The position numbers and the translations under genes are program-made. Below are positions 1 to 64,000 of a DNA stretch of 64,000 nucleotides, piece by piece. The notes beneath the pieces were generated by a model. The model searched no databases. It was not told the DNA's origin and saw nothing but the letters and a program-made list of their open reading frames with translations. Each line of letters begins with the position of its first letter. Positions within the stretch are counted from its first letter, which is position 1. Source of the stretch: Gammaproteobacteria bacterium (lineage in GTDB: Bacteria; Pseudomonadota; Gammaproteobacteria; UBA4575); contig OZ243969.1 of NCBI GenBank assembly GCA_965214675.1, positions 47,249-111,248 of the forward strand. Reading direction: 5' to 3'.

Positions 1-359
1 GAAAGAGTTCAACAGCACGCGTTTATCTGCGCCCTGGATCAGGCAAAATCACTGTCAATATGCGGGCCTTTGATCAGTATTTTGGCCGGGAGACGTCTTG
101 CATGATTATCCGACAACCACTCGAACTGACTGAGCTAACGGATAAATTTGATATTGATGTTAAGGTCAAAGGTGGTGGCTCCAACGGTCAGGCAGGTGCA
201 GTGCAGCTGGGCATAGCTCGAGCATTGCTGGAGTATGATCAGAATTTGCGCTTGCCATTGCGAAAAAACGGGTTTCTTACACGTGATGCGCGTGAAGTGG
301 AACGCAAAAAAGTCGGCTTGCGTAAAGCGCGCAAGAAAGAACAGTATTCCAAGCGCTAA
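1..359 (+). CDS. rpsI: 30S ribosomal protein S9 (5' end outside window)
   Basis: The frame is open to the window edge. The translation [32 protein letters not shown]...[20 protein letters not shown] matches bacterial S9, including the C-terminal ...SKR. Confidence 0.95.
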
Positions 360-562
360 TTTCACGTCTTTGCTGAGGTGCTGTCCCTTGGTACTCAACA
401 GTTCTATCTAGTCAGCGTACCTTCGATTTTTCGATTGAGGAGGGACCCTTGGCCCAGACTCCAAGGGGGGTATCGTTGAGAGCAATGCGGCAGGACGGTA
501 TTCTAAATTACTTCCTTAGTATTCTTGCAAGGTAGACGCTGGATTACTTAAGCAGGCGAATT

Positions 563-1219
563 CTACTGGATGATCTGAAGATCTGATTCTCCACCCAACA
601 CCAAAATATCGGCAGGACGCAACGCAAATAGCCCTACGGTAACAACACCTGCAATATTGTTCAGTTCACGCTCCTTATCTATAGGGTTCAGAATTGTCAA
701 ATTGTGCACATCGAGAATGAGATTGCCATTATCAGTTTTGTATCCATCCCTTAACTCAGGAATACCACCGTGTTTGACCAATTGTCTGGCTACGTGACTT
801 CTTGCCATTGGGATCACTTCAATAGGTAGGGGGAAGGCTCCCAGAGTGTCTACCAGTTTGGTATCGTCCGCAATGCAGATGAATTTCTCACTTGCCCCAG
901 CAACAATTTTTTCACGTGTCAGTGCGCCACCTCCCCCTTTGATTAGGTGTCTGTGGGATGTCGCTTCATCGGCGCCATCTACATATATTGGTAGACCAGG
1001 TACGGAATTTAGATCTAGCACTTGTATGCCATGATTCTTGAGTCTCTTTGCTGTAGCTTCTGAACTTGCTACGGCCCCATCAATCTTTCCCTTTATACCT
1101 GCAAGTGCATCAATGAAATAATTTGCAGTAGACCCCGTGCCAACACCGATTACATCGCCAGCTTGTATATAATCCAAGGCACCCTCGGCAGCAGCTAGTT
1201 TCTTTTTTTCAGTTGACAT
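563..1219 (-). CDS. rpiA: ribose-5-phosphate isomerase A
   Basis: 218 aa. It has [20 protein letters not shown] and [11 protein letters not shown] motifs typical of RpiA. Confidence 0.93.
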
Positions 1220-1290
1220 AGCATGGCAATAGTTTGAGTTTTGTAAATGATACAGATACTAGCTATGAAAAACATAAAGTATAGAAGATT

Positions 1291-2817
1291 TTGAAAATGA
1301 CAATTAAGAACCTTGTAAGCAAAATTGAAAATGCCAAAGTGTATGATGTTGCTGTCAAGTCCGCACTTGATTTTGCAGACACCTTGTCTAAACGGTTCTC
1401 CAACCAGATTTACCTGAAGAGAGAAGATCAGCAAAGTGTTTTTTCATTCAAACTCAGAGGTGCATATAACAAAATTGCCCGCTTGTCAGATTCTGAAAGA
1501 AGGCGTGGAGTTATAGCAGCATCGGCAGGTAATCACGCACAGGGCGTAGCTCTGGCTGCAAAAAAACTTTCTATTCACGCCACGATAGTGATGCCGTGCA
1601 CGACTCCATCCATCAAAGTGCAGTCGGTTACCCGTATGGGCGCAAAGGCTGTTTTGTATGGCGACACCTATGATGAAGCCTTTCTGTATTCCCAAGAACT
1701 TGCAAAAAGTGAAGGGCTGCCTTATGTGCACCCATATGATGACGAAGATGTAATCGCTGGGCAAGGCACTGTTGCCTTAGAAATCTTGCAACAAATGTCA
1801 TCGGACATAGACGCAATATTTATTCCGATTGGCGGTGGTGGGCTCATTGCCGGCATGGCATCCTATATTAAACACTACCGGCCTGACATAAAGGTGATTG
1901 GTGTTGAACCGCAAGATGCTCCTACTATGCACGCTGCATTGCGCGCAGGAAAAAGGGTGCAGCTGGATACAGTTGGGATATTTGCAGATGGGGTTGCAGT
2001 AAGGTGCGTTGGCGAAGAGACCTTCAATATCGCAAAACAGCTTGTTGATGAAGTGCTATTGGTAAGCACAGATGAAATCTGTGCTGCTATAAAGGATCTT
2101 TTTGATGAGACCCGTACACTATTTGAGCCTGCTGGAGCACTAGCATTAGCAGGGATCAAGCAGTATGTTGACCGCGAGAAAGCCTTAGACAAATTGTTGG
2201 TTGCTGTAAATACCGGTGCAAATATGAATTTTGATCGTTTGCGCCATGTGGCAGAGCGTGCGGAACTCGGAGAAAGAAGAGAATGCTTGTTTGCTGTAAC
2301 TATCCCAGAAAAACCTGGCAGTTTTCTGACTTTCTGTCGAATGCTTGGGTCTCGTGGGGTGACAGAGTTCAACTATCGTTATGCAGACAGTGATCAAGCA
2401 CAAATATTTTTGGGTGTAAAAGTCGAGGATGCTGAAACTGAAAAAAGTAAACTACTGAATGAACTGGAAACATCTGGGTATCCTGCACTAGACATCTCTG
2501 ACAATGAAGTTGCAATACTTCATTTGCGGCATATGGTAGGTGGTCGAAGCCCAACATTGGAAAATGAAATCTTGTTCCGCTTTGAATTTCCGGAACGACC
2601 AGGCGCGTTGTTAGATTTTTTGGAAATGATCGGCCAAGAGTGGAATATAAGCCTGTTTCACTATCGCAATCATGGAGCAGCCTATGGACGCGTCTTAGCT
2701 GGCATTCAGGTGCCTGCAGAAAACCGGAAGCGGTTTGACCAGTTCTTGGCTAAACTTGGGTACAGCTGCTGGGAGGAGACTGGTAACCCAGTTTATAAAT
2801 TGTTCTTGGGAGACTGA
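1291..2817 (+). CDS. ilvA: biosynthetic threonine ammonia-lyase (threonine dehydratase)
   Basis: 508 aa. It has the PLP-lysine motif SFKLRGAYN, a GGGGL loop and a duplicated C-terminal regulatory domain. The ORF opens with TTG at 1291 and the first ATG is at 1297. Confidence 0.93.
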   Translation: MKMTIKNLVSKIENAKVYDVAVKSALDFADTLSKRFSNQIYLKREDQQSVFSFKLRGAYNKIARLSDSERRRGVIAASAGNHAQGVALAAKKLSIHATIVMPCTTPSIKVQSVTRMGAKAVLYGDTYDEAFLYSQELAKSEGLPYVHPYDDEDVIAGQGTVALEILQQMSSDIDAIFIPIGGGGLIAGMASYIKHYRPDIKVIGVEPQDAPTMHAALRAGKRVQLDTVGIFADGVAVRCVGEETFNIAKQLVDEVLLVSTDEICAAIKDLFDETRTLFEPAGALALAGIKQYVDREKALDKLLVAVNTGANMNFDRLRHVAERAELGERRECLFAVTIPEKPGSFLTFCRMLGSRGVTEFNYRYADSDQAQIFLGVKVEDAETEKSKLLNELETSGYPALDISDNEVAILHLRHMVGGRSPTLENEILFRFEFPERPGALLDFLEMIGQEWNISLFHYRNHGAAYGRVLAGIQVPAENRKRFDQFLAKLGYSCWEETGNPVYKLFLGD

Positions 2818-2878
2818 TTTCCAAATGACCTGAATCTGAGTGATCTTCAAGAAAGGCTCTAGAGATGCCTCTTTTCGC

Positions 2879-2918
2879 ACACACAAAAAAGGCTCTGTAA
2901 AGAGCCTTTTTTGTGTGT
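2879..2918. terminator. bidirectional rho-independent terminator between convergent ilvA and the H1-like gene
   Basis: A perfect 18-bp inverted repeat acacacaaaaaaggctct / agagccttttttgtgtgt flanks a 4-nt loop gtaa. A/T runs on both sides give a U-tail on either strand. Confidence 0.85.
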
Positions 2919-2935
2919 CGCATTGATGTTTTTGG

Positions 2936-3367
2936 TCAGCGAGTCTTACGTTTGACTGCTTTACGCTTGACGGCCTTTTTGGCGGTTTTGCGTTTGACTG
3001 CTTTACGCTTGACGGCCTTTTTAGCGGTTTTGCGTTTGACTGCTTTACGCTTGACGGCCTTTTTAGCGGTTTTGCGTTTGACTGCTTTACGCTTGACGGC
3101 CTTTTTAGCGGTTTTGCGTTTGACTGCTTTACGCTTGACGGCCTTTTTGGCGGTTTTGCGTTTGACTGCTTTACGCTTGACGGCCTTTTTGGCGGTTTTG
3201 CGTTTGACTGCTTTACGCTTGACGGCCTTTTTAGCGGTTTTGCGTTTGACTGCTTTACGCTTGACGGCCTTTTTAGCGGTTTTGCGTTTGACTGCTTTAC
3301 GCTTGACAGTCTTTTTAGCAGTTTTGCGTCTGGCAGTTGCGGCGGTTTTACGTTTCTTGATGGCCAT
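2936..3367 (-). CDS. histone H1-like Lys/Ala/Arg-rich nucleoid protein, nine 14-aa repeats (KTAKKAVKRKAVKR)
   Basis: An ATG at 3367 is preceded by GGAGGGGAG 5-6 nt upstream, and the gene ends just before the terminator at 2879-2918. Its composition resembles AlgP/BpH1-type bacterial H1-like proteins. The ORF track starts one codon earlier (TTG at 3370). Confidence 0.75.
   Translation of the reverse strand: MAIKKRKTAATARRKTAKKTVKRKAVKRKTAKKAVKRKAVKRKTAKKAVKRKAVKRKTAKKAVKRKAVKRKTAKKAVKRKAVKRKTAKKAVKRKAVKRKTAKKAVKRKAVKRKTAKKAVKRKAVKRKTAKKAVKRKAVKRKTR
2949..3326. repeat. tandem array, 9 x 42 bp, near-identical, in-frame within the H1-like CDS
   Basis: The unit is cgtttgactgctttacgcttgacggcctttttRgcggttttg. 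Units begin at 2949, 2991, 3033 ... 3285. Units 1-8 differ only at one G/A position, and unit 9 has a few more substitutions. Confidence 0.97.
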
Positions 3368-3503
3368 CAATACTCCCCTCCAAACAATAAACGTTTAGTT
3401 ATAGACGCACTAAAGTATAAACGTTTGATATATAAATACTAGTATTTTTGTAATGGATTTAATTCCAAGTCCTGCATGCAAATTCAAGTCACAATGCATC
3501 GGT

Positions 3504-3956
3504 TTATTCTAATGACAAAATATAATTCCAATGCTTTTTGCTTACTGGCATGACTGAAAGTCGATTACCAGGTTTTAGGAGTTGCAAACCGTCCAGATGT
3601 TTTTGCTGTCTGAGTTCTGCAAGTGTAATCGTGCGCTTTAGCTTACGTTTATAGCGTACATCTACCATGAACCATCGCGGATTCTCAGGATCACTTTTCG
3701 GATCGTAATGTTTATCTTCCGGATCAAAAGCGGTGTGATCAGCATAGGATTCACGCGCTACAGTCATGATTCCTACAATTCCAATTTCGTCACAATTCGA
3801 GTGATACATGAAGGCTAAATCACCTTTTTTCATGTCGTCACGCATCATGTTGCGTGCTTGGTAATTGCGAACTCCATCCCAAGGCTCTACCTTGTCACGC
3901 TTCAGGTCATCGATACTGTATTCACCTGGTTCACTTTTCATCAACCAATACTGCAT
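3504..3956 (-). CDS. EVE (PUA-like) domain-containing protein
   Basis: 150 aa. MQYWLMKSEPGEYSIDDL...WDGVRNYQARNMMRD...GNRLSVMPV matches the conserved pattern of the EVE/thymocyte-nuclear-protein-like family. Confidence 0.85.
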   Translation of the reverse strand: MQYWLMKSEPGEYSIDDLKRDKVEPWDGVRNYQARNMMRDDMKKGDLAFMYHSNCDEIGIVGIMTVARESYADHTAFDPEDKHYDPKSDPENPRWFMVDVRYKRKLKRTITLAELRQQKHLDGLQLLKPGNRLSVMPVSKKHWNYILSLE

Positions 3957-4017
3957 GAAGAAATACCTAAATATTTGTATGTAAAAAGGTTCTAGCGAGG
4001 ATTTGAAAACGCAGTAC

Positions 4018-4210
4018 GCGGATACACTCCACGATTACTGTGGCTACCGTTGCCCTTGAACCAGAGGTTCAAGTGGGAGAACTGAAAGATGTATCAGGCT
4101 TCCCATATTCTGGGACTGCACAACAACATATTTACAGTATGTTCCCTGGGTAAAATAATAGGCTCAAGGTATGTACTTAGCAGCTCACCTGTTCCGCAGA
4201 GGTATCCGGT
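4018..4210 (-). ncRNA. ssrS: 6S RNA
   Basis: It lies immediately downstream of zapA, as in E. coli. The minus strand carries ACCUUGAGCCUAUUAUUUUACC (E. coli CCCUGAGCCGAUAUUUCAUACC), GAAGCCU, and CUUGAACCUCUGGUUCAAGGGCAACGGUAGCC (E. coli CUUGAACCAAGGGUUCAAGGGUUACAGCC). A closing stem pairs GGAUACCUC with GAGUGUAUCC. The ends are approximate. Confidence 0.82.
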
Positions 4211-4232
4211 TTCAGTGAAGTTTATCAGATTA

Positions 4233-4547
4233 TCAAAGTTCGAGCTGTCGGGTGTTTTTTAGGGCAGCCTCAATGCGATCCTGAAGGCCACGAACACATG
4301 TATGGAAATCTCTGCTAATTTGTTCCTGATTACCTGTTTGCGAGAGTAGTGCATGGGCAAGGTTGAGTGCGGCCATGACTGCGATGCGGTCTGCCCCGAT
4401 GACTTTGCCATCATTTCGCACTTCCTGTATATGGGTATTCAATAGCTCTGCAGATGCCTGCAGAGACTCTTCTTCTCCCTTTCCGCACACGACACGATAT
4501 TCTTTGTCCAAAATGCTAAGTACGATAGGAGAATCTGGTGTACTCAT
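4233..4547 (-). CDS. zapA: cell division protein ZapA
   Basis: 104 aa. ILDKEYRVVCGKGEEESLQASAELLN...AVMAALNLAHAL is typical ZapA. It holds the conserved position upstream of ssrS and divergent from pepP. Confidence 0.88.
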   Translation of the reverse strand: MSTPDSPIVLSILDKEYRVVCGKGEEESLQASAELLNTHIQEVRNDGKVIGADRIAVMAALNLAHALLSQTGNQEQISRDFHTCVRGLQDRIEAALKNTRQLEL

Positions 4548-4777
4548 ATACTGACCTCCATTGACTTAAGTCGAATTATCATTGCTTCGACTCTTTTTCG
4601 AGCCTGTTCATTTTTGTCAATCAAACTGGCTCTTTCAGCTGTGTATGAGTCCTGCTGCGCCTTTAGCAGGCTATTCTCTTTCTTGAGGTCTTCGTATGCC
4701 TGAATAAGGTTGTTCACACGACTCTCAAGCCGATTTAGATCTTTTTTATTGAGCAGGCTTGAGTCTGTCTTCCCCAT
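4544..4777 (-). CDS. small coiled-coil protein (ZapB-like / TIGR02449-type)
   Basis: 77 aa with heptad-rich sequence (LESRVNNLIQAYEDLKKENSLLKAQQ). It overlaps the zapA start by 4 nt. A gene of this kind usually precedes zapA in gammaproteobacteria. Confidence 0.6.
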   Translation of the reverse strand: MGKTDSSLLNKKDLNRLESRVNNLIQAYEDLKKENSLLKAQQDSYTAERASLIDKNEQARKRVEAMIIRLKSMEVSI

Positions 4778-5054
4778 TGCAAAATGGTAGGATGAAGCAC
4801 CTTTACCGTCAACTCGAAATTGAGAAATAAATCCTGATTTGCTGAAATGATTGAAAATATTGCATGCTAGGGTCTGTATCTGGGCATAGATTCAAAGCAA
4901 AAGCTCTCAGGGGCCTATAAGATAGAGAATATTTCGAGAGATTAAATTTGCAGGTGCTGTCTATACTGGACGGATTTATTTTCAGAGGATTAAGCCAATC
5001 TATCCAAGAATGGCCTGCTCAAATACCTTGCGAGGTTTGTTGCCTTAAAATGGA

Positions 5055-6365
5055 ATGAACACGAAAGAACTGCTTAAACGACGTAAAATGCTGATGCGTA
5101 TGGTGGGCCAAAAAGGTGTCGCCATAATCCCTTCTGCAAAACCGGTTTCGCGAAATAGAGATGTCGATCATGTCTTTCGCCAAGACAGCGATTTTCTATA
5201 TCTGACAGGCTTTGAGGAGCCTAACGCTTTGGCATTATTGTTACCAGACAAGGGTGGCGATCAGTACATATTGTTTTGCCGTGAACGCGATGTTGAGCAG
5301 GAGATATGGAATGGGTATCGAGAGGGTCTGGAAGGCGCTAAAAAGAATTATTTTGCAAACAAGGCCTACGCGATCAGCCAAATTAATGAAATTCTTCCAC
5401 GTCTCCTCTCAGATCGTGAAAGAATTTTTTACCCAATGGGCCGTGATGCGAGTTTTGACAGTAAGGTAATTAACTGGGTGAATCAGTCACGTGGTTCTTA
5501 CCAGACCGCAAAACATACTATGCATGAATTGCGCTCGCTGGACTATCTGCTTCACGACATGCGTTTGTACAAGTCTCGGAGTGAGGTGAGCTTGATGCGA
5601 AAGGCAGCGAAGGTCTCTATTTCAGCACACCAGCGCGCCATGCAGGCCTGTAAGCCGGGAATGCATGAGTATGAGGTCGAAGCTGAGTTGTTATATGAGT
5701 TTAAAAAAGCCGGCTGCGTTCCAGCGTATCCCTCCATCGTCGGAGGTGGAAGCAATGCCTGTATTTTGCATTACATCGAGAATAGTCAAATGCTCAATGA
5801 TGGAGAATTATTGCTTATTGATGCAGGCGCAGAGTATCAAGGCTATGCGAGTGATATTACGCGCACCTTCCCAATAAATGGTGTCTTTTCAAAGATTCAG
5901 CGAGAAGTGTACGAGCTGGTGTTGGAGGCTCAAATCGCGGCAATTCGCAAGGTAAAGTCCGGTAATCACTGGAATGACCCACATCAGGAAGCTGTGAAGG
6001 TACTTACCAAAGGCTTGGTGAGCTTGGGCTTGTTGAAAGGCAAACCTGCTAAACTAATTAGAGATGAGGAGTATAGGCAGTTTTATATGCATCGTACCGG
6101 GCATTGGCTGGGCTTGGATGTGCATGATGTGGGTGACTATAGATTTGATGAAGAATGGAGACTGCTGGAGCCAGGTATGACATTGACTGTTGAACCTGGC
6201 TTATACCTTGCACGTGCGAAAGGTGTACCAAAATGTTTCTGGAATATGGGTATCCGCATTGAGGACGATGTACTAGTTACTAAAGATGGCAACCAGGTGA
6301 TTACTGAAAAGCTTACCCGTGATCCAGACGAAATTGAAACCCTGATGGCGGCCACTGTACATTAA
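5055..6365 (+). CDS. pepP: Xaa-Pro aminopeptidase
   Basis: 436 aa with M24B motifs DAGAEYQGYASDITRTFP, HRTGHWLGLDVHD and GIRIEDD. Synteny is pepP-ubiH-ubiI. Confidence 0.93.
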   Translation: MNTKELLKRRKMLMRMVGQKGVAIIPSAKPVSRNRDVDHVFRQDSDFLYLTGFEEPNALALLLPDKGGDQYILFCRERDVEQEIWNGYREGLEGAKKNYFANKAYAISQINEILPRLLSDRERIFYPMGRDASFDSKVINWVNQSRGSYQTAKHTMHELRSLDYLLHDMRLYKSRSEVSLMRKAAKVSISAHQRAMQACKPGMHEYEVEAELLYEFKKAGCVPAYPSIVGGGSNACILHYIENSQMLNDGELLLIDAGAEYQGYASDITRTFPINGVFSKIQREVYELVLEAQIAAIRKVKSGNHWNDPHQEAVKVLTKGLVSLGLLKGKPAKLIRDEEYRQFYMHRTGHWLGLDVHDVGDYRFDEEWRLLEPGMTLTVEPGLYLARAKGVPKCFWNMGIRIEDDVLVTKDGNQVITEKLTRDPDEIETLMAATVH

Positions 6366-6380
6366 GACCCCCTGCACATC

Positions 6381-7589
6381 ATGCCGCGTTGTTATGATAT
6401 TGCCATTGTAGGGGGTGGGTTTGTTGGCAACACTTTAGCTTGTGCCCTAGCTACAGTGCCTGGTCAAATTGCATTGATAGAAGGCAAACCTATCTCTCCA
6501 GCAAATGGCAAAAGTCCCAATAGAGATGAGCGCAGCATTGCACTGGCTCTCGCTTCCCAAAAAATGTTTGATGCCTTGGGCGTGTGGGAGCAACTAGGCC
6601 TACACTCCATAGCGATAAAAAAAATCCATATTTCAGATCAGGGGCGGTTTGGTGCAATGCGCTTGGATAGCCGCAACTATGAGTCAGAGTGCTTCGGCTA
6701 TATGGTCCCTGCGGAAAAGCTCATTCTTTCTTTGCAAAAGCATCTTCAAGGATTCGAGAATATCCAGCGTGTACAACCCTACAAGGTGTCTGATATCGAG
6801 AGTCATAAGGATCGGGTAGTTTTGCATGGAAATGGTGAGTCCATACAAGCTAAGCTTTTAGTAGCAGCGGATGGGTCACAGTCCTTTATTCGCAACAAGC
6901 TGGGCATACCTGTACAAGAAAAAAATTATCATCAAACTGCAATTGTTGGCAATATCAGTATCGATAGCGACCACCAGTTTACAGCATATGAGAGGTTTAC
7001 CCGGTATGGACCCCTAACATTGTTACCGCATGCTGGCAACAATTGTGGATTTATATGGGTATTACCAAATCACGTTGCACGTGAACTTATAGCGCGCCCC
7101 GATGAGGATTTTCTGCTTACGATGCAACGGGCCTTCGGTTACCGTCTCGGTTACTTTTCCGGAATGGGCAAGCGTTTTTCTTTCCCTTTGTCATTGCTGG
7201 TGAGTCAACAGCGTGTGTACCAGCGTGTAGTGTTGATAGGCAATGCAGCCCAAACTTTACATCCAATTGGTGCGCAGAGCTTGAATCTTGCGCTACGCGA
7301 TGTTGCAGAACTTAGTGAAACGTTACATTCGACCCAGGGTGTCTCAGATGAAATTCATGAGAAACTTCGCATATATGCAACAGCACGTCAGTCGGACATA
7401 AGACGCACAATCCGCCTTACAAATCTTTTCAATTTCCTGTTCACTACGAATGATCCGTTGCTATCTCGGAAAAGAGGGATGGGTCTGGCACTTTTAGGTG
7501 CTGTTCCAATTATGGAAAGTTTTATCCTGAAGCAAAGCTCAGGTGTGCCCAGTACTGCATCAAGGATTTTGCCAGGCAATTCACTGTAG
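6381..7589 (+). CDS. ubiH: 2-octaprenyl-6-methoxyphenol hydroxylase (FAD-dependent)
   Basis: 402 aa with the FAD fold IVGGGFVGNTLA, ADGSQSFIR and GNAAQTLHPIGAQSLN. It sits directly after pepP. Confidence 0.85.
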   Translation: MPRCYDIAIVGGGFVGNTLACALATVPGQIALIEGKPISPANGKSPNRDERSIALALASQKMFDALGVWEQLGLHSIAIKKIHISDQGRFGAMRLDSRNYESECFGYMVPAEKLILSLQKHLQGFENIQRVQPYKVSDIESHKDRVVLHGNGESIQAKLLVAADGSQSFIRNKLGIPVQEKNYHQTAIVGNISIDSDHQFTAYERFTRYGPLTLLPHAGNNCGFIWVLPNHVARELIARPDEDFLLTMQRAFGYRLGYFSGMGKRFSFPLSLLVSQQRVYQRVVLIGNAAQTLHPIGAQSLNLALRDVAELSETLHSTQGVSDEIHEKLRIYATARQSDIRRTIRLTNLFNFLFTTNDPLLSRKRGMGLALLGAVPIMESFILKQSSGVPSTASRILPGNSL

Positions 7590-7594
7590 TCTCC

Positions 7595-8815
7595 ATGACT
7601 GCAAAAGCAACAAAGGTTGATGTCATAATTGTGGGAGCTGGCATGGCTGGTCTGACATTGGCAAATTTGCTGGCGAAACAAGGCAAATCACTGGTCATGA
7701 TTGACCGCGCGCTTCCAAAAAAATACGATCCCGCAGGAACTTGGGATGTTCGAGTGACTGCTGTCAGCCCTGGGTCCAGGGCAATTTTCAAATTTGCTGG
7801 TATCTGGTCAGATGTGCAGGCGAAGCGAGTAAGCGAATTCGACACCATGGTAGTTTGGGACGAAGCCAGTACTGCAAGAATAAACTTCCATGCGAGAGAT
7901 GTTCATCAACCTGTTTTGGGTTATATCGTAGAAAACAGGTTAATTCAGTCAAGCTTGTATAACTCCCTGCAGGATGTTTCCAATATTCAGTGGTGTGTGC
8001 CGGGAAGTGTGACCGGTGTAGCTCACTGTGATGATGTGATCGAAGTAACTTTAGATAATAGCGAAGTGCTTCGGGCGGAATTGCTTGTAGGGGCAGACGG
8101 GAGTCAATCTGTGGTACGTGACCTCGCTGAAATATCTTATGTAGAAGTGCCTTATCAACAGCAGGGTATTGTGGCAAATGTAAAAGCAGAACGTCCACAT
8201 CAGCGTACTGCGTGGCAGCGTTTTCTCAAAACTGGTCCATTGGCCCTGCTGCCCACTGGAATCGGCAAGGAAAATCACGAATGCTCGATTGTCTGGTCAG
8301 CTGAAAATGGATACGCAATGCAACTGATGCAAATGGATGAGGAGGCATTTTCCAAAGCTGTTACAAAGGCTAGCAATTCACAGCTCGGCAATCTTACAGT
8401 GATGTCGGAGCGTGCTTGCTTCCCACTGCATTCAGGTCAAGCTGGCAACTTGGTTCGGCCACGAATCGCATTGGTTGGTGACGCTGCCCACACGCTGCAT
8501 CCTTTGGCAGGTCAGGGGGCCAACTTGGGATTTACAGATGTAGCAGTGATTGCCCATATCCTGGAAGAGACTAAACGGGATATCGGAAGCCTCCGGGTGT
8601 TACGGAAATACGAACGTGCTCGGGCAGGCGAGATCAGGGTTATGCAGCATGCAATGGATGCATTTGTTGCAGTATATGGCTCTTCTTTCAAGCCTCTTGT
8701 AGCTGCGCGAAGTATTGCGCTGAACATGGCAGAACACACGCCTTCCATGAAAAGATTTTTTATGAGACATGCGATGGGGTTGAACAGCGGCAGACCCGTT
8801 TTTTCAGACAGGTGA
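7595..8815 (+). CDS. ubiI: UbiH/UbiF/VisC/COQ6-family ubiquinone-biosynthesis hydroxylase
   Basis: 406 aa with IVGAGMAGLTLA, ADGSQSVVR and GDAAHTLHPLAGQGANLG. It is the second paralogue after ubiH, as in E. coli visC/ubiI. Confidence 0.8.
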   Translation: MTAKATKVDVIIVGAGMAGLTLANLLAKQGKSLVMIDRALPKKYDPAGTWDVRVTAVSPGSRAIFKFAGIWSDVQAKRVSEFDTMVVWDEASTARINFHARDVHQPVLGYIVENRLIQSSLYNSLQDVSNIQWCVPGSVTGVAHCDDVIEVTLDNSEVLRAELLVGADGSQSVVRDLAEISYVEVPYQQQGIVANVKAERPHQRTAWQRFLKTGPLALLPTGIGKENHECSIVWSAENGYAMQLMQMDEEAFSKAVTKASNSQLGNLTVMSERACFPLHSGQAGNLVRPRIALVGDAAHTLHPLAGQGANLGFTDVAVIAHILEETKRDIGSLRVLRKYERARAGEIRVMQHAMDAFVAVYGSSFKPLVAARSIALNMAEHTPSMKRFFMRHAMGLNSGRPVFSDR

Positions 8816-8866
8816 TCTGTATATTAACTATGCAGACTAAGCATTGCTGCATGCTGAAAGCTGGAG

Positions 8867-9694
8867 TCACTGTGGCAGTGCATTAGGGAAAAATAGCTGT
8901 TGACCATTTAACGTGAAGTTAGCAATTGTTTGCTGACCTTCACCAGATGTCAGCCAATTAATGAACAACTCGGCCTCCTTGTACTTTATATGTGGATGAC
9001 GATCGGGATTGATCTGAACGATGCTGTATTGATTATGTAAAGGGGGGTCATTCTCGAAAAGCAGAGCCAGTCCATCACGGTTTTTAAATGAGAGCCAAGT
9101 GCCCCTGTCAGTGAGCACATAGGCACTCATCCCCTGCGCTATGTTCAATGTAGTACCCATGCCTGCTCCGGTCTCGTGGTACCACTCACCGCTGTATCGC
9201 TGGGCATCTACGTCTGCCAATGCCCATAATTCCATCTCTTTCTTGTGGGTGCCACTTTCATCTCCGCGTGAAACAAATGGCATTTTATGTTCATGAATTA
9301 GTGACAGCACACGCGCTATACTTCGTTCTCCTCTTATGTTCACAGGGTCTTCTGACGGTCCAGCGACGATAAAGTCGTTGTACATGACTTCCCGACGTTG
9401 AATCCCAAAACCTTTAGATATGAACTCTTCCTCTGAAGGCTTGTGATGTACCAGTATAAGATCCGTATCGCCCATTTCTCCCAGTTTCAATGCGCGGCCT
9501 GTACCTACGGATACTACCCGCACATCAATGCCGGTACGGTCTCGAAATTTGGGGATAAGGTAATCTAGCAAACCGGAGTTTTCCGTTGAAGTGGTGGATG
9601 ATAAAGTTATAAAAGGTGATTTTTCCGCCTGCACGGAGGTAAGCAGAACACAAAGTGTCGCCACCGCAATGGCATTAGCCAAATACTGATTCAT
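8867..9694 (-). CDS. tupA: tungstate ABC transporter substrate-binding protein (TupA family)
   Basis: 275 aa with a signal peptide. SSTTSTENSGLLDYLIPKF...VGTGRALKLGEMGDTDLILVH...YNDFIVAGP matches the TupA/COG2998 pattern. Tungstate versus molybdate specificity is not provable from sequence alone. Confidence 0.75.
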   Translation of the reverse strand: MNQYLANAIAVATLCVLLTSVQAEKSPFITLSSTTSTENSGLLDYLIPKFRDRTGIDVRVVSVGTGRALKLGEMGDTDLILVHHKPSEEEFISKGFGIQRREVMYNDFIVAGPSEDPVNIRGERSIARVLSLIHEHKMPFVSRGDESGTHKKEMELWALADVDAQRYSGEWYHETGAGMGTTLNIAQGMSAYVLTDRGTWLSFKNRDGLALLFENDPPLHNQYSIVQINPDRHPHIKYKEAELFINWLTSGEGQQTIANFTLNGQQLFFPNALPQ

Positions 9695-9709
9695 TATTTT
9701 CTTTCAGTC

Positions 9710-10438
9710 TCAATCGAGTAGCTTGCCAGCAAGAAAATCTTCAGCGAGGCTGGTCTGGGGTTGGGCAAAATACACTTTAGCCGGAGTATGTTCAATTAAT
9801 CTACCCTGATGAAGAAATAGAATATCGTGTGCCAATCTTTTTGCTTGGTCCAGACTGTGGGTGGTCATAATTATTTTGGTATTCTGCTGTGCAATTTTTT
9901 TGATTAGCTTTTCGATAGTTGCCACACCCGAAGGGTCCAGTTCAGCAGTAGGCTCGTCCAACAGCATCACTTTCGGTTCAAGCACCCAAGCTCGCGCAAT
10001 ATTCAATCGCTGTTGTTCACCACCGGATAAGATCCGTGCACTTTGCGCAGAAAGCTTTACAAGTCCTGTATGCTGCAGAGCTTGCTGGATAAGCAAGTTC
10101 TGCCTGATTTTGACTACTTTGTGTAAAGAAAGTACATATTCAAGGTTGGCTAGCACACTCCGCTGCAGGAAAACTGGTTTTTGGAAAACGAATGTGCGCC
10201 AGGATTCCTCAGGCTTTGGCATATGCTGATCCCATCTTAATGACCCAGCATCTGGCCTTTCCAGGCCATGAGCAATGCGGAGCAATAAACTTTTTCCTGC
10301 ACCATTAGGTCCGAGAATGATCGTAATTCCCGTGGATCCGATAGTGGCATTAACGCTGTCAAGTAGCAGCTTCCCTTGTCTTGAAACACTAAGGTGTTGA
10401 ATTTTTAGGGGCAAGGGTAGTGCAGATGTCATGACCAT
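9710..10438 (-). CDS. tupC: ABC transporter ATP-binding protein (TupC-like)
   Basis: 242 aa with Walker A GPNGAGKSLL, signature LSGGEQQR and Walker B MLLDEPT. It overlaps the permease stop. Confidence 0.8.
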   Translation of the reverse strand: MVMTSALPLPLKIQHLSVSRQGKLLLDSVNATIGSTGITIILGPNGAGKSLLLRIAHGLERPDAGSLRWDQHMPKPEESWRTFVFQKPVFLQRSVLANLEYVLSLHKVVKIRQNLLIQQALQHTGLVKLSAQSARILSGGEQQRLNIARAWVLEPKVMLLDEPTAELDPSGVATIEKLIKKIAQQNTKIIMTTHSLDQAKRLAHDILFLHQGRLIEHTPAKVYFAQPQTSLAEDFLAGKLLD

Positions 10439-11142
10439 TAGCTATACACGCTGTAGGCAGCATGCCGAGCACTCATGACAGCTGAGGTGACGATCAAAGA
10501 TAGTGTAATCAGTATCATGCCTAATGCTAGTGCTAGTTCAATGTTCCCTTTGCTGGTCTCGAGGGCTATGGAAGTTGTCATTACACGAGTGTTGTGATTG
10601 ATATTTCCGCCTACAATCAATACTGCACCCACTTCGGCAATTGCCCTGCCGAATCCTGCAAATACGTTCGTAACTAAGCTGTATCGAGTTTCCCACAAAA
10701 GTGTGTTCATCATGCTCAATGACTTGGCGCCAAGTGCACGGAGTTGCGCATGAAATTCATTATTAGCATCCAAAATGGTCTGGCGAGTAAGCGCTGCAAT
10801 AATGGGTGTGATCAAACACACCTGTGCAATTACCATGGCCGTAGGCGTAAACAGCAAGCCCAATGCACCAAGCGGACCTGAGCGAGAGAGGATTAGGTAG
10901 ACTACCAAACCCACGACTACTGGTGGCAGACCCATAAAGGTATTCAGTATGGCAACAAGGAGGCCTCGTCCAAAAAACTTGTACAGGGCCAGCGCTGCTC
11001 CAAGCGGTAACCCAATCAGACTGGCTATCAAAACAGCTGTCAGGCTTACCCGTAAAGATAGCGCGACGATCTCTATCAGGTTAGGGTCAAGGTTTAAAAT
11101 GAGTTGGATCGCTTTTAGAAAAGCTTGTGAGAAATCGTTCAA
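10438..11142 (-). CDS. tupB: ABC transporter permease (TupB-like)
   Basis: 234 aa and polytopic, with the BPD-transporter EAA-type loop (ALGAKSLSMMNTLLWETR). It has a TTG start. Confidence 0.78.
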   Translation of the reverse strand: MNDFSQAFLKAIQLILNLDPNLIEIVALSLRVSLTAVLIASLIGLPLGAALALYKFFGRGLLVAILNTFMGLPPVVVGLVVYLILSRSGPLGALGLLFTPTAMVIAQVCLITPIIAALTRQTILDANNEFHAQLRALGAKSLSMMNTLLWETRYSLVTNVFAGFGRAIAEVGAVLIVGGNINHNTRVMTTSIALETSKGNIELALALGMILITLSLIVTSAVMSARHAAYSVYS

Positions 11143-11220
11143 GGTGGTTACTGTATTGCCTTACTGGGTGCCAGCAGAGTATTTCCGACTGGCCTGTTTT
11201 GCACTTCTATATCAGGTTGC

Positions 11221-11254
11221 GTAAACCAACATGTACCGTAAACCAACATGTACC
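11221..11254. repeat. perfect 17-bp tandem duplication (gtaaaccaacatgtacc x2) in the tupB upstream region
   Basis: This was read directly from the sequence. The two copies abut and are followed by gt, a partial third copy. Each copy contains the palindrome ACATGT. The array ends 79 nt upstream of the tupB start. Confidence 0.95.
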
Positions 11255-11665
11255 GTCTGGATGTGGAATGCCCATGATCCCTCAATAATCATTGTACAGC
11301 AGGGAAGTTCTGGCTATTTTGATCTGAATGCTTGAATCAGGACAGTGATGCCAATGCCCTCCTGTCTTTACCCATACATAACATACACAGTAAATGACAG
11401 TTTGTCGCCGCTCTTACAGTTGGGTCTTGGGCCAGCAGGTATCAGATGAAAATCTCCGGGTTTCAGCGCAAGCGAAACGGATATTGGTATAGCCTGCTGA
11501 CCCTGAGCCAAGATACCGCAAGCAAGAAGACCAGAATAGCTGCTGACTTGCACAAAAATGTAATTGCTTTGTTAGCAGTTTTTCCGATGTGTACAATACC
11601 CGGTTCTAAAACCATGTCAAACGATTCTTCGAAGATAACTTTGTGCTTGTTCTGTGAGGTTACTG

Positions 11666-12052
11666 ATGAGTAATGTGCCAGATGATCGTGTCTATTCGCC
11701 TCAGCATATTTGGTTGAAAATGCAAGATAGTGTTATTGCAATTATAGGCATCACCGAATTCGCACAGTCTGAATTAGGAGATATCGTCTATATTGAACCT
11801 CCTGATCTCGACCGCGAATATCAGGCTGGTCAGGTATGTGCCGTGGTTGAATCAGTGAAAACGGCCAGTGACGTGTACATGCCAGTAAATGGCAGAGTTA
11901 TTGAAGTTAATGGGGACTTGCTGGATGCACCTGAAATGTTGAATGAATTACCCTACGAGAATGGATGGCTCTGTAAGATAGAACTTCCGATAGATACAGC
12001 AATTGACAGTCTGCTTGATGCAAGCCAATATGAAGAATACATTGCCTCATAA
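11666..12052 (+). CDS. gcvH: glycine cleavage system H protein / lipoyl carrier
   Basis: It has the lipoyl-lysine motif VESVKTASDVYMP and the HIWLK...GITEFAQSELGDIVYIE pattern. The ATG at 11666 is preferred over the GTG at 11654 given in the ORF track. Confidence 0.9.
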   Translation: MSNVPDDRVYSPQHIWLKMQDSVIAIIGITEFAQSELGDIVYIEPPDLDREYQAGQVCAVVESVKTASDVYMPVNGRVIEVNGDLLDAPEMLNELPYENGWLCKIELPIDTAIDSLLDASQYEEYIAS

Positions 12053-12175
12053 TCGAGGTGTAATAGTTATCCAATAGAGTAAGCTAACGCACTTGTGGCC
12101 CTTATGAAAATCGATAACGTTATGCAGGTATGTTGCTAAATCAATGCGAATGCACCTGTTACTGGGGAGATAAAA

Positions 12176-12685
12176 ATGGCAAAAATTACTCTACATGGAA
12201 ATGAGATCCATACGAACGGAAACCTACCAAATATTGGTTCAGCTGCGCCAGATTTTACACTTGTGAACAAGGATCTGGAGAATGTATCTCTTTCCACGTT
12301 TCCGGGCAAAAGGAAAATACTGAATATAGTACCCAGCCTTGATACGCCGGTATGTGCAATATCAGCAAAGAAATTTAATGACTATGCAAAAGAGCATGAG
12401 GATACGGCGATTCTAGTCATTTCTGCAGACCTACCATTTGCAATGTCTCGATTTTGTGTTTCTGAGAACCTGGAGCAGCTTACCCCGCTATCCATAATGC
12501 GCTCACAGGAATTCTCCAAAGAATATGGTGTGCTGATAGAAGACGGGCCACTCGCGGGCATTACTGCACGAGCAATAGTGGTAATGGATCAGAACAATGT
12601 GGTTGTCCACACCGAGCTTATTGGTGAGATTGCGAACGAACCCGATTACAAAGCTGCCATCCAAGCACTAGGGCGAGTACCCTAG
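12176..12685 (+). CDS. tpx: thiol peroxidase (atypical 2-Cys peroxiredoxin)
   Basis: 169 aa with the peroxidatic Cys motif PSLDTPVCA and the resolving Cys in AMSRFCV. GGGGAGA lies 6 nt upstream of the ATG. Confidence 0.92.
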   Translation: MAKITLHGNEIHTNGNLPNIGSAAPDFTLVNKDLENVSLSTFPGKRKILNIVPSLDTPVCAISAKKFNDYAKEHEDTAILVISADLPFAMSRFCVSENLEQLTPLSIMRSQEFSKEYGVLIEDGPLAGITARAIVVMDQNNVVVHTELIGEIANEPDYKAAIQALGRVP

Positions 12686-13455
12686 CTCGAATTTTCAACT
12701 ACCCCAGCAATTGAGTTTCTCGCAAGCTGGGCAAGCTGCTTTCTCAGCTGGTCTTCGCTAGGTATGGGTTCGCACAGCGTCAATTCTGCTGCTGTACGCT
12801 TGGCTGACATAATGCGAAAAGCGTGCTTCACCAGATTGCGGTTGTCAACAAAAGGCACAATTGGGTTGACACCTTGGTGATGCGGGTAGCGAAGTGCTGC
12901 CGGTTGAATAACAGACTTCGTTTCAATGGCAGCAGCGAACAGCCGGGGATAGAAAGTATGTACAACAGTCCCATCTGTAGCTTTAGCTTCAGGGAAAGAC
13001 GCCACGCTATGTCCTGCACTGAGCCTTTCCTGCATTAGGCGTTTCGCTTCGAATGCACCGGACTTGGATCCTCGACGGATGAAGAGCGTGCCTGACTTGG
13101 CAGCAAGGGTGCCTACCACAGGCCATTTGCGAACTTCTACCTTGGACAAAAATGAGACGGGTAATACAGAGGCAATGATTACGATGTCCAGCCACGAAAT
13201 ATGATTCGCTACTACAAAAACCGGTGATTTCCGTATGGTCCCTCGCACGGTAAGGTCAATCCCAATGATTTTTGCCACTTGGGACAGCCAGGTCTGAATA
13301 ATCCTGTGCTGTTTATCTGTCAGGTCAAAATTCTGCGAGTCGCCCAATGCGGTGTAGCATATGTAGATACCTTTGAGGAGGTGGACAAGCAAACGGATTA
13401 GCCGAAATATCCCTCTGAGTATATTCATCGAATCAAACGCGATGACGTCCTGCAA
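12682..13455 (-). CDS. lysophospholipid (1-acyl-sn-glycerol-3-phosphate) acyltransferase family protein
   Basis: 257 aa with the acyltransferase motifs NHISWLD (HX4D) and FPEAKATDG. Confidence 0.8.
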   Translation of the reverse strand: MQDVIAFDSMNILRGIFRLIRLLVHLLKGIYICYTALGDSQNFDLTDKQHRIIQTWLSQVAKIIGIDLTVRGTIRKSPVFVVANHISWLDIVIIASVLPVSFLSKVEVRKWPVVGTLAAKSGTLFIRRGSKSGAFEAKRLMQERLSAGHSVASFPEAKATDGTVVHTFYPRLFAAAIETKSVIQPAALRYPHHQGVNPIVPFVDNRNLVKHAFRIMSAKRTAAELTLCEPIPSEDQLRKQLAQLARNSIAGVVENSS

Positions 13456-13457
13456 AT

Positions 13458-15545
13458 CTATTGCGGGGTTCCAGTATCTGTTATTGCGCTTTGTAATTCA
13501 GCCAAACTCGTGATCGGGGCCTTGCACGACATGCCTTCACAAACATATGCTACGACACCTTCTGGGCATGGTTCGAAATACTTCTTTTCGATTAGCGCAT
13601 CCGGCAAATTCCTTTCGTCTGAATCAATGGCAAAAACCAGTCGGCGGGGTTCAAAACCCAAGGTGCATTGTTTTTGCCATTTTTTGAGGTCATTTTTTCT
13701 GCCTCGAAGAATGATGATCTGCAGCGGGTAATGCTTCTCTTCATAAGCATTGATCAGGCTCGCGTGCCCCATAGGGGCATGTGTTACAGCTTGACCGGAA
13801 AATTGCAGCACGCGTTCCGTTGCATCGAGGTACTCGGTATTTCCCAATAAATAGCCGAGTCGTGTCAATGCCATGGCAGCAATTCCATTACCAGAAGGCA
13901 TGGCCTCGTCACTCAGGGTTTTGGACCGCTGTATAAGGCGCTCATGATCTATCGAGGTGAAGTAAAAGCCACCTTGCGCTTTATCTTCAAATTTTTCCAG
14001 CAACACATCGGCGATTTCACAGGCCCAAGTCAGGTCTTCAGTGCACCAGCGCACTTGCAGCATTTCTAAAATAGCATCCAGCAAGAAAGAATAGTCATCC
14101 AGATATGCATCAAGGTGGGCAATGCCATCCTTGTACGTTGCGGTCAGATGTTGATTGGACCACATTGTGTTACGTAAAAATTCCAGCGAACGCTGCGCCG
14201 ATTCAATATATTCAGCCCTTTCCAGAATCCTGCCGGCAATGGCCATTCCGCGTATCATCAATGCATTCCAGCTGCTCAGTATCTTATCGTCACGGTCAGG
14301 ATGTATGCGCTTCTCTCGTTGAGAAAATAGTTTATGTTTAGCTTGCCGTATCAGGGTCTTGAAGTTTTCTTCTGATATGTCAGCCTGCTTGCATATTGCA
14401 TCCATGCCTACAAAGGTGTGCAGGTGATACCTGCCTTCAAAATTTGCATTTCGGTCCAGGCCATAGTGTGTTGAAAACACTGCATATTCATTGTCATCCA
14501 GTACCTGCTTGATCTGATCGCGATCCCAGGCATAGTATTTTCCTTCACTGCCCTCGGAGTCAGCATCTATAGAGGAGTAGTATCCTCCTTCAGGTGATTG
14601 CATCTCGCGTATCACCCATTGTGCAGTAGCCTCGCACACATTTTTGAATTGCTCAGATCCGGTCAATGCAAATCCCTGCGCATACAAGGCTAATAAAGGA
14701 CCATTGTCATACAACATTTTTTCAAAGTGAGGAATCATCCAGTAGGAATCCACTGAATATCGGCAAAAGCCTCCGCCAAGATGATCAAAAAGACCACCTG
14801 CTGCCATTTTTTCCAGAGTGAAAATTGCTGCATGCAATGAGCGGGGGCTGTTCTGTTGTGTCGAATTTGATTGCGCGTAGTAACGCAATAGCCGCTCAAT
14901 ATGAGTAGTGTGTGGGAACTTGGGTGCAGGTCCAAATCCACCGTCCTTTACATCGAAGGCCTGCTCGATCTGTTGGTTACAAATTTTGAAGAGGTCAGGA
15001 GAGAGATCTGTTAATGCGTAGGTCGGTTCATGGATTTTTTGCAATACACTTTGTATCGATTGATTTTGAGCTGTAATTTCTTCGCGTCGATCTTGGTACA
15101 CTTTTGAAATGTGTTGCAGCAAATCCTTGAATGATGGTAGCCCGTGACGCGCTTCATTGGGGAAATATGTACCTCCGAAAAACGGCATTTGGTCATCGGG
15201 AGTTAAAAACATGGTCAATGGCCATCCACCTGTGCGCTGTGTCAGCACAAACTGCGCAGTCTGGTAAATTTTGTCAATGTCAGGACGCTCCTCACGATCA
15301 ATTTTGATGTTGATGAATAGTTCATTCATTATTTTTGCTGTGGTTTCATCCTCGAACGATTCGTGCGCCATGACATGGCACCAGTGGCAAGCTGAATACC
15401 CGATTGACAACAGGATTGGTTTGTCTTCTTGTCTGGCACGCTCAAGTGCTTCATCGCTCCAGGGATACCACTCTACCGGATTATCCGCATGCTGAATCAA
15501 GTAGGGGCTGGTCTGTCCGGCAAGATGGTTTTTACCTTGATTCAT
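13458..15545 (-). CDS. thioredoxin-domain / N-acylglucosamine-2-epimerase-fold protein (YyaL/DUF255 family)
   Basis: It has [18 protein letters not shown]...[16 protein letters not shown] and then a long alpha/alpha-toroid region. The start is placed at MNQGKNH (15545). The ORF track extends to 15599. Confidence 0.85.
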
Positions 15546-15640
15546 GTTTATGATGCGCTCACTGTTTTTTGTATAGTCTGCACATGGATTTTCCAGCATC
15601 TCAGGTCGTGGGACGGAAAATTAAATGTATATGATATGGC

Positions 15641-16441
15641 ATGTTGAATTTCCCAAATCTTGATCCCGTTATCTTTTCTTTTGGACCTCTGAAGCTTCAC
15701 TGGTATGGCTTTATGTATGCAGTAGGGTTCCTGTCATTCTGGGGCCTGGCCCATATTCTCGCAAAAAAGGAGCATACAGTAGTACAGCCTGCGGATGTTG
15801 ACGATCTTTTTTTCTATGGCATGTTGGGAGTAGTGCTAGGTGGTCGCCTCGGCTCGGTACTGTTTTATAACCATTCCTATTTTCTTGAAGACCCGCTTTA
15901 CCTGTTCAGGATCTGGGAAGGAGGTATGAGTTTTCATGGCGGGCTGCTGGGTGTCATCATTGTGTTGTGGATTTTTCATAGGAAAAAAGGGTGTAAATTT
16001 TTGCAATTGTGCGATTTTATTGCTCCAACTGTACCAGTGGGGCTTGGGGCAGGGCGAATTGGTAATTTTATTAATGGAGAGCTGTGGGGCCGTGCAACGG
16101 ACGTCCCATGGGGCATGGTATTCCCGGGTGCAGATTCACTGGCCAGGCACCCTTCGCAACTTTACCAGGCCTTTCTGGAAGGCCTGGTATTGTTCTTGAT
16201 ACTTTGGTTGTTTGCAAAAAAACCACGTCCAGGCGGAGCAGTAGCCGGTTTGTTTATGCTGTTGTACGGAGTATTTAGGTTTATGACAGAGTTTGTGCGA
16301 GAGCCCGATATGAACTTGGGGTTTGTCGCCTTCGACTGGATGACGATGGGCCAGCTTTTGACGATACCCATGATCTTGATTGGTGTTCTGTTGATGTATC
16401 AGGCATACATAAGATCTGGGCCAGCAATTCGGACACACTGA
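15641..16441 (+). CDS. lgt: prolipoprotein diacylglyceryl transferase
   Basis: 266 aa with HWYGFMY, GGMSFHGGLLGV and GRIGNFINGELWGR motifs. Synteny is lgt-thyA. Confidence 0.94.
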   Translation: MLNFPNLDPVIFSFGPLKLHWYGFMYAVGFLSFWGLAHILAKKEHTVVQPADVDDLFFYGMLGVVLGGRLGSVLFYNHSYFLEDPLYLFRIWEGGMSFHGGLLGVIIVLWIFHRKKGCKFLQLCDFIAPTVPVGLGAGRIGNFINGELWGRATDVPWGMVFPGADSLARHPSQLYQAFLEGLVLFLILWLFAKKPRPGGAVAGLFMLLYGVFRFMTEFVREPDMNLGFVAFDWMTMGQLLTIPMILIGVLLMYQAYIRSGPAIRTH

Positions 16442-16444
16442 ACG

Positions 16445-17239
16445 ATGCAGCAATATCTTGAACTATTGAGGCACGTCATTGACAAGGGTGTAGAAAAAGA
16501 GGACCGCACCGGTACCGGCACCTATTCTGTCTTTGGCTATCAGATGAGATTTGACCTGGCAGACGGTTTTCCTCTTTTAACTACAAAAAAACTTCATCTG
16601 AAATCAATCATTCATGAACTGTTGTGGTTTTTGAAGGGCGACACCAATATTGCCTACCTGCAAGAAAATGGTGTTTCAATCTGGGATCAGTGGGCTGATC
16701 AAAATGGAGATTTGGGCCCAGTCTACGGCGCACAATGGCGCAACTGGTCTTGTGCTGACGGTAAGTCAATTGACCAGATCACCACATTGATCGAGGGCTT
16801 GAAAGCAGACCCGCTATCAAGAAGGCACATAGTCAGTGCCTGGAATGTTGGCGCACTGGGTGGCATGGCACTGCCACCTTGCCATGCTTTTTTTCAGTTT
16901 TATGTTGCCCAGAATCGACTTTCGTGTCAGCTATACCAACGTAGTGCCGATGTTTTTCTTGGGGTTCCGTTTAACATCGCTTCCTATGCGCTTTTATTGT
17001 TGATGGTTGCACAGGTAACAGGCTATCAAGCCGGTGAGTTTGTGCACACTTTTGGCGACGTACACCTCTACAAAAATCATGTTGAACAGGCGAATCAGCA
17101 ACTTGAGCGAACCCCTTTCGAGTTGCCGAAGATGCACATCAATCCGCAAGTAAACTCAATTTTTGATTTTGTATATGAGGATTTTGAGTTGCAGAATTAT
17201 CAATCTCATGGTCACATCCCAGCCCCAGTAGCAGTCTAG
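16445..17239 (+). CDS. thyA: thymidylate synthase
   Basis: 264 aa with DRTGTGT, active-site [12 protein letters not shown] and [17 protein letters not shown]. Confidence 0.97.
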
Positions 17240-17751
17240 TGCAAAATCCAGAAATTGTTGTTATCGCTGCCATGGCTCATCATGGGGTCATTGGGAAAGA
17301 TGGCGCAATCCCCTGGCATTTGCCTGCAGATTTGCAGCGCTTTAAAAACACCACGATGGGCTATCCCATGGTGATGGGGCGTAAAACTTTTGAGTCACTA
17401 CCGAGTGTGCTGCCAGGTCGGCAGCATGTCATTCTTACCCGAAACAGGAATTACATCGCAAAGGGTTGTGACATTGTCACCTGCTGGGAGGAGGCAAAGA
17501 CCCTACTGGCAGAATCGGAAAAGATATTCGTGATTGGTGGAGCTGAAGTTCATGCACTCGTGTTACCCCATGCGCAGCAGTTAGACCTTACATTCGTGCA
17601 TGCAGAGCTGGAAGGAGATACTTTTTTCCCACAATGGGACAAGAGTCATTGGAAGGAAGTAAGCCGGGAATTTCGTCCCAGGGATGATAAAAACCAATAT
17701 GACCTGGAAAATATTCGGTATCTGCGTATCAACAGGGGTTTGAAGAGTTGA
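17239..17751 (+). CDS. folA: dihydrofolate reductase
   Basis: 170 aa with VIGKDGAIPWHLPADLQRFK and MGRKTFESL. Its GTG start overlaps the thyA TAG stop by 1 nt. Confidence 0.92.
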   Translation: MQNPEIVVIAAMAHHGVIGKDGAIPWHLPADLQRFKNTTMGYPMVMGRKTFESLPSVLPGRQHVILTRNRNYIAKGCDIVTCWEEAKTLLAESEKIFVIGGAEVHALVLPHAQQLDLTFVHAELEGDTFFPQWDKSHWKEVSREFRPRDDKNQYDLENIRYLRINRGLKS

Positions 17752-17820
17752 AAGGCGCAGCTGCGAGGCATTAATTAAAACAGATTAATCCTGAGTGACA
17801 GAAGACCCAAGGGACAGTGT

Positions 17821-18657
17821 CTAAACGGCCGGAATTGCTCGCTTGGCTTCGCAGGCGATCTGAAATTTCTTGTACTTGGGCTTACGGATTCTTACGGCTG
17901 TCAGCGCCCCGCCCCAAAGGCATCCTGTATCGGTCGCAATAATATTATTACTGTCCCGGTAACCCAATGTTGACCAGTGCCCGAATACAATGGCAGTGTC
18001 TTTGCTTTTCCGTGAACTAATCTCGTACCAAGGCTGCATCTTTGGACCCTGCGTGCCGGGTGGCCCTTTCTCTGTCATACTCATCACACCTTCATGGTCA
18101 CAATAACGCAGCCGTGTGAATGAGTTGGTGATCACACGCAGTCGCTCCCATCCGGTCAGGGTTTCATCCCACTGCCGGGGTGTATCTCCGTACATGTTTC
18201 TCAAAAAGTCGATGTAGTTTCCAGAGCGCAAGATCTCCTCTACCTCATTTGCATATGCGGCTGCGTTTTTAACACTCCACTGAGGGATGATTCCGGCATG
18301 CACCATGGCAATGTTGAGTACTTCGTCAAAGTGCATCAGCGGACGATGTCTTAGCCAGTCGATCAATTCATCCACGTCGCTGGCACGAAGGGTTTCGGCA
18401 AGACTGCTGTATTCTGTAGTCGGTTTAACATTTGCATGGGCTGCCAGCAAATGGAGATCATGGTTCCCCAATACAGTTGTAGCTGATTCACCCAGGGACT
18501 TTATCCAGCGCAGTGTTTCAAGTGATTTTGGTCCTCGGTTGACCAGGTCGCCAACAAACCACAACTCATCGCACTTTGGATTAAATTCAATCTTTTCAAC
18601 AAGTGCAGTCAGCTCATCAAAGCAACCCTGCACGTCTCCAATAGCATAAATAGCCAT
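17821..18657 (-). CDS. apaH: bis(5'-nucleosyl)-tetraphosphatase (symmetrical)
   Basis: 278 aa with metallophosphatase motifs GDVQGC, GDLVNRGP and GNHD. It ends the rsmA-apaG-apaH block. Confidence 0.94.
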   Translation of the reverse strand: MAIYAIGDVQGCFDELTALVEKIEFNPKCDELWFVGDLVNRGPKSLETLRWIKSLGESATTVLGNHDLHLLAAHANVKPTTEYSSLAETLRASDVDELIDWLRHRPLMHFDEVLNIAMVHAGIIPQWSVKNAAAYANEVEEILRSGNYIDFLRNMYGDTPRQWDETLTGWERLRVITNSFTRLRYCDHEGVMSMTEKGPPGTQGPKMQPWYEISSRKSKDTAIVFGHWSTLGYRDSNNIIATDTGCLWGGALTAVRIRKPKYKKFQIACEAKRAIPAV

Positions 18658-18805
18658 GTCAGGGTTTTAGTTTGTGGAGTTGAATAGCTGAGAAAGGTGA
18701 GAACCAGGTCTAGTTAAAACCTGAAGTCATGAACGTAACTATCTGATCATAAACATAAAGTTCGAAGAAGTGATTCGGGGTTAGGTCCACGTGCTGAACA
18801 TTGCG

Positions 18806-19183
18806 CTAATGCAAAACACGGGGTGCGGCCAAGGTGAACGGATTGATCTCCGCGTCAAACTTTGTACCGTCATCAGTTACCATCTGATAACTTCCTTGCA
18901 TCGTGCCTACCGGCGTTTCCAGCATCGTTCCGCTAGTGTATTGAAATGCTTCGCCAGGGCGTAAATAGGGCTGTTCACCCACAACCCCTTCACCCTTTAC
19001 TTCCTGAGTCTTGCCATTGGAATCTGTGATAATCCAATGGCGTGTCATCAGCCGGGCTGGCACAAGTCCGGTATTATGTATGGTAACGGTATAGGCAAAA
19101 ACGAATCTATTTTGCCTTTCATCAGCTTCAATAAATGCACTATCCACACTTACATCAATACTATGATTTTCTAACTTTTCCAC
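18806..19183 (-). CDS. apaG: ApaG protein
   Basis: 125 aa. FVFAYTVTIHNTG...RHWIITDSNGK...GEGVVGEQP is the typical ApaG/DUF525 sequence. Confidence 0.93.
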   Translation of the reverse strand: MEKLENHSIDVSVDSAFIEADERQNRFVFAYTVTIHNTGLVPARLMTRHWIITDSNGKTQEVKGEGVVGEQPYLRPGEAFQYTSGTMLETPVGTMQGSYQMVTDDGTKFDAEINPFTLAAPRVLH

Positions 19184-19229
19184 AGTGCTTGCTTATGCAT
19201 TTACATCGATCATATGTCAAAAAAACATA

Positions 19230-20009
19230 TCACCCTGAGAGCAGGTTGGCAAGATTTATATACTGCTGCACAGGTATTTCTTGGGGGCGATTGCGTGGAT
19301 CAATATCAACCTGTTTCAACTGTGTAACCGAGACATATTTTGCGAGGCAGTTTTTGATTGTTTTTCTTCTTTGCTGAAAAGCAGATTTTACGAGCTCGCT
19401 GAATAGTGTCTGGTCACGAATCTTTCTCAGCGTGACTGGGTCAGGCAGTATGCGCATGAAGCACGAGGTTACCTTCGGTGGTGGAGAGAACATATGAGGT
19501 GGAATTTCAAACAGGTTCTCTGACTTATAAGCGCTCTTCATTACCACGCTAAGTCTGCTGTATTCAGGGGTTTTCGGACGTGCTGTGATTCTTTCTGCAA
19601 CTTCTTTCTGGAGCATGAAATGCATATCAGAAATTATTTCAGAGAATTGCAGCAGATGAAATAATAATGGTGTCGATATGTTGTATGGCAAGTTGCCAAT
19701 CACACGAATCGGCTGGTCTGAATTGCCCACACGATTGAAATCAAATTTCAGAACATCGCCTTGATGTAAAATCAACGCCCCAACTTCCCGACATTGCTTT
19801 GTTAGTTCTGTAGACAGGGCTTGATCGATTTCGATGGCATGCATCGTGCCTGCCTTTTCTAATACGGGCAGGGTGATGGCACCAAGGCCGGGACCGACTT
19901 CACAGATATTTTGTTTTGGAGCAGGGGCTATGGCCTGAGTAATCAAAGAGATGGTAGCTTTATCCGCTAATAAATGCTGCCCAAGGTGTTTGTTAAGCTT
20001 CATGGTCAA
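19230..20009 (-). CDS. rsmA: 16S rRNA (adenine1518/1519-N6)-dimethyltransferase
   Basis: 259 aa with the SAM motif EVGPGLGAIT and GNLPYNISTP. Confidence 0.93.
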   Translation of the reverse strand: MTMKLNKHLGQHLLADKATISLITQAIAPAPKQNICEVGPGLGAITLPVLEKAGTMHAIEIDQALSTELTKQCREVGALILHQGDVLKFDFNRVGNSDQPIRVIGNLPYNISTPLLFHLLQFSEIISDMHFMLQKEVAERITARPKTPEYSRLSVVMKSAYKSENLFEIPPHMFSPPPKVTSCFMRILPDPVTLRKIRDQTLFSELVKSAFQQRRKTIKNCLAKYVSVTQLKQVDIDPRNRPQEIPVQQYINLANLLSG

Positions 20010-20130
20010 AGCTGAAAATTCGTGCAGATAGCTCAGGTTTTACTTTCCCAGATACCGGTTCTGGTATCTCCACGCGATCTGACAGGCGACACAGGCTACA
20101 GTGCAGCATATGTTGAACAGTAAGTCAGCA

Positions 20131-20700
20131 CTAATCTGTGGTTTTTCTTTGTGCTGGGGAGGGCGCTAAATGCGTACTTGCCGTTGTTTGTGTAGGTGTC
20201 GTGTGCTCAGTGTCATCATGTTTTTGGATTTTCGTTTCTCTGACAACATAGGTACAGATGATTTCATAATGCTCCTGTTCGATCGGCTTAACCAAGGAGA
20301 GAGTAATTATAAGATCTGGATGATAAAGCAGGAGTTGCTTGCTCTCCTTTAGGGTATCTGATGTCGTTGAATCCGTAATTACGCCAAACCGCAGCGCTAG
20401 GCTTCTTCCGATCTGATCTGCAATATTGCGCAAGGCTGCCAAGGTCGTAGAGTTTTTTCTAAGTAAAAGTTGACCCAAGTGGGTTACGCCGAGTGCTGAA
20501 GCATTTTCCGTAATTTCCAACGCGCGTGCTTTGCTGGAAAGGGGCTTGAATTTGAATGCAATTTTTCCGTCATGGAGCAATTCGAATTCTTCGTTGCTCG
20601 AAATAGTGATGACGCGGTCCAAGTCAACGGAATACGCGGCAGGCATACAGCAACTAACCAATAGTACTGAAAGCAGTATAAATTTGATTTTGCGGTTCAT
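20131..20700 (-). CDS. hypothetical secreted protein
   Basis: 189 aa with a signal peptide MNRKIKFILLSVLLVSCCMPAAYS and a Thr/Pro-rich C-terminal tail. I recognise no family and see no clear SD. It is co-oriented with the operon. Confidence 0.5.
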   Translation of the reverse strand: MNRKIKFILLSVLLVSCCMPAAYSVDLDRVITISSNEEFELLHDGKIAFKFKPLSSKARALEITENASALGVTHLGQLLLRKNSTTLAALRNIADQIGRSLALRFGVITDSTTSDTLKESKQLLLYHPDLIITLSLVKPIEQEHYEIICTYVVRETKIQKHDDTEHTTPTQTTASTHLAPSPAQRKTTD

Positions 20701-20822
20701 TTATCAGAGCGTAAAGTGGGATGATTCAGTCCAAAAGATATCCATTTTGTCAGAGTCAGCTGCAGCCTTTATGTTGCTGTAAAAAGATAGAGCGTTTGTC
20801 ATAGTGTGGGACCTCTGCTGGT

Positions 20823-21836
20823 TTAATGAGTGTGACTGCCACACAGTTTTGCAGCCATCACTGCCGCCGTAGAAATACTTCCGGCCTCTGCAATACCCTG
20901 TCCAGCGATGTCCAGCGCAGTACCATGATCAACGGAAGTGCGAATGATTGGCAGGCCTAATGTTACATTAACGATGTTTCCAAAATCACTGTACTTGATA
21001 ACAGGCAAGCCCTGATCATGATACATTACAACGATCACGTCTCTCGTGTGGAGTTTTTTCTGGGCAAAAGCTGTATCGGCAGGAAGTGGACCTTCCAGTT
21101 GCATGCCTTGTTTGCGCAGCTTATCAAGTAGTGGACTGATTATTTCTTTTTCTTCTGATCCCAAGTAGCCGTTTTCTCCTGCATGCGGGTTCAACCCGCA
21201 TACACTTATGGATGGCTTTTCGATTCCGAATCGGTGAACCAGGTCTTGATGCAAAATTTTCAGTACGGTTTCAATGCGTTTTGGTGTGATTTGGGCAGGT
21301 ACGTCCGAGACTGGCAGGTGCGTGGTTACAAGTGCCACGCGGAGTATCTGCTCTGTCTCTATGTTACTCATTTCGTTACTGAGTAACATGACTGGGTCAC
21401 ATCCGGTTTTCTCAGCAAAATATTCTGTATGTCCGGAGAAGGAAAATCCTGCCTCTTTGATAATGCTTTTTTGCACAGGACCTGTCGTCACCGCTTGGCA
21501 TTCGTTTTTCTGGGTAAGCTCAATAGCAGTATTCAGGGTCTCAATGACATAGCTTGAATTCTCGACATCCAACTTTCCTGGAGTTACGTGGTTCAAGATT
21601 GGAATATCGATCACATCAAGTTGACCGGGGCGATGGGGCGCAGGAATTTGCCCCGGGGTAAAGCTATTCACTGATACGTTGATGCATAACTGCTTTGCAA
21701 TACCTGCCAATAATTCTTTATTGGCAACTGCTACGATCTCAAACGCAAGTGCATGTCGGGCGAGTTTGAGTACAATCTCAGGACCAATTCCAGCCGGTTC
21801 GCCTGGAGTCACAGCAATTCGTGGTACGGGTTGCAT
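20823..21836 (-). CDS. pdxA: 4-hydroxythreonine-4-phosphate dehydrogenase
   Basis: 337 aa with TPGEPAGIGPE, GLNPHAGENG and SVDHGTALDIAG motifs. Confidence 0.95.
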   Translation of the reverse strand: MQPVPRIAVTPGEPAGIGPEIVLKLARHALAFEIVAVANKELLAGIAKQLCINVSVNSFTPGQIPAPHRPGQLDVIDIPILNHVTPGKLDVENSSYVIETLNTAIELTQKNECQAVTTGPVQKSIIKEAGFSFSGHTEYFAEKTGCDPVMLLSNEMSNIETEQILRVALVTTHLPVSDVPAQITPKRIETVLKILHQDLVHRFGIEKPSISVCGLNPHAGENGYLGSEEKEIISPLLDKLRKQGMQLEGPLPADTAFAQKKLHTRDVIVVMYHDQGLPVIKYSDFGNIVNVTLGLPIIRTSVDHGTALDIAGQGIAEAGSISTAAVMAAKLCGSHTH

Positions 21837-21875
21837 GGAGGCAGTCGATCAATGCAAATGGCCGAAAGGCCTGGA

Positions 21876-23162
21876 TCAGTTAGAGGAATGCAATCGATTT
21901 TCTATATAGCTTTCATCACGAAGTCGTCTTAGCCACAGCTCGGTTTCTTCCTCAATTTTTCTTTGCCGAATTTGTTCAAAGGCTTTGGCACGGATTGCTG
22001 CTTGAGTATTATCATGTTTGCGTACGTCCTGTAATTGCACAATGTGCCAACCAAACTGAGTACGGAATGGTTCGCTGATTTGTTTGGCTGCCAGCGCATC
22101 TACAACTTCCTTGAACTGGGGCACATAGGTGCCCGACACAGCCCACCCTAATTGGCCACCATTGAAGGCACTGCTCAGGTCCTCCGAATATTCTTTCGCA
22201 AGCTCAGTGAAATCCTCACCTGCCTCAATCCTTGACTTGATGTCTTTCAGTTTTTTTTCGGCAGCCTCATCGGACAGCAAGGCATTCGTGCGAATCAGTA
22301 TGTGGCGCACCAGCACCTGGTCAACCATGGTTTCTTTTTCGATCTCTCGCTGGCCCAAAAGCTTGAAAATATGAAACCCTGATGGACTTTGGATGATTTT
22401 GCTTATTTCGCCAGGAGTCATCTGATTGATTTCCTGTACTAGCACCTGCGGCAATCGTGTTCTGTCCCGCCAACCCAGGTCACCGCCCTGCAGGGCATCC
22501 TGAGCATCAGAAGCAGCTATGGCCAGCTGAGTGAAGTTGTCTCCTGACACAGCACGTTCGTATACCATAGAGGCACGATTCGCAGAATTTTTTATTTGCT
22601 CCGGACTCGGGCCCTCAGGAACTGCAATAAGTATGTGCGCAACGTGATACTCATTTTCTACTTGCAATAATTCACCATTTGACCTGGCAATGAGTTCTTC
22701 GACTTCCGTTTCTGAAACCTGAATGTTTTGATCAATGATACGTTGGCGCAGTTGCTCTATTATCATCTCGTCCCTGATCTGATTTCTAAATACTGCGTAA
22801 TCCAAGCCTTGCTTGAGGAGCGTGTCGCGAAACTGTTCAAGATTCATATTGTTACGTCGTGCTAAATTGCGCATCGCTTGGTCAAGGGTTAGCACGTCAA
22901 TCTGAATCCCCCGGCGATCAGCAAGCTGAAGTTGCAAGCGTTCAATGATCAGACGTTGCAGTACCTGCTCAACAAGCACATTTTTTGGGGGCAGAGCGCT
23001 TCGGTTTTGTTTGAATTGTTGCACTAGGGCCTGTATGCGCTGCCGGAGTTCACTCTCCATGACGACATCGTCTTCTACGACGGCCACGATTCGATCAAGT
23101 GCATTTGTACTGGTGCTGGCGATTAGCAGTACAGCGCACAATATGTACAGGGAACGTTTCAT
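21876..23162 (-). CDS. surA: periplasmic chaperone / peptidyl-prolyl isomerase SurA
   Basis: 428 aa with a signal peptide, an N-terminal SurA domain and two parvulin domains (HILI..., GGDLGW / GGQLGW). Confidence 0.93.
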   Translation of the reverse strand: MKRSLYILCAVLLIASTSTNALDRIVAVVEDDVVMESELRQRIQALVQQFKQNRSALPPKNVLVEQVLQRLIIERLQLQLADRRGIQIDVLTLDQAMRNLARRNNMNLEQFRDTLLKQGLDYAVFRNQIRDEMIIEQLRQRIIDQNIQVSETEVEELIARSNGELLQVENEYHVAHILIAVPEGPSPEQIKNSANRASMVYERAVSGDNFTQLAIAASDAQDALQGGDLGWRDRTRLPQVLVQEINQMTPGEISKIIQSPSGFHIFKLLGQREIEKETMVDQVLVRHILIRTNALLSDEAAEKKLKDIKSRIEAGEDFTELAKEYSEDLSSAFNGGQLGWAVSGTYVPQFKEVVDALAAKQISEPFRTQFGWHIVQLQDVRKHDNTQAAIRAKAFEQIRQRKIEEETELWLRRLRDESYIENRLHSSN

Positions 23163-23191
23163 TCAGGTATCAGTGGCGGGAGGCAAGGTAT

Positions 23192-25480
23192 TCAGTAAAA
23201 ATATTGATCATCTCTATCATCGTATCCGCGAATTCCACGTTTAAGCAACTCGCCCAAGGGTGAACCAATCTGTCCCAGCCCTTTCAGAACCAGTTGGAAC
23301 TCCATGCTGTTATTATAATCTTCGCTCACATTTTGATTATAGCGCCTTCCGGCTACACGAAGTTTCCAGCAGCAGGTTTCATACTCCAGCCCTGCAAGCA
23401 GCTCCAGATTGCGATTATTCTGCAGGTCATAGTTCCAGCGCGTCACGGTGCGCCAGCGATTATTCAAGGGCAATACCAAGGATAGATCTGATTGTTCCAG
23501 GCTTTCTTGTCGATTAGTCATCAGATCGACCGGTTCTGTACTCTTATGCCGATACCTGTAGGCCGCGTTTAATGCCAGGCTATCTTCATTGCGGTAGTGG
23601 AAACGTATAGAATTTCTCTGTGTGCGATCATTATGAGTGTCGCGCAAGATTGAACCGATTACTTGCCAACGTTCGCTGAGTCCCAGGCTCAGTTCTGCTG
23701 CCACTTCTGAAGATTGATCAAGCTCGTCGAGTACACCTGGCTTCCAGGCTTTCCGATCCCTGAAGTAGAAGATTCGCCCGACACTTGCCCGCAACTTCTC
23801 ATGGCCATTTTCCGCATTCAGGATCCGAGAGGTCACTCCTACGCTCAAGCGATCAGCTTCGCTGATGCGGTCATGGCCACTGAAACGACTGTTCCGGAAA
23901 AGCTGCTCGAACCCAAACTCATATTCCTTGGTATCAAAAAGCGGAATTTCATCCTGATTGCGATACGGGGTATGGAGGTAATGTATTCGAGGCTCCAGAC
24001 TCTGGATATTTCCTGATTTCTTCAAATCTCTTTCAAATCTAAGTCCAGCATCGAGGTATATGCTTGGCACGCTGCGTGTAGGCTCATGATCAAGTCCATC
24101 TCTACGGTGCAGGTCATACCGGGTATGAGCAAGGCGCATGCCGGGCCGGACAAAATAGGCTGCATTTTCGTAGGGCCGTTCAACCGCTACTTCTAAGTGA
24201 AGCCGTTCGCCATCAATTTTGTCATCATGATGGAAACGGACCCACTGGTTTTCAGTAATGAAATCTAATGTACCCAGCACAGAGGGGTATTTGCCCTTCA
24301 GCTCAAGTTGTGGAAGACGTTCAAATGGCTCTTCTGTACTAGTCAAGCTGGGATCTACCACCTGAAAACCTTGCATAAGACCTGTGAGTTCCCAGTGCCG
24401 TCCCAGGTAACTCAAGCGTCCATATTGCTCGATGTACTGAGTGCTGCTAAGACGCAAGCTATCACCAAGATCCTCGAAATACATTTTGTCAGAGGCCCTG
24501 TTATACAGAACATCCAGTTCTATCCCGGGAATTAAGGAGCCTTGGTATTTGACTGAAGTCAGATAACGATCATCATCAAACTCACGGTCATCCAGGTACT
24601 CGATACCCACCTGGCTTAGCCCCTTGCCATTAAGGTGACGATAGCTGGATTTCAGTTGTACCCCGCGATCAGTGAGCAGGCGGGGCGTAAAGATTGCATC
24701 CTGGTTAGGAGCAATGTTCCAGTACCAGGGTGTTTCAAGTGCCAGGCCAGAGTCGCTGGAATTACTGAATGTAGGTGCCAGAAATCCTGATTTTCGAGTA
24801 TCGTCTATAGGGAACCGGATCCATGGCGTATAAAAGACAGGGATGCCCATGAATCTTGCGGTTACACCTTTTCCCACTCCGTCACCCGAGGTTCTGTCAA
24901 GGTCCAGCGTATTGGCAGCAAGTTCCCAGGAGCTGTCCCCCATGGCACAGGTTGTATAGGTTGAATTTTTCAGGTGGACTAAATCCTTGGAAGTTCGCTC
25001 AACGCTGTCTGCTTTGCCACGTGCGAACAGTGGTTTGTATTGATAGCTAACAGAACTTGACTCAAAGTAGCCGGTATCCAGGTTAAGCTGCGCTTCTGTG
25101 CCTTCTATAATCCACTCGTCGTCCTCTATGCGCACGTTGCCGTGGGCATCTATTGCCTGATCATTTTCCAGGTAATGCAGAAGGTCTGCATTCAGCTTCT
25201 GTGACCCTCTCGTAATTTGTACCGCCCCCTGCAAGATAACTGCGCCACTATCGTCGTGCTCAATTTGATCAGCACTTAACTGCACAGGTGCATCAGGATT
25301 TGCCAGTGCAGTAGTTTCTGGGGGCTGTGTCCTTAGGCAGGCCTTGTTAGTAGAGCTTTCGCCATTCGGAATAACGGCCCCGCTCCCATTCTCGGCAATG
25401 GCTTGTCCGGCTGTCAGGGATACCAGACATATGCTTGTCAAGAGGGGCGCAAATAGCTTATTCAAGGTAATTTTTGACAC
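23192..25480 (-). CDS. lptD: LPS-assembly outer-membrane protein LptD
   Basis: It has an OstA-type N-domain and a long beta-barrel region, and sits upstream of surA-pdxA. The ORF track runs to 25639. The GTG at 25480 is followed by SKITLNKLFAPLLTSICLVSLTAGQAIA (a signal peptide), so it is the likelier start. Confidence 0.9.
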   Translation of the reverse strand: MSKITLNKLFAPLLTSICLVSLTAGQAIAENGSGAVIPNGESSTNKACLRTQPPETTALANPDAPVQLSADQIEHDDSGAVILQGAVQITRGSQKLNADLLHYLENDQAIDAHGNVRIEDDEWIIEGTEAQLNLDTGYFESSSVSYQYKPLFARGKADSVERTSKDLVHLKNSTYTTCAMGDSSWELAANTLDLDRTSGDGVGKGVTARFMGIPVFYTPWIRFPIDDTRKSGFLAPTFSNSSDSGLALETPWYWNIAPNQDAIFTPRLLTDRGVQLKSSYRHLNGKGLSQVGIEYLDDREFDDDRYLTSVKYQGSLIPGIELDVLYNRASDKMYFEDLGDSLRLSSTQYIEQYGRLSYLGRHWELTGLMQGFQVVDPSLTSTEEPFERLPQLELKGKYPSVLGTLDFITENQWVRFHHDDKIDGERLHLEVAVERPYENAAYFVRPGMRLAHTRYDLHRRDGLDHEPTRSVPSIYLDAGLRFERDLKKSGNIQSLEPRIHYLHTPYRNQDEIPLFDTKEYEFGFEQLFRNSRFSGHDRISEADRLSVGVTSRILNAENGHEKLRASVGRIFYFRDRKAWKPGVLDELDQSSEVAAELSLGLSERWQVIGSILRDTHNDRTQRNSIRFHYRNEDSLALNAAYRYRHKSTEPVDLMTNRQESLEQSDLSLVLPLNNRWRTVTRWNYDLQNNRNLELLAGLEYETCCWKLRVAGRRYNQNVSEDYNNSMEFQLVLKGLGQIGSPLGELLKRGIRGYDDRDDQYFY

Positions 25481-25700
25481 AGATGAAGTATGTGCAATAT
25501 GCGCATGGGATGGTAGCACGAGCAGTCTAGCATTTTCAGGATAGCCGGCAGGTCCAGTGCATTTCAGCACAAAGCAAGGCTCTTGCCTGACATGCAGCCT
25601 CCCGAAGCAGAACTGAAGCCTGCAGTAGAGAACCAACACATCTCAACTGCAAGCCCCGCGCACGATTGAGCCGGGCTGCCGGGTCAGTGTGCCGAAATCA

Positions 25701-27704
25701 TCACAAGAGTGGTGCAATAACGAGGCTCACGATGGCCATTACGTTGATAAGGATGTTCATGGATGGCCCAGATGTATCCTTGAGTGGGTCACCTACCGTA
25801 TCACCAACCACTAAGGCCTTATGCACGTCAGAGCCCTTGCCACCAAGATTTCCTTTCTCGACGTATTTCTTAGCATTGTCCCAGGCTCCTCCAGCAGTGG
25901 TCATCGTCAGTGCAAGCAGGACACAGCCCAGCAAAGCTCCTCCCAACATACCACCTAGTGTTTTGGCGCCGAAACCAAATCCGACAACCACCGGTGCAAT
26001 CACGGCCAGCAAGCCAGGGGCCACCATGCGTTTTAGTGCAGCCGTGGTAGCAATATCAATACAACGAACTGTGTCAGGTTTTGCTTGGCCTTCAAGCAGC
26101 CCGGGAATCTCATGAAATTGCCTTCGAATTTCCTTGATCATATCGAATGCTGCATCGCCGACGGCGGTAATGGTCAGAGAGGCTACAATGAAGGGGAATA
26201 CCCCTCCAATGAACAATCCAATCAAGACTTCAGGATCACTCAGGTCCAGAGCTAAGGGTTCTTTCCCGTGACTCACCTCAGAAAGAAAGGCCGTGATGAT
26301 CGCCAACGCCGCCAGAGTGGCTGCCCCAATAGCAAATCCTTTGCCAATGGCTGCTGTAGTATTACCCACCTCATCCAGTTCATCGGTGATTTTGCGTACA
26401 TCATCTCCAAGTTCAGCCATCTCAGCTATGCCACCTGCATTATCGGCCACGGGTCCATAGGCATCTATCGCCATGGTAATGCCCACAGTTGCCAGCATAC
26501 CCACTGCTGCAATACCAACTCCGTATAAGTCAGCGAATTGATTGGCAAAAAATATGATTGCAGCGAGACTCAGTATGGGCACAACTACGGACTGGGTACC
26601 TGTAGCTAAACCGGCAATAATCACCGTTGCAGGGCCGGTTTCACCACCTTTTGCAATCTTCCTGACTGGTGCACCACCGGTATAGTATTCAGTGACCAAG
26701 CCAATGATGATCCCTCCTACTGCACCCGCCAGGACGGAGCCCCAGACGCCGATGTTGATCCCGAGTGCATGAACGACCCAGTAAGCAGCAACGATAAAGA
26801 TCACTGCAGCTGAAAAGGTCCCGATTCGCAGTGCTGTGGCGGGGGATTTTCGCGCTGCAGTTTTTACCAGGAAAATTCCCAAAATTGAGCAGACAATGCC
26901 GACTGAAGCCAGACCCAGAGGTAAAAACATCAGGGCCTGTCTTTCGCCCAGGCGTTCAATGACGGCTGGAGCTAGAGTTGCCGAGATAGCTATAGTGGCT
27001 ATGATCGAGCCACAGTATGACTCGAAGATGTCAGATCCCATGCCAGCGACGTCTCCGACGTTGTCCCCAACATTGTCTGCGATGACTCCCGGGTTGCGGG
27101 GATCATCCTCCGGGATACCTGCCTCTATTTTCCCCACCAAGTCGGCCCCCACATCCGCGCTTTTCGTGTAAATTCCGCCACCCACACGGGAAAACAGGGC
27201 TACCACCGAGGCCCCCATCCCGAAGCCGTGAATAACATTCGCTGTTGCAGGATCGCGTCCATAAGCCAAATACAACGCTCCAAGACCAAGCAGTCCCATA
27301 GCAGCTACGGTAAGTCCCATGATGGAACCTCCCATAAAGGCAACATCGAGTGCAGCATCCCGGCCTTTCTCATGTGCTGCCACGGTTGTCCGAACATTAG
27401 CGCGGGTAGCTGTATACATCCCAATATAGCCTGCTGCTGATGAGCACAGCGCACCTACAATAAACGCGATTGCAGTGTTTGGACCTAGGCCCGAAAACCA
27501 GATGAAAACAGTCACCACTGCTGCAAAAGCGTACAGAATTGAATATTCTCGGCGCATGAAAGCCATTGCACCGTCATGGATGGCATCAGATATCTCAATG
27601 ACCTTATTGCTGCCCTGTGGATGGCGAAGTACTGACCGGTATATCCACAGTGCAATGACAAGTCCCAGAACACCTAAGGTGAAGGGTAAATGATGAATGG
27701 TCAT
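25701..27704 (-). CDS. hppA: membrane-bound ion-translocating pyrophosphatase, K+-dependent-type signature
   Basis: 667 aa and polytopic, with [26 protein letters not shown] and GDTVGDP motifs. It has [14 protein letters not shown] (Ala and Gly) rather than the GNTTKA..TKG of K+-independent enzymes. Confidence 0.93.
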
Positions 27705-27989
27705 GAAAAATTCTCCCTATTGAGATGCCAATTTTGTAATCGGTAGCCGATGCGGTAGGTAGCATCCCGCTAAACGAATAATCAATCCTTACAATCGAGC
27801 AACCGGGTATTGTACTTGAATACGGATGTTCGCCGACATGCGGTACACAGCTTTTGCGCTAGAACCGTCGTAGGTTCTGACCGATTCTGTAGCAATCCAC
27901 ATGATAAGCCTATGGAAAGAGTATATCCGTGCGGTTTCAAGGTGTATATTTGATACCACCTGTTCGTGCACTGGATTGTATAGTCAAAA

Positions 27990-29864
27990 TTGGCTGCTCG
28001 CGATTTTTTTAAAAATACCAAGCGGGAAAAACGCTATTTCAGGACGCGGATTTACATCGTAGGCCTGCTGGTCTTGCTGTGCATACTGGTTCTTGCCCTC
28101 CGATTGTTCTATCTACAGGTCAAAAGTCACGATTACTATGCGACCCTGTCGCACGAAAATCGAATGAAAGTCGTGCCTATACCCCCTACGAGAGGGCTAG
28201 TCTATGACCGGAACTTGAATTTGCTGGCAGCCAACAGGCCCAGTTACCAGATCAGGGTCACGCCGGTAGACGTAGACGATATTGAGCAGGTTATCACTCG
28301 GCTTGGCCAGCTTGTTGACTTGGAAGAGCATCATTTAAAAAAATTTTATGGGGACTTGAAACGCAAACAGGCGTTTGAGTCTATCCCGCTAAAAGTGAAT
28401 TTAAGTGAGGAAGAAGTTGCACGATTCGCGGTCAACCGCCACCGGTTTCCTGGCATTGAGATAATTGCACATGCCAGCCGCCACTATCCTATGACAGGAG
28501 TTAATGCTCATGCTTTGGGGTATGTAGGACGCATCAATGCAGATGAGATGCAAAAGCTGGACAGAAAGGATTACAGCGGCACCACCTATATTGGGAAAGT
28601 GGGCGTGGAGAAATTTTATGAAGAAACCCTGCATGGTACAGTGGGCTATCAACACATTGAAATCAATGCACAGGGTCGCAGGCTTCGGATATTGAAGAGC
28701 ATTCCGCCAGTACCGGGTAAGGACATTGTGTTGTCCCTGGACTCACAATTGCAGGAAGTGGCACTACAGGCTCTGGGCGAGAGAAGAGGATCGGTCGTTG
28801 CCATAGAGCCTGTGACGGGTGAAATACTTGTATTCGTAAGTGCGCCGACGTATGACCCCAACTTGTTTGTAAATGGTATTGGCAACAAGCAATATGCAGG
28901 GCTGCGTGATGATCCCGATCAACCGCTATTCAATCGAGCTCTTTCTGGCCTGTATCCACCTGGCTCAACTATCAAGCCTATGGTTGCTCTGGCAGGATTA
29001 CACTATGGTGTAACCCGGGCAAAAGACACCATCTGGGCAGGTCCGTACTTTCAGCTGCCAGGCAACACGCGCAAGTACCGCGATTGGAAAAAGGAAGGGC
29101 ATGGCAGCGTTGATATGCTGAAGGCTATTACCCAATCCAGTGACGTCTATTTTTATACACTGGCCCACAAGCTCGGGATTGACCGTATGGCCGAGTTCCT
29201 AGCACAGTTCAATTTTGGCAGAAAGACAGGGCTGGATATCTGGGGTGAGGTAAAAGGCATTCTGCCCTCACAAGAATGGAAACGCAGTGCACATGGGCAA
29301 CCTTGGTACCCTGGTGAAACTGTAATCACCGGGATAGGCCAGGGCTATATTTCGGCAACGCCACTTCAGCTTGCCTTGGCAACAAGCGTTTTAGCAACAC
29401 GAGGGAAAGGTGTACAGCCAAAATTTTTACGGGCAATTCAGCTATCTCAGGAAGAACAAAGCGTGAACCAAGCATCCGTTGCACGCTCCGTTGGTGTCAC
29501 CGATGAGTCTTATTGGGATCAAATTGTTGAAGCAATGACGGATTCCGTGCACAAGCCGAATGGGACCGCATATTCGATGGGAAAGAACGCTAGCTACACT
29601 ATTGCCGGGAAGACCGGAACTGCTCAAGTGTTCAGTTTGCAAAAAGATGGGGAGTATCTGGAGTACAACGAGGAAGACATTGATGAAAAGCTACGTGATC
29701 ACGCCTTGTTTATTGCATTTGCGCCTGCAGAGAAACCAGAAATTGCAATCGCAGTAGTTGTGGAAAACGGAGGCAGCGGTGGGGTTGCAGCCGCTCCGAT
29801 AGCAAAAGCTGTCATGGACCATTACTTGCTGGAAGACGAGTATGCCCATCAGGATTCTTCATAG
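27990..29864 (+). CDS. mrdA: penicillin-binding protein 2 (elongasome transpeptidase)
   Basis: 624 aa with an N-terminal TM anchor and SxxK (GSTIKP), SSD and KTGTA motifs. It is followed by rodA. It has a TTG start. Confidence 0.93.
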   Translation: MAARDFFKNTKREKRYFRTRIYIVGLLVLLCILVLALRLFYLQVKSHDYYATLSHENRMKVVPIPPTRGLVYDRNLNLLAANRPSYQIRVTPVDVDDIEQVITRLGQLVDLEEHHLKKFYGDLKRKQAFESIPLKVNLSEEEVARFAVNRHRFPGIEIIAHASRHYPMTGVNAHALGYVGRINADEMQKLDRKDYSGTTYIGKVGVEKFYEETLHGTVGYQHIEINAQGRRLRILKSIPPVPGKDIVLSLDSQLQEVALQALGERRGSVVAIEPVTGEILVFVSAPTYDPNLFVNGIGNKQYAGLRDDPDQPLFNRALSGLYPPGSTIKPMVALAGLHYGVTRAKDTIWAGPYFQLPGNTRKYRDWKKEGHGSVDMLKAITQSSDVYFYTLAHKLGIDRMAEFLAQFNFGRKTGLDIWGEVKGILPSQEWKRSAHGQPWYPGETVITGIGQGYISATPLQLALATSVLATRGKGVQPKFLRAIQLSQEEQSVNQASVARSVGVTDESYWDQIVEAMTDSVHKPNGTAYSMGKNASYTIAGKTGTAQVFSLQKDGEYLEYNEEDIDEKLRDHALFIAFAPAEKPEIAIAVVVENGGSGGVAAAPIAKAVMDHYLLEDEYAHQDSS

Positions 29865-29875
29865 CGTATATCGGC

Positions 29876-30985
29876 ATGGCTACATTTAGCGCAGATACAA
29901 ATCGGCAGAAGAAACCGCTGCTCAACCTCGACCCTATATTGATGGGAAGCTTGGTTTTACTTAGTGGAGCAGGACTGGCTGTGCTCTACAGTGCAGCAAA
30001 CAATAATCTCGATATCGTCATTCGCCAGTTTACGCATTATGCAATCGGTTTTATGGTACTGGTCTTGTTAGCTCAAATACCCAGCAAGCAACTGTTTAAA
30101 TGGTCTCCATGGGTATACTTGGGAGGCTTGATCGTGCTGATTATGGTACTGGCCGTCGGATACAGTGGCAAAGGTGCGCAACGTTGGTTGGACTTGGGGC
30201 TTATTCGTTTTCAGCCATCTGAACTCATGAAGATTTTTCTTCCCATGATGGTGGCCTGGTACCTTAGCGACAAACATGCACCACCTTCTTTACGGCACAT
30301 TGTCGTGGCATTGCTCATGATTGCAATTCCTGCTTGGTTGATCTTTATACAGCCTGATCTGGGTACCGCGTTACTGGTACTTAGCCTTGGCTTTTTTGTT
30401 GTTTTTCTGGCAGGAATTACCTGGCGGTTGCTGGCAGTGTCAGGTGGCCTGCTTTTGGCCAGTGTGCCAGTTTTCTGGTTTTATCTGCATGATTATCAGC
30501 AGCAGCGAATCATTACCCTTCTGAATCCAGAAAGTGATCCGCTCGGAGCCGGTTACCACATCATTCAATCCAAGATTGCGCTTGGTTCAGGCGGTTTATA
30601 TGGCAAGGGCTGGTTGAATGGAACGCAGTCTCAGCTTGATTTTTTACCCGAGCGATCCACCGATTTCGTTTTTGCCGTATTTGGTGAGGAATTTGGCTTT
30701 TTGGGAGCTATATTACTACTCTTCATCTACGGGTTTGTTGTGATGCGTGGTCTAAGTATTGCATCTTATGCAGAGGATACTTACTCTAGGCTGCTTGCAG
30801 GCAGCCTGAGCCTATCCTTTTTTGTTTATTTCGTGGTCAATATCGGTATGGTTAGTGGTTTGTTGCCGATCGTAGGTATTCCTTTGCCATTGATTAGTTA
30901 TGGTGGGACCTCTATCGTCACCATATTGGCAGCCTTTGGGATACTGATGTCTATCCACTCAAGTCAAAACCTGTTTACATCCTAG
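29876..30985 (+). CDS. rodA: peptidoglycan glycosyltransferase RodA (SEDS family)
   Basis: 369 aa and polytopic, with QPSELMK and PERSTDFVFAVFGEEFGF motifs. Confidence 0.94.
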   Translation: MATFSADTNRQKKPLLNLDPILMGSLVLLSGAGLAVLYSAANNNLDIVIRQFTHYAIGFMVLVLLAQIPSKQLFKWSPWVYLGGLIVLIMVLAVGYSGKGAQRWLDLGLIRFQPSELMKIFLPMMVAWYLSDKHAPPSLRHIVVALLMIAIPAWLIFIQPDLGTALLVLSLGFFVVFLAGITWRLLAVSGGLLLASVPVFWFYLHDYQQQRIITLLNPESDPLGAGYHIIQSKIALGSGGLYGKGWLNGTQSQLDFLPERSTDFVFAVFGEEFGFLGAILLLFIYGFVVMRGLSIASYAEDTYSRLLAGSLSLSFFVYFVVNIGMVSGLLPIVGIPLPLISYGGTSIVTILAAFGILMSIHSSQNLFTS

Positions 30986-30988
30986 GCC

Positions 30989-31993
30989 ATGGTAAAACTA
31001 TTCTCAGCTGTTGTTTCTATATATATATTTGCAGCCTGTCAGGCAGTCGCAAGTGAAAGCTACTTGGACCTTGCAGAGGTTAGAAGTTTTATTGATAACT
31101 TCTCAGAACAACATGCCTACCCGAAGTCTTCTTTGACTGCGCTCATCGGGAATGTAAAAAAACAGGTCCAGGTGCTGGATGCAATACGGCGCCCAGCCGA
31201 GAAGAAAAAGAACTGGCGTGAGTACAGGGAAATTTTTATCACCACAAAGCGCATTAATGAAGGTTTGCAATTCTGGGCTCAAAATGCTGTGGTCCTGGAC
31301 GCTGCGGAACGGCAGTTCGGCATACCGCCTGAAATCATTGTTGCCATCATTGGGGTTGAATCGTTTTATGGTCGATATAAAGGTAGGTACCCGGTTCTTG
31401 ATTCTCTTGTCACACTGGGGTTTGAGTATGAGCCGCGGAAGAAGTTTTTCCGTAGTGAACTGGAGCATTTTCTGTTACTTGCCAAGGAAGAGGCACTGGA
31501 CCCCTCGGCGATCAAGGGCTCGTATGCGGGGGCGATGGGTAAAAGTCAATTCATATCAAGCAGTTATCGGAGATACGCAGTTGACTTTGATGAAAACGGA
31601 AAACGGGACTTATGGGAAAGCAACGCAGATGCGATCGGCAGTGTAGCCAATTATCTAAAAGAGCACGGATGGCAGATGGGACAGCCTGTCACTTTTCCAG
31701 TAACCGTCAGGGGAGAGCGCTACAAGACGCTTTTGGAGATGGGACTCAAGCCGGCGGCCCCGATTTTAGAGTTGTCTCGATATGGTATTCAGCCGCACGA
31801 CGAATTGCCTACAGAGAAGGGTGAGGTAGCGCTGTTGGAATTCAAAAAGGACCACTCGACTGAATACTGGATTGGCATGAACAATTTTTACGTGATTACA
31901 CGCTATAACCACAGCTCCATGTACGCTATGGCTGTGTATCAATTAAGCCAACAAGTCAAACAGGGTTTTAAAGACTACGTTGCTCAGAACTGA
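30989..31993 (+). CDS. mltB: lytic murein transglycosylase B
   Basis: 334 aa with a signal/lipobox (IFAAC) and IIGVESFYG, AGAMGKSQFISSSY and NFYVITRYNHS motifs. Confidence 0.9.
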   Translation: MVKLFSAVVSIYIFAACQAVASESYLDLAEVRSFIDNFSEQHAYPKSSLTALIGNVKKQVQVLDAIRRPAEKKKNWREYREIFITTKRINEGLQFWAQNAVVLDAAERQFGIPPEIIVAIIGVESFYGRYKGRYPVLDSLVTLGFEYEPRKKFFRSELEHFLLLAKEEALDPSAIKGSYAGAMGKSQFISSSYRRYAVDFDENGKRDLWESNADAIGSVANYLKEHGWQMGQPVTFPVTVRGERYKTLLEMGLKPAAPILELSRYGIQPHDELPTEKGEVALLEFKKDHSTEYWIGMNNFYVITRYNHSSMYAMAVYQLSQQVKQGFKDYVAQN

Positions 31994-32092
31994 ATTTTTC
32001 GGGCTGACAGCCCGCTTTATCAATGCAAGGATTTTTGTTCTGCTGATCTCAGCGCAGGTAGCCTGTACATCCAATAAGCACGTCGCGGTAAT

Positions 32093-32884
32093 ATGACGAT
32101 TCCGCCCGTGACAATGGACCCCTCACGCGGATTGCCCCCTGACCCGATACCAAGGGCGGAGCCGCGCACTCGCTACGGCAATCCGCCACCCTATAAAGTA
32201 CTTGGCAAGCGCTATTCTACGCTTTCCAGTAGTGACGGTTTTACAGAACGTGGCATTGCCTCCTGGTATGGTAAGAAATTCCATGGCAAACGGACTTCAA
32301 GTGGTGAAACCTACAATATGCATGCCATGACGGCGGCCCACACCCGTTTGCCATTGCCAACCTATGTGCAGGTGAGCAATCTGAAAAATGGCAAGCAGGT
32401 TGTCGTGCGCGTGAACGATCGCGGTCTCTTTCATCAAAACAGAGTGATCGATTTGTCATATTCAGCTGCAAAAAAGCTCGACATTATGGCAAAGGGGACT
32501 GGCTTGGTAGAAATTCGTGCACTCGATCCATTACACTACCGCCAGACAGAAATTACTGGAACAAAGGCCACACAAAACACCTATACTGAAAAGACCAAAG
32601 ACACAGCGGTTTGGACTCAGGGAACGGGTCAGCGGACCGTCCATGGAAGGCCTGTAGTATGTGTACAAGTGGGCGCCTTCAGCAAGCGTGCAAGTGCGGA
32701 GCAGCTGTTAAGCCAACTTCGTGATCTCAATCTTGGGACGATTTCTGTATCCTCGATACTCAGAGGCAGGGAGGAGCTTCATCGGGTGCGAATCGGACCA
32801 CTGCCTACAGTCCAGTCTGCTGATGATACATTTGCCAGACTCACTGATCTGGGAATGGGAGAACACCGCGTCGTGATTGAGTGA
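32093..32884 (+). CDS. rlpA: septal-ring lytic transglycosylase RlpA (DPBB + SPOR domains); N-terminal signal peptide apparently in another frame
   Basis: It has a DPBB core (GIASWYGKKFHGKRTSSGETYNMHAMTAAHTRLPLPTYVQVSNLKNGKQVVVRVNDRG) and a C-terminal SPOR domain (VQVGAFSKRASAEQL...RVRIGPL). The ORF as given has no signal peptide (see finding). Confidence 0.8.
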   Translation: MTIPPVTMDPSRGLPPDPIPRAEPRTRYGNPPPYKVLGKRYSTLSSSDGFTERGIASWYGKKFHGKRTSSGETYNMHAMTAAHTRLPLPTYVQVSNLKNGKQVVVRVNDRGLFHQNRVIDLSYSAAKKLDIMAKGTGLVEIRALDPLHYRQTEITGTKATQNTYTEKTKDTAVWTQGTGQRTVHGRPVVCVQVGAFSKRASAEQLLSQLRDLNLGTISVSSILRGREELHRVRIGPLPTVQSADDTFARLTDLGMGEHRVVIE

Positions 32885-32922
32885 CGACTGCCTACGGATG
32901 GTTAACATGGAGCAACAAAGCA

Positions 32923-34056
32923 ATGAAGCTTAAAACGGTGATCTCAATTCTCGGGCTTGTGCTTGTTTGCACCTCTGTATACGCACAACGGTCGCCCATT
33001 CCTACAGCTCCAAAATTTGGAGCATCCAGTTACATACTGATGGATTTTGCGAGTGGGGATGTTTTGGTTGATCACAACTCCAGAGAGCGTGTCGAGCCTG
33101 CAAGTATCACGAAAATAATGACGGCATATATCGTCTATGTGGCTTTAAAAAATGACGAGGTGCGTCTGGATGATCAGGTTTTAATCAGCGAGAAGGCTTG
33201 GCGCAGTGTCGGTTCCAGAACATTTGTAGAAGTAGGGGATCGGGTTTCCCTTGAAGATTTGCTGCTGGGTATGGTTGTGCAGTCAGGTAATGACGCCAGC
33301 ATAGCACTGGCTGAACACATTGCAGGAACCGAAGACAGTTTTGCGAGCATGATGAATGCCCATGCAGCACGATTAGGCCTCAAGGACAGCAGTTTCATGA
33401 ACGTGACGGGTCTTCCTGGTCCAGCGCACTATACAACGGCTTACGACATCGCTTTGCTTTCTCAAGCGATGATCAGGGAATTTCCACAGGAATATGAACG
33501 CTACGCACAGAAAGAATTCACTTACAACGATATCAAGCAATACAATCGAAATCGCCTGTTGTGGCGTGACGGTACCGTGGACGGTATTAAAACTGGGTAT
33601 ACCCAAGCTGCACGCTATTGCTTAGCTGCCTCAGCCGCACGTGAAGACATGCGTTTGATTTCGGTGGTGATGGGTGCAGACAGTCCTCGTTCTCGGATGG
33701 TAAACAGCCAGGCATTGCTGAATTACGGCTTTCGGTACTACCAGTCACACAAATTGTATCAGGCGGGTCAGGTTCTTTCTGAGCCACGCATATGGCAAGG
33801 GGAGTTAAAGCAGCTCCAACTGGGACTGGAAGAAGATCTTTTTGTAGTCATACCCCGTGGTCAATTCGAGAATCTCAAGGCTGTTTCGCTGGTTCCGCAA
33901 GACATCGTCGCACCGGTTTCAGCAGGTGCTCAGTTCGGTACCGTCAAAATCAGCTTTAAAGATGAAGAAATTGCAGAAAGACCGCTGATTGCCTTGCATG
34001 CGAATCCGCGGGGTGACCTCTGGCGTCAGATTGTTGATTTTTTTGCAAAAATTTAA
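32923..34056 (+). CDS. D-alanyl-D-alanine carboxypeptidase (PBP5/6 class)
   Basis: It has SxxK (ASITKIMT), SGND and KTGYT motifs. The start is placed at MKLKTVISILGLVLVCTSVYA, which is a signal peptide. The ORF track begins at the GTG at 32881. Confidence 0.92.
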   Translation: MKLKTVISILGLVLVCTSVYAQRSPIPTAPKFGASSYILMDFASGDVLVDHNSRERVEPASITKIMTAYIVYVALKNDEVRLDDQVLISEKAWRSVGSRTFVEVGDRVSLEDLLLGMVVQSGNDASIALAEHIAGTEDSFASMMNAHAARLGLKDSSFMNVTGLPGPAHYTTAYDIALLSQAMIREFPQEYERYAQKEFTYNDIKQYNRNRLLWRDGTVDGIKTGYTQAARYCLAASAAREDMRLISVVMGADSPRSRMVNSQALLNYGFRYYQSHKLYQAGQVLSEPRIWQGELKQLQLGLEEDLFVVIPRGQFENLKAVSLVPQDIVAPVSAGAQFGTVKISFKDEEIAERPLIALHANPRGDLWRQIVDFFAKI

Positions 34057-34073
34057 AACAGCAGGCTCTATAT

Positions 34074-34916
34074 GTGATTCAAATTCCAGCTTTTTTAAAT
34101 GGTGAGTACATGCCTGTTGGGGAGTGCCGAGTTTCGCCTCTGGATCGTGGGTTCTTGTTTGGTGACGCGGTTTATGAGCTGATCCCCGTGTATAACCGCA
34201 AGGCTTTTTGTATGTCGCAGCATTTGGCGAGACTTGCGCGTAGCGTAGAACAGGTTCATATCCAGAATCCCTATACGCCAACACAATGGGCAGCGATTGT
34301 TAAAAGACTCATTCAGCAATCTGATGATGAAGATCTGGCTGTATATATTCAGGTAACTCGCGGGGTTGCCAAGCGAAACCATATTTTTCCTGAAAACGTG
34401 AATCCTACAGTGTTTGCCATGGCAAATCCGATGGCCAGGGTAGCCGGTGACGAGCTACAGAATGGGGTGGAATTAATCACAGTAAAAGATATTCGCTGGC
34501 AGCGCTGTGATATCAAGGTGACTGGGCTGCTGGCCAACATTCTAGCCAAGCAGGAGGCAATTCAGTCCTCAGCCTATGAAGCCATTCTGATACGTGATGG
34601 TTTTGCTTTGGAGGGCAGTGCCAGCAATCTCTTTGTAGTCCGCAATGGTACGGTCTATACACATCCTGAAGACAACCTGGTTCTGCCTGGGGTAACACGT
34701 GACTTCATATTGGGATTGTTAAATGAGCTTGAAGTGGAATTTCGGGAACAGGCAATACCAGAAGAATGGCTATATTCGGCAAATGAGCTCTGGGTTACCA
34801 GCTCAGCAAGAGAGGTTTTGGCCGCCACTAAAATTGACAAGCGTGTTGTGGGAAAAGGAGTTCCTGGTGAGCTCTGGAAGGATGTTTATGCCCTGTACCA
34901 GAAAAGCATAGCCTAG
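34074..34916 (+). CDS. dat: class IV aminotransferase, D-amino-acid (D-alanine) aminotransferase-like
   Basis: 280 aa with a fold-type IV pattern (DRGFLFGDAVYE, catalytic Lys in ..DIKVTGLL.., EGSASNLFVV, PGVTR). The call as D-amino-acid aminotransferase rather than aminodeoxychorismate lyase is tentative. Confidence 0.7.
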   Translation: MIQIPAFLNGEYMPVGECRVSPLDRGFLFGDAVYELIPVYNRKAFCMSQHLARLARSVEQVHIQNPYTPTQWAAIVKRLIQQSDDEDLAVYIQVTRGVAKRNHIFPENVNPTVFAMANPMARVAGDELQNGVELITVKDIRWQRCDIKVTGLLANILAKQEAIQSSAYEAILIRDGFALEGSASNLFVVRNGTVYTHPEDNLVLPGVTRDFILGLLNELEVEFREQAIPEEWLYSANELWVTSSAREVLAATKIDKRVVGKGVPGELWKDVYALYQKSIA

Positions 34917-34995
34917 GGAGAGCATCGTCCGCTTACCGTTTGGCGACGTGTCGTTCAGGGTGAATCCTGGCCGCCAATCGTTATAAGATTGCTGC

Positions 34996-35655
34996 ATGGT
35001 GAAGAGTGCAGGAAAGTGCGGACTGAAGATTCGTGATCTGGGCATACAGGAATACCTTCCTGTATATAAAAATATGCGCAAGTTCAATGCGAGGCGAAGT
35101 GCGACTACTGCCGATGAGTTCTGGTGCCTGCAACATTTGCCTGTCGTCACGCTGGGAGCAAATTCAAGCGACGGACATATCCATTCAGGAATGAATTTGC
35201 CCATCGTACACACGGACCGCGGAGGGCAAGTCACCTACCATGCACCGGGGCAGGCCATTATATATCTACTGATAGACCTGAGACGAAAAGAGATCGGCAT
35301 CAAGAATCTTGTACAGCGTATTGAGCAAGCCGTAGTGGAGCTGCTGGAGCGTTATCAGCTCTGTGCATCTGCCCGCGCCGATGCGCATGGCGTTTATATT
35401 GAAGATGCAAAAGTGGCATCCGTAGGTTTGAGGGTCAGTGGCGGCTGTTGCTATCATGGTATAGCGCTCAATGTCGATATGGATCTTGGCCCATTTTCAT
35501 GCATGAATCCGTGTGGATTCCCTGGACTATCCGTCACACAACTGAAAGATCACGGAATCGCATCCAGCTGCCAACAGGTGCATATGGAATTAGCGATGCA
35601 GCTATGCAAACACCTAAACTATAAAACAACGGGTATTGAAACCATTGGCCAATAA
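34996..35655 (+). CDS. lipB: lipoyl(octanoyl) transferase
   Basis: 219 aa with [24 protein letters not shown], a KVASVGLRV catalytic-lysine region and YHGIALNV. Confidence 0.93.
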
Positions 35656-36592
35656 GTCGCATCTCGCAAAAATTGGTGTAAAACGGCGCGGAATTGAAAA
35701 GGTCATTCGCATCCCGGTTCATCAGGAGGGAGCCCCTCAGTACCTACCAAAACCTCAGTGGCTGCGTGTACAGGCACCGACGGCGAAGGTCAAAGCCTTA
35801 AAAAGGCTGCTGAGGGAACAGAAGCTGAACACTGTATGCGAGGAGGCCTCGTGTCCTAACCTGACTGAGTGCTTCAGTCGTGGCACAGCTACATTCATGA
35901 TCATGGGAGACATCTGTACCCGACGCTGTTCTTTTTGTGATGTAGCACATGGCAGGCCTTTGCCACTGGATGAGCAGGAACCAGAACATCTGGTAAAGGC
36001 TATTGATCTAATGGGGCTTCGTTATGTAGTCATCACTTCGGTTGACCGTGATGATTTGCATGATGGAGGCGCCCGCCATTTTACGAAGTGTATACAACGT
36101 ATACGTGAGTGCTGCACAGGAACAACAATTGAAATTCTTGTGCCAGATTTTCGTGGGCGGTTGGATCTGGCATTGCAAACTTTATCTCTGCAATCAGCTG
36201 ATGTATTCAACCACAACCTGGAGACCGTGCCACGTTTATATCCATTGGCTCGGCCAGGTGCAGATTACTGGCATTCGCTGAAACTGTTGCACAAATACAA
36301 AATGCAACACTCACATGTTCCAACAAAGTCAGGCTTGATGCTGGGTCTGGGGGAGCAGATGGATGAAGTCATTCGAGTGATGAATGATTTGCGTGCACAT
36401 AAGGTGGAGCGACTTACTTTAGGACAATATTTGCAGCCAAGTCGCCATCATCTCCCCGTGCATCGTTATCTCGACCCAGATGAATTTGATCAACTACGGC
36501 GAATTGGGGAGGATATGGGTTTTCATCATGTAGCAAGCGGCCCATTGGTCCGCTCCTCTTATCATGCAGATAGCCAAGCTTATGGGCATTGA
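35636..36592 (+). CDS. lipA: lipoyl synthase (radical SAM)
   Basis: 318 aa with [13 protein letters not shown] and [10 protein letters not shown] cluster motifs. Its TTG start overlaps the lipB end by 20 nt. Confidence 0.95.
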
Positions 36593-36640
36593 TGTGTTTC
36601 CAATCGATGCACCTGGCTTAGGGAAGACCCTGGTCGGTGA

Positions 36641-37351
36641 CTACTCAGAAGTGGCAGGAGACTTTACGGACGATGTCGGGTTTTTGGTCTGATTCTTCAG
36701 GTACTGCTCAGCTTCGAAGAGACGTTCAAAAGTACCAATATCAAACCATGCACCAGTATGGTGTTCTGCAGTAACCTGACTCTGGTTGATAGCAGAGCGC
36801 AGAACAGGGGCTAAGGCCTGATTTTCGCCTGTCTGTGTTTTGAAAAGCCCAGGTTTGAAAACACCAATTCCACTGAAGGTCAGAAAATTATTTCCTGTGG
36901 TGCAGGCGTTGCCGGATTCATAGGCAAAATCCCCATCGGGATGGTGGGCCGGATTATTTACAAGGACCAGGTGAGCGTTCTCATGCACTGGATCAGGGAA
37001 GGAAAGAGGGTGGTCACACCAGACATCACTGCTTATGACCAAAAACGGCCTTTCTCCCAAAAGTGGCAAGGCATGAACAATTCCACCAGCAGTGCCCAGG
37101 GGGTGTTCTCCTTCATGGGAATACTGAATGCGTATCCCATAACTTCCACCATCACCAAGCTTTTTCTGAATTGAGTCCCCTAAATGGGAAAGATTGATAA
37201 CAACCTCCTTATAGCCTGCAGTTTTGAGTCTTGCCAGGTGGTGTTCGATTAACGATTTTCCTGCAAGCCTGATAAGAGGTTTCGGAACCTGGTTGGTCAG
37301 CGGTCTCATTCGCTTGCCCAGACCTGCTGACAGTAGCATGCACTTCATCAC
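36641..37351 (-). CDS. murU: N-acetylmuramate alpha-1-phosphate uridylyltransferase
   Basis: 236 aa with the nucleotidyltransferase motif LSAGLGKRMRPLT. It resembles Pseudomonas MurU and overlaps upstream amgK by 4 nt. Confidence 0.82.
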   Translation of the reverse strand: MMKCMLLSAGLGKRMRPLTNQVPKPLIRLAGKSLIEHHLARLKTAGYKEVVINLSHLGDSIQKKLGDGGSYGIRIQYSHEGEHPLGTAGGIVHALPLLGERPFLVISSDVWCDHPLSFPDPVHENAHLVLVNNPAHHPDGDFAYESGNACTTGNNFLTFSGIGVFKPGLFKTQTGENQALAPVLRSAINQSQVTAEHHTGAWFDIGTFERLFEAEQYLKNQTKNPTSSVKSPATSE

Positions 37352-38337
37352 AACTGGAAAGAAACCTCATCACTAATGAATTCTGCCAACTTCTGGGTCT
37401 CGGGGTAATTTGGTGCAACGGATTTCACATACCCCAGAGTCCGCGGAATATCTTTCAGATAGCCTGTCTTTTTATCGCGCAGGCTCAGGCGTGCAAATAT
37501 TCCAATAGCCTTCAAGTGTCGCTGGATGCCCATCAAATCAAACCACTTCAGAAATGTTTCGTCACTTACATCACAGGCCATGTTTGTTTCCATCAGCCTT
37601 TTCTTGTACTCCAGTGCCCAGGCTTTGACGCGGTCTGGTGACCATTGAATATAACAGTCCCGTAACAGTGACACTGCATCGTATGTGACCGGGCCACAAA
37701 CTGCGTCTTGGTAATCGATGATACCTGGCCAGTCGGCATCGATTTTCATTAGGTTGCGTGAATGGTAGTCGCGATGAACAAACACCTGTGGTTGAACCAG
37801 GGCGTTTTGTTTCAATTGTGCAAAGACATTGTGTAACATCTTTTCAGTCGACTCTGACAGCTTTTTGTCTAGAAGTTTGGCTAGAAACCACTGCTGGAAT
37901 AACTCCATTTCCTGTAACAATAGTTCTTGACTGTATCGTGGCAGGCTATGTGCAGGAATTTGTTGCATCACTGTCAGGGCATCCAGTGCATTCCCATACA
38001 GTCTGTCCACATTTTCTGCATCCAAAATGTCCAGAAACAGGGTATTACCAAAATCATCCAGAAGAAAATAGCCGGAATCCAGAAAGCTGTAGTGGATGTG
38101 TGGTACGGGCAGTCCTTCTGCCTCAAGCAAATGAGTTACCTCAACAAAGGCCTCATTCGATTCTTTTTCAGGAGGGGCATCAACCGCAATGTATCGCCAA
38201 TGATCAGACAGGACCCGAAAGTAGCGCCTGAAGCTTGCATCTTCGGACGCTTGCTCGAGCGTATACTGAACATCCCCGAATACTTCCCTGATCCATCCAT
38301 GCAATTGGGAAAGGCGTGGGTCAGGGTCCATCTGCAT
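37348..38337 (-). CDS. amgK: anomeric MurNAc/GlcNAc kinase (aminoglycoside-phosphotransferase fold)
   Basis: 329 aa with an APH-type catalytic loop HRDYHSRNLM and IDYQDA. It is paired with murU, as in the Pseudomonas peptidoglycan-recycling bypass. Confidence 0.8.
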   Translation of the reverse strand: MQMDPDPRLSQLHGWIREVFGDVQYTLEQASEDASFRRYFRVLSDHWRYIAVDAPPEKESNEAFVEVTHLLEAEGLPVPHIHYSFLDSGYFLLDDFGNTLFLDILDAENVDRLYGNALDALTVMQQIPAHSLPRYSQELLLQEMELFQQWFLAKLLDKKLSESTEKMLHNVFAQLKQNALVQPQVFVHRDYHSRNLMKIDADWPGIIDYQDAVCGPVTYDAVSLLRDCYIQWSPDRVKAWALEYKKRLMETNMACDVSDETFLKWFDLMGIQRHLKAIGIFARLSLRDKKTGYLKDIPRTLGYVKSVAPNYPETQKLAEFISDEVSFQL

Positions 38338-38435
38338 ATCCGAAGGAGGTACTGTTCAGTAACCGGGTGAGTGATGTTAAATCTGAATGCCTCGGGGTTT
38401 GACAGGGCTGCGACCATGTCTGGCAAGCGCTACTT

Positions 38436-38843
38436 TTACAGCAGGCTTACATTTTCTGCCTGAGGTCCTTTTGCACCCTGTACTACATCCATAGAAACTT
38501 TTTGACCTTCGCGCAGGGACCGGCGTCCGCTGCTCACGATAGACTTGTGGTGTACAAAGACATCTTCACCGTTTTCCTGCTCAATGAATCCAAAACCCTT
38601 TTTGTAGTTAAACCATTTGACAGTGCCTTCCGTCTGCGTGGAAGTGGTTCTGAACTTGGTGCCGCCAGTGCTTGTTGTCCTGCTATTACGAGCCAGAGTA
38701 ATCAGGGCGGGAATTACAATGACGGATATAATTGCCAGTCCCCCAGAAATCAATAGTTTGGTGGTGTCTCCACCGGTGAGGATAGCGAGCACTATACCCA
38801 CCACAATACCCAGACTTAATAAAATAGTGGAATTGATTTTCAT
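38436..38843 (-). CDS. cold-shock-domain protein with two N-terminal transmembrane helices
   Basis: 135 aa. TM1 is [19 protein letters not shown] and TM2 is [22 protein letters not shown], followed by a Ser/Thr linker. The CSD carries RNP1 KGFGFI and RNP2 VFVHH. No alternative start lies near the CSD. AGGAGA lies upstream of the ATG. Confidence 0.75.
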
Positions 38844-38935
38844 GAAGCGTGTTTCTCTCCTGAGCTTAGCTATCTAGATCGTATTGACTGCTGAATATAG
38901 CGATCCAGTGTGATGCATGATACCTGCCGAGCAGT

Positions 38936-40255
38936 TTATTGGATAGATTTGCTATACACTTTAGACTTACGCATATCATCATAGAGCGCCTGTTTTTCCA
39001 CAGGCAGGTCTTCAATATTTGAAGGCTTGAAGCCATGCTCTTGGAACCAGTGCTCGGTTTGCGTCGTAAGCACAAAAAGTTTGCTCACGCCAGTCTCGCA
39101 GGCTTTTCTTTCCAAGTGCATTAACATTTTGCTACCACGTCCGATCGATTGAAATTCGGGATGTACTGCCAGGCAGCCCACTTCGGCAGCATTTTCTTCC
39201 GGAAATGTGTACAAGGTCCCACAGGTTAGCAGTACACCATCACGCTCAATGACATCAAAGCGGTCAATTTCAAGCTCGAGCTGTTCACGAGAGCGTGATA
39301 CTAGGAGTCCTTTATCCATAAAGGGCTGTATGAGTTCAGCTATACCGTCCAGATCATCTAGGGTGGCAGGTCTTATTTCCTCATAACCTTGAGCAGTTAC
39401 CAGCGTGGCTGCACCGTCCAGGCTGTAAAGCTCTTCCAGCAGTGTACCCGGTTTTTCAATGTCAACCAAATGCACGTTCCTGATACCTTTCAGGCATGCC
39501 TGAATAGCTATTTCCAGATAACGCTTCGCATCTTCATTATGCGCGGACAGCTTATTTACAAGCTCCTTGGCTTCGGGAATGGTGTAGTGTCCTTCACCTT
39601 GTTCTTCATGATTTGTAAGTCTGAATTTGTCCAGTATCAATATCAGTTTTTCACTTTTCAGCACGCAGGCTGTGCGCTGTGCAAGTTCTTCACTGGGCAA
39701 AAGGAACAAGTTGTCATCCGTTGAACAAACCATGGGAGTAACGGCTACAATATTTCCCTTGTCCAGCTGAGACTGCAGCATCGCTTGGTCGATACTGTAG
39801 TCAGCCTCATAGGGAACATCCGTCTTGCCACATCCGTGAGGGCCGGGATTTGCGTGCAGGAAATTGTCACAGGTAACATCCAGCTTTGCGCCCGCAAGTG
39901 GGGTATTGGCAAGGCTGGTAGAAAAATGGACTTTTACGCGCTTACAAATTCTTCTTGCAGATTCTTTGGTCTCATCAATGGTCCGTGGACTTGTGATGTG
40001 TAGACCGCTATGCAACCCGTTTTCACTGGGTTCAGTGGTTTTTTGGGTAATGAATGCCCCTTCGCCGAGCACCAGTACGAGTTTGGCCCCCAGTGCATGC
40101 ATCAATGCCAGATCACGGACGAGCACGGCTAGGCTGGTCTGTGCCAGCAGAACACGGCTGTGAACATAGACCACGAAAGTTTTGCCGCGGTGGGTATGAA
40201 TATAGTGGGCGGCTTGGCGAAAACTCCCGGTCTGAAACAGGGAATCACTGCTCAT
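38936..40255 (-). CDS. argA: amino-acid N-acetyltransferase (N-acetylglutamate synthase)
   Basis: 439 aa with an amino-acid-kinase-like N-domain (FRQAAHYIHTHRGKTFVV) and a C-terminal GNAT domain (VHPEFQSIGRGSKML). Confidence 0.92.
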   Translation of the reverse strand: MSSDSLFQTGSFRQAAHYIHTHRGKTFVVYVHSRVLLAQTSLAVLVRDLALMHALGAKLVLVLGEGAFITQKTTEPSENGLHSGLHITSPRTIDETKESARRICKRVKVHFSTSLANTPLAGAKLDVTCDNFLHANPGPHGCGKTDVPYEADYSIDQAMLQSQLDKGNIVAVTPMVCSTDDNLFLLPSEELAQRTACVLKSEKLILILDKFRLTNHEEQGEGHYTIPEAKELVNKLSAHNEDAKRYLEIAIQACLKGIRNVHLVDIEKPGTLLEELYSLDGAATLVTAQGYEEIRPATLDDLDGIAELIQPFMDKGLLVSRSREQLELEIDRFDVIERDGVLLTCGTLYTFPEENAAEVGCLAVHPEFQSIGRGSKMLMHLERKACETGVSKLFVLTTQTEHWFQEHGFKPSNIEDLPVEKQALYDDMRKSKVYSKSIQ

Positions 40256-40452
40256 TTTTCACGCTGTAACCAGATGTGGAGGTAGTGTAACTTGGTTGCC
40301 CCAAGGTAAGCCCATGAAATAATAAAGGATTCTTCCTGCAGGTCTTTAATGCTATCCGAGGCTGGACTTGCCCCTTATAATGGGTAATCCAAGTAAGCCG
40401 TTGATAGTATTGTCCAATCGACTGATCACATTTTATACATAAGGAATAAAGA

Positions 40453-41148
40453 ATGCGAAGAATTTTACTGGGTGTGAAGGGTTTGTTTTTCCTGGTGTTG
40501 ATACTGTCGGGCCCGCCAGTTTTTGCCAGTGGCGAGGTACTTAAATCTCCAATTCTAGATCGCGTTAAGATACTTTATTCAGCCCCAAGCAATCTGCAAG
40601 ATTTGACTTTGGAGCAATTGCATGAAGAAAGGGCTGTGCTCGAAAAAGAACTCAATTCTTTCCGCCAGGCCAGCGACGCCCCTGAAATTGCCAAGCAAAA
40701 ATTCCTTGAAACTGTTTTCGAGCACGATGACAAACGCTTGCAGATTGTCGGGGTAATTCGCGACCTGATCGATGAGTATCAAATTGAAGGAAAATTTCGT
40801 GATGATTTGATTGGTTACAGCAATACATTTGATGTAGCGGTCAGGAATGCCCGTAAGCATGTTCATACATTGGAAGACTACAGATCATACGACTTCAGGT
40901 TTTCTGCTGTCTATATGTCCATGATGATGAGGTTCAATGAAGACCCCGAGTTTCGAAAACGCATGGTGGCAGATATGCAAAATCCGGATACATCATGGGG
41001 CAAGTATCGCAAGGAAATAGATGAGTCTTATGCCGAGGTACAGCGTAAAAAATTTCTCATTCAGAACATATACTCAGTCAATGAGCTCGAGCGGGCAGTC
41101 ACGAGCATCGATGAGGAAATTTCCAGAAGGGGACGTACGGAGTTGTAG
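40453..41148 (+). CDS. hypothetical secreted protein
   Basis: 231 aa with a signal peptide MRRILLGVKGLFFLVLILSGPPVFA. AAGGA SD lies upstream. The mature part is charged and helical. No family was recognised. Confidence 0.6.
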   Translation: MRRILLGVKGLFFLVLILSGPPVFASGEVLKSPILDRVKILYSAPSNLQDLTLEQLHEERAVLEKELNSFRQASDAPEIAKQKFLETVFEHDDKRLQIVGVIRDLIDEYQIEGKFRDDLIGYSNTFDVAVRNARKHVHTLEDYRSYDFRFSAVYMSMMMRFNEDPEFRKRMVADMQNPDTSWGKYRKEIDESYAEVQRKKFLIQNIYSVNELERAVTSIDEEISRRGRTEL

Positions 41149-41163
41149 GGGCTGGGTAACTAA

Positions 41164-41562
41164 ATGATGGTCCGGCGAGTTCTCATATTTCAGATACTGC
41201 TGCTTTGCGCAGCACTCTCACTCGCAGAAACAGATAAAAAGGCCATCAGCCCTCCGGATATGATTTCGGGTGCACCGCCTGCTGTCAGGGCAGATGCTAT
41301 GCAGCAGGAGCCACAAGCAGAAAGTGTAACCATTTACGAATCGAAGTTTTTCCCAGGCTTTCGCCCATGTACATCACAGGATTATCGTGATCATGATTTT
41401 GGTCCTGTTGCTTGCCAGAACACCACAGCTGCACGAACCTTGTCTTCAATTCAAGAAGAAGAATCAGGCAGCGGTCTAGCAGAGGCAGATACGGTATCCC
41501 AAGGGAATATATTCAAGTTGCGTTTTGGGCGCTTCACCAAGGATAAAGACTCTGGGCAGTAA
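41164..41562 (+). CDS. hypothetical secreted protein
   Basis: 132 aa with a signal peptide VLIFQILLLCAALSLA and two Cys in the mature part. It starts 15 nt after the previous ORF. No family was recognised. Confidence 0.55.
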   Translation: MMVRRVLIFQILLLCAALSLAETDKKAISPPDMISGAPPAVRADAMQQEPQAESVTIYESKFFPGFRPCTSQDYRDHDFGPVACQNTTAARTLSSIQEEESGSGLAEADTVSQGNIFKLRFGRFTKDKDSGQ

Positions 41563-41745
41563 ATGCGGACCCAGCCATCGAAGATCTCCTCTTGACACTG
41601 ATGCGCGGGTGTTGGTCAGGACTGGGCATCGACTGTCAGGACTGAGAACTTCACACAGGCCTTTTATCCAATCCCAGCTGGGGGTTGCTTAAAATTGCTA
41701 AAGGGGTAGCTGTCAAAGGATTGGGCCTGAGTAGAATTGTCCTGG

Positions 41746-42888
41746 CTACATACATATAGAGTGTATGACTTTTTGCAGCAATTCAGTAGTTGGCTTGAGT
41801 GACGAAAGTTCAATGAACTCATTTGGCTGGTGGGCCTGGTCTATTGAGCCTGGTCCCAGGACCACTGTTTCCATTCCCATGGAATTAAAAAATGGGGCTT
41901 CCGTTGCAAAAGTGACTGATGTCGGACTTTTGTTAGTGTAACTGCTTACTAGCTTGACAATCCTTGAGTCTTCCGCCGTTTTGAAGGCCGGAACTCCGTC
42001 AAATAGCGCTTTAAATTTACAGGTAAGGCCAAGCGAGTCTATTTTATTTGAAATGCGTTGATGCAGCTCATCTCTCAGAGCACCGATTTGCATACCAGGT
42101 AGCAGGCGTATGTCAATGTGCAGTTCGCACTCCGCGCAGATCCGGTTTGGGTTGTCGCCACCATGAATGTGGCCAAGATTCAAGGTCGGCACTGGTACGA
42201 TGAAGTCATGGTCAACATATTTTTCTGCAAGCTCCTGTTTGAATCTATCAAGTTCATTTAGCACCACTCGCATCCCTTCCAGTGCATTGTTGCCAAGAGC
42301 CGGGTTACTCGCGTGACCCGCCTTCCCATAGAGCGTGATTGACTCCATGAACACCCCTTTGTGCTGACGTACAGGGGTAAGGTTTGTAGGTTCACCTATA
42401 ATGCAAAAGCGACCTAGTTTCCTGTTATTTTCTACAAGCGTACGAACTCCCTGCATTGTGCTTTCTTCGTCAGCTGTCGCAACAATAGTAAGACGCTGCT
42501 GTAGATTTTTCCCTACAAAATCCTTTGCCGCTTCAATGGCGATCGCCAGAAACGACTTCATGTCTGCTGTTCCCAGGCCATATAGCCGGCTACCGACTTG
42601 TTCGGCCAGAAACGGATTGGTATTCCATCCCGTTTGATCAAAATTCACAGTGTCCGTATGACCAGATAACACGAGTCCATCCTCCCCATCTCCAATCCAC
42701 GCTATCAGGTTATATTTTTCGGTGGACGAAGGAATGATCTCCGTCTGGAAACCAAGATCGTCCAGCCAGTTGGCCAAACAGTCGATAATAGGTTTGTTGC
42801 TGGTATCAAATTGTGCCTGTGTGCTGCTGACTGAGGGGGTTGCAATCAGTTGCCCAATCATTTCGAGTAGCTGGGGTGCAGACTTCAT
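41746..42888 (-). CDS. argE: acetylornithine deacetylase
   Basis: 380 aa. It is M20 family, with strong resemblance to E. coli ArgE (LIATPSVSS, LSGHTDTV, LYGLGTADMK). Confidence 0.9.
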   Translation of the reverse strand: MKSAPQLLEMIGQLIATPSVSSTQAQFDTSNKPIIDCLANWLDDLGFQTEIIPSSTEKYNLIAWIGDGEDGLVLSGHTDTVNFDQTGWNTNPFLAEQVGSRLYGLGTADMKSFLAIAIEAAKDFVGKNLQQRLTIVATADEESTMQGVRTLVENNRKLGRFCIIGEPTNLTPVRQHKGVFMESITLYGKAGHASNPALGNNALEGMRVVLNELDRFKQELAEKYVDHDFIVPVPTLNLGHIHGGDNPNRICAECELHIDIRLLPGMQIGALRDELHQRISNKIDSLGLTCKFKALFDGVPAFKTAEDSRIVKLVSSYTNKSPTSVTFATEAPFFNSMGMETVVLGPGSIDQAHQPNEFIELSSLKPTTELLQKVIHSICM

Positions 42889-42889
42889 A

Positions 42890-43756
42890 CTATCGGGAGC
42901 TCGTCATTTGTTGGGCAATCTTGTAAATTGCGTCTGCGTCTAGTACTTGGTCATTGGATGTAAACAGTCTTCCAATACAGGCGCGGTGCAGCTTCAGCTT
43001 CAATGCGCCTATACCAAGGCCTCCAAAAACTTTCTTACCAAATCTTTCAGTATTCCTGTCGTTCATGCTAATGCCCTCAAAGCCGAGGGGTTCCGCAGTA
43101 CTGACATCAGCCAGAATTTCAATGGAGTCATGTTTTTGCCATTGTTCTGCATCGAGTAAGCGGATTCCTGCCTTGCCTGCACCAAATACAACTTGCGCTC
43201 CTTCCAGCGCGGTCTGAACCGAACCATGATCACGGGCTTCCACAGGTGCAAGTTCGACTCCAAATTGTTTTCCCATGTCTTCGCATGCCTGCTTTGAACG
43301 ACTCATTTCTCTTGATGTCAGGCGTACTTGAGCACCGCTTTGTGCCAGCATCACTGCAGCACGCTGTCCCACGGGTCCCGTACCGGCAAGGACCACGGCA
43401 ATTTTCCCTGCTAACGAGCCAGCTTGGTTTAGCAACGTGACACCAGCTGCAGCAGTGGTATTGCAGCCGTTGCTGTCCAGCATCACGGATACGCGAAAAT
43501 CTTGGAAAAAATGACTTTGTATGGCCTTGAACAAAGACTGGCTGCTGATGAGGTTACTACCGCCTACAAAGATTGCGGTATTCTTTTTATGTTTGGGTGC
43601 CCGTGTATAGATCGCACCTTCGACGAGGCTTGCACAATTATTTTCATGAATGCCCCCAAGTTGGGTAACCTGGTCTGCTCCCCCATCATATGCAACCACA
43701 GAATCAAATACACTGGGGAGGGGGTCAGTATCAAAATGGTACAAAAGCTTTTTCAT
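42890..43756 (-). CDS. mtdA: NADP-dependent methylene-H4F / methylene-H4MPT dehydrogenase
   Basis: It aligns along its whole length with M. extorquens MtdA as I recall it (KKLL..FDTD..PSVFD.VV.YDGGAD, TAIFVGG, MLDSNG.NTTAAAGV, VLAGTGPVG, LGIG.LKLKLHRACI). The start is placed at MKKLL. The ORF track begins 9 codons earlier (43783). Confidence 0.9.
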   Translation of the reverse strand: MKKLLYHFDTDPLPSVFDSVVAYDGGADQVTQLGGIHENNCASLVEGAIYTRAPKHKKNTAIFVGGSNLISSQSLFKAIQSHFFQDFRVSVMLDSNGCNTTAAAGVTLLNQAGSLAGKIAVVLAGTGPVGQRAAVMLAQSGAQVRLTSREMSRSKQACEDMGKQFGVELAPVEARDHGSVQTALEGAQVVFGAGKAGIRLLDAEQWQKHDSIEILADVSTAEPLGFEGISMNDRNTERFGKKVFGGLGIGALKLKLHRACIGRLFTSNDQVLDADAIYKIAQQMTSSR

Positions 43757-43792
43757 AGTATGCAGGGGTAACACCACACTCAAACGGGATGC

Positions 43793-46567
43793 TCAGCCAG
43801 TACTACCAATTCCTGCTGCGACACAGTTGATAGACAAAAGCAGGGGAACCAGAATATTTTGCCTGTCCAGAGCATTGTCTTGCTCACTGCGAAACTTTTT
43901 GACTAACTCGGCCTGTTCAATACCCACCTGATTCAAAGACTTGAGACGCCTGTTGAAGTGTCTTTTAAAGTTCGGAAAACGGTCACACAGCTGGTCTTCA
44001 CCTGTGATCTGCAAGACCATTTCCGTTGTACGCTCGTACTCAGCTCTAATCGCTGAGTAAATTGCTTGGCTGTACTGGCTGTTAACCACCAGTTCTACAT
44101 ATTTTTCAGCAACTTGCAAGTCAACTAGCAACAACGTTTTTTCTACGCTGTCTAGTACCAACCGAAACAAGGAATGCTTGATATACAGCTCTTGCAATAA
44201 TTCTTTCCCTCGTTCTCCTCGTATGCTGATCAGTTGCTCAAAACTGCTTCCGACCCCGTACCATCCTGGGACCAAAATACGGTTTTGCGTCCAGGCAAAT
44301 ACCCAGGGTATTGCGCGTAAGTCATCGAGAGTTGTCGCACCAAACCTGCTTGAAGGCCTTGATCCGATTTTCATAAGTGTCAGTTCCTCAACGGGACTTG
44401 CCTGCTGATAGAACTCTACTAGACCCGGTGTTTCAATTAACTTGCGGTACATGACATACGCTGTCCCCGAAAGTGCTTCCATGACTTCATCGAGCTCGGC
44501 ATTGATTTGGAAGGCAGGGTCTTTGCCTGACATCAGTGTGTGTGTGAGTGCGCTGGAAGCGAGGATTTCCATCTGTTCTTCTGCAAAACCACGGTTTGCA
44601 TACTTGTACGATACGACTTCGCCCTGCTCTGTGACTCGCATGCGTCCATCAATTGTACCTACGGGCTGAGCTGCAATGGCACGGCCGCTGGGTGCGCCAC
44701 CCCGACTTACCGAGCCGCCACGACCATGAAAGAATGAAGCCGGAATTTTGTGCTTGTCCCCGACCTCCTTTATTCGAGTCTGGGCCTTACTGATGATCCA
44801 ATTGGAAGTAAAAAATCCGCCATCTTTGTTAGAGTCCGAGTAGCCCACCATGACCTCTTGAGACTCTCCATTTCTGCGTATCGTTCGCCTGATAAATCCG
44901 TATTCGAGCAATTCATTCAAAATAGAGGGCCCCTGTTCCAGGGCCTCTATGGTCTCCAATAAAGGTACGACCAGAATCCGACAGGCTTCCAAACCATCGA
45001 CATCCGTAAACAGTCCCGCATACTTCGCTAACAGGTATACCCCTAGTACATCAGTTGATGTCTGCGTCATGCTGAGTATAAAGGCGCCAAACGTGTCCGG
45101 GTCCAGTTTACTTTGATAGTGCTTAACCTGTGCAAGCATGGTTAACGTTGATTGTGCCCGGTCGGAAAGAAAATCAGTGTTTGGGATTACGCGTAGTGGC
45201 CGCATCAGTTCGCTAACAACCCATTCTTTCCATTCATCTGATTTGAAATCTGGAACATCAAAGTGTGTTTTCTGATGCAAGGTTTGCCAGATTTCTGCAA
45301 GAACATTGTTTGTTACGGTCGTATTCTCGCGAAGATCCAGGCTGACCGTTCGAAAGCCGAAGGTATCCACCATATGTCGCAGTGGCGATAAGTTCGACCG
45401 GCTGAGGTGCTCACAGCGGGCATCATCCAGTCCACGCTCGAGTGTCCGCAAATCGTTTGCCAGACCGGATGCGCTGCGATAGGCGATATCTGATTTTTTT
45501 GGGTCATCAATATTTTGTAGTGTCGCGTCGATGCTGCGCAGCATACAACTCAGGTACTGTCTGAACACCTCACCAGGATTTCGTTTCGAAAAGGATTCTG
45601 TCTCTTCCAGCATTTCGAGTTTTTGTTCGAGAGCTTTGATGAAGTCCTCAGAAACTCGTAATGAATGGCTGGCGATGCTCAGCTTGGAACCGAGCTTGAT
45701 CAAATCCTGACGATATCGTTTCAGACTCGCACGGGCATTTTCACGGATAGCAAATGCGGTAACTTCGGCATCTACATCCGGATGACCATCTCGATCACCA
45801 CCTATCCAGGATCCAAACCGGAAAACGGGGGGTATTTCAAATTCAATGTGCGGGTACATTTTTCTCAAGGCACGATTTAATTCAGCATAAAATCTCATCA
45901 CGCCATCAAACAAAGATTCCGTAAAAAAGTGCAGGCCCCATGTAACCTCTTGGGCAACAGTAGGCTTTTCCAGGCGGATCTCACCTGTCAGCCAGAGAAG
46001 ATCGATCTCATTGCGCAATTCGTGAATGAGTTCATCGCGTTCGCGGGGTGTCCAGCGCGTCAGTTCTAATTGCTTGAGCAGTATGTAAATTCGCCTGTGA
46101 ATTTCCAGCACGGTTACACGCTTAGCCTCAGTGGGGTGTGCAGTAATTACCGGGCAGATAAAGCTCTTGTTAAGTATCTTCTGAATGTCCTCTGCCGGAA
46201 CATTGTGCTGGGCTGCCATGGAAAATGTATATGCGAAAGTTCCTGGCACACGGCGACGCCCGTATTCCTTTTCTATCTGGCGGCGCTGCTGCACCGTTGC
46301 ATTTTGTTCAGCGATGCTAAGTAGCTGAAACCAGATGCCATGAGCCTCCAAAATGTACAGAATCTGTGAATCTGTGCTTTCACGGATGTCTCGGTGGCCC
46401 TCTATGAAGGCTTCTATATCCGGTTGCCGGGTCCGCAGCACACTCAGTAGCTCTTTGTACAGCAGGTCTACAAGCTTGTTTTCATAGCTTGCAGCCGGAT
46501 CAATAATGGCACGTCCAGTAGCAACCCGGGTCAGTTGGGTCCAGGAAAGTGGAGAAATATCACTCAT
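43793..46567 (-). CDS. ppc: phosphoenolpyruvate carboxylase
   Basis: 924 aa with VITAHPTEAKR, GYSDSNKDGGFF and the C-terminal ...GIGSTG. Confidence 0.95.
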   Translation of the reverse strand: MSDISPLSWTQLTRVATGRAIIDPAASYENKLVDLLYKELLSVLRTRQPDIEAFIEGHRDIRESTDSQILYILEAHGIWFQLLSIAEQNATVQQRRQIEKEYGRRRVPGTFAYTFSMAAQHNVPAEDIQKILNKSFICPVITAHPTEAKRVTVLEIHRRIYILLKQLELTRWTPRERDELIHELRNEIDLLWLTGEIRLEKPTVAQEVTWGLHFFTESLFDGVMRFYAELNRALRKMYPHIEFEIPPVFRFGSWIGGDRDGHPDVDAEVTAFAIRENARASLKRYRQDLIKLGSKLSIASHSLRVSEDFIKALEQKLEMLEETESFSKRNPGEVFRQYLSCMLRSIDATLQNIDDPKKSDIAYRSASGLANDLRTLERGLDDARCEHLSRSNLSPLRHMVDTFGFRTVSLDLRENTTVTNNVLAEIWQTLHQKTHFDVPDFKSDEWKEWVVSELMRPLRVIPNTDFLSDRAQSTLTMLAQVKHYQSKLDPDTFGAFILSMTQTSTDVLGVYLLAKYAGLFTDVDGLEACRILVVPLLETIEALEQGPSILNELLEYGFIRRTIRRNGESQEVMVGYSDSNKDGGFFTSNWIISKAQTRIKEVGDKHKIPASFFHGRGGSVSRGGAPSGRAIAAQPVGTIDGRMRVTEQGEVVSYKYANRGFAEEQMEILASSALTHTLMSGKDPAFQINAELDEVMEALSGTAYVMYRKLIETPGLVEFYQQASPVEELTLMKIGSRPSSRFGATTLDDLRAIPWVFAWTQNRILVPGWYGVGSSFEQLISIRGERGKELLQELYIKHSLFRLVLDSVEKTLLLVDLQVAEKYVELVVNSQYSQAIYSAIRAEYERTTEMVLQITGEDQLCDRFPNFKRHFNRRLKSLNQVGIEQAELVKKFRSEQDNALDRQNILVPLLLSINCVAAGIGSTG

Positions 46568-46682
46568 ACTGCATGTAAAAAGTCAGACCGACTCATGCAA
46601 TATACAGCAAGGGCGCAAGATACTCCCTCCCGGTTTGGAAGGGAATGTACTGTCTCTGTAAAGGGAAGAAACAGATATACGT

Positions 46683-47654
46683 TTAAACCAGCTTGTCTTT
46701 TGGTGTGTCGCCCGCTTCAAATGCAGCCAGGTTTTCCAGTACACGATTACCCATTGCAATACGTGTCTCAGTTGAGGCACTGCCCAAATGAGGCAGCAGC
46801 ACGGCATTTTCCAATTCAAGGAAACGCTTGTCCAGGTTGGGTTCGCCTTCAAATACATCCAGGCCTGCACCCGCAATCGTGCCATTTTTTAACGCCTCAA
46901 TTAATGCATCATTATCGATCACATCACCGCGCGCCGAATTGATGAGAAATGCGCCGGGCTTCATTTTGGCCAGATTTTCCTTGTTCAGGAGATGGTAGGT
47001 TTCTTTGCCGCCCGGGCAGTGAATAGACACGAAGTCCGAATTTGCAAGAACCTCGTCGATCGATTCGTATTGAGTCGCATTGTATTTCTTTATAACCTCA
47101 TCAGAGGGGGGGTAGGGATCCACGAAGATTATCTTCATTCCAAAGCCATGATGTGCTCGCTTTGCCATAGCCTGTGCAATTCGTCCCATGCCGATCATGC
47201 CCAGGGTTTTGCCGGTCACTTTGGTGGCCAGCAAGTGTGTAGGCCGCCAGCCTGTCCACGCATTGGCACGCAGGTGGCGTTCCCCCTCACTCGTACGCCT
47301 TGCTGCGGTTAACAGCAATGTCATTGCAATATCCGCTGTGCAGTCGGTAAGCACCTCGGGTGTATTGGTTACGGTCAATCCGCGGGCTTTGGCTGCATCC
47401 AGGTCAATGTGGTTGAATCCTACCCCAAAATTGCCGATGAACTTGGCTCGCAGTGGCTCAGCACTTAATACTTCCGCATCGACAGGATCCGTCACGGTGG
47501 GCAGAAACACATCGCAATTGCCCAATGCCGCTTTCATTTCGTCCTTGGTCATGGCAACGTCAGTCTCATTCAGCTGCACGTCATAGTTCTCTTTCAGTGT
47601 AGCTTCCACTTCTGCAGGCCAGGCGCGCGTGACGATGACTTTCAATTTGCTCAT
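46683..47654 (-). CDS. hprA: hydroxypyruvate reductase / glycerate dehydrogenase (D-2-hydroxyacid dehydrogenase family)
   Basis: 323 aa with the NAD motif GMIGMGRIAQAMA and the catalytic R..E..H pattern (SARG, LLPHLGS). Its N-terminus resembles M. extorquens HprA and it lies in the serine-cycle cluster. Confidence 0.85.
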   Translation of the reverse strand: MSKLKVIVTRAWPAEVEATLKENYDVQLNETDVAMTKDEMKAALGNCDVFLPTVTDPVDAEVLSAEPLRAKFIGNFGVGFNHIDLDAAKARGLTVTNTPEVLTDCTADIAMTLLLTAARRTSEGERHLRANAWTGWRPTHLLATKVTGKTLGMIGMGRIAQAMAKRAHHGFGMKIIFVDPYPPSDEVIKKYNATQYESIDEVLANSDFVSIHCPGGKETYHLLNKENLAKMKPGAFLINSARGDVIDNDALIEALKNGTIAGAGLDVFEGEPNLDKRFLELENAVLLPHLGSASTETRIAMGNRVLENLAAFEAGDTPKDKLV

Positions 47655-47666
47655 TTTACTTTTCTC

Positions 47667-48557
47667 CTAGGCAAGATCTTTCAGGACCCTTTCCATGGTT
47701 GATCCGAGTTCAGATGGGTCTGGTGCAACAGTTACTCCGGCTTTCTCAAGCAGCTCCACCTTCTCAGCAGCACTTTCGCCTTTGCCGGATACAATAGCAC
47801 CCGCATGGCCCATGCGACGGCCTTTAGGTGCTGTCAGTCCTGCAATGTAGGCAACCAACGGTTTGGTCATGTGATTTTTAAAATATTCCGCGGCATCAGC
47901 TTCCTGAGGCCCCCCAATTTCGCCAATCAGCATGACAGCCTTTGTTTCTGGGTCCGCTTCGAATAACTCAAGGATGTCGCGGTGAGAGCAACCGTTGATC
48001 GGGTCACCACCAATTCCAACACTCGTGCTGATACCGATCCCGCATGCCATCATTTGAGATGCAGCCTCATAACCAAGTGTGCCTGAACGTGCAACAATGC
48101 CTACATTTCCAGGGATGTAAATGTGTCCCGGCATTATGCCGAGAAGACATTTTTCAGGACTGATCGTTCCGGCACAGTTGGGGCCTGTCAGCCGCATCCT
48201 GTCTTCTTTCTTGTAGCGGTACATGTAACGCTTTACAAGCATCATATCCTGTGCAGGAATGCCATCAGTGATCGCAACACAGGTTTTGATACCTGCATCG
48301 GCTGCTTCCATGATTGAATCAGCAGCGAATGAAGCAGGCACAAATACGATGCTGGCATCGGCGCCCGTTTCTTCCACGGCATCTTTCATTGTGTTGAAGA
48401 CAGGAAGTTCGAGATGGGTTTGTCCGCCCTTGCCAGGAGTAACGCCGCCGACTACTTGGGTACCGTATTCGAGCATTTCCTTTGCATGGAAAGTACCTAT
48501 TTTCCCTGTGAAGCCCTGGATCAGTACCTTGGTATTGTTATCAATCATTATGCTCAT
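47667..48557 (-). CDS. mtkB: malate--CoA ligase (malate thiokinase) subunit beta (SucD-like alpha-type subunit)
   Basis: 296 aa with a CoA-ligase alpha fold and the phospho-His region GHAGAIVSG. It is paired with mtkA next to mclA. Confidence 0.82.
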   Translation of the reverse strand: MSIMIDNNTKVLIQGFTGKIGTFHAKEMLEYGTQVVGGVTPGKGGQTHLELPVFNTMKDAVEETGADASIVFVPASFAADSIMEAADAGIKTCVAITDGIPAQDMMLVKRYMYRYKKEDRMRLTGPNCAGTISPEKCLLGIMPGHIYIPGNVGIVARSGTLGYEAASQMMACGIGISTSVGIGGDPINGCSHRDILELFEADPETKAVMLIGEIGGPQEADAAEYFKNHMTKPLVAYIAGLTAPKGRRMGHAGAIVSGKGESAAEKVELLEKAGVTVAPDPSELGSTMERVLKDLA

Positions 48558-48573
48558 GTGTGTCTCCTAGCTT

Positions 48574-49752
48574 TTATGAGGCTTCAACGACGCGGTTGCG
48601 TTCTGCTACAACTTTTTCTGCAGCTTCAGATAACGTGTCTGCAGTGATGACGGGGTAGCCACTGTCTTTGAGCATCTGCATACCTTTTTCAACATTCGTT
48701 CCCGAAAGACGCACTACTACAGGGGTTCTTACATCGAGTTTGCCGAATGCCTGTATTACGCCCTCTGCAATCCAGTCACAGCGGTTAATACCTGCAAATA
48801 TGTTGACCAGCATTGCTTTTACTTTTTCATCATCCAGGACAAGCTTGAACGCCTTGGTGACCCGATCCGGTGATGCGCCGCCCCCAATATCCAGAAAGTT
48901 GGCTGGCTCGCCACCTTTGTGCTTGATCATGTCCATGGTTGCCATGGCCAATCCTGCACCATTGATCATGCAGCCAATGTCTCCATCCAGGCCCACATAG
49001 CTCAGACCTCTGTCAGATGCCGCAGTTTCACGCGAGTCTTCCTGGGACTTGTCCCGCAACTCTGAGATCTTCGGTCTGCGAAAGAGGGCGTTATCATCAA
49101 AGCTCATCTTGGAATCCAGTGCCAAGATGTGATTGTCCTTGGTAACGACCAGGGGGTTGATTTCCACCAGGGTGGCATCAAGTTCACGAAAGGCACTGTA
49201 AGCGCCCTCGATACAATGCACTGCCTGGCTGATCATCTCAGGATGAATGTTGAGAGCAAAAGCAAGCTCCCTGGCCTGAAAATCCCGCAAGCCCACTGCG
49301 GGTTCAACTTCCAGTCTGAAAATGGTTTCCGGCTTCGTGGCAGCCACTTCTTCAATATCCATACCACCTTCTGAAGAGGTAACTATGACGACCCGCTGCT
49401 TGTTCCGGTCCAGTACCAGGGCAAGATAAATTTCACGTTCTATGTCTGAAACCTGCTCGATATAGAGCCGGTATACTACTTTCCCACTCGGGCCGGTCTG
49501 ATGAGTCACCAGACGCTTGCCAAGTAATTCCTCAGCGGCGTTCCAGATCTCCTCGTCGTTCGAACAGACCTTGATCCCCCCGGCCTTACCTCGTGCACCG
49601 GAATGGATCTGTGCCTTGACCACCCACTGGTGTCCGCCTATTTCCTTGGCTCGGTAGACTGCTTGCTCCGGGCTGTATGCCAGCCCGCCAGGCGAGATCG
49701 CCACGCCAAATTCCGATAGTAATTCTTTCGCTTGATATTCATGAATATCCAC
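48574..49752 (-). CDS. mtkA: malate--CoA ligase (malate thiokinase) subunit alpha (SucC-like ATP-grasp subunit)
   Basis: It is very close to M. extorquens MtkA as I recall it ([55 protein letters not shown]). GGGAGGGA abuts the ATG at 49758, so the GTG at 49752 ([12 protein letters not shown]) is the better-spaced start. Confidence 0.87.
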
Positions 49753-49928
49753 TAGCATTCCCTCCCGAGAATAATAATTCGTTTTTGCCGTGATGCCTGT
49801 CTAGAGCAGTTATCAGGCTCAAGCCCCGCAGCCAAATCAGGTCTTGCTCCCCATCGCATTGATGGGTTGATCTCCAAATCCTGGGAGATTGACACAGCAC
49901 CTGGACAAACGGAAAAACTGCTAAGTCT

Positions 49929-50870
49929 TTAAGACTTGGCAGCAATGGCTTCCGCAGCGCGCACAATATTTTCAGCCATACGCGCAGATGCTGCATCGAT
50001 CATTTTGCCATCGAGTGAGGCAGCACCTTTGCCCTCTTTGGCAGCCTTTTCCAGTTCTTCAAGAATCCTTTTGGCCTTGTTCGTCTCAGCTTCAGGCGGT
50101 GTAAAGACTTCATTTGCCAGGTCAATCTGCTTGGGATGAATGGCCCACTTGCCCTCACACCCCAGCGCAGCAGCACGTCGCGCGGCCAGAAGATACCCAT
50201 CAGGATCATCGAAATCACCGAATGGTCCGTCAATCGGGCGAAGTCCATAGGCCCGGCAGGCGACTGTCATACGCGAGATTGCAGCATGCCATTGATCACC
50301 AGGATAATCAGGATTCAAGCCGCCAATATTGACAGTACGTGCACGGTTGCTTGCAGCATAATCGGCAACACCGAAATGCATGGCTTCCATACGCGTACTG
50401 GAAGTAGCAATGGCTTCAACGTTTGCCATACCCAAGGCGGTCTCGATAAGGGCTTCAAGACCAATTCGGTTTTCCAGCCCCTTGGCCTCCTCGATCTGGG
50501 TAACCATGGCATCGACCATATAGACATCACCGGTTGTCCCCACTTTAGGAATGAGTATGGTGTCAAGCTTGTTACCTGCCTGTTCAACTACATCCACCAC
50601 ATCGCGGTACATATAGTGTGTGTCCAACCCATTGATGCGCACAGAAACCGTTTTTCCGTGACCTTTCCAGTCAAACTCATTTAACGCGGCAATTACATTT
50701 TTTCGCGCCTGGACCTTGTCATCCGGCGCTACGGCATCCTCAAGGTCAAGGAATACATAATCTGCGTCACAGGTCAGTGCTTTTTCCAGCATCCTGGGAT
50801 TGGACCCGGGCACAGCAAGTTCACAACGCTGTAATCGCTGTCGGGCCGGTTTGTATTGAGTAAAGCTCAT
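49929..50870 (-). CDS. mclA: malyl-CoA lyase
   Basis: 313 aa. SELAVPGSNP..., FLDLEDAVAPDDK.QARKN.I.ALN, and RINGLDTHYMYRDVVD.VE match M. extorquens Mcl as I recall it (HpcH/CitE fold). Confidence 0.9.
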   Translation of the reverse strand: MSFTQYKPARQRLQRCELAVPGSNPRMLEKALTCDADYVFLDLEDAVAPDDKVQARKNVIAALNEFDWKGHGKTVSVRINGLDTHYMYRDVVDVVEQAGNKLDTILIPKVGTTGDVYMVDAMVTQIEEAKGLENRIGLEALIETALGMANVEAIATSSTRMEAMHFGVADYAASNRARTVNIGGLNPDYPGDQWHAAISRMTVACRAYGLRPIDGPFGDFDDPDGYLLAARRAAALGCEGKWAIHPKQIDLANEVFTPPEAETNKAKRILEELEKAAKEGKGAASLDGKMIDAASARMAENIVRAAEAIAAKS

Positions 50871-50880
50871 TTTGATTTCC

Positions 50881-52137
50881 TTATGATTTCTTCTTCATTT
50901 TGGTTCGTGCCTCACGAGGCGCCTTAGCTGAACCGAATTTTTTGATTTTTTTGGCAGTCTTGCGGTAGTACTCTCCGGCTGCGGCAACTCCGCTACCCGG
51001 TTTTACCTTCATGCCTGCATCCCGCATTGCCATTTCCACAGTGCCTAGGACCGCCATCATACGTGCTTCGTTGTTGTCTCCGAGATGCCCGATTCGGAAC
51101 ACCTTGCCGGCCACTTTGGACAACCCAGCGCCAAGAGAAATATTGTAGCGGTGATAGGCAATATGGATCACTTCAGCTGCGTTAACACTGGGAGGCACTT
51201 CAATTGCAGTCACAGTGTCAGAGTACCACTTGGGTGACTTCGCACAGGGTTTGAGCCCCCAGGCCCTGACTGCTTTGCGCACGCCTTCCGCCAGGCGGTG
51301 ATGACGCTTGAACACGTTTTCCAAACCCTCATCCATGAGCAAGTCAATTGACGCCCGCAGTCCCCGCAGCATGGGTACCGACGGAGTGTAGGGGAAGTAC
51401 CCGTCTTTGTTGGTATTGATATGATCCTGTATGTCAAGAAAACAACGTGCACACTGGGCCTGTTTCCGTGCTCTGAGTGCCTTTGGGCTGAATGCAACGA
51501 TGGCCATGCCTGCAGGCAACATGAATCCTTTTTGTGATCCACTGACAGCCACATCTACACCCCATTGATCCATGCGGAAATCAATGCTCGCAATTGAACT
51601 TACTCCATCGACCATCAGCATAGCCGGATGCTTGACAGCATCCAGGGCCCGGCGCAAACCAGCAATATCACTGGTCACACCGGTTGCAGTTTCGTTATGA
51701 CAAACTACCACTGCACGGATTCTGTGCTCTTTATCCGCAGCAAGGATGCGCTTGAATTTGGCAATCGGAACACCTTCGCCCCAAGGGGTTTCAACCAGAT
51801 CGACCTCCAGGCCAATCCGGCATGCAAGGTCATACCACAAGTGACTGAACTGACCAAAGCGTGTAGTGAGTATCTTGTCTCCGGGAGACATGGTATTGGC
51901 CAAGGCGACCTCCCAGCCGGCAGTACCTGTGGCTGGAAACAGAAAGCAGGTGCCCTTAGTGGTTTTGAAGATTTTTTTGCAGTCGCGTAGCAGGGGTTTG
52001 ACAAGTTCTGGAAAATCAGGCGCCCGGTGGTCCTCTTGAGGAACGATCATGGCGTTTTGCACGGCCTGGGGAATATGGGTCGGGCCTGGTGCAAACAGGT
52101 AATTTCGTCCAGGAAATGATAATTTTTCGCTAGGCAT
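50881..52137 (-). CDS. sgaA: serine--glyoxylate aminotransferase
   Basis: 418 aa, class V aminotransferase, with PLP-lysine in VAVSGSQKGFMLP. It heads the mcl-mtk-hpr genes. It has an unusual Lys-rich C-terminal tail. Confidence 0.87.
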   Translation of the reverse strand: MPSEKLSFPGRNYLFAPGPTHIPQAVQNAMIVPQEDHRAPDFPELVKPLLRDCKKIFKTTKGTCFLFPATGTAGWEVALANTMSPGDKILTTRFGQFSHLWYDLACRIGLEVDLVETPWGEGVPIAKFKRILAADKEHRIRAVVVCHNETATGVTSDIAGLRRALDAVKHPAMLMVDGVSSIASIDFRMDQWGVDVAVSGSQKGFMLPAGMAIVAFSPKALRARKQAQCARCFLDIQDHINTNKDGYFPYTPSVPMLRGLRASIDLLMDEGLENVFKRHHRLAEGVRKAVRAWGLKPCAKSPKWYSDTVTAIEVPPSVNAAEVIHIAYHRYNISLGAGLSKVAGKVFRIGHLGDNNEARMMAVLGTVEMAMRDAGMKVKPGSGVAAAGEYYRKTAKKIKKFGSAKAPREARTKMKKKS

Positions 52138-52400
52138 GATTAAAAATCCTTATTGTGAAATTTGATAAAATTCGTAAGCGCCTTGATTGTTGTTCCTGTT
52201 GTCAGAACAGATAATTCCGCATGCAAGAAGCTACTGTCCGAAAAACCCAGCATCTTGCCATAAGGACAGTGCCTGACTCAAGCAATTTGGGTAATTGATG
52301 GAAGGCTCAAACTTGAGTGGAGGCTGTCTCCAAAGCCTCCATAGGCCCTGTATGCAGAAAGTCAGGGCTCTGCAGGGTGTAGTACGTTCAAATCCCTGGA

Positions 52401-53318
52401 TTAAGGCTGCTTTTCAGGGTGCAGGAAGATAAAGCTTTTGCCCAGTCGCCCGCCATAGTTGCCAGCAGAAATCATGATCAAGCCCGGCGTGTCCACCGAA
52501 GCCCTGATGGCCGCCTGAGTGGCATCAATGATGGGCTGCATGCCTTGACCATTCATGATGATTTCCATTACTGAATGCACCCCTTCCGGGAGTCCTGCCT
52601 CGACATCCGGGTTATCCTGCAACAGCGGACAAAACTTCTCATAGGTGCTGGCAATAGTGAAGTCATAATTGCTGCCTGCCTTTGAGCCACTTCCCGCAAT
52701 TCCCCCCGGGAAGGTCGTGATGACACCGGGCAGGGGCAGAATAGCTTCAACACCCTTTTCCGCGGCTTCAAGCGCAGCGTCCACACTGTCTCCAAAGAAC
52801 CACAAATTGCCACCCATCAGGCCATCTGCATAACCGAGTCGACGATCCATAATGAATTCGCCTCCCAAGATCGGGATCCACCACATTTTTCTACCAAAGC
52901 GCTCAATGCGTCTTTGGTAACCGTTACCGAAATAGGCTACCTTGCGCCCCATGTGGTAGTAATCTTCTGAATCGATCAGGTTAAAGCACGAAGCCGTTGG
53001 GCAGGTGAGTACATTCTGGCTGATACGAACCAGCGCCGAACGCTCCAGTGCCTGGACCCGGTCCTTTCTGAAACGCGGTATATGCAGTTGTATGATTGCG
53101 CCCGGGCGCCCATCTGGCGTGACAAATGCCTCATCTCCGCCAGGCCCTACATAGCGGTCCATGCCTGCTTCACAGTCACAAAGGATCGAACTGGATGCAT
53201 TTCCAGTTACAGCATGTACGGCATGATCCAGCCACTTTCGGTCACGAGCGGTAATCAGGAATTCGGTATACAGACTCCTGAATGCTTCAGCGTACGTATC
53301 ATCGATATTAGCTGGCAT
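52401..53318 (-). CDS. ftr: formylmethanofuran--tetrahydromethanopterin N-formyltransferase (Ftr/FhcD family)
   Basis: 305 aa. IDDTYAEAF, TPDGRPG, YFG.G.Q, GGEF, FPGG...SGSK.GS.Y, VMEI...G and ISAGNYGG.LG all parallel FhcD/Ftr. Confidence 0.88.
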   Translation of the reverse strand: MPANIDDTYAEAFRSLYTEFLITARDRKWLDHAVHAVTGNASSSILCDCEAGMDRYVGPGGDEAFVTPDGRPGAIIQLHIPRFRKDRVQALERSALVRISQNVLTCPTASCFNLIDSEDYYHMGRKVAYFGNGYQRRIERFGRKMWWIPILGGEFIMDRRLGYADGLMGGNLWFFGDSVDAALEAAEKGVEAILPLPGVITTFPGGIAGSGSKAGSNYDFTIASTYEKFCPLLQDNPDVEAGLPEGVHSVMEIIMNGQGMQPIIDATQAAIRASVDTPGLIMISAGNYGGRLGKSFIFLHPEKQP

Positions 53319-53320
53319 GA

Positions 53321-53962
53321 CTAATCCCTTCCGATACCTTCATAAACTGCATCCTCGGTAATCACCTTATCCATGTAAACATCATGCGGGGCTACCAGGA
53401 CTTCATCAAACAGTTGTGACTCGTAGCACAGTGCAACCAGTGGGCAGTCCGGGCGTGCTTTTTCCAGCAAGCGATCATAATAGCCCTGTCCGTTCCCCAT
53501 GCGCCCGCCCTTACGGTCGAATCCCACTCCAGGTACCATGATGATATCAAGGTCTTCGGGTTCCACCTCTTTCTCGGGATTTCCCCACATTTCCCTGGGT
53601 GGTTCCAGAATGTTCCACTTGCCTACGATCATTTCTTCAAGGCTTTCCATCCACCAGAGTCCAAGCTTGTTTTCACCATGTTCATCTTCGGTGCAATAGG
53701 GCACGATAATTTTTTTCTCGCCCTTGGCCACCTCTTCCAGTAGCTGGGGTTTGGTGCGGGTCTCCGAGCGACAGTCAATGTACCACATCGCGATGTTTGC
53801 ACGTTGGTATTCAGGCAGGTCGATAAATTTCTGGCAGGCCTGGGCACTGATCTCATCCTTGTTTTCCTGCGCGTTCCGTCGATCATAGGCCTCACGGCGC
53901 ATCTTGTTTTTGCGCTCCATTACAGCTGCTAGTTCTTCGGGGGATAGTAAAGTGGCCATCAC
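53321..53962 (-). CDS. 5-formyltetrahydrofolate cyclo-ligase family protein
   Basis: 213 aa with the family core VPGVGFDRKGGRMGNGQGYYDRLL (E. coli YgfA has [23 protein letters not shown]). Its TAG stop lies 2 nt before the ftr ATG. Confidence 0.85.
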   Translation of the reverse strand: MMATLLSPEELAAVMERKNKMRREAYDRRNAQENKDEISAQACQKFIDLPEYQRANIAMWYIDCRSETRTKPQLLEEVAKGEKKIIVPYCTEDEHGENKLGLWWMESLEEMIVGKWNILEPPREMWGNPEKEVEPEDLDIIMVPGVGFDRKGGRMGNGQGYYDRLLEKARPDCPLVALCYESQLFDEVLVAPHDVYMDKVITEDAVYEGIGRD

Positions 53963-54060
53963 AACTCCTGAGATATAGTTCTAGTTATTTCGGGTACATA
54001 ATTTGCAACTGGCAGGGATTATCCTAAAGGATTTACTGTCTGCCTGACAATTTCGAATTT

Positions 54061-55743
54061 TCAGTCGGTGGTCGCCCCGTTGGAAGCCGAGCGCACCTGT
54101 CGTGCATATTTTGCTAATACGCCTTTCGTATATCGGGGTTTTGGAGGCCGCCACTTCTGTTTTCTTTGTGCCATCTCTTTTTTCGAAAGCCTGACATTTA
54201 TTTCGCGCTTATGGGCGTCTATGGTGATTACATCACCATTTTTCAAAAGCGCAATGGGTCCACCCACTGCAGCTTCTGGTGTGATGTGGCCGACCACAAA
54301 CCCATGACTGCCTCCCGAGAAGCGACCATCCGTAATCAGGGCGACATCTTTGCCCAGCCCCTTGCCCATGATGGCCGAAGTCGGGGATAGCATCTCACGC
54401 ATGCCCGGACCCCCTTTGGGTCCTTCATAACGGATTACCACGACATCCCCTTTCTTGACGCCGCCGTCCAGTATCCGTGCCAATGCCTTTTCCTCCGAGG
54501 GGAAAACGCGTGCTTTGCCGGTAAAACTCAAGCCTTCTTTCCCAGAGATTTTTGCCACTGCCCCTTCAGGGGCAAGGTTTCCGTAAAGAATCACGAGATG
54601 ACTATCCTTTTTGATCGGATCTGCAAAAGTGCGCACGATGTCCTGGGACTTCGGGTACGACTTGATGCCGCGCAAATTTTGCCGCAGGGTCTTGCCGGTG
54701 ACTGTCAGGCAGTCTCCATCCAACAGCCCCTTGCCCAACAGCATGCGCATGAGGGGCTGAATACCGCCTATCTCGATCAGTTCAGACATCATGTACCGGC
54801 CACTCGGCCTCAGATCGGCCAGCACGGGGACCTTCTTGCCAACGCGAGTGAAATCATCAAGGCTCAGCCGCACGCCGATGGCATGCGCCATCGCCAGCAG
54901 GTGCAGCACAGCATTGGTGGAGCCTCCCAATGCAATCACAACAGTGATCGCGTTCAGGAAAGCCTTCCTTGTCATTATGTCTTTGGGACAGATATTGTTT
55001 CTTACCAGGTGCATGACCGCTTTTCCCGCTTCGACGCAATCCAGCTGCTTGTCTTTGGAAATTGCATTTTGTGCTGAACTGTTCGGCAGGCTCATGCCCA
55101 GTGCCTCGATTGCACTCGCCATAGTGTTGGCTGTGTACATTCCACCACAGGAGCCGGCGCCAGGGATGGCCGAGGATTCCACCTTCTTGAGTTCACGCTC
55201 CGACAACTGACGTTTGGCATGCTGCCCCACGGCTTCGAATACCGAAACGACATCGACCTTTGTATTTTTGTATTGTCCTGGCTGGATGGTACCTCCATAG
55301 ACAAATATTGATGGGCGATTGAGGCGTGCCATTGCGATCAGACAACCGGGCATATTTTTGTCGCAGCCTCCAATGGCAACCATGCCATCGAATCCTTCGC
55401 ACCCCACGACGGTCTCAATGGAGTCTGCGATGACTTCCCGGGACACCAGGGAGTACTTCATGCCTTCCGTGCCCATGGAAATGCCGTCAGAGACAGTGAT
55501 CGTGTTGAACACGACAGCCTTGCCTCCCGCCTGATTGGCACCTTTTGCAGCCTTATCCGCAAGTGTATCGATGTGCATGTTGCAGGGCGTCACCCCACTC
55601 CATGTGGATGCGATGCCGATTTGCTCTTTTGAGAAATCAATGTCTCTGAAGCCGACAGCCCGGAGCATCGCGCGGCTCGGCGCGCGCTCTACGCCATCCA
55701 CAATAACGGAGGAATAATTTCGTGTTTGTCTGTTTTTGGCCAA
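54061..55743 (-). CDS. ilvD: dihydroxy-acid dehydratase
   Basis: 560 aa (short IlvD type) with APSRAMLRAVGF, GGCDKNMPG and TDGRFSGG motifs. It has a TTG start. Confidence 0.95.
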   Translation of the reverse strand: MAKNRQTRNYSSVIVDGVERAPSRAMLRAVGFRDIDFSKEQIGIASTWSGVTPCNMHIDTLADKAAKGANQAGGKAVVFNTITVSDGISMGTEGMKYSLVSREVIADSIETVVGCEGFDGMVAIGGCDKNMPGCLIAMARLNRPSIFVYGGTIQPGQYKNTKVDVVSVFEAVGQHAKRQLSERELKKVESSAIPGAGSCGGMYTANTMASAIEALGMSLPNSSAQNAISKDKQLDCVEAGKAVMHLVRNNICPKDIMTRKAFLNAITVVIALGGSTNAVLHLLAMAHAIGVRLSLDDFTRVGKKVPVLADLRPSGRYMMSELIEIGGIQPLMRMLLGKGLLDGDCLTVTGKTLRQNLRGIKSYPKSQDIVRTFADPIKKDSHLVILYGNLAPEGAVAKISGKEGLSFTGKARVFPSEEKALARILDGGVKKGDVVVIRYEGPKGGPGMREMLSPTSAIMGKGLGKDVALITDGRFSGGSHGFVVGHITPEAAVGGPIALLKNGDVITIDAHKREINVRLSKKEMAQRKQKWRPPKPRYTKGVLAKYARQVRSASNGATTD

Positions 55744-55949
55744 GCCGGTTCCCCACTGTACAAAGCCATCCGGACAGGATGGTATGGAAAGAAGTCCTGT
55801 ACCACGTGTTCGGTCAGCAGTTCAACCCTGCCTGCACGTGACGCATTTTTGTTTTTTATAGCGGTTACGTATCTGGATTGCAAAGTTTTGCGCGAGAATG
55901 TGCATCTGAATCTGCTGCTGTGGAAATACTTTCTGGATGAAAGTGCTGC

Positions 55950-57044
55950 CTAGGATTGCTTTCCCCGTGACAGGGCAGGTTCACGCGCAAAGACGACCAG
56001 ATGTTCCAGGTCGAACTTGATACCGATCGGTTCGCCAATCTGATGGTCATGATGGCTGGAAGCGTAACACAGCACGAAATTGCCACTCTGGAGGCGCAGC
56101 TTGTAAAGAAACTCGGCCCCGCGAAAGCGTTTTTCTTCCACCAGTGCAGTGATCGGGCTGCTGTCATCATGCGGGATATCATCCGGTCGTACCAGCAAAT
56201 CCACTTCCTCACCGGAGGCAAAAGAGGGATCCAGGTCCCCCTGAATTTCTCCAAACTCAGTGTTCAGCGTATGAGCATCCAGTACTTTTGCAGGAATCAT
56301 GCTGCCGAGCCCGATAAAATCTGCGACAAAACGGGTTTTGGGTCTGTGGTAAATGCTGTAAGCACTGTCCCACTGCTCCATCTGGCCCTTCACCATGACA
56401 CCAATCTCATCGGCCATGGCAAAGGCTTCATTCTGGTCATGGGTTACAAGTATTGCAGTTACATTCTCGTGCTTGAGGATCTTTCGCACGCCTGTAGCCA
56501 CCTGTTCACGCAGATCAGGGTCGAGGTTTGAGAAGGGTTCGTCGAGTAAAAGAATCTCGGGCCTTGGCGCAAGTGCCCGTGCCAATGCAACACGCTGCTG
56601 CTGCCCGGTAGACAACTGGTGCGGGTATTTGTCTCCCTTGTGTTCCAGTTCTGTCAGTTCAAGTACCTGGCGGGTACGGGCACGCTGCTCACCGGGACCC
56701 AGTGACTTGAGACCGAAGCCTATGTTTTGTTTGACGGTCAGGTGAGGGAACAGTGCAAGGTCCTGAAACATCATGCTGATATGCCTTTTCTCAGGGGACA
56801 AGGTGAACTGTGCCTTGCTGAAAAGCCTGGCATGGACATGAATCTCGCCACTGGATACAGGCTGAAAGCCGGCAAGCGCTCGAAGCAGTGTAGTTTTTCC
56901 GCAGCCGCTAGGCCCCAGAATGGAGGCAATGCAGCCTGGCTCGAGTTGAAAGGAAACGTTTTGTACGATGTCCTTGTTTTGCAGCTTTATGCCAACGTTG
57001 CGTACCTCAAGTCTGGGCGCCATGTATGACTCCACTTTGTACAA
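55950..57044 (-). CDS. fbpC: Fe(3+)-type ABC transporter ATP-binding protein
   Basis: 364 aa with Walker A GPSGCGKTT, signature LSTGQQQRV, Walker B LLLDEPFS and a C-terminal TOBE-like domain. The start may be the internal MAPRLEV (57023). Confidence 0.85.
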   Translation of the reverse strand: MYKVESYMAPRLEVRNVGIKLQNKDIVQNVSFQLEPGCIASILGPSGCGKTTLLRALAGFQPVSSGEIHVHARLFSKAQFTLSPEKRHISMMFQDLALFPHLTVKQNIGFGLKSLGPGEQRARTRQVLELTELEHKGDKYPHQLSTGQQQRVALARALAPRPEILLLDEPFSNLDPDLREQVATGVRKILKHENVTAILVTHDQNEAFAMADEIGVMVKGQMEQWDSAYSIYHRPKTRFVADFIGLGSMIPAKVLDAHTLNTEFGEIQGDLDPSFASGEEVDLLVRPDDIPHDDSSPITALVEEKRFRGAEFLYKLRLQSGNFVLCYASSHHDHQIGEPIGIKFDLEHLVVFAREPALSRGKQS

Positions 57045-58704
57045 TTGAGCGGTTCAGTATCAGGATTGGCAAAACACTGATCGCCACGATCAGTAATGCA
57101 CTGCATGCCGCATCTGCCAATCGTTCATCCGAGGCAAGTTCGTAGGTGCGAACCGCAAGGGTATTGAAGTCGAAAGGGCGCAACACAAGCGTTGCAGGAA
57201 GCTCTTTCGTGACTTCAACAAATACCAGCAGGGCTGCGGTAAGTATACCGCCTCTGATCATCGGAAGGTGGATGCTGGCGAATCGCTCAAATGTCTTGCG
57301 GCCCAATAGCTGGGCAGCATCGTCAATGCTGCGGTGGATTTTTGCCAGGCTTGCGTCCACCGAGTTCAGCCCTATTGCCATGAAACGTACCACATGGGCG
57401 AAGGCCAGGGATGCCAGGGTACCGGTCAGGATGAGACCAGAGGAGATCTTGAAATGTTGCTGCAGCCATGCATCAAGTGCGTTATCAAGCCATGCAAAAG
57501 GCAACAGTACGCCAACCGCAATGATTACACCGGGCACGGCATAACCCATTGCACTGATGTTCACGGTATAGGGAATGGAGAAATGAGTGCCGACACGCTT
57601 GCCGTAGGCCAGCACAGTGGCCGCCACGATGATAATCCCGGTGACGATAACAGTAAGTTGCAGCGTATTGAAAATCAGGGTGAGGAAAGAGCTGTCAACG
57701 ATTTCAGGTGCCGTTTTCAGCGCCCACGCACCCAGTTGAGCACTTGGAATAATAAAACCAAGAAAAACCGGGAGACTGCACATTAAGACTGCTGCAATAG
57801 CCTTGACCCCTGTTAACGGGTAACGCCATGATTTTTGCACTTTTGTGGGGTTTTGATGATGAACGGCTTTCCTCATGTAACGCTCTGCCAGGATCACGGC
57901 AAACACACAAAGAAGCAACAAACTGGCCAGTTGAGTGGCTGCAATCCGATCCCCCAGGCCAAACCAGGTACGAAGAATCCCGGTGGTGAATGTCGGCACA
58001 CCGAAATAGTGAACGGTGCCGTAGTCCGCGAGCGTTTCCATCACGACCAGCGTCAATCCCGCAACGAGGGCAGGACGTGCCATGGGCAAGATAATCGTGA
58101 ATAGGGTTCTGTAGGACCCGACACCAAACATGTGGCTGGCTTCACGCAGGCTGGAGGACTGCTCTGAAAATGCGGTTCGCAGAAGCAGGTAAACGTACGG
58201 ATACAAAACCAGCGAGATCATGATAATGGCGCCGGTGATGGAGCGGATTTCAGGGAACCAGTAGTCCCCGTATTCCCAGCCAAATACACTGCGTATTGCA
58301 GTCTGCACGGGACCCGCAAAATCAAGCATGCCCGTATAGGTATAGGCGATGATATAGGGGGGAAAAGCCAGCGGTAAGAGCAAGGCCCAGCTGAAAATCT
58401 TACGTCCCGGAAAAGTACAGGCACTGCACAGCCAGGCAGTCGTGATACCGATCAGGGAGGTGCCGATGCATACGCCTGCTGCCAGTACAAAGGAATTCAA
58501 AGCATAGTCTGCAAGAACGGTAGACCGAAGATGTGACCAGATGTCATTGGCAGGTAATGTGATCGAGTAGAGTACTGTAACGACAGGGATGCTCAGCAGT
58601 AATGCAGCACCCACAGTACAGACCAGCCAGCCCAGATCACTTTTTTGTTGTCGAATTCTCTGGATAAAGCCCGGCATGACAACTGCCTCGTTTCCTGTAC
58701 CCAT
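57007..58704 (-). CDS. fbpB: iron(III) ABC transporter permease (duplicated BPD module)
   Basis: 565 aa with about 12 TM segments and two EAA-type loops (REASHMFGVGSYRT and DAAQLLGRKTFERF). Confidence 0.85.
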   Translation of the reverse strand: MGTGNEAVVMPGFIQRIRQQKSDLGWLVCTVGAALLLSIPVVTVLYSITLPANDIWSHLRSTVLADYALNSFVLAAGVCIGTSLIGITTAWLCSACTFPGRKIFSWALLLPLAFPPYIIAYTYTGMLDFAGPVQTAIRSVFGWEYGDYWFPEIRSITGAIIMISLVLYPYVYLLLRTAFSEQSSSLREASHMFGVGSYRTLFTIILPMARPALVAGLTLVVMETLADYGTVHYFGVPTFTTGILRTWFGLGDRIAATQLASLLLLCVFAVILAERYMRKAVHHQNPTKVQKSWRYPLTGVKAIAAVLMCSLPVFLGFIIPSAQLGAWALKTAPEIVDSSFLTLIFNTLQLTVIVTGIIIVAATVLAYGKRVGTHFSIPYTVNISAMGYAVPGVIIAVGVLLPFAWLDNALDAWLQQHFKISSGLILTGTLASLAFAHVVRFMAIGLNSVDASLAKIHRSIDDAAQLLGRKTFERFASIHLPMIRGGILTAALLVFVEVTKELPATLVLRPFDFNTLAVRTYELASDERLADAACSALLIVAISVLPILILNRSIVQSGVIHGAQT

Positions 58705-58722
58705 TGCCGTCGCCGTCGAAAC

Positions 58723-59751
58723 CTATTTCCACTGGGCGCGGTCCATGATCATCACCGCTTTTGCATTGAGCTCTCCCAGAAGATGCAAGCTCAGCGAATC
58801 CGCCTTGAATGTGCCCCAGTTTTCCAGCATTTGGCTGGGCTGGACACCCGCTTTTACCGGGTATTCGAAATTGGTTTGTGCATACCAGTGCTGTGCCTTG
58901 TCACTTGCCAGGAATTCCAGCAAGGCAATTGCAGATTCCCTGTTTTTTGAAAACCTGGTGACCGCACCTCCGCTGATATTGACATGTACGCCACGGCCAT
59001 CCTGATTGGGCCAGAAAATCTTTACTTTTTCTGCAGCAGCCTGCTGTACAGGGTCTTTGGAAGCCAGCATCTTGCCAAGATAATAGGTGTTGGCAATCGA
59101 AAGATCGCACTGACCCGCGGCCGCCGCCCTGATCTGGTCGCGGTCGCCCCCTTGTGGCGCACGGGCAAAATTGTCTACCAGACCTTTCGCCCAGGACAAC
59201 GTCTCTTTTTCTCCCAGATGAACCAGCAGGGAGGCCACCAGGGATTGGTTGTAGATGTTATCCGATGAACGAATGCAGATTCTTTTACTCCAGACTGAAT
59301 CACGTAGTGCTTCGTAAGTAGTCAGCTCTTTTGGTCTCACACGCTCGATGTTGTACATGATGGGACGTACCCTGAGAGAAAGTGCATACCAGTAGCCATC
59401 AGGGTCGCGGTACTGTTTCGGGATGGAGTCTTTGAGAATTTGTGAGTCCACGGCCTGCAGGATCTTTGCCTGCTGAGCCCGGTACAGACGACCTGCATCG
59501 GTGGTGATCAGGACATCGGCAGGGCTGTGCTTGCCTTCACTGATAATACGCTGCAGCAATGCATCCGCTTTACCCGTAATCAGGTTGACCTGTGTATCGG
59601 TATACTTCTCAAACTCGAGCAGCAGTGGCTTGATCAGGTTTTCCTTTCTGGCCGAGTACACGTTGACTTCGGCTGCATTGAGCAGTGAGCCGGTCAGACA
59701 TAGACTGAACGCAAGTGCAAATTGCACTGCATGGAGGTGCGGTGTTTTCAT
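58723..59751 (-). CDS. fbpA: Fe(3+) ABC transporter substrate-binding protein
   Basis: It has an FbpA/SfuA-like pattern (VNVYSARKE.LIKPLL, ADVLITTDAG, IANTYYLG). The start is placed at MKTPHLHAVQFALAFSLCLTGSLLNA, which is a signal peptide. The ORF track begins 14 codons earlier (59793). Confidence 0.85.
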   Translation of the reverse strand: MKTPHLHAVQFALAFSLCLTGSLLNAAEVNVYSARKENLIKPLLLEFEKYTDTQVNLITGKADALLQRIISEGKHSPADVLITTDAGRLYRAQQAKILQAVDSQILKDSIPKQYRDPDGYWYALSLRVRPIMYNIERVRPKELTTYEALRDSVWSKRICIRSSDNIYNQSLVASLLVHLGEKETLSWAKGLVDNFARAPQGGDRDQIRAAAAGQCDLSIANTYYLGKMLASKDPVQQAAAEKVKIFWPNQDGRGVHVNISGGAVTRFSKNRESAIALLEFLASDKAQHWYAQTNFEYPVKAGVQPSQMLENWGTFKADSLSLHLLGELNAKAVMIMDRAQWK

Positions 59752-59791
59752 GCGAGACCTTAGGGGAATCCGGGGTATTGTATAAGTGTAC

Positions 59792-59810
59792 AATAATAAT
59801 AGCTATTCTC
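59792..59810 (-). promoter_or_regulatory. candidate Fur box upstream of fbpA
   Basis: AATAATAATAGCTATTCTC matches 13 of 19 positions of the GATAATGATAATCATTATC consensus (hand alignment). It lies 41-59 nt upstream of the preferred fbpA start. Confidence 0.35.
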
Positions 59811-59894
59811 ATTAGCATTTAGAATACCAAAATTCAAGGGCTCCGACACAGGATTACGCCTTTTCACCAGTACTTTCGTATATATTTTGTAACC

Positions 59895-62771
59895 ATGCCG
59901 AGCGCCCTGCCCAACCTGTTGCCTCCCCGACTCCAGCACGATTTCGAGACACTGATTGCCAAGACAGGGGATTCATCCATTCAAAAATACCGGGACGAGA
60001 TTCTATCGGTCTGGTATGCGAGCCCTTTCATACGGCGGGTTTGTATTGCCGAGCCGCAATGGCTGGAGGAATTGCTTTCAAAAGGGCAGCTGCACACAGA
60101 TTATGACTTCACGTCCTATGACAAGGAACTGGAATCCGAGATTTCCCAAGCGACGGGCATTGAGCACATGCAGCAAATCTTGCGCCGCTCAAGAACCTGC
60201 GCTTATGCACGCACTGCATGGCGCGACCTGCAGCAATATACAACGGTAGAGCAGACCCTTTTTGAGCTCAGCACTTATGCTCAAATCTGTATCGACCGGG
60301 CACTTTCATGGTGCTTCGAGTGGCTGAAGTCCCGCCCCCATATTGGCCAGTTTGAGCAGTCCATGCACAACAATATTGTGGTCTTTGCATTGGGCAAGCT
60401 TGGTGGAGGCGAGCTCAATTTTTCATCGGATGTGGATCTCGTGTTCGCCTTTGCGGATGACCCGACCCACTCACAGGACCAGCGCGCCAAGGCCGGCAAC
60501 TTCTATCTGAAGCTTGTCCAGCTCCTGATCAAGGTACTCTCACAGCAGACCCAGGATGGATTTGTCTTTCGAGTTGACACAAGATTGAGGCCGTTTGGCA
60601 ATTCCGGTGCACTGGTGCCGAGCCTTGCAGGGATTGACCAGTACTTTCAAACGGCCGGGCGCGACTGGGAACGGTATGCCTGGATCAGGGCACGTGCCAT
60701 TGCCGGCAACACTGAAACCGGCGAACAGTTTCTCCAGGATATCAGCCCTTTTATGTATCGCCGTTACCATGACTATGGCGTCATGCAGGCACTGCGTGAG
60801 ATGAAGGCCATGGTCGATCAGAAGGCCGGTCAGGCTGCGAACAAGGATAATCTGAAAATCGGACAGGGAGGTATACGCGAAATCGAATTTGTCGCCCAGA
60901 TGTTCCAGTTGATTTACGGAGGCAGGGACCCCGATCTTCGGATGCGCTCAACCCTTGAGGCGCTGAGGTACCTGGGGGGGAGTGGCAAACTCACCAGTGA
61001 AAGTGTGACGGAACTGCGCCACGCCTACCTGTTCTTAAGGAAGGCTGAAAATTGTCTGCAGATGCGCGAAGACCAGCAGGTGTACAGCCTGCCGGCCAAG
61101 GATGAAGAACGCCAACAGTATGCCTATGCAGCAGGCTTTGATTCCTGGGTCGCCCTGTATGGCGAATACCAGGCTCGTACCGCCAAAGTCAGCAAAATAT
61201 TTCACTCCTTGTTGCTGGCTGAACACGAGGGGCCTGAAGAGCCTGGAAAAGACGGTGGTGATTTGGCATTTGTATGGCAGCAGCTACAGGATGAGCCTGC
61301 ATGCATGGAGATCCTGAAAAAGCATTTTGACGAGGATGCCAGGGACGTTTACCAGCGTTTACGGGGGTTCGAGGAATCGATGCGCCAGATCGATCCCGTG
61401 GCCAAGCAAAGGCTGGAACGATTCCTGCCCGTGTTCTTAAGAGACCTTTCTACGCACGCCCAGGTACCTTTGGTGTTGACTCGCTTTCTTCGGATACTCG
61501 GCAAAATTGTGCAACGCTCAACCTACATTGCCCTGTTGACCGAGAACCAGAGCAAGCTGACCAAATTGCTCAAGCTGATCGAGGCCAGTCAATGGGTCGC
61601 CCAGTACATTGCCGCACACCCGTTGCTGCTTGATGAATTGCTGCATTCGGACAATGTTGACCCGCCGGACATGGAAGAGATGCAGTACCAGATGCAGGTG
61701 CTTGAGCAACTGCAGATGCTGATTGATGCATCCGGGACCAATCTCGAGGCCTACATGGAACGCTTGCGTGAATTCAAGCATGCCCAGGTTTTACGGATTG
61801 CAGCTGCAGACATCGTGACAAATTACCCGATCATGCGGGTCAGCGATCATCTGTCCTGGCTTGCTGATACCTGCCTGAAGAGCGCAACCCGCAAGGCCTA
61901 CCAGGATCTTGCAGACAGGCATGGTGAGCCTACATGCATTGTCGATGGCAAAACCGCCATTCCTGAGCTTCTGATCATTGAATACGGGAAGCTGGGTGGA
62001 CTGGAACTCGGCTATGGCTCAGATCTCGATGTGGTTTTCGTGCATAGCAACATGGACGATTCTGGTGAGACAAATGGTGAGAAGACCTTGAAGAATCCGG
62101 TTTTCTTTACCCGCGTAGTACAGCGTACGATCCATCTGCTGACCACAACCACTGCGTCCGGGAAGGTTTTCGATATTGACACGAGGCTCAGGCCGTACGG
62201 CCAGTCTGGAGCCATGGTCTGTTCACTCACCACCTATGAGGACTATTTGAGAAACAAGGCGTGGCTGTGGGAACTTCAGGCACTGATCCGTGCACGGCCC
62301 ATCACGGCAAATCGGAGTCTGGCCGATACCTTCCAGGCATTGAGAAAAGATCTGCTTTGCCAGGCGCGCGATGTTGAGGAAGTGCGAAATTCGGTCATTG
62401 AAATGCGCGAAAAAATTGTGACGAGTCACAATGTGAAAAACGGAGCGCAGTTCAGTCTCAAAAAAGATCGGGGTGGAATTGTCGACATCGAATTTATTGT
62501 TCAGTTCTATGTGCTCAGCTACGCAAGCCAGCATAACGAGATCTGTGTGTATACCGACAATATCAGGATTCTGGATGCCTGTGCCGAGGCTGGTCTGATC
62601 AAGCACGAATCTGTCGAGGAGCTCAAGAGAATCTACATCGCGTACCGCAAACATCTTCACCAGCTGAGTCTGCAGTTACTGCCGGAAACCGTAGCCGCTG
62701 ATATGTTTGCAGAGGAGCGTTCCGTCATACAAAACTACTGGACAAGTCTGTTACACTTATCGGCTGTTTGA
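59895..62771 (+). CDS. glnE: bifunctional glutamine synthetase adenylyltransferase / adenylyl-removing enzyme
   Basis: 958 aa with two nucleotidyltransferase domains (GKLGGGELNFSSDVDLVF and GKLGGLELGYGSDLDVVF). Confidence 0.95.
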   Translation: MPSALPNLLPPRLQHDFETLIAKTGDSSIQKYRDEILSVWYASPFIRRVCIAEPQWLEELLSKGQLHTDYDFTSYDKELESEISQATGIEHMQQILRRSRTCAYARTAWRDLQQYTTVEQTLFELSTYAQICIDRALSWCFEWLKSRPHIGQFEQSMHNNIVVFALGKLGGGELNFSSDVDLVFAFADDPTHSQDQRAKAGNFYLKLVQLLIKVLSQQTQDGFVFRVDTRLRPFGNSGALVPSLAGIDQYFQTAGRDWERYAWIRARAIAGNTETGEQFLQDISPFMYRRYHDYGVMQALREMKAMVDQKAGQAANKDNLKIGQGGIREIEFVAQMFQLIYGGRDPDLRMRSTLEALRYLGGSGKLTSESVTELRHAYLFLRKAENCLQMREDQQVYSLPAKDEERQQYAYAAGFDSWVALYGEYQARTAKVSKIFHSLLLAEHEGPEEPGKDGGDLAFVWQQLQDEPACMEILKKHFDEDARDVYQRLRGFEESMRQIDPVAKQRLERFLPVFLRDLSTHAQVPLVLTRFLRILGKIVQRSTYIALLTENQSKLTKLLKLIEASQWVAQYIAAHPLLLDELLHSDNVDPPDMEEMQYQMQVLEQLQMLIDASGTNLEAYMERLREFKHAQVLRIAAADIVTNYPIMRVSDHLSWLADTCLKSATRKAYQDLADRHGEPTCIVDGKTAIPELLIIEYGKLGGLELGYGSDLDVVFVHSNMDDSGETNGEKTLKNPVFFTRVVQRTIHLLTTTTASGKVFDIDTRLRPYGQSGAMVCSLTTYEDYLRNKAWLWELQALIRARPITANRSLADTFQALRKDLLCQARDVEEVRNSVIEMREKIVTSHNVKNGAQFSLKKDRGGIVDIEFIVQFYVLSYASQHNEICVYTDNIRILDACAEAGLIKHESVEELKRIYIAYRKHLHQLSLQLLPETVAADMFAEERSVIQNYWTSLLHLSAV

Positions 62772-62791
62772 TCTGAGGGAGTCCAGTAGAA

Positions 62792-63712
62792 ATGTCAATG
62801 TCTGATAGGGAAGGGGTCATCTGGTACGACGGCGAGTTTGTGCCGTGGCGAGAGGCAACCACCCATGTCCTGACACACACGCTGCACTATGGGGGCGGTG
62901 TTTTCGAGGGCGTACGCGCCTACCAGACGGATCAGGGCACTGCCATCTTCCGCCTGCATGATCACACCGAACGGTTGTTCAATTCCGCAAAAAGTATTGG
63001 CATGTCTTTGCCGTACAGCCCGAAGCAGATCAACCAGGCGCAGCTGGATGTCGTGCGCAAGAACAAGCTGCGGTACGGCTACATACGGCCAATGTGCTTT
63101 TACGGTTCCGAGGGGATGGGCCTAAGAGCTGATAATCTGAAGGTCCACTGTATTGTTGCAGCGTGGGAATGGGATGCCTATTTTGGGGATGAGAAGATCA
63201 GGAATGGAATCCGTGTCAGGACCTCATCCTATTCCAGACATCATGTGAATGTTGCCATGTGCCGGGCCAAGGTGAACGGCAATTACATCAATTCCATGCT
63301 TGCCTTGAATGAGGCCCTGCAGGACGGCTATGACGAGGCCCTGCTGCTGGATGTCGACGGGTTTGTAGCCGAGGGAAGCGGTGAAAATCTTTTCATTGTC
63401 AAGGACGGCATACTCTATTCACCGGAGCTGGCTTCAGGACTGGACGGCATTACCCGAAAAACCGTCATCACACTGGCCAATTCGATGGATATCCCACTGG
63501 TGGAAAAGCGCATTACACGTGATGAGGTGTACATCGCAGACGAGGCCTTCTTCACGGGTACCGCAGCAGAAGTCACACCGATTTGCGAGCTGGACAACCG
63601 CAGCATCGGGGAAGGCAAGACAGGTCCAGTCACCCGGCGACTCCAGACCAGGTATTTTGAGCTGGTCCGCGGCAAAGGTGAGTTACCCGGCGATTGGCTT
63701 GCCTACGCGTAG
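62792..63712 (+). CDS. ilvE: branched-chain-amino-acid aminotransferase
   Basis: 306 aa, class IV, with HYGGGVFEGVRAY, EGSGENLF, GITR and TAAEVTP motifs. Confidence 0.93.
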   Translation: MSMSDREGVIWYDGEFVPWREATTHVLTHTLHYGGGVFEGVRAYQTDQGTAIFRLHDHTERLFNSAKSIGMSLPYSPKQINQAQLDVVRKNKLRYGYIRPMCFYGSEGMGLRADNLKVHCIVAAWEWDAYFGDEKIRNGIRVRTSSYSRHHVNVAMCRAKVNGNYINSMLALNEALQDGYDEALLLDVDGFVAEGSGENLFIVKDGILYSPELASGLDGITRKTVITLANSMDIPLVEKRITRDEVYIADEAFFTGTAAEVTPICELDNRSIGEGKTGPVTRRLQTRYFELVRGKGELPGDWLAYA

Positions 63713-63792
63713 GCGGCCTTGAACCGATGCATCCGACAAGCTTGCCTGTTCTGGGCCACCGTGTGGCTTGCATGTTTTTGAGACGGGACCCA

Positions 63793-64000
63793 TGAACCTG
63801 AAAAATCTTGCTAAGGCAAGGATTCTGGTCATCGGAGATGTCATGCTCGATAAGTATTGGCTGGGGGAGACCAGCCGTATATCTCCTGAGGCGCCTGCGC
63901 CAATCGTCAATATCAAAAACATGGAAGACCGATTGGGCGGTGCCGCCAACGTCGCACTCAATGCCAGCAGCGTGGGTGCCACCGTGACGCTGATCGGGAG
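63793..64000 (+). CDS. hldE: bifunctional heptose-7-phosphate kinase / heptose-1-phosphate adenylyltransferase (3' end outside window)
   Basis: It is absent from the ORF track because no stop lies in the window. The ATG at 63793 gives [57 protein letters not shown], the typical HldE/RfaE N-terminus. Confidence 0.85.

Follow-up and report, generated by a model that had tools for sequence, protein, structure and literature searches.

The enzyme 5-formyltetrahydrofolate cyclo-ligase (5-FCL) is nearly universal, and what it does in the cell besides salvage has been under debate for a long time. It is also an open question how formate or formyl groups enter the folate pool in organisms that lack formate-tetrahydrofolate (THF) ligase. 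Conversion of formyl-tetrahydromethanopterin (formyl-H4MPT) to methenyl-H4MPT needs no ATP, and Mch, the enzyme for this formyl-to-methenyl step, is ATP-independent, whereas 5-formyl-THF is a thermodynamic sink from which ATP is required. An N5 uptake route on THF was predicted by Braakman and Smith, who described its first enzyme as 'unrecognized' (PMC3917532). A 5-FCL-family enzyme was proposed to act in the main C1 flux after N5 formylation both by these authors (Braakman and Smith 2012/2014; PMC3917532) and by Kaster et al. 2011 (PMC3087415).

Here we describe a gene pair in which a 5-FCL-family protein (FCL2) is coupled to a member of the formylmethanofuran:H4MPT formyltransferase (Ftr) family (Ftr2). 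Literature searches found no paper linking the two families, as the original prediction had supposed, although a related idea is in print for the 5-FCL homologues of methanogens (PMC3087415). The pair recurs in bacteria of at least three phyla and here stands at the head of a serine-cycle operon, which suggests a route, so far undescribed, by which C1 units could be fed into folate.

Layout of the locus

The window, that is, the whole 64-kb stretch of DNA analysed, carries every named gene of the cluster on the minus strand. The features are as follows.

54021..54050, minus strand: sigma-70-like promoter match (TTGTCA-18-TAGGAT, 9/12 matches) in the 98-nt spacer between ilvD and the 5-FCL gene
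53321..53959, minus strand: FCL2, first gene of the pair, 5-formyltetrahydrofolate cyclo-ligase family, 212 aa (PF01812, TIGR02727)
52401..53318, minus strand: Ftr2, formylmethanofuran:tetrahydromethanopterin formyltransferase family, 305 aa (PF01913 + PF02741, NF002554)
52138..52400, minus strand: spacer between Ftr2 and sgaA, 263 nt, the folD site in most gammaproteobacterial relatives (tblastn, terminator and Rfam checks)
50881..52137, minus strand: sgaA-like class-V aminotransferase, serine-glyoxylate type (PF00266)
49929..50870, minus strand: mclA, malyl-CoA lyase-type member of the HpcH/CitE family (PF03328; synteny in relatives)
48574..49758, minus strand: mtkA, malate-CoA ligase beta subunit (NF010647, 684 bits; cutoff 604)
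47667..48557, minus strand: mtkB, CoA ligase alpha subunit (NF004230, 439 bits)
46683..47654, minus strand: hprA, D-2-hydroxyacid (hydroxypyruvate/glyoxylate) reductase (PF02826 + PF00389)
43793..46567, minus strand: ppc, PEP carboxylase (924-aa translation homologous to the PF00311 PEPcase gene of relatives)
42890..43783, minus strand: mtdA, NADP-dependent methylene-H4MPT/methylene-THF dehydrogenase (PF09176)

The two genes of the pair are translationally coupled. On the plus strand the Ftr2 ATG reads 'cat' (53316-53318) and the FCL2 TAG reads 'cta' (53321-53323), leaving the predicted gap of 2 nt (53319-53320) on the same strand, and a Shine-Dalgarno-like run, GGAAGGGA, lies within the 3' end of the 5-FCL gene. 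Of two possible FCL2 starts, the ATG at 53957-53959 is the likelier, giving the 212 aa seen in database protein P0001, and the GTG at 53960-53962 the less likely. The number of sigma-70-like sites found was that expected from shuffles, and the site at 54021..54050 is a consensus match only. We found no riboswitch or terminator around the pair, and the spacer between the Ftr2 stop (52401-52403) and the sgaA ATG (52135-52137) contained no terminator-like site and no Rfam match.

The pair lies 263 nt (not 262 nt, as first given) upstream of sgaA-mclA-mtkAB-hprA-ppc-mtdA-argE, and profile matches bore out the identities predicted for SgaA-like, MclA, MtkA, MtkB, HprA, Ppc and ArgE. The genes of a Methylorubrum-type serine-cycle cluster are present here (sgaA, hprA, mtdA, mtkA, mtkB, ppc, mclA). 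The sgaA-like protein scored 604 bits against NF045640 (BhcA), under the cutoff of 650, and its gene is syntenic in 35 loci. MtdA matched the M. extorquens enzyme (1LU9/6TGE) with 298 bits and is predicted to use up the methenyl product. The Methylorubrum-type placement of fch beside mtdA is not seen; argE, which starts 1 nt past the end of mtdA, occupies that place, as had been noted.

When nearly all the larger ORFs of the window were annotated with Pfam, none of fhcA/B/C, mch, fae, mtdB, fch and folD was detected, and tblastn searches of the window with FolD, Mch, FhcA, FhcC, MptN and other H4MPT-island proteins from other loci gave no match, in agreement with the predicted absence of Ftr partners from the 64 kb. 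The window does contain thyA, folA and gcvH, from which the organism is a folate user.

The two proteins and their conservation

FCL2 is the sole 5-FCL-family gene in the 64 kb. It scored 130 bits against PF01812 (cutoff 27) and 129.3 bits against the 5-FCL equivalog TIGR02727, over the cutoff of 84.9. The catalytic and ATP-binding residues R14, E61, P81, R145, GxGxGYYD, Q178 and D189 (human MTHFS numbering) are all retained; across 70 FCL2 sequences the N-terminal Arg, E61, R145, GxGxGYYD and D189 show at least 95% conservation, and they are the same in the human, B. subtilis and Aquifex enzymes. Identity to solved or characterised 5-FCLs is only 30-33%, compared with 44-68% to the Ftr2-linked copies of other phyla, and FCL2 groups with the FCL2 proteins of planctomycetes and acidobacteria. 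Judged from these comparisons, FCL2 is a subfamily of its own, co-inherited with the Ftr2 subclade across phyla. The original prediction had suggested that it may be a relocated and recruited ygfA. An EVE-domain gene (3504-3956, minus strand) does lie just downstream of the 6S RNA (4022-4205, minus strand), the position where ygfA had been expected, but co-inheritance with Ftr2 and a score of 47.7 bits against the E. coli-type YgfA model NF007661, far under its cutoff of 343, lend relocation no support.

Ftr2 has the two-lobe architecture of its family (PF01913, 139.5 bits; PF02741, 155.6 bits; full-length coverage) and matched archaeal Ftr structures with 225 bits. Its score was over the cutoff for NF002554 (308.2 bits; cutoff 297) and slightly below that for the one_C_fhcD equivalog TIGR03119 (290.2 bits; cutoff 292.6). 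E252 aligns with the catalytic Glu (Glu245 in M. kandleri, Glu252 in FhcD), whose role in Ftr/FhcD has been described (PMC6926001), and 21 of the 22 near-invariant columns of the family are retained. Ftr2 proteins form a tight, separate subclade with pairwise identity of at least 60% across phyla and at most about 49% to a representative of any other Ftr cluster, and share two insertions and about 20 residues that are specific to the clade. We considered loss of a near-invariant Arg (Arg22 in M. kandleri, Glu here) as a sign of altered specificity; it is not decisive, as M. extorquens FhcD, whose function is proven, carries Ala there. Since essentially all conserved Ftr residues are present, the sequence offers no positive sign that the pterin has changed from H4MPT to THF.

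The family is abundant, with thousands of environmental sequences, and at least 567 genomes carry this type of Ftr. In a check for Ftr2 in cultured planctomycetes, the top matches all proved to be MAGs or environmental sequences. An apparent natural FCL-Ftr fusion (P0233, 410 aa) was rejected as a frameshift-ridden read-through translation. Genuine Ftr fusions involve canonical Ftr types, with FhcA-like or FhcC-like domains as partners.

Of the 77 species loci that could be assessed for adjacency, 67 have FCL2 directly upstream of Ftr2 in the same orientation, and these are spread over Gammaproteobacteria, Planctomycetota and Acidobacteriota. In 50 of them the spacing of the two reading frames is between -4 and +9 nt. 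Recurrence across phyla places this adjacency far beyond chance. Pairwise identities of FCL2 and Ftr2 co-vary (Spearman 0.84), and Ftr2 without FCL2 within 10 kb was seen in nine planctomycete-type loci. Planctomycete and acidobacterial pairs have overlapping stop and start codons and no SHMT or serine-cycle gene nearby. Outside the gammaproteobacteria the neighbours of the pair differ among loci, indicating that the conserved unit is the pair itself. Taken together, the comparative data support the view that FCL2 and Ftr2 act as a functional unit.

Most gammaproteobacterial relatives have folD at the site after Ftr2 (L001-L006, L010, L013-L034, L036, L037, L039, L041, L042 and L044). In about 30 gammaproteobacterial loci it comes directly after Ftr2 or overlaps it, also in loci such as L026 and L027, where serine-cycle genes are not nearby. 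The gene is absent from this site in the lineage of the window, and a folD remnant in the spacer was rejected because tblastn gave no match. The idea that the cluster holds either FolD or MtdA was rejected too, since relatives carry mtdA after ppc, folD carriers included. The ancestral cluster was likely FCL-Ftr-FolD-sgaA...ppc-mtdA. FolD supplies cyclohydrolase, and the proposed bypass of Fch therefore holds for the sublineage of the window but not for these relatives.

As a control, we inspected canonical planctomycete Ftr, which adjoins Mch and FhcC and has no 5-FCL beside it. With canonical Ftr next to Mch and Ftr2 next to FCL2, each type of formyltransferase appears to travel with its own cyclising enzyme. 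The description of Ftr2 as an orphan is correct within the 64 kb but not in Acidobacteriota and one Pirellulaceae locus, where the pair lies within H4MPT/methanofuran islands (L059, L060, L063). These islands also contain Mch (L059, L063) and/or canonical FhcD, which suggests that Ftr2 and FCL2 are not simple replacements acting on H4MPT. Across 80 Ftr2 loci, fhcA or fhcC was near Ftr2 in one (L060), and the window and about 40 gammaproteobacterial loci were all without a methanofuran, Fhc or H4MPT gene.

A possible N5 route into folate

We propose, with a probability of roughly 45%, that FCL2 and Ftr2 are a co-translated two-enzyme module that brings formyl groups into the folate pool via N5. 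Ftr2 would take its formyl group from a formyl-amine, with formyl-methanofuran or formyl-methylofuran as the likeliest donor, and place it on N5 of a tetrahydropterin; with THF, the likeliest acceptor, the product would be 5-formyl-THF. FCL2 would then cyclise this to 5,10-methenyl-THF at the expense of one ATP, MtdA (with FolD in most relatives) would reduce this with NADPH to methylene-THF, and SHMT would pass the C1 unit with glycine into the serine cycle encoded immediately downstream. Such a module would stand in for formate-THF ligase and Fch at equal cost, one ATP. What we infer here is which reaction comes first and which pterin and formyl donor are used.

The original prediction is partly supported. 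Its formyl-to-methenyl-to-methylene branch that feeds the serine cycle is the most coherent reading, and it is reinforced by folD directly after Ftr2 in most gammaproteobacterial relatives and by the parallel pairing of canonical Ftr with Mch. The part of the prediction that fared less well is its H4MPT chemistry. Coupling to folD, Mch in the same islands as the pair, and an ATP need that exists only for folate favour 5-formyl-THF over N5-formyl-H4MPT as the probable substrate. A more specific version is doubtful, namely that Ftr2 is a formyl-methanofuran (or other formyl-amine):THF N5-formyltransferase and, with FCL2, constitutes the long-hypothesised 'N5 route' into folate in a widespread, horizontally mobile form. 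If true, it would link the methanofuran/H4MPT pool to the folate pool without free formate, replacing FtfL and Fch, and would be a living intermediate between methanogen-type and acetogen-type formate uptake. Should the gammaproteobacterial genomes, of 1.6-2.8 Mb, lack methanofuran, the proposed formyl donor would be missing there, and Ftr2 would use a donor so far undescribed.

The pair may instead operate entirely on H4MPT, in the order formate, formyl-methanofuran, formyl-H4MPT, methenyl-H4MPT. Ftr2 would then perform ordinary formyl transfer from formyl-methanofuran to H4MPT, FCL2 would be an ATP-driven 5-formyl-H4MPT cyclo-ligase that renders the reductive direction irreversible, and MtdA would form methylene-H4MPT. 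Retention of the catalytic Glu and of 21 of the 22 near-invariant Ftr columns is in keeping with this, as is the location of the L059, L060 and L063 pairs inside H4MPT/methanofuran islands; the acidobacterial pairs embedded there fit an H4MPT substrate equally well. H4MPT is also accepted by MtdA, and the operon thus holds an enzyme that takes both H4MPT and THF. Methylene-H4MPT is not known to be a substrate of SHMT in bacteria, so C1 units carried on H4MPT throughout would not reach the serine cycle encoded alongside. Cyclisation on H4MPT needs no ATP, FCL2 would be redundant with the Mch encoded in the islands of L059 and L063, Ftr2 is translationally linked to folD in most gammaproteobacteria, and the window and every gammaproteobacterial locus examined are without an H4MPT gene. 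A role for 5-formyl-H4MPT, involving the 5-FCL homologue of folate-free methanogens, was proposed by Kaster et al. (PMC3087415), and the endergonic formation of formyl-methanofuran from formate could be pulled by ATP hydrolysis; hydrolysis of formyl-MYFR amounts to -22.9 kJ/mol (PMC6926001). On balance we regard the all-H4MPT route as unlikely.

It is somewhat less likely still that the two enzymes are not sequentially coupled and merely share C1 co-regulation, with FCL2 salvaging 5-formyl-THF and so clearing an inhibitory by-product of SHMT, and Ftr2 serving as the ordinary formyltransferase of the oxidative H4MPT pathway. SHMT forms 5-formyl-THF, and salvage would be useful where SHMT flux is high, as in a serine-cycle context; FCL2 exceeds the curated 5-FCL equivalog cutoff with all motifs present, and no other 5-FCL-family gene occurs in the 64 kb. 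However, planctomycetes and acidobacteria keep the pair with overlapping codons where SHMT and serine-cycle genes are not nearby, FCL2 is a separate subfamily that co-varies with Ftr2, and canonical Ftr genes are unaccompanied by a 5-FCL. Finally, it is scarcely credible that the pair arrived by horizontal transfer and is now a decaying or non-functional relic with an unexpressed duplicate ftr: the marginal TIGR03119 score of Ftr2 and the 64 kb without partner genes would fit, but both ORFs are intact and 90-95% identical to the copies of sister species with synteny kept, and the catalytic residues are conserved throughout an abundant family.

Comparison with described systems

If the N5 module operates as proposed, Ftr2 would be a concrete, assayable candidate for the 'unrecognized' N5 uptake enzyme, present in hundreds of species genomes as well as in thousands of environmental sequences. 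C1 flux maps would need revision for serine-cycle bacteria, sponge-associated and marine gammaproteobacteria, planctomycetes and acidobacteria, and automatic annotation, in which 'Ftr' marks H4MPT-dependent formaldehyde oxidation, would need correction. For the engineering of formate assimilation, the pair would add a small part consisting of two genes.

Loading of a C1 unit on N5 of THF alongside 5-FCL chemistry occurs in folate-dependent histidine catabolism, where it is catalysed by glutamate formiminotransferase; that enzyme belongs to another family and pathway and takes formimino- or formyl-glutamate as donor. Housekeeping MTHFS/YgfA enzymes share their fold family and their catalytic and ATP-binding motifs with FCL2, which differs from them in its low identity (30-33%), its failure against the E. 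coli-type model, its location away from ssrS and its inheritance with Ftr2. The folate branch of Methylorubrum extorquens (FtfL, Fch/FolD and MtdA) yields, as the module would, methenyl- and then methylene-THF for one ATP, ahead of the same serine-cycle genes (sgaA, hprA, mtdA, mtkAB, ppc, mclA). Unlike that branch, entry here would be at N5, as 5-formyl-THF, and not at N10, the enzyme families are unrelated, and ftfL and fch are absent from the cluster.

Canonical Ftr/FhcD with Mch, known from methanogens, methylotrophs and planctomycetes, is similar to Ftr2 in family, two-lobe architecture and catalytic Glu, and in both cases the formyltransferase is genetically paired with an enzyme (putative for FCL2) that converts the N5-formyl to the methenyl form. 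Ftr2 differs in having an ATP-dependent 5-FCL, not Mch, as its partner, and in belonging to a separate and unusually tight subclade. In the proposals of Braakman and Smith and of Kaster et al., the N5-formylating enzyme was left unnamed and no gene linkage was reported, whereas here a specific Ftr subclade is coupled to a 5-FCL.

The gene pair and its surroundings in the window

The original prediction of an Ftr gene paired with a 5-FCL gene was confirmed, with minor corrections to the strand and to the spacer beyond Ftr (263 rather than 262 nt). We refer to the subclade of this Ftr as Ftr2, and to the 5-FCL subclade encoded directly before it as FCL2.

53321-53959, minus: 5-FCL-family ORF (FCL2), ATG at 53959, TAG at 53321-53323; PF01812, TIGR02727
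52401-53318, minus: Ftr ORF (Ftr2), ATG 53316-53318, TAA 52401-52403; PF01913 + PF02741, NF002554
52138-52400: Ftr-sgaA spacer, 263 nt, non-coding; position of folD in most relatives
50881-52137, minus: SgaA-like aminotransferase

On the minus strand, 2 nt separate the 5-FCL stop from the Ftr start, and a ribosome-binding-like GGAAGGGA run lies within the 3' end of the 5-FCL gene, ahead of Ftr. A GTG codon at 53962 is also present near the 5-FCL start. The 5-FCL protein scored 130 bits against PF01812 (Pfam) and 129.3 bits against TIGR02727 (NCBIfam, cutoff 84.9). Ftr matched both of its Pfam families and NF002554 (308.2 bits, NCBIfam cutoff 297), and fell just under the fhcD equivalog TIGR03119 (290.2 vs 292.6 bits).

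Beyond the spacer the gene order is sgaA, mclA, mtkA, mtkB, hprA, ppc, mtdA and argE, and MtdA scored 298 bits against that of M. extorquens. The spacer showed no remnant of folD, no terminator and no Rfam match, and this emptiness implies that folD was cleanly lost or relocated in the window's sublineage. The SgaA-like protein narrowly missed the BhcA (aspartate-glyoxylate aminotransferase) equivalog, with 604 bits under a cutoff of 650, and because of this near match its amino donor may be other than serine. It carries a lysine-rich C-terminal tail of ~25 residues (…KKIKKFGSAKAPREARTKMKKKS).

None of fhcABC, mch, fae, mtdB, fch or folD was found among the annotated genes of the rest of the 64-kb window, and tblastn of the window with FolD, Mch, FhcA, FhcC, MptN and other H4MPT-island proteins from other loci gave no match. 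The predicted absence of Ftr partners was thus borne out within the 64 kb, and the description of Ftr as an orphan is established for that stretch only. The remainder is annotated as housekeeping genes, among which thyA, folA and gcvH show ordinary folate metabolism; thyA and folA are neighbours with overlapping reading frames, gcvH stands alone, and a membrane H+-pyrophosphatase gene is also present.

16445-17751, plus: thyA and folA
11654-12052, plus: gcvH
25701-27704, minus: membrane H+-pyrophosphatase
4022-4205, minus: 6S RNA, 58.5 bits
3504-3956, minus: EVE-domain gene, 206 bits, directly after 6S RNA
2913-3398, plus; 20131-20700, minus; 40453-41148, plus: three ORFs of 161-231 aa, no evident family

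The first two of these ORFs had no Pfam match at E <= 1e-5, and the third looks like a secreted protein. The EVE-domain gene, correctly predicted downstream of 6S RNA (ssrS), fills the slot where enterobacteria usually have ygfA/5-FCL.

Conservation and neighbourhoods of FCL2-Ftr2

An alignment of the window Ftr and its closest relatives, scanned against a single genome from each species, revealed at least 567 stretches encoding a relative, and the best 80 of these loci (Ftr 65-95% identical to the window protein) were retained for adjacency analysis. Gammaproteobacteria are represented by MAGs of sponge and marine lineages carrying the labels Ca. Porisulfidus, Oxydemutatoraceae, Thiotrichales and Arenicellales, and by two Methylococcales; the other two groups are Planctomycetota (Pirellulaceae, Planctomycetaceae, Gemmataceae) and Acidobacteriota. 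A 5-FCL gene lay immediately 5' of Ftr2 on the same strand in 67 of the 77 loci with the upstream region present, and was divergently oriented in 1 more; the gap was -4 to +9 nt in 50 of the 67. Nine planctomycete-type loci had no 5-FCL within 10 kb of Ftr. Pairwise identities of FCL2 and Ftr2 covaried (Spearman 0.84, 65 loci; pairs are non-independent, so no p-value is given). Comparison of neighbourhoods revealed no conserved gene set around the pair outside gammaproteobacteria; it is the two-gene unit that persists. Environmental sequences of the module number in the thousands; one environmental database protein of 410 aa (P0233), considered as an FCL-Ftr fusion, was rejected: it is a frameshifted read-through of the neighbouring FCL and Ftr genes, from a contig prone to errors.

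The commonest gammaproteobacterial order was ilvD / FCL2-Ftr2-FolD-sgaA-mclA-mtkAB-hprA-ppc-mtdA, with Ftr2 and folD frequently abutting or overlapping; two loci (L026, L027) had the FCL2-Ftr2-FolD trio without serine-cycle genes nearby. In the window's sublineage (with loci L007-9, L011, L012, L016 and L038) folD is missing after Ftr2 and mtdA is kept. The predicted bypass of Fch applies only to this sublineage; in most gammaproteobacterial relatives FolD follows Ftr2. In four Ca. Porisulfidus loci (L029, L031, L034, L037; ~11800-17900) a subtilase (Peptidase_S8, ~800 aa) and a small ORF between folD and sgaA split the otherwise contiguous cluster. An Arenicellales locus on a 4.7-Mb chromosome (L035, 7085-12390) is arranged differently, as sgaA-hprA-FCL2-Ftr2; folD, mcl and mtk are all missing nearby, and a Beta_elim_lyase-family (threonine-aldolase-like) gene comes next on the opposite strand.

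Three loci carry the pair inside or beside H4MPT/methanofuran islands, which links the pair to that system.

L060: fhcD, mptN, fhcA, fhcC, then FCL2 and Ftr2
L063: Mch, MptN, CitG-like, ATP-grasp_3, Hydantoinase_A-like, FCL2, Ftr2, Pterin_4a, pterin-binding protein, PabB
L059: FCL2, Ftr2, then Mch, MptN

L060 (Acidobacteriota MAG JAQBHI010000068.1, positions 1-13695), where the pair directly follows fhcC, is the clearest example of both Ftr paralogues in one locus; its canonical fhcD product is 39-43% identical to Ftr2. Since canonical FhcD and/or Mch coexist with them in these islands, FCL2 and Ftr2 are additions with a distinct role. No MFR or Fhc genes were seen in any gammaproteobacterial locus. 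In the control, the neighbours of canonical planctomycete Ftr genes were Mch, FhcC and genes of H4MPT biosynthesis, and 5-FCL was absent from these neighbourhoods. The partner of canonical Ftr is the ATP-independent Mch, whereas that of Ftr2 is an ATP-dependent cyclo-ligase; every Ftr type therefore travels with its own enzyme for N5-formyl to methenyl conversion.

Ftr2 and FCL2 as distinct subfamilies

Among 963 cluster representatives of the Ftr family (50% identity), the window Ftr's clade had only one full-length representative (68% identity), and the remainder were at most 49% identical. In a neighbour-joining tree Ftr2 formed a tight group well separated from archaeal Ftr, M. extorquens FhcD, canonical acidobacterial FhcD and the canonical planctomycete type. 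Archaeal Ftr structures were better matches for the window Ftr (~225 bits) than was M. extorquens FhcD (162 bits). In the alignment E252 preserves the catalytic Glu (M. kandleri Glu245, FhcD Glu252; PMC6926001), and of the 22 columns in which canonical sequences agree to 90% or more, 21 are retained. The sole changed column, Arg to Glu, was set aside as a decisive site, since M. extorquens FhcD carries Ala there. Two insertions also mark Ftr2, one near residues 60-65 and a basic one near 81-88, together with ~20 invariant residues specific to the clade; one of these residues adjoins the catalytic Glu.

Between phyla FCL2 proteins share 44-68% identity, but with the characterised enzymes of B. 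subtilis, Aquifex and human they share only 30-33%; they keep all 5-FCL catalytic and ATP-binding motifs. Judged from sequence, FCL2 is a dedicated 5-FCL subfamily co-inherited with Ftr2. The suggested origin from a relocated gammaproteobacterial ygfA is not supported, given the score against the E. coli-type YgfA model (47.7 bits, cutoff 343) and the closer kin in other phyla.

A proposed route and its precedents

The simplest scheme fitting all observations would start with formyl transfer by Ftr2 to N5 of a tetrahydropterin. FCL2 would then use ATP to cyclise the product to its methenyl form, and in a third step MtdA or FolD would reduce methenyl to methylene, supplying SHMT and the serine cycle. 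The predicted functional coupling feeding this cycle is supported by the comparative genomics. The linkage to H4MPT/methanofuran islands suggests formyl-methanofuran or formyl-methylofuran as donor. The module could then bridge the MFR/H4MPT pool to the folate pool with no free formate, in place of FtfL and Fch and at the equal cost of one ATP.

Tetrahydrofolate is the favoured pterin because ATP is thermodynamically required for cyclisation of 5-formyl-THF but not of 5-formyl-H4MPT, because methylene-THF and not methylene-H4MPT feeds bacterial SHMT, because H4MPT islands holding the pair already have Mch, because most gammaproteobacteria show a translational link between Ftr2 and folD, and because motifs and the curated model mark FCL2 as a bona fide 5-FCL. 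The Ftr2 and FCL2 sequences by themselves do not discriminate THF from H4MPT, and in an all-H4MPT rival ATP hydrolysis would pull the reductive direction. Another rival takes the pair as a salvage 5-FCL and an ordinary Ftr, co-regulated and nothing more. That it is a decaying remnant is contradicted by its conservation.

Literature searches found no paper linking Ftr with 5-FCL. Both proteins are from known families, and the module is widespread and directly testable. Kaster et al. (PMC3087415) drew attention to a 5-FCL homologue in methanogens that lack folate, and speculated that it might function with 5-formyl-H4MPT. Braakman and Smith (PMC3334880, PMC3917532) proposed N5 formate uptake on THF followed by 5-FCL, with the first enzyme "unrecognized", and regarded this route as intermediate in evolution between the uptake types of methanogens and acetogens. 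These precedents are conceptual; Ftr2-FCL2 is a concrete candidate for the N5 route of Braakman and Smith.
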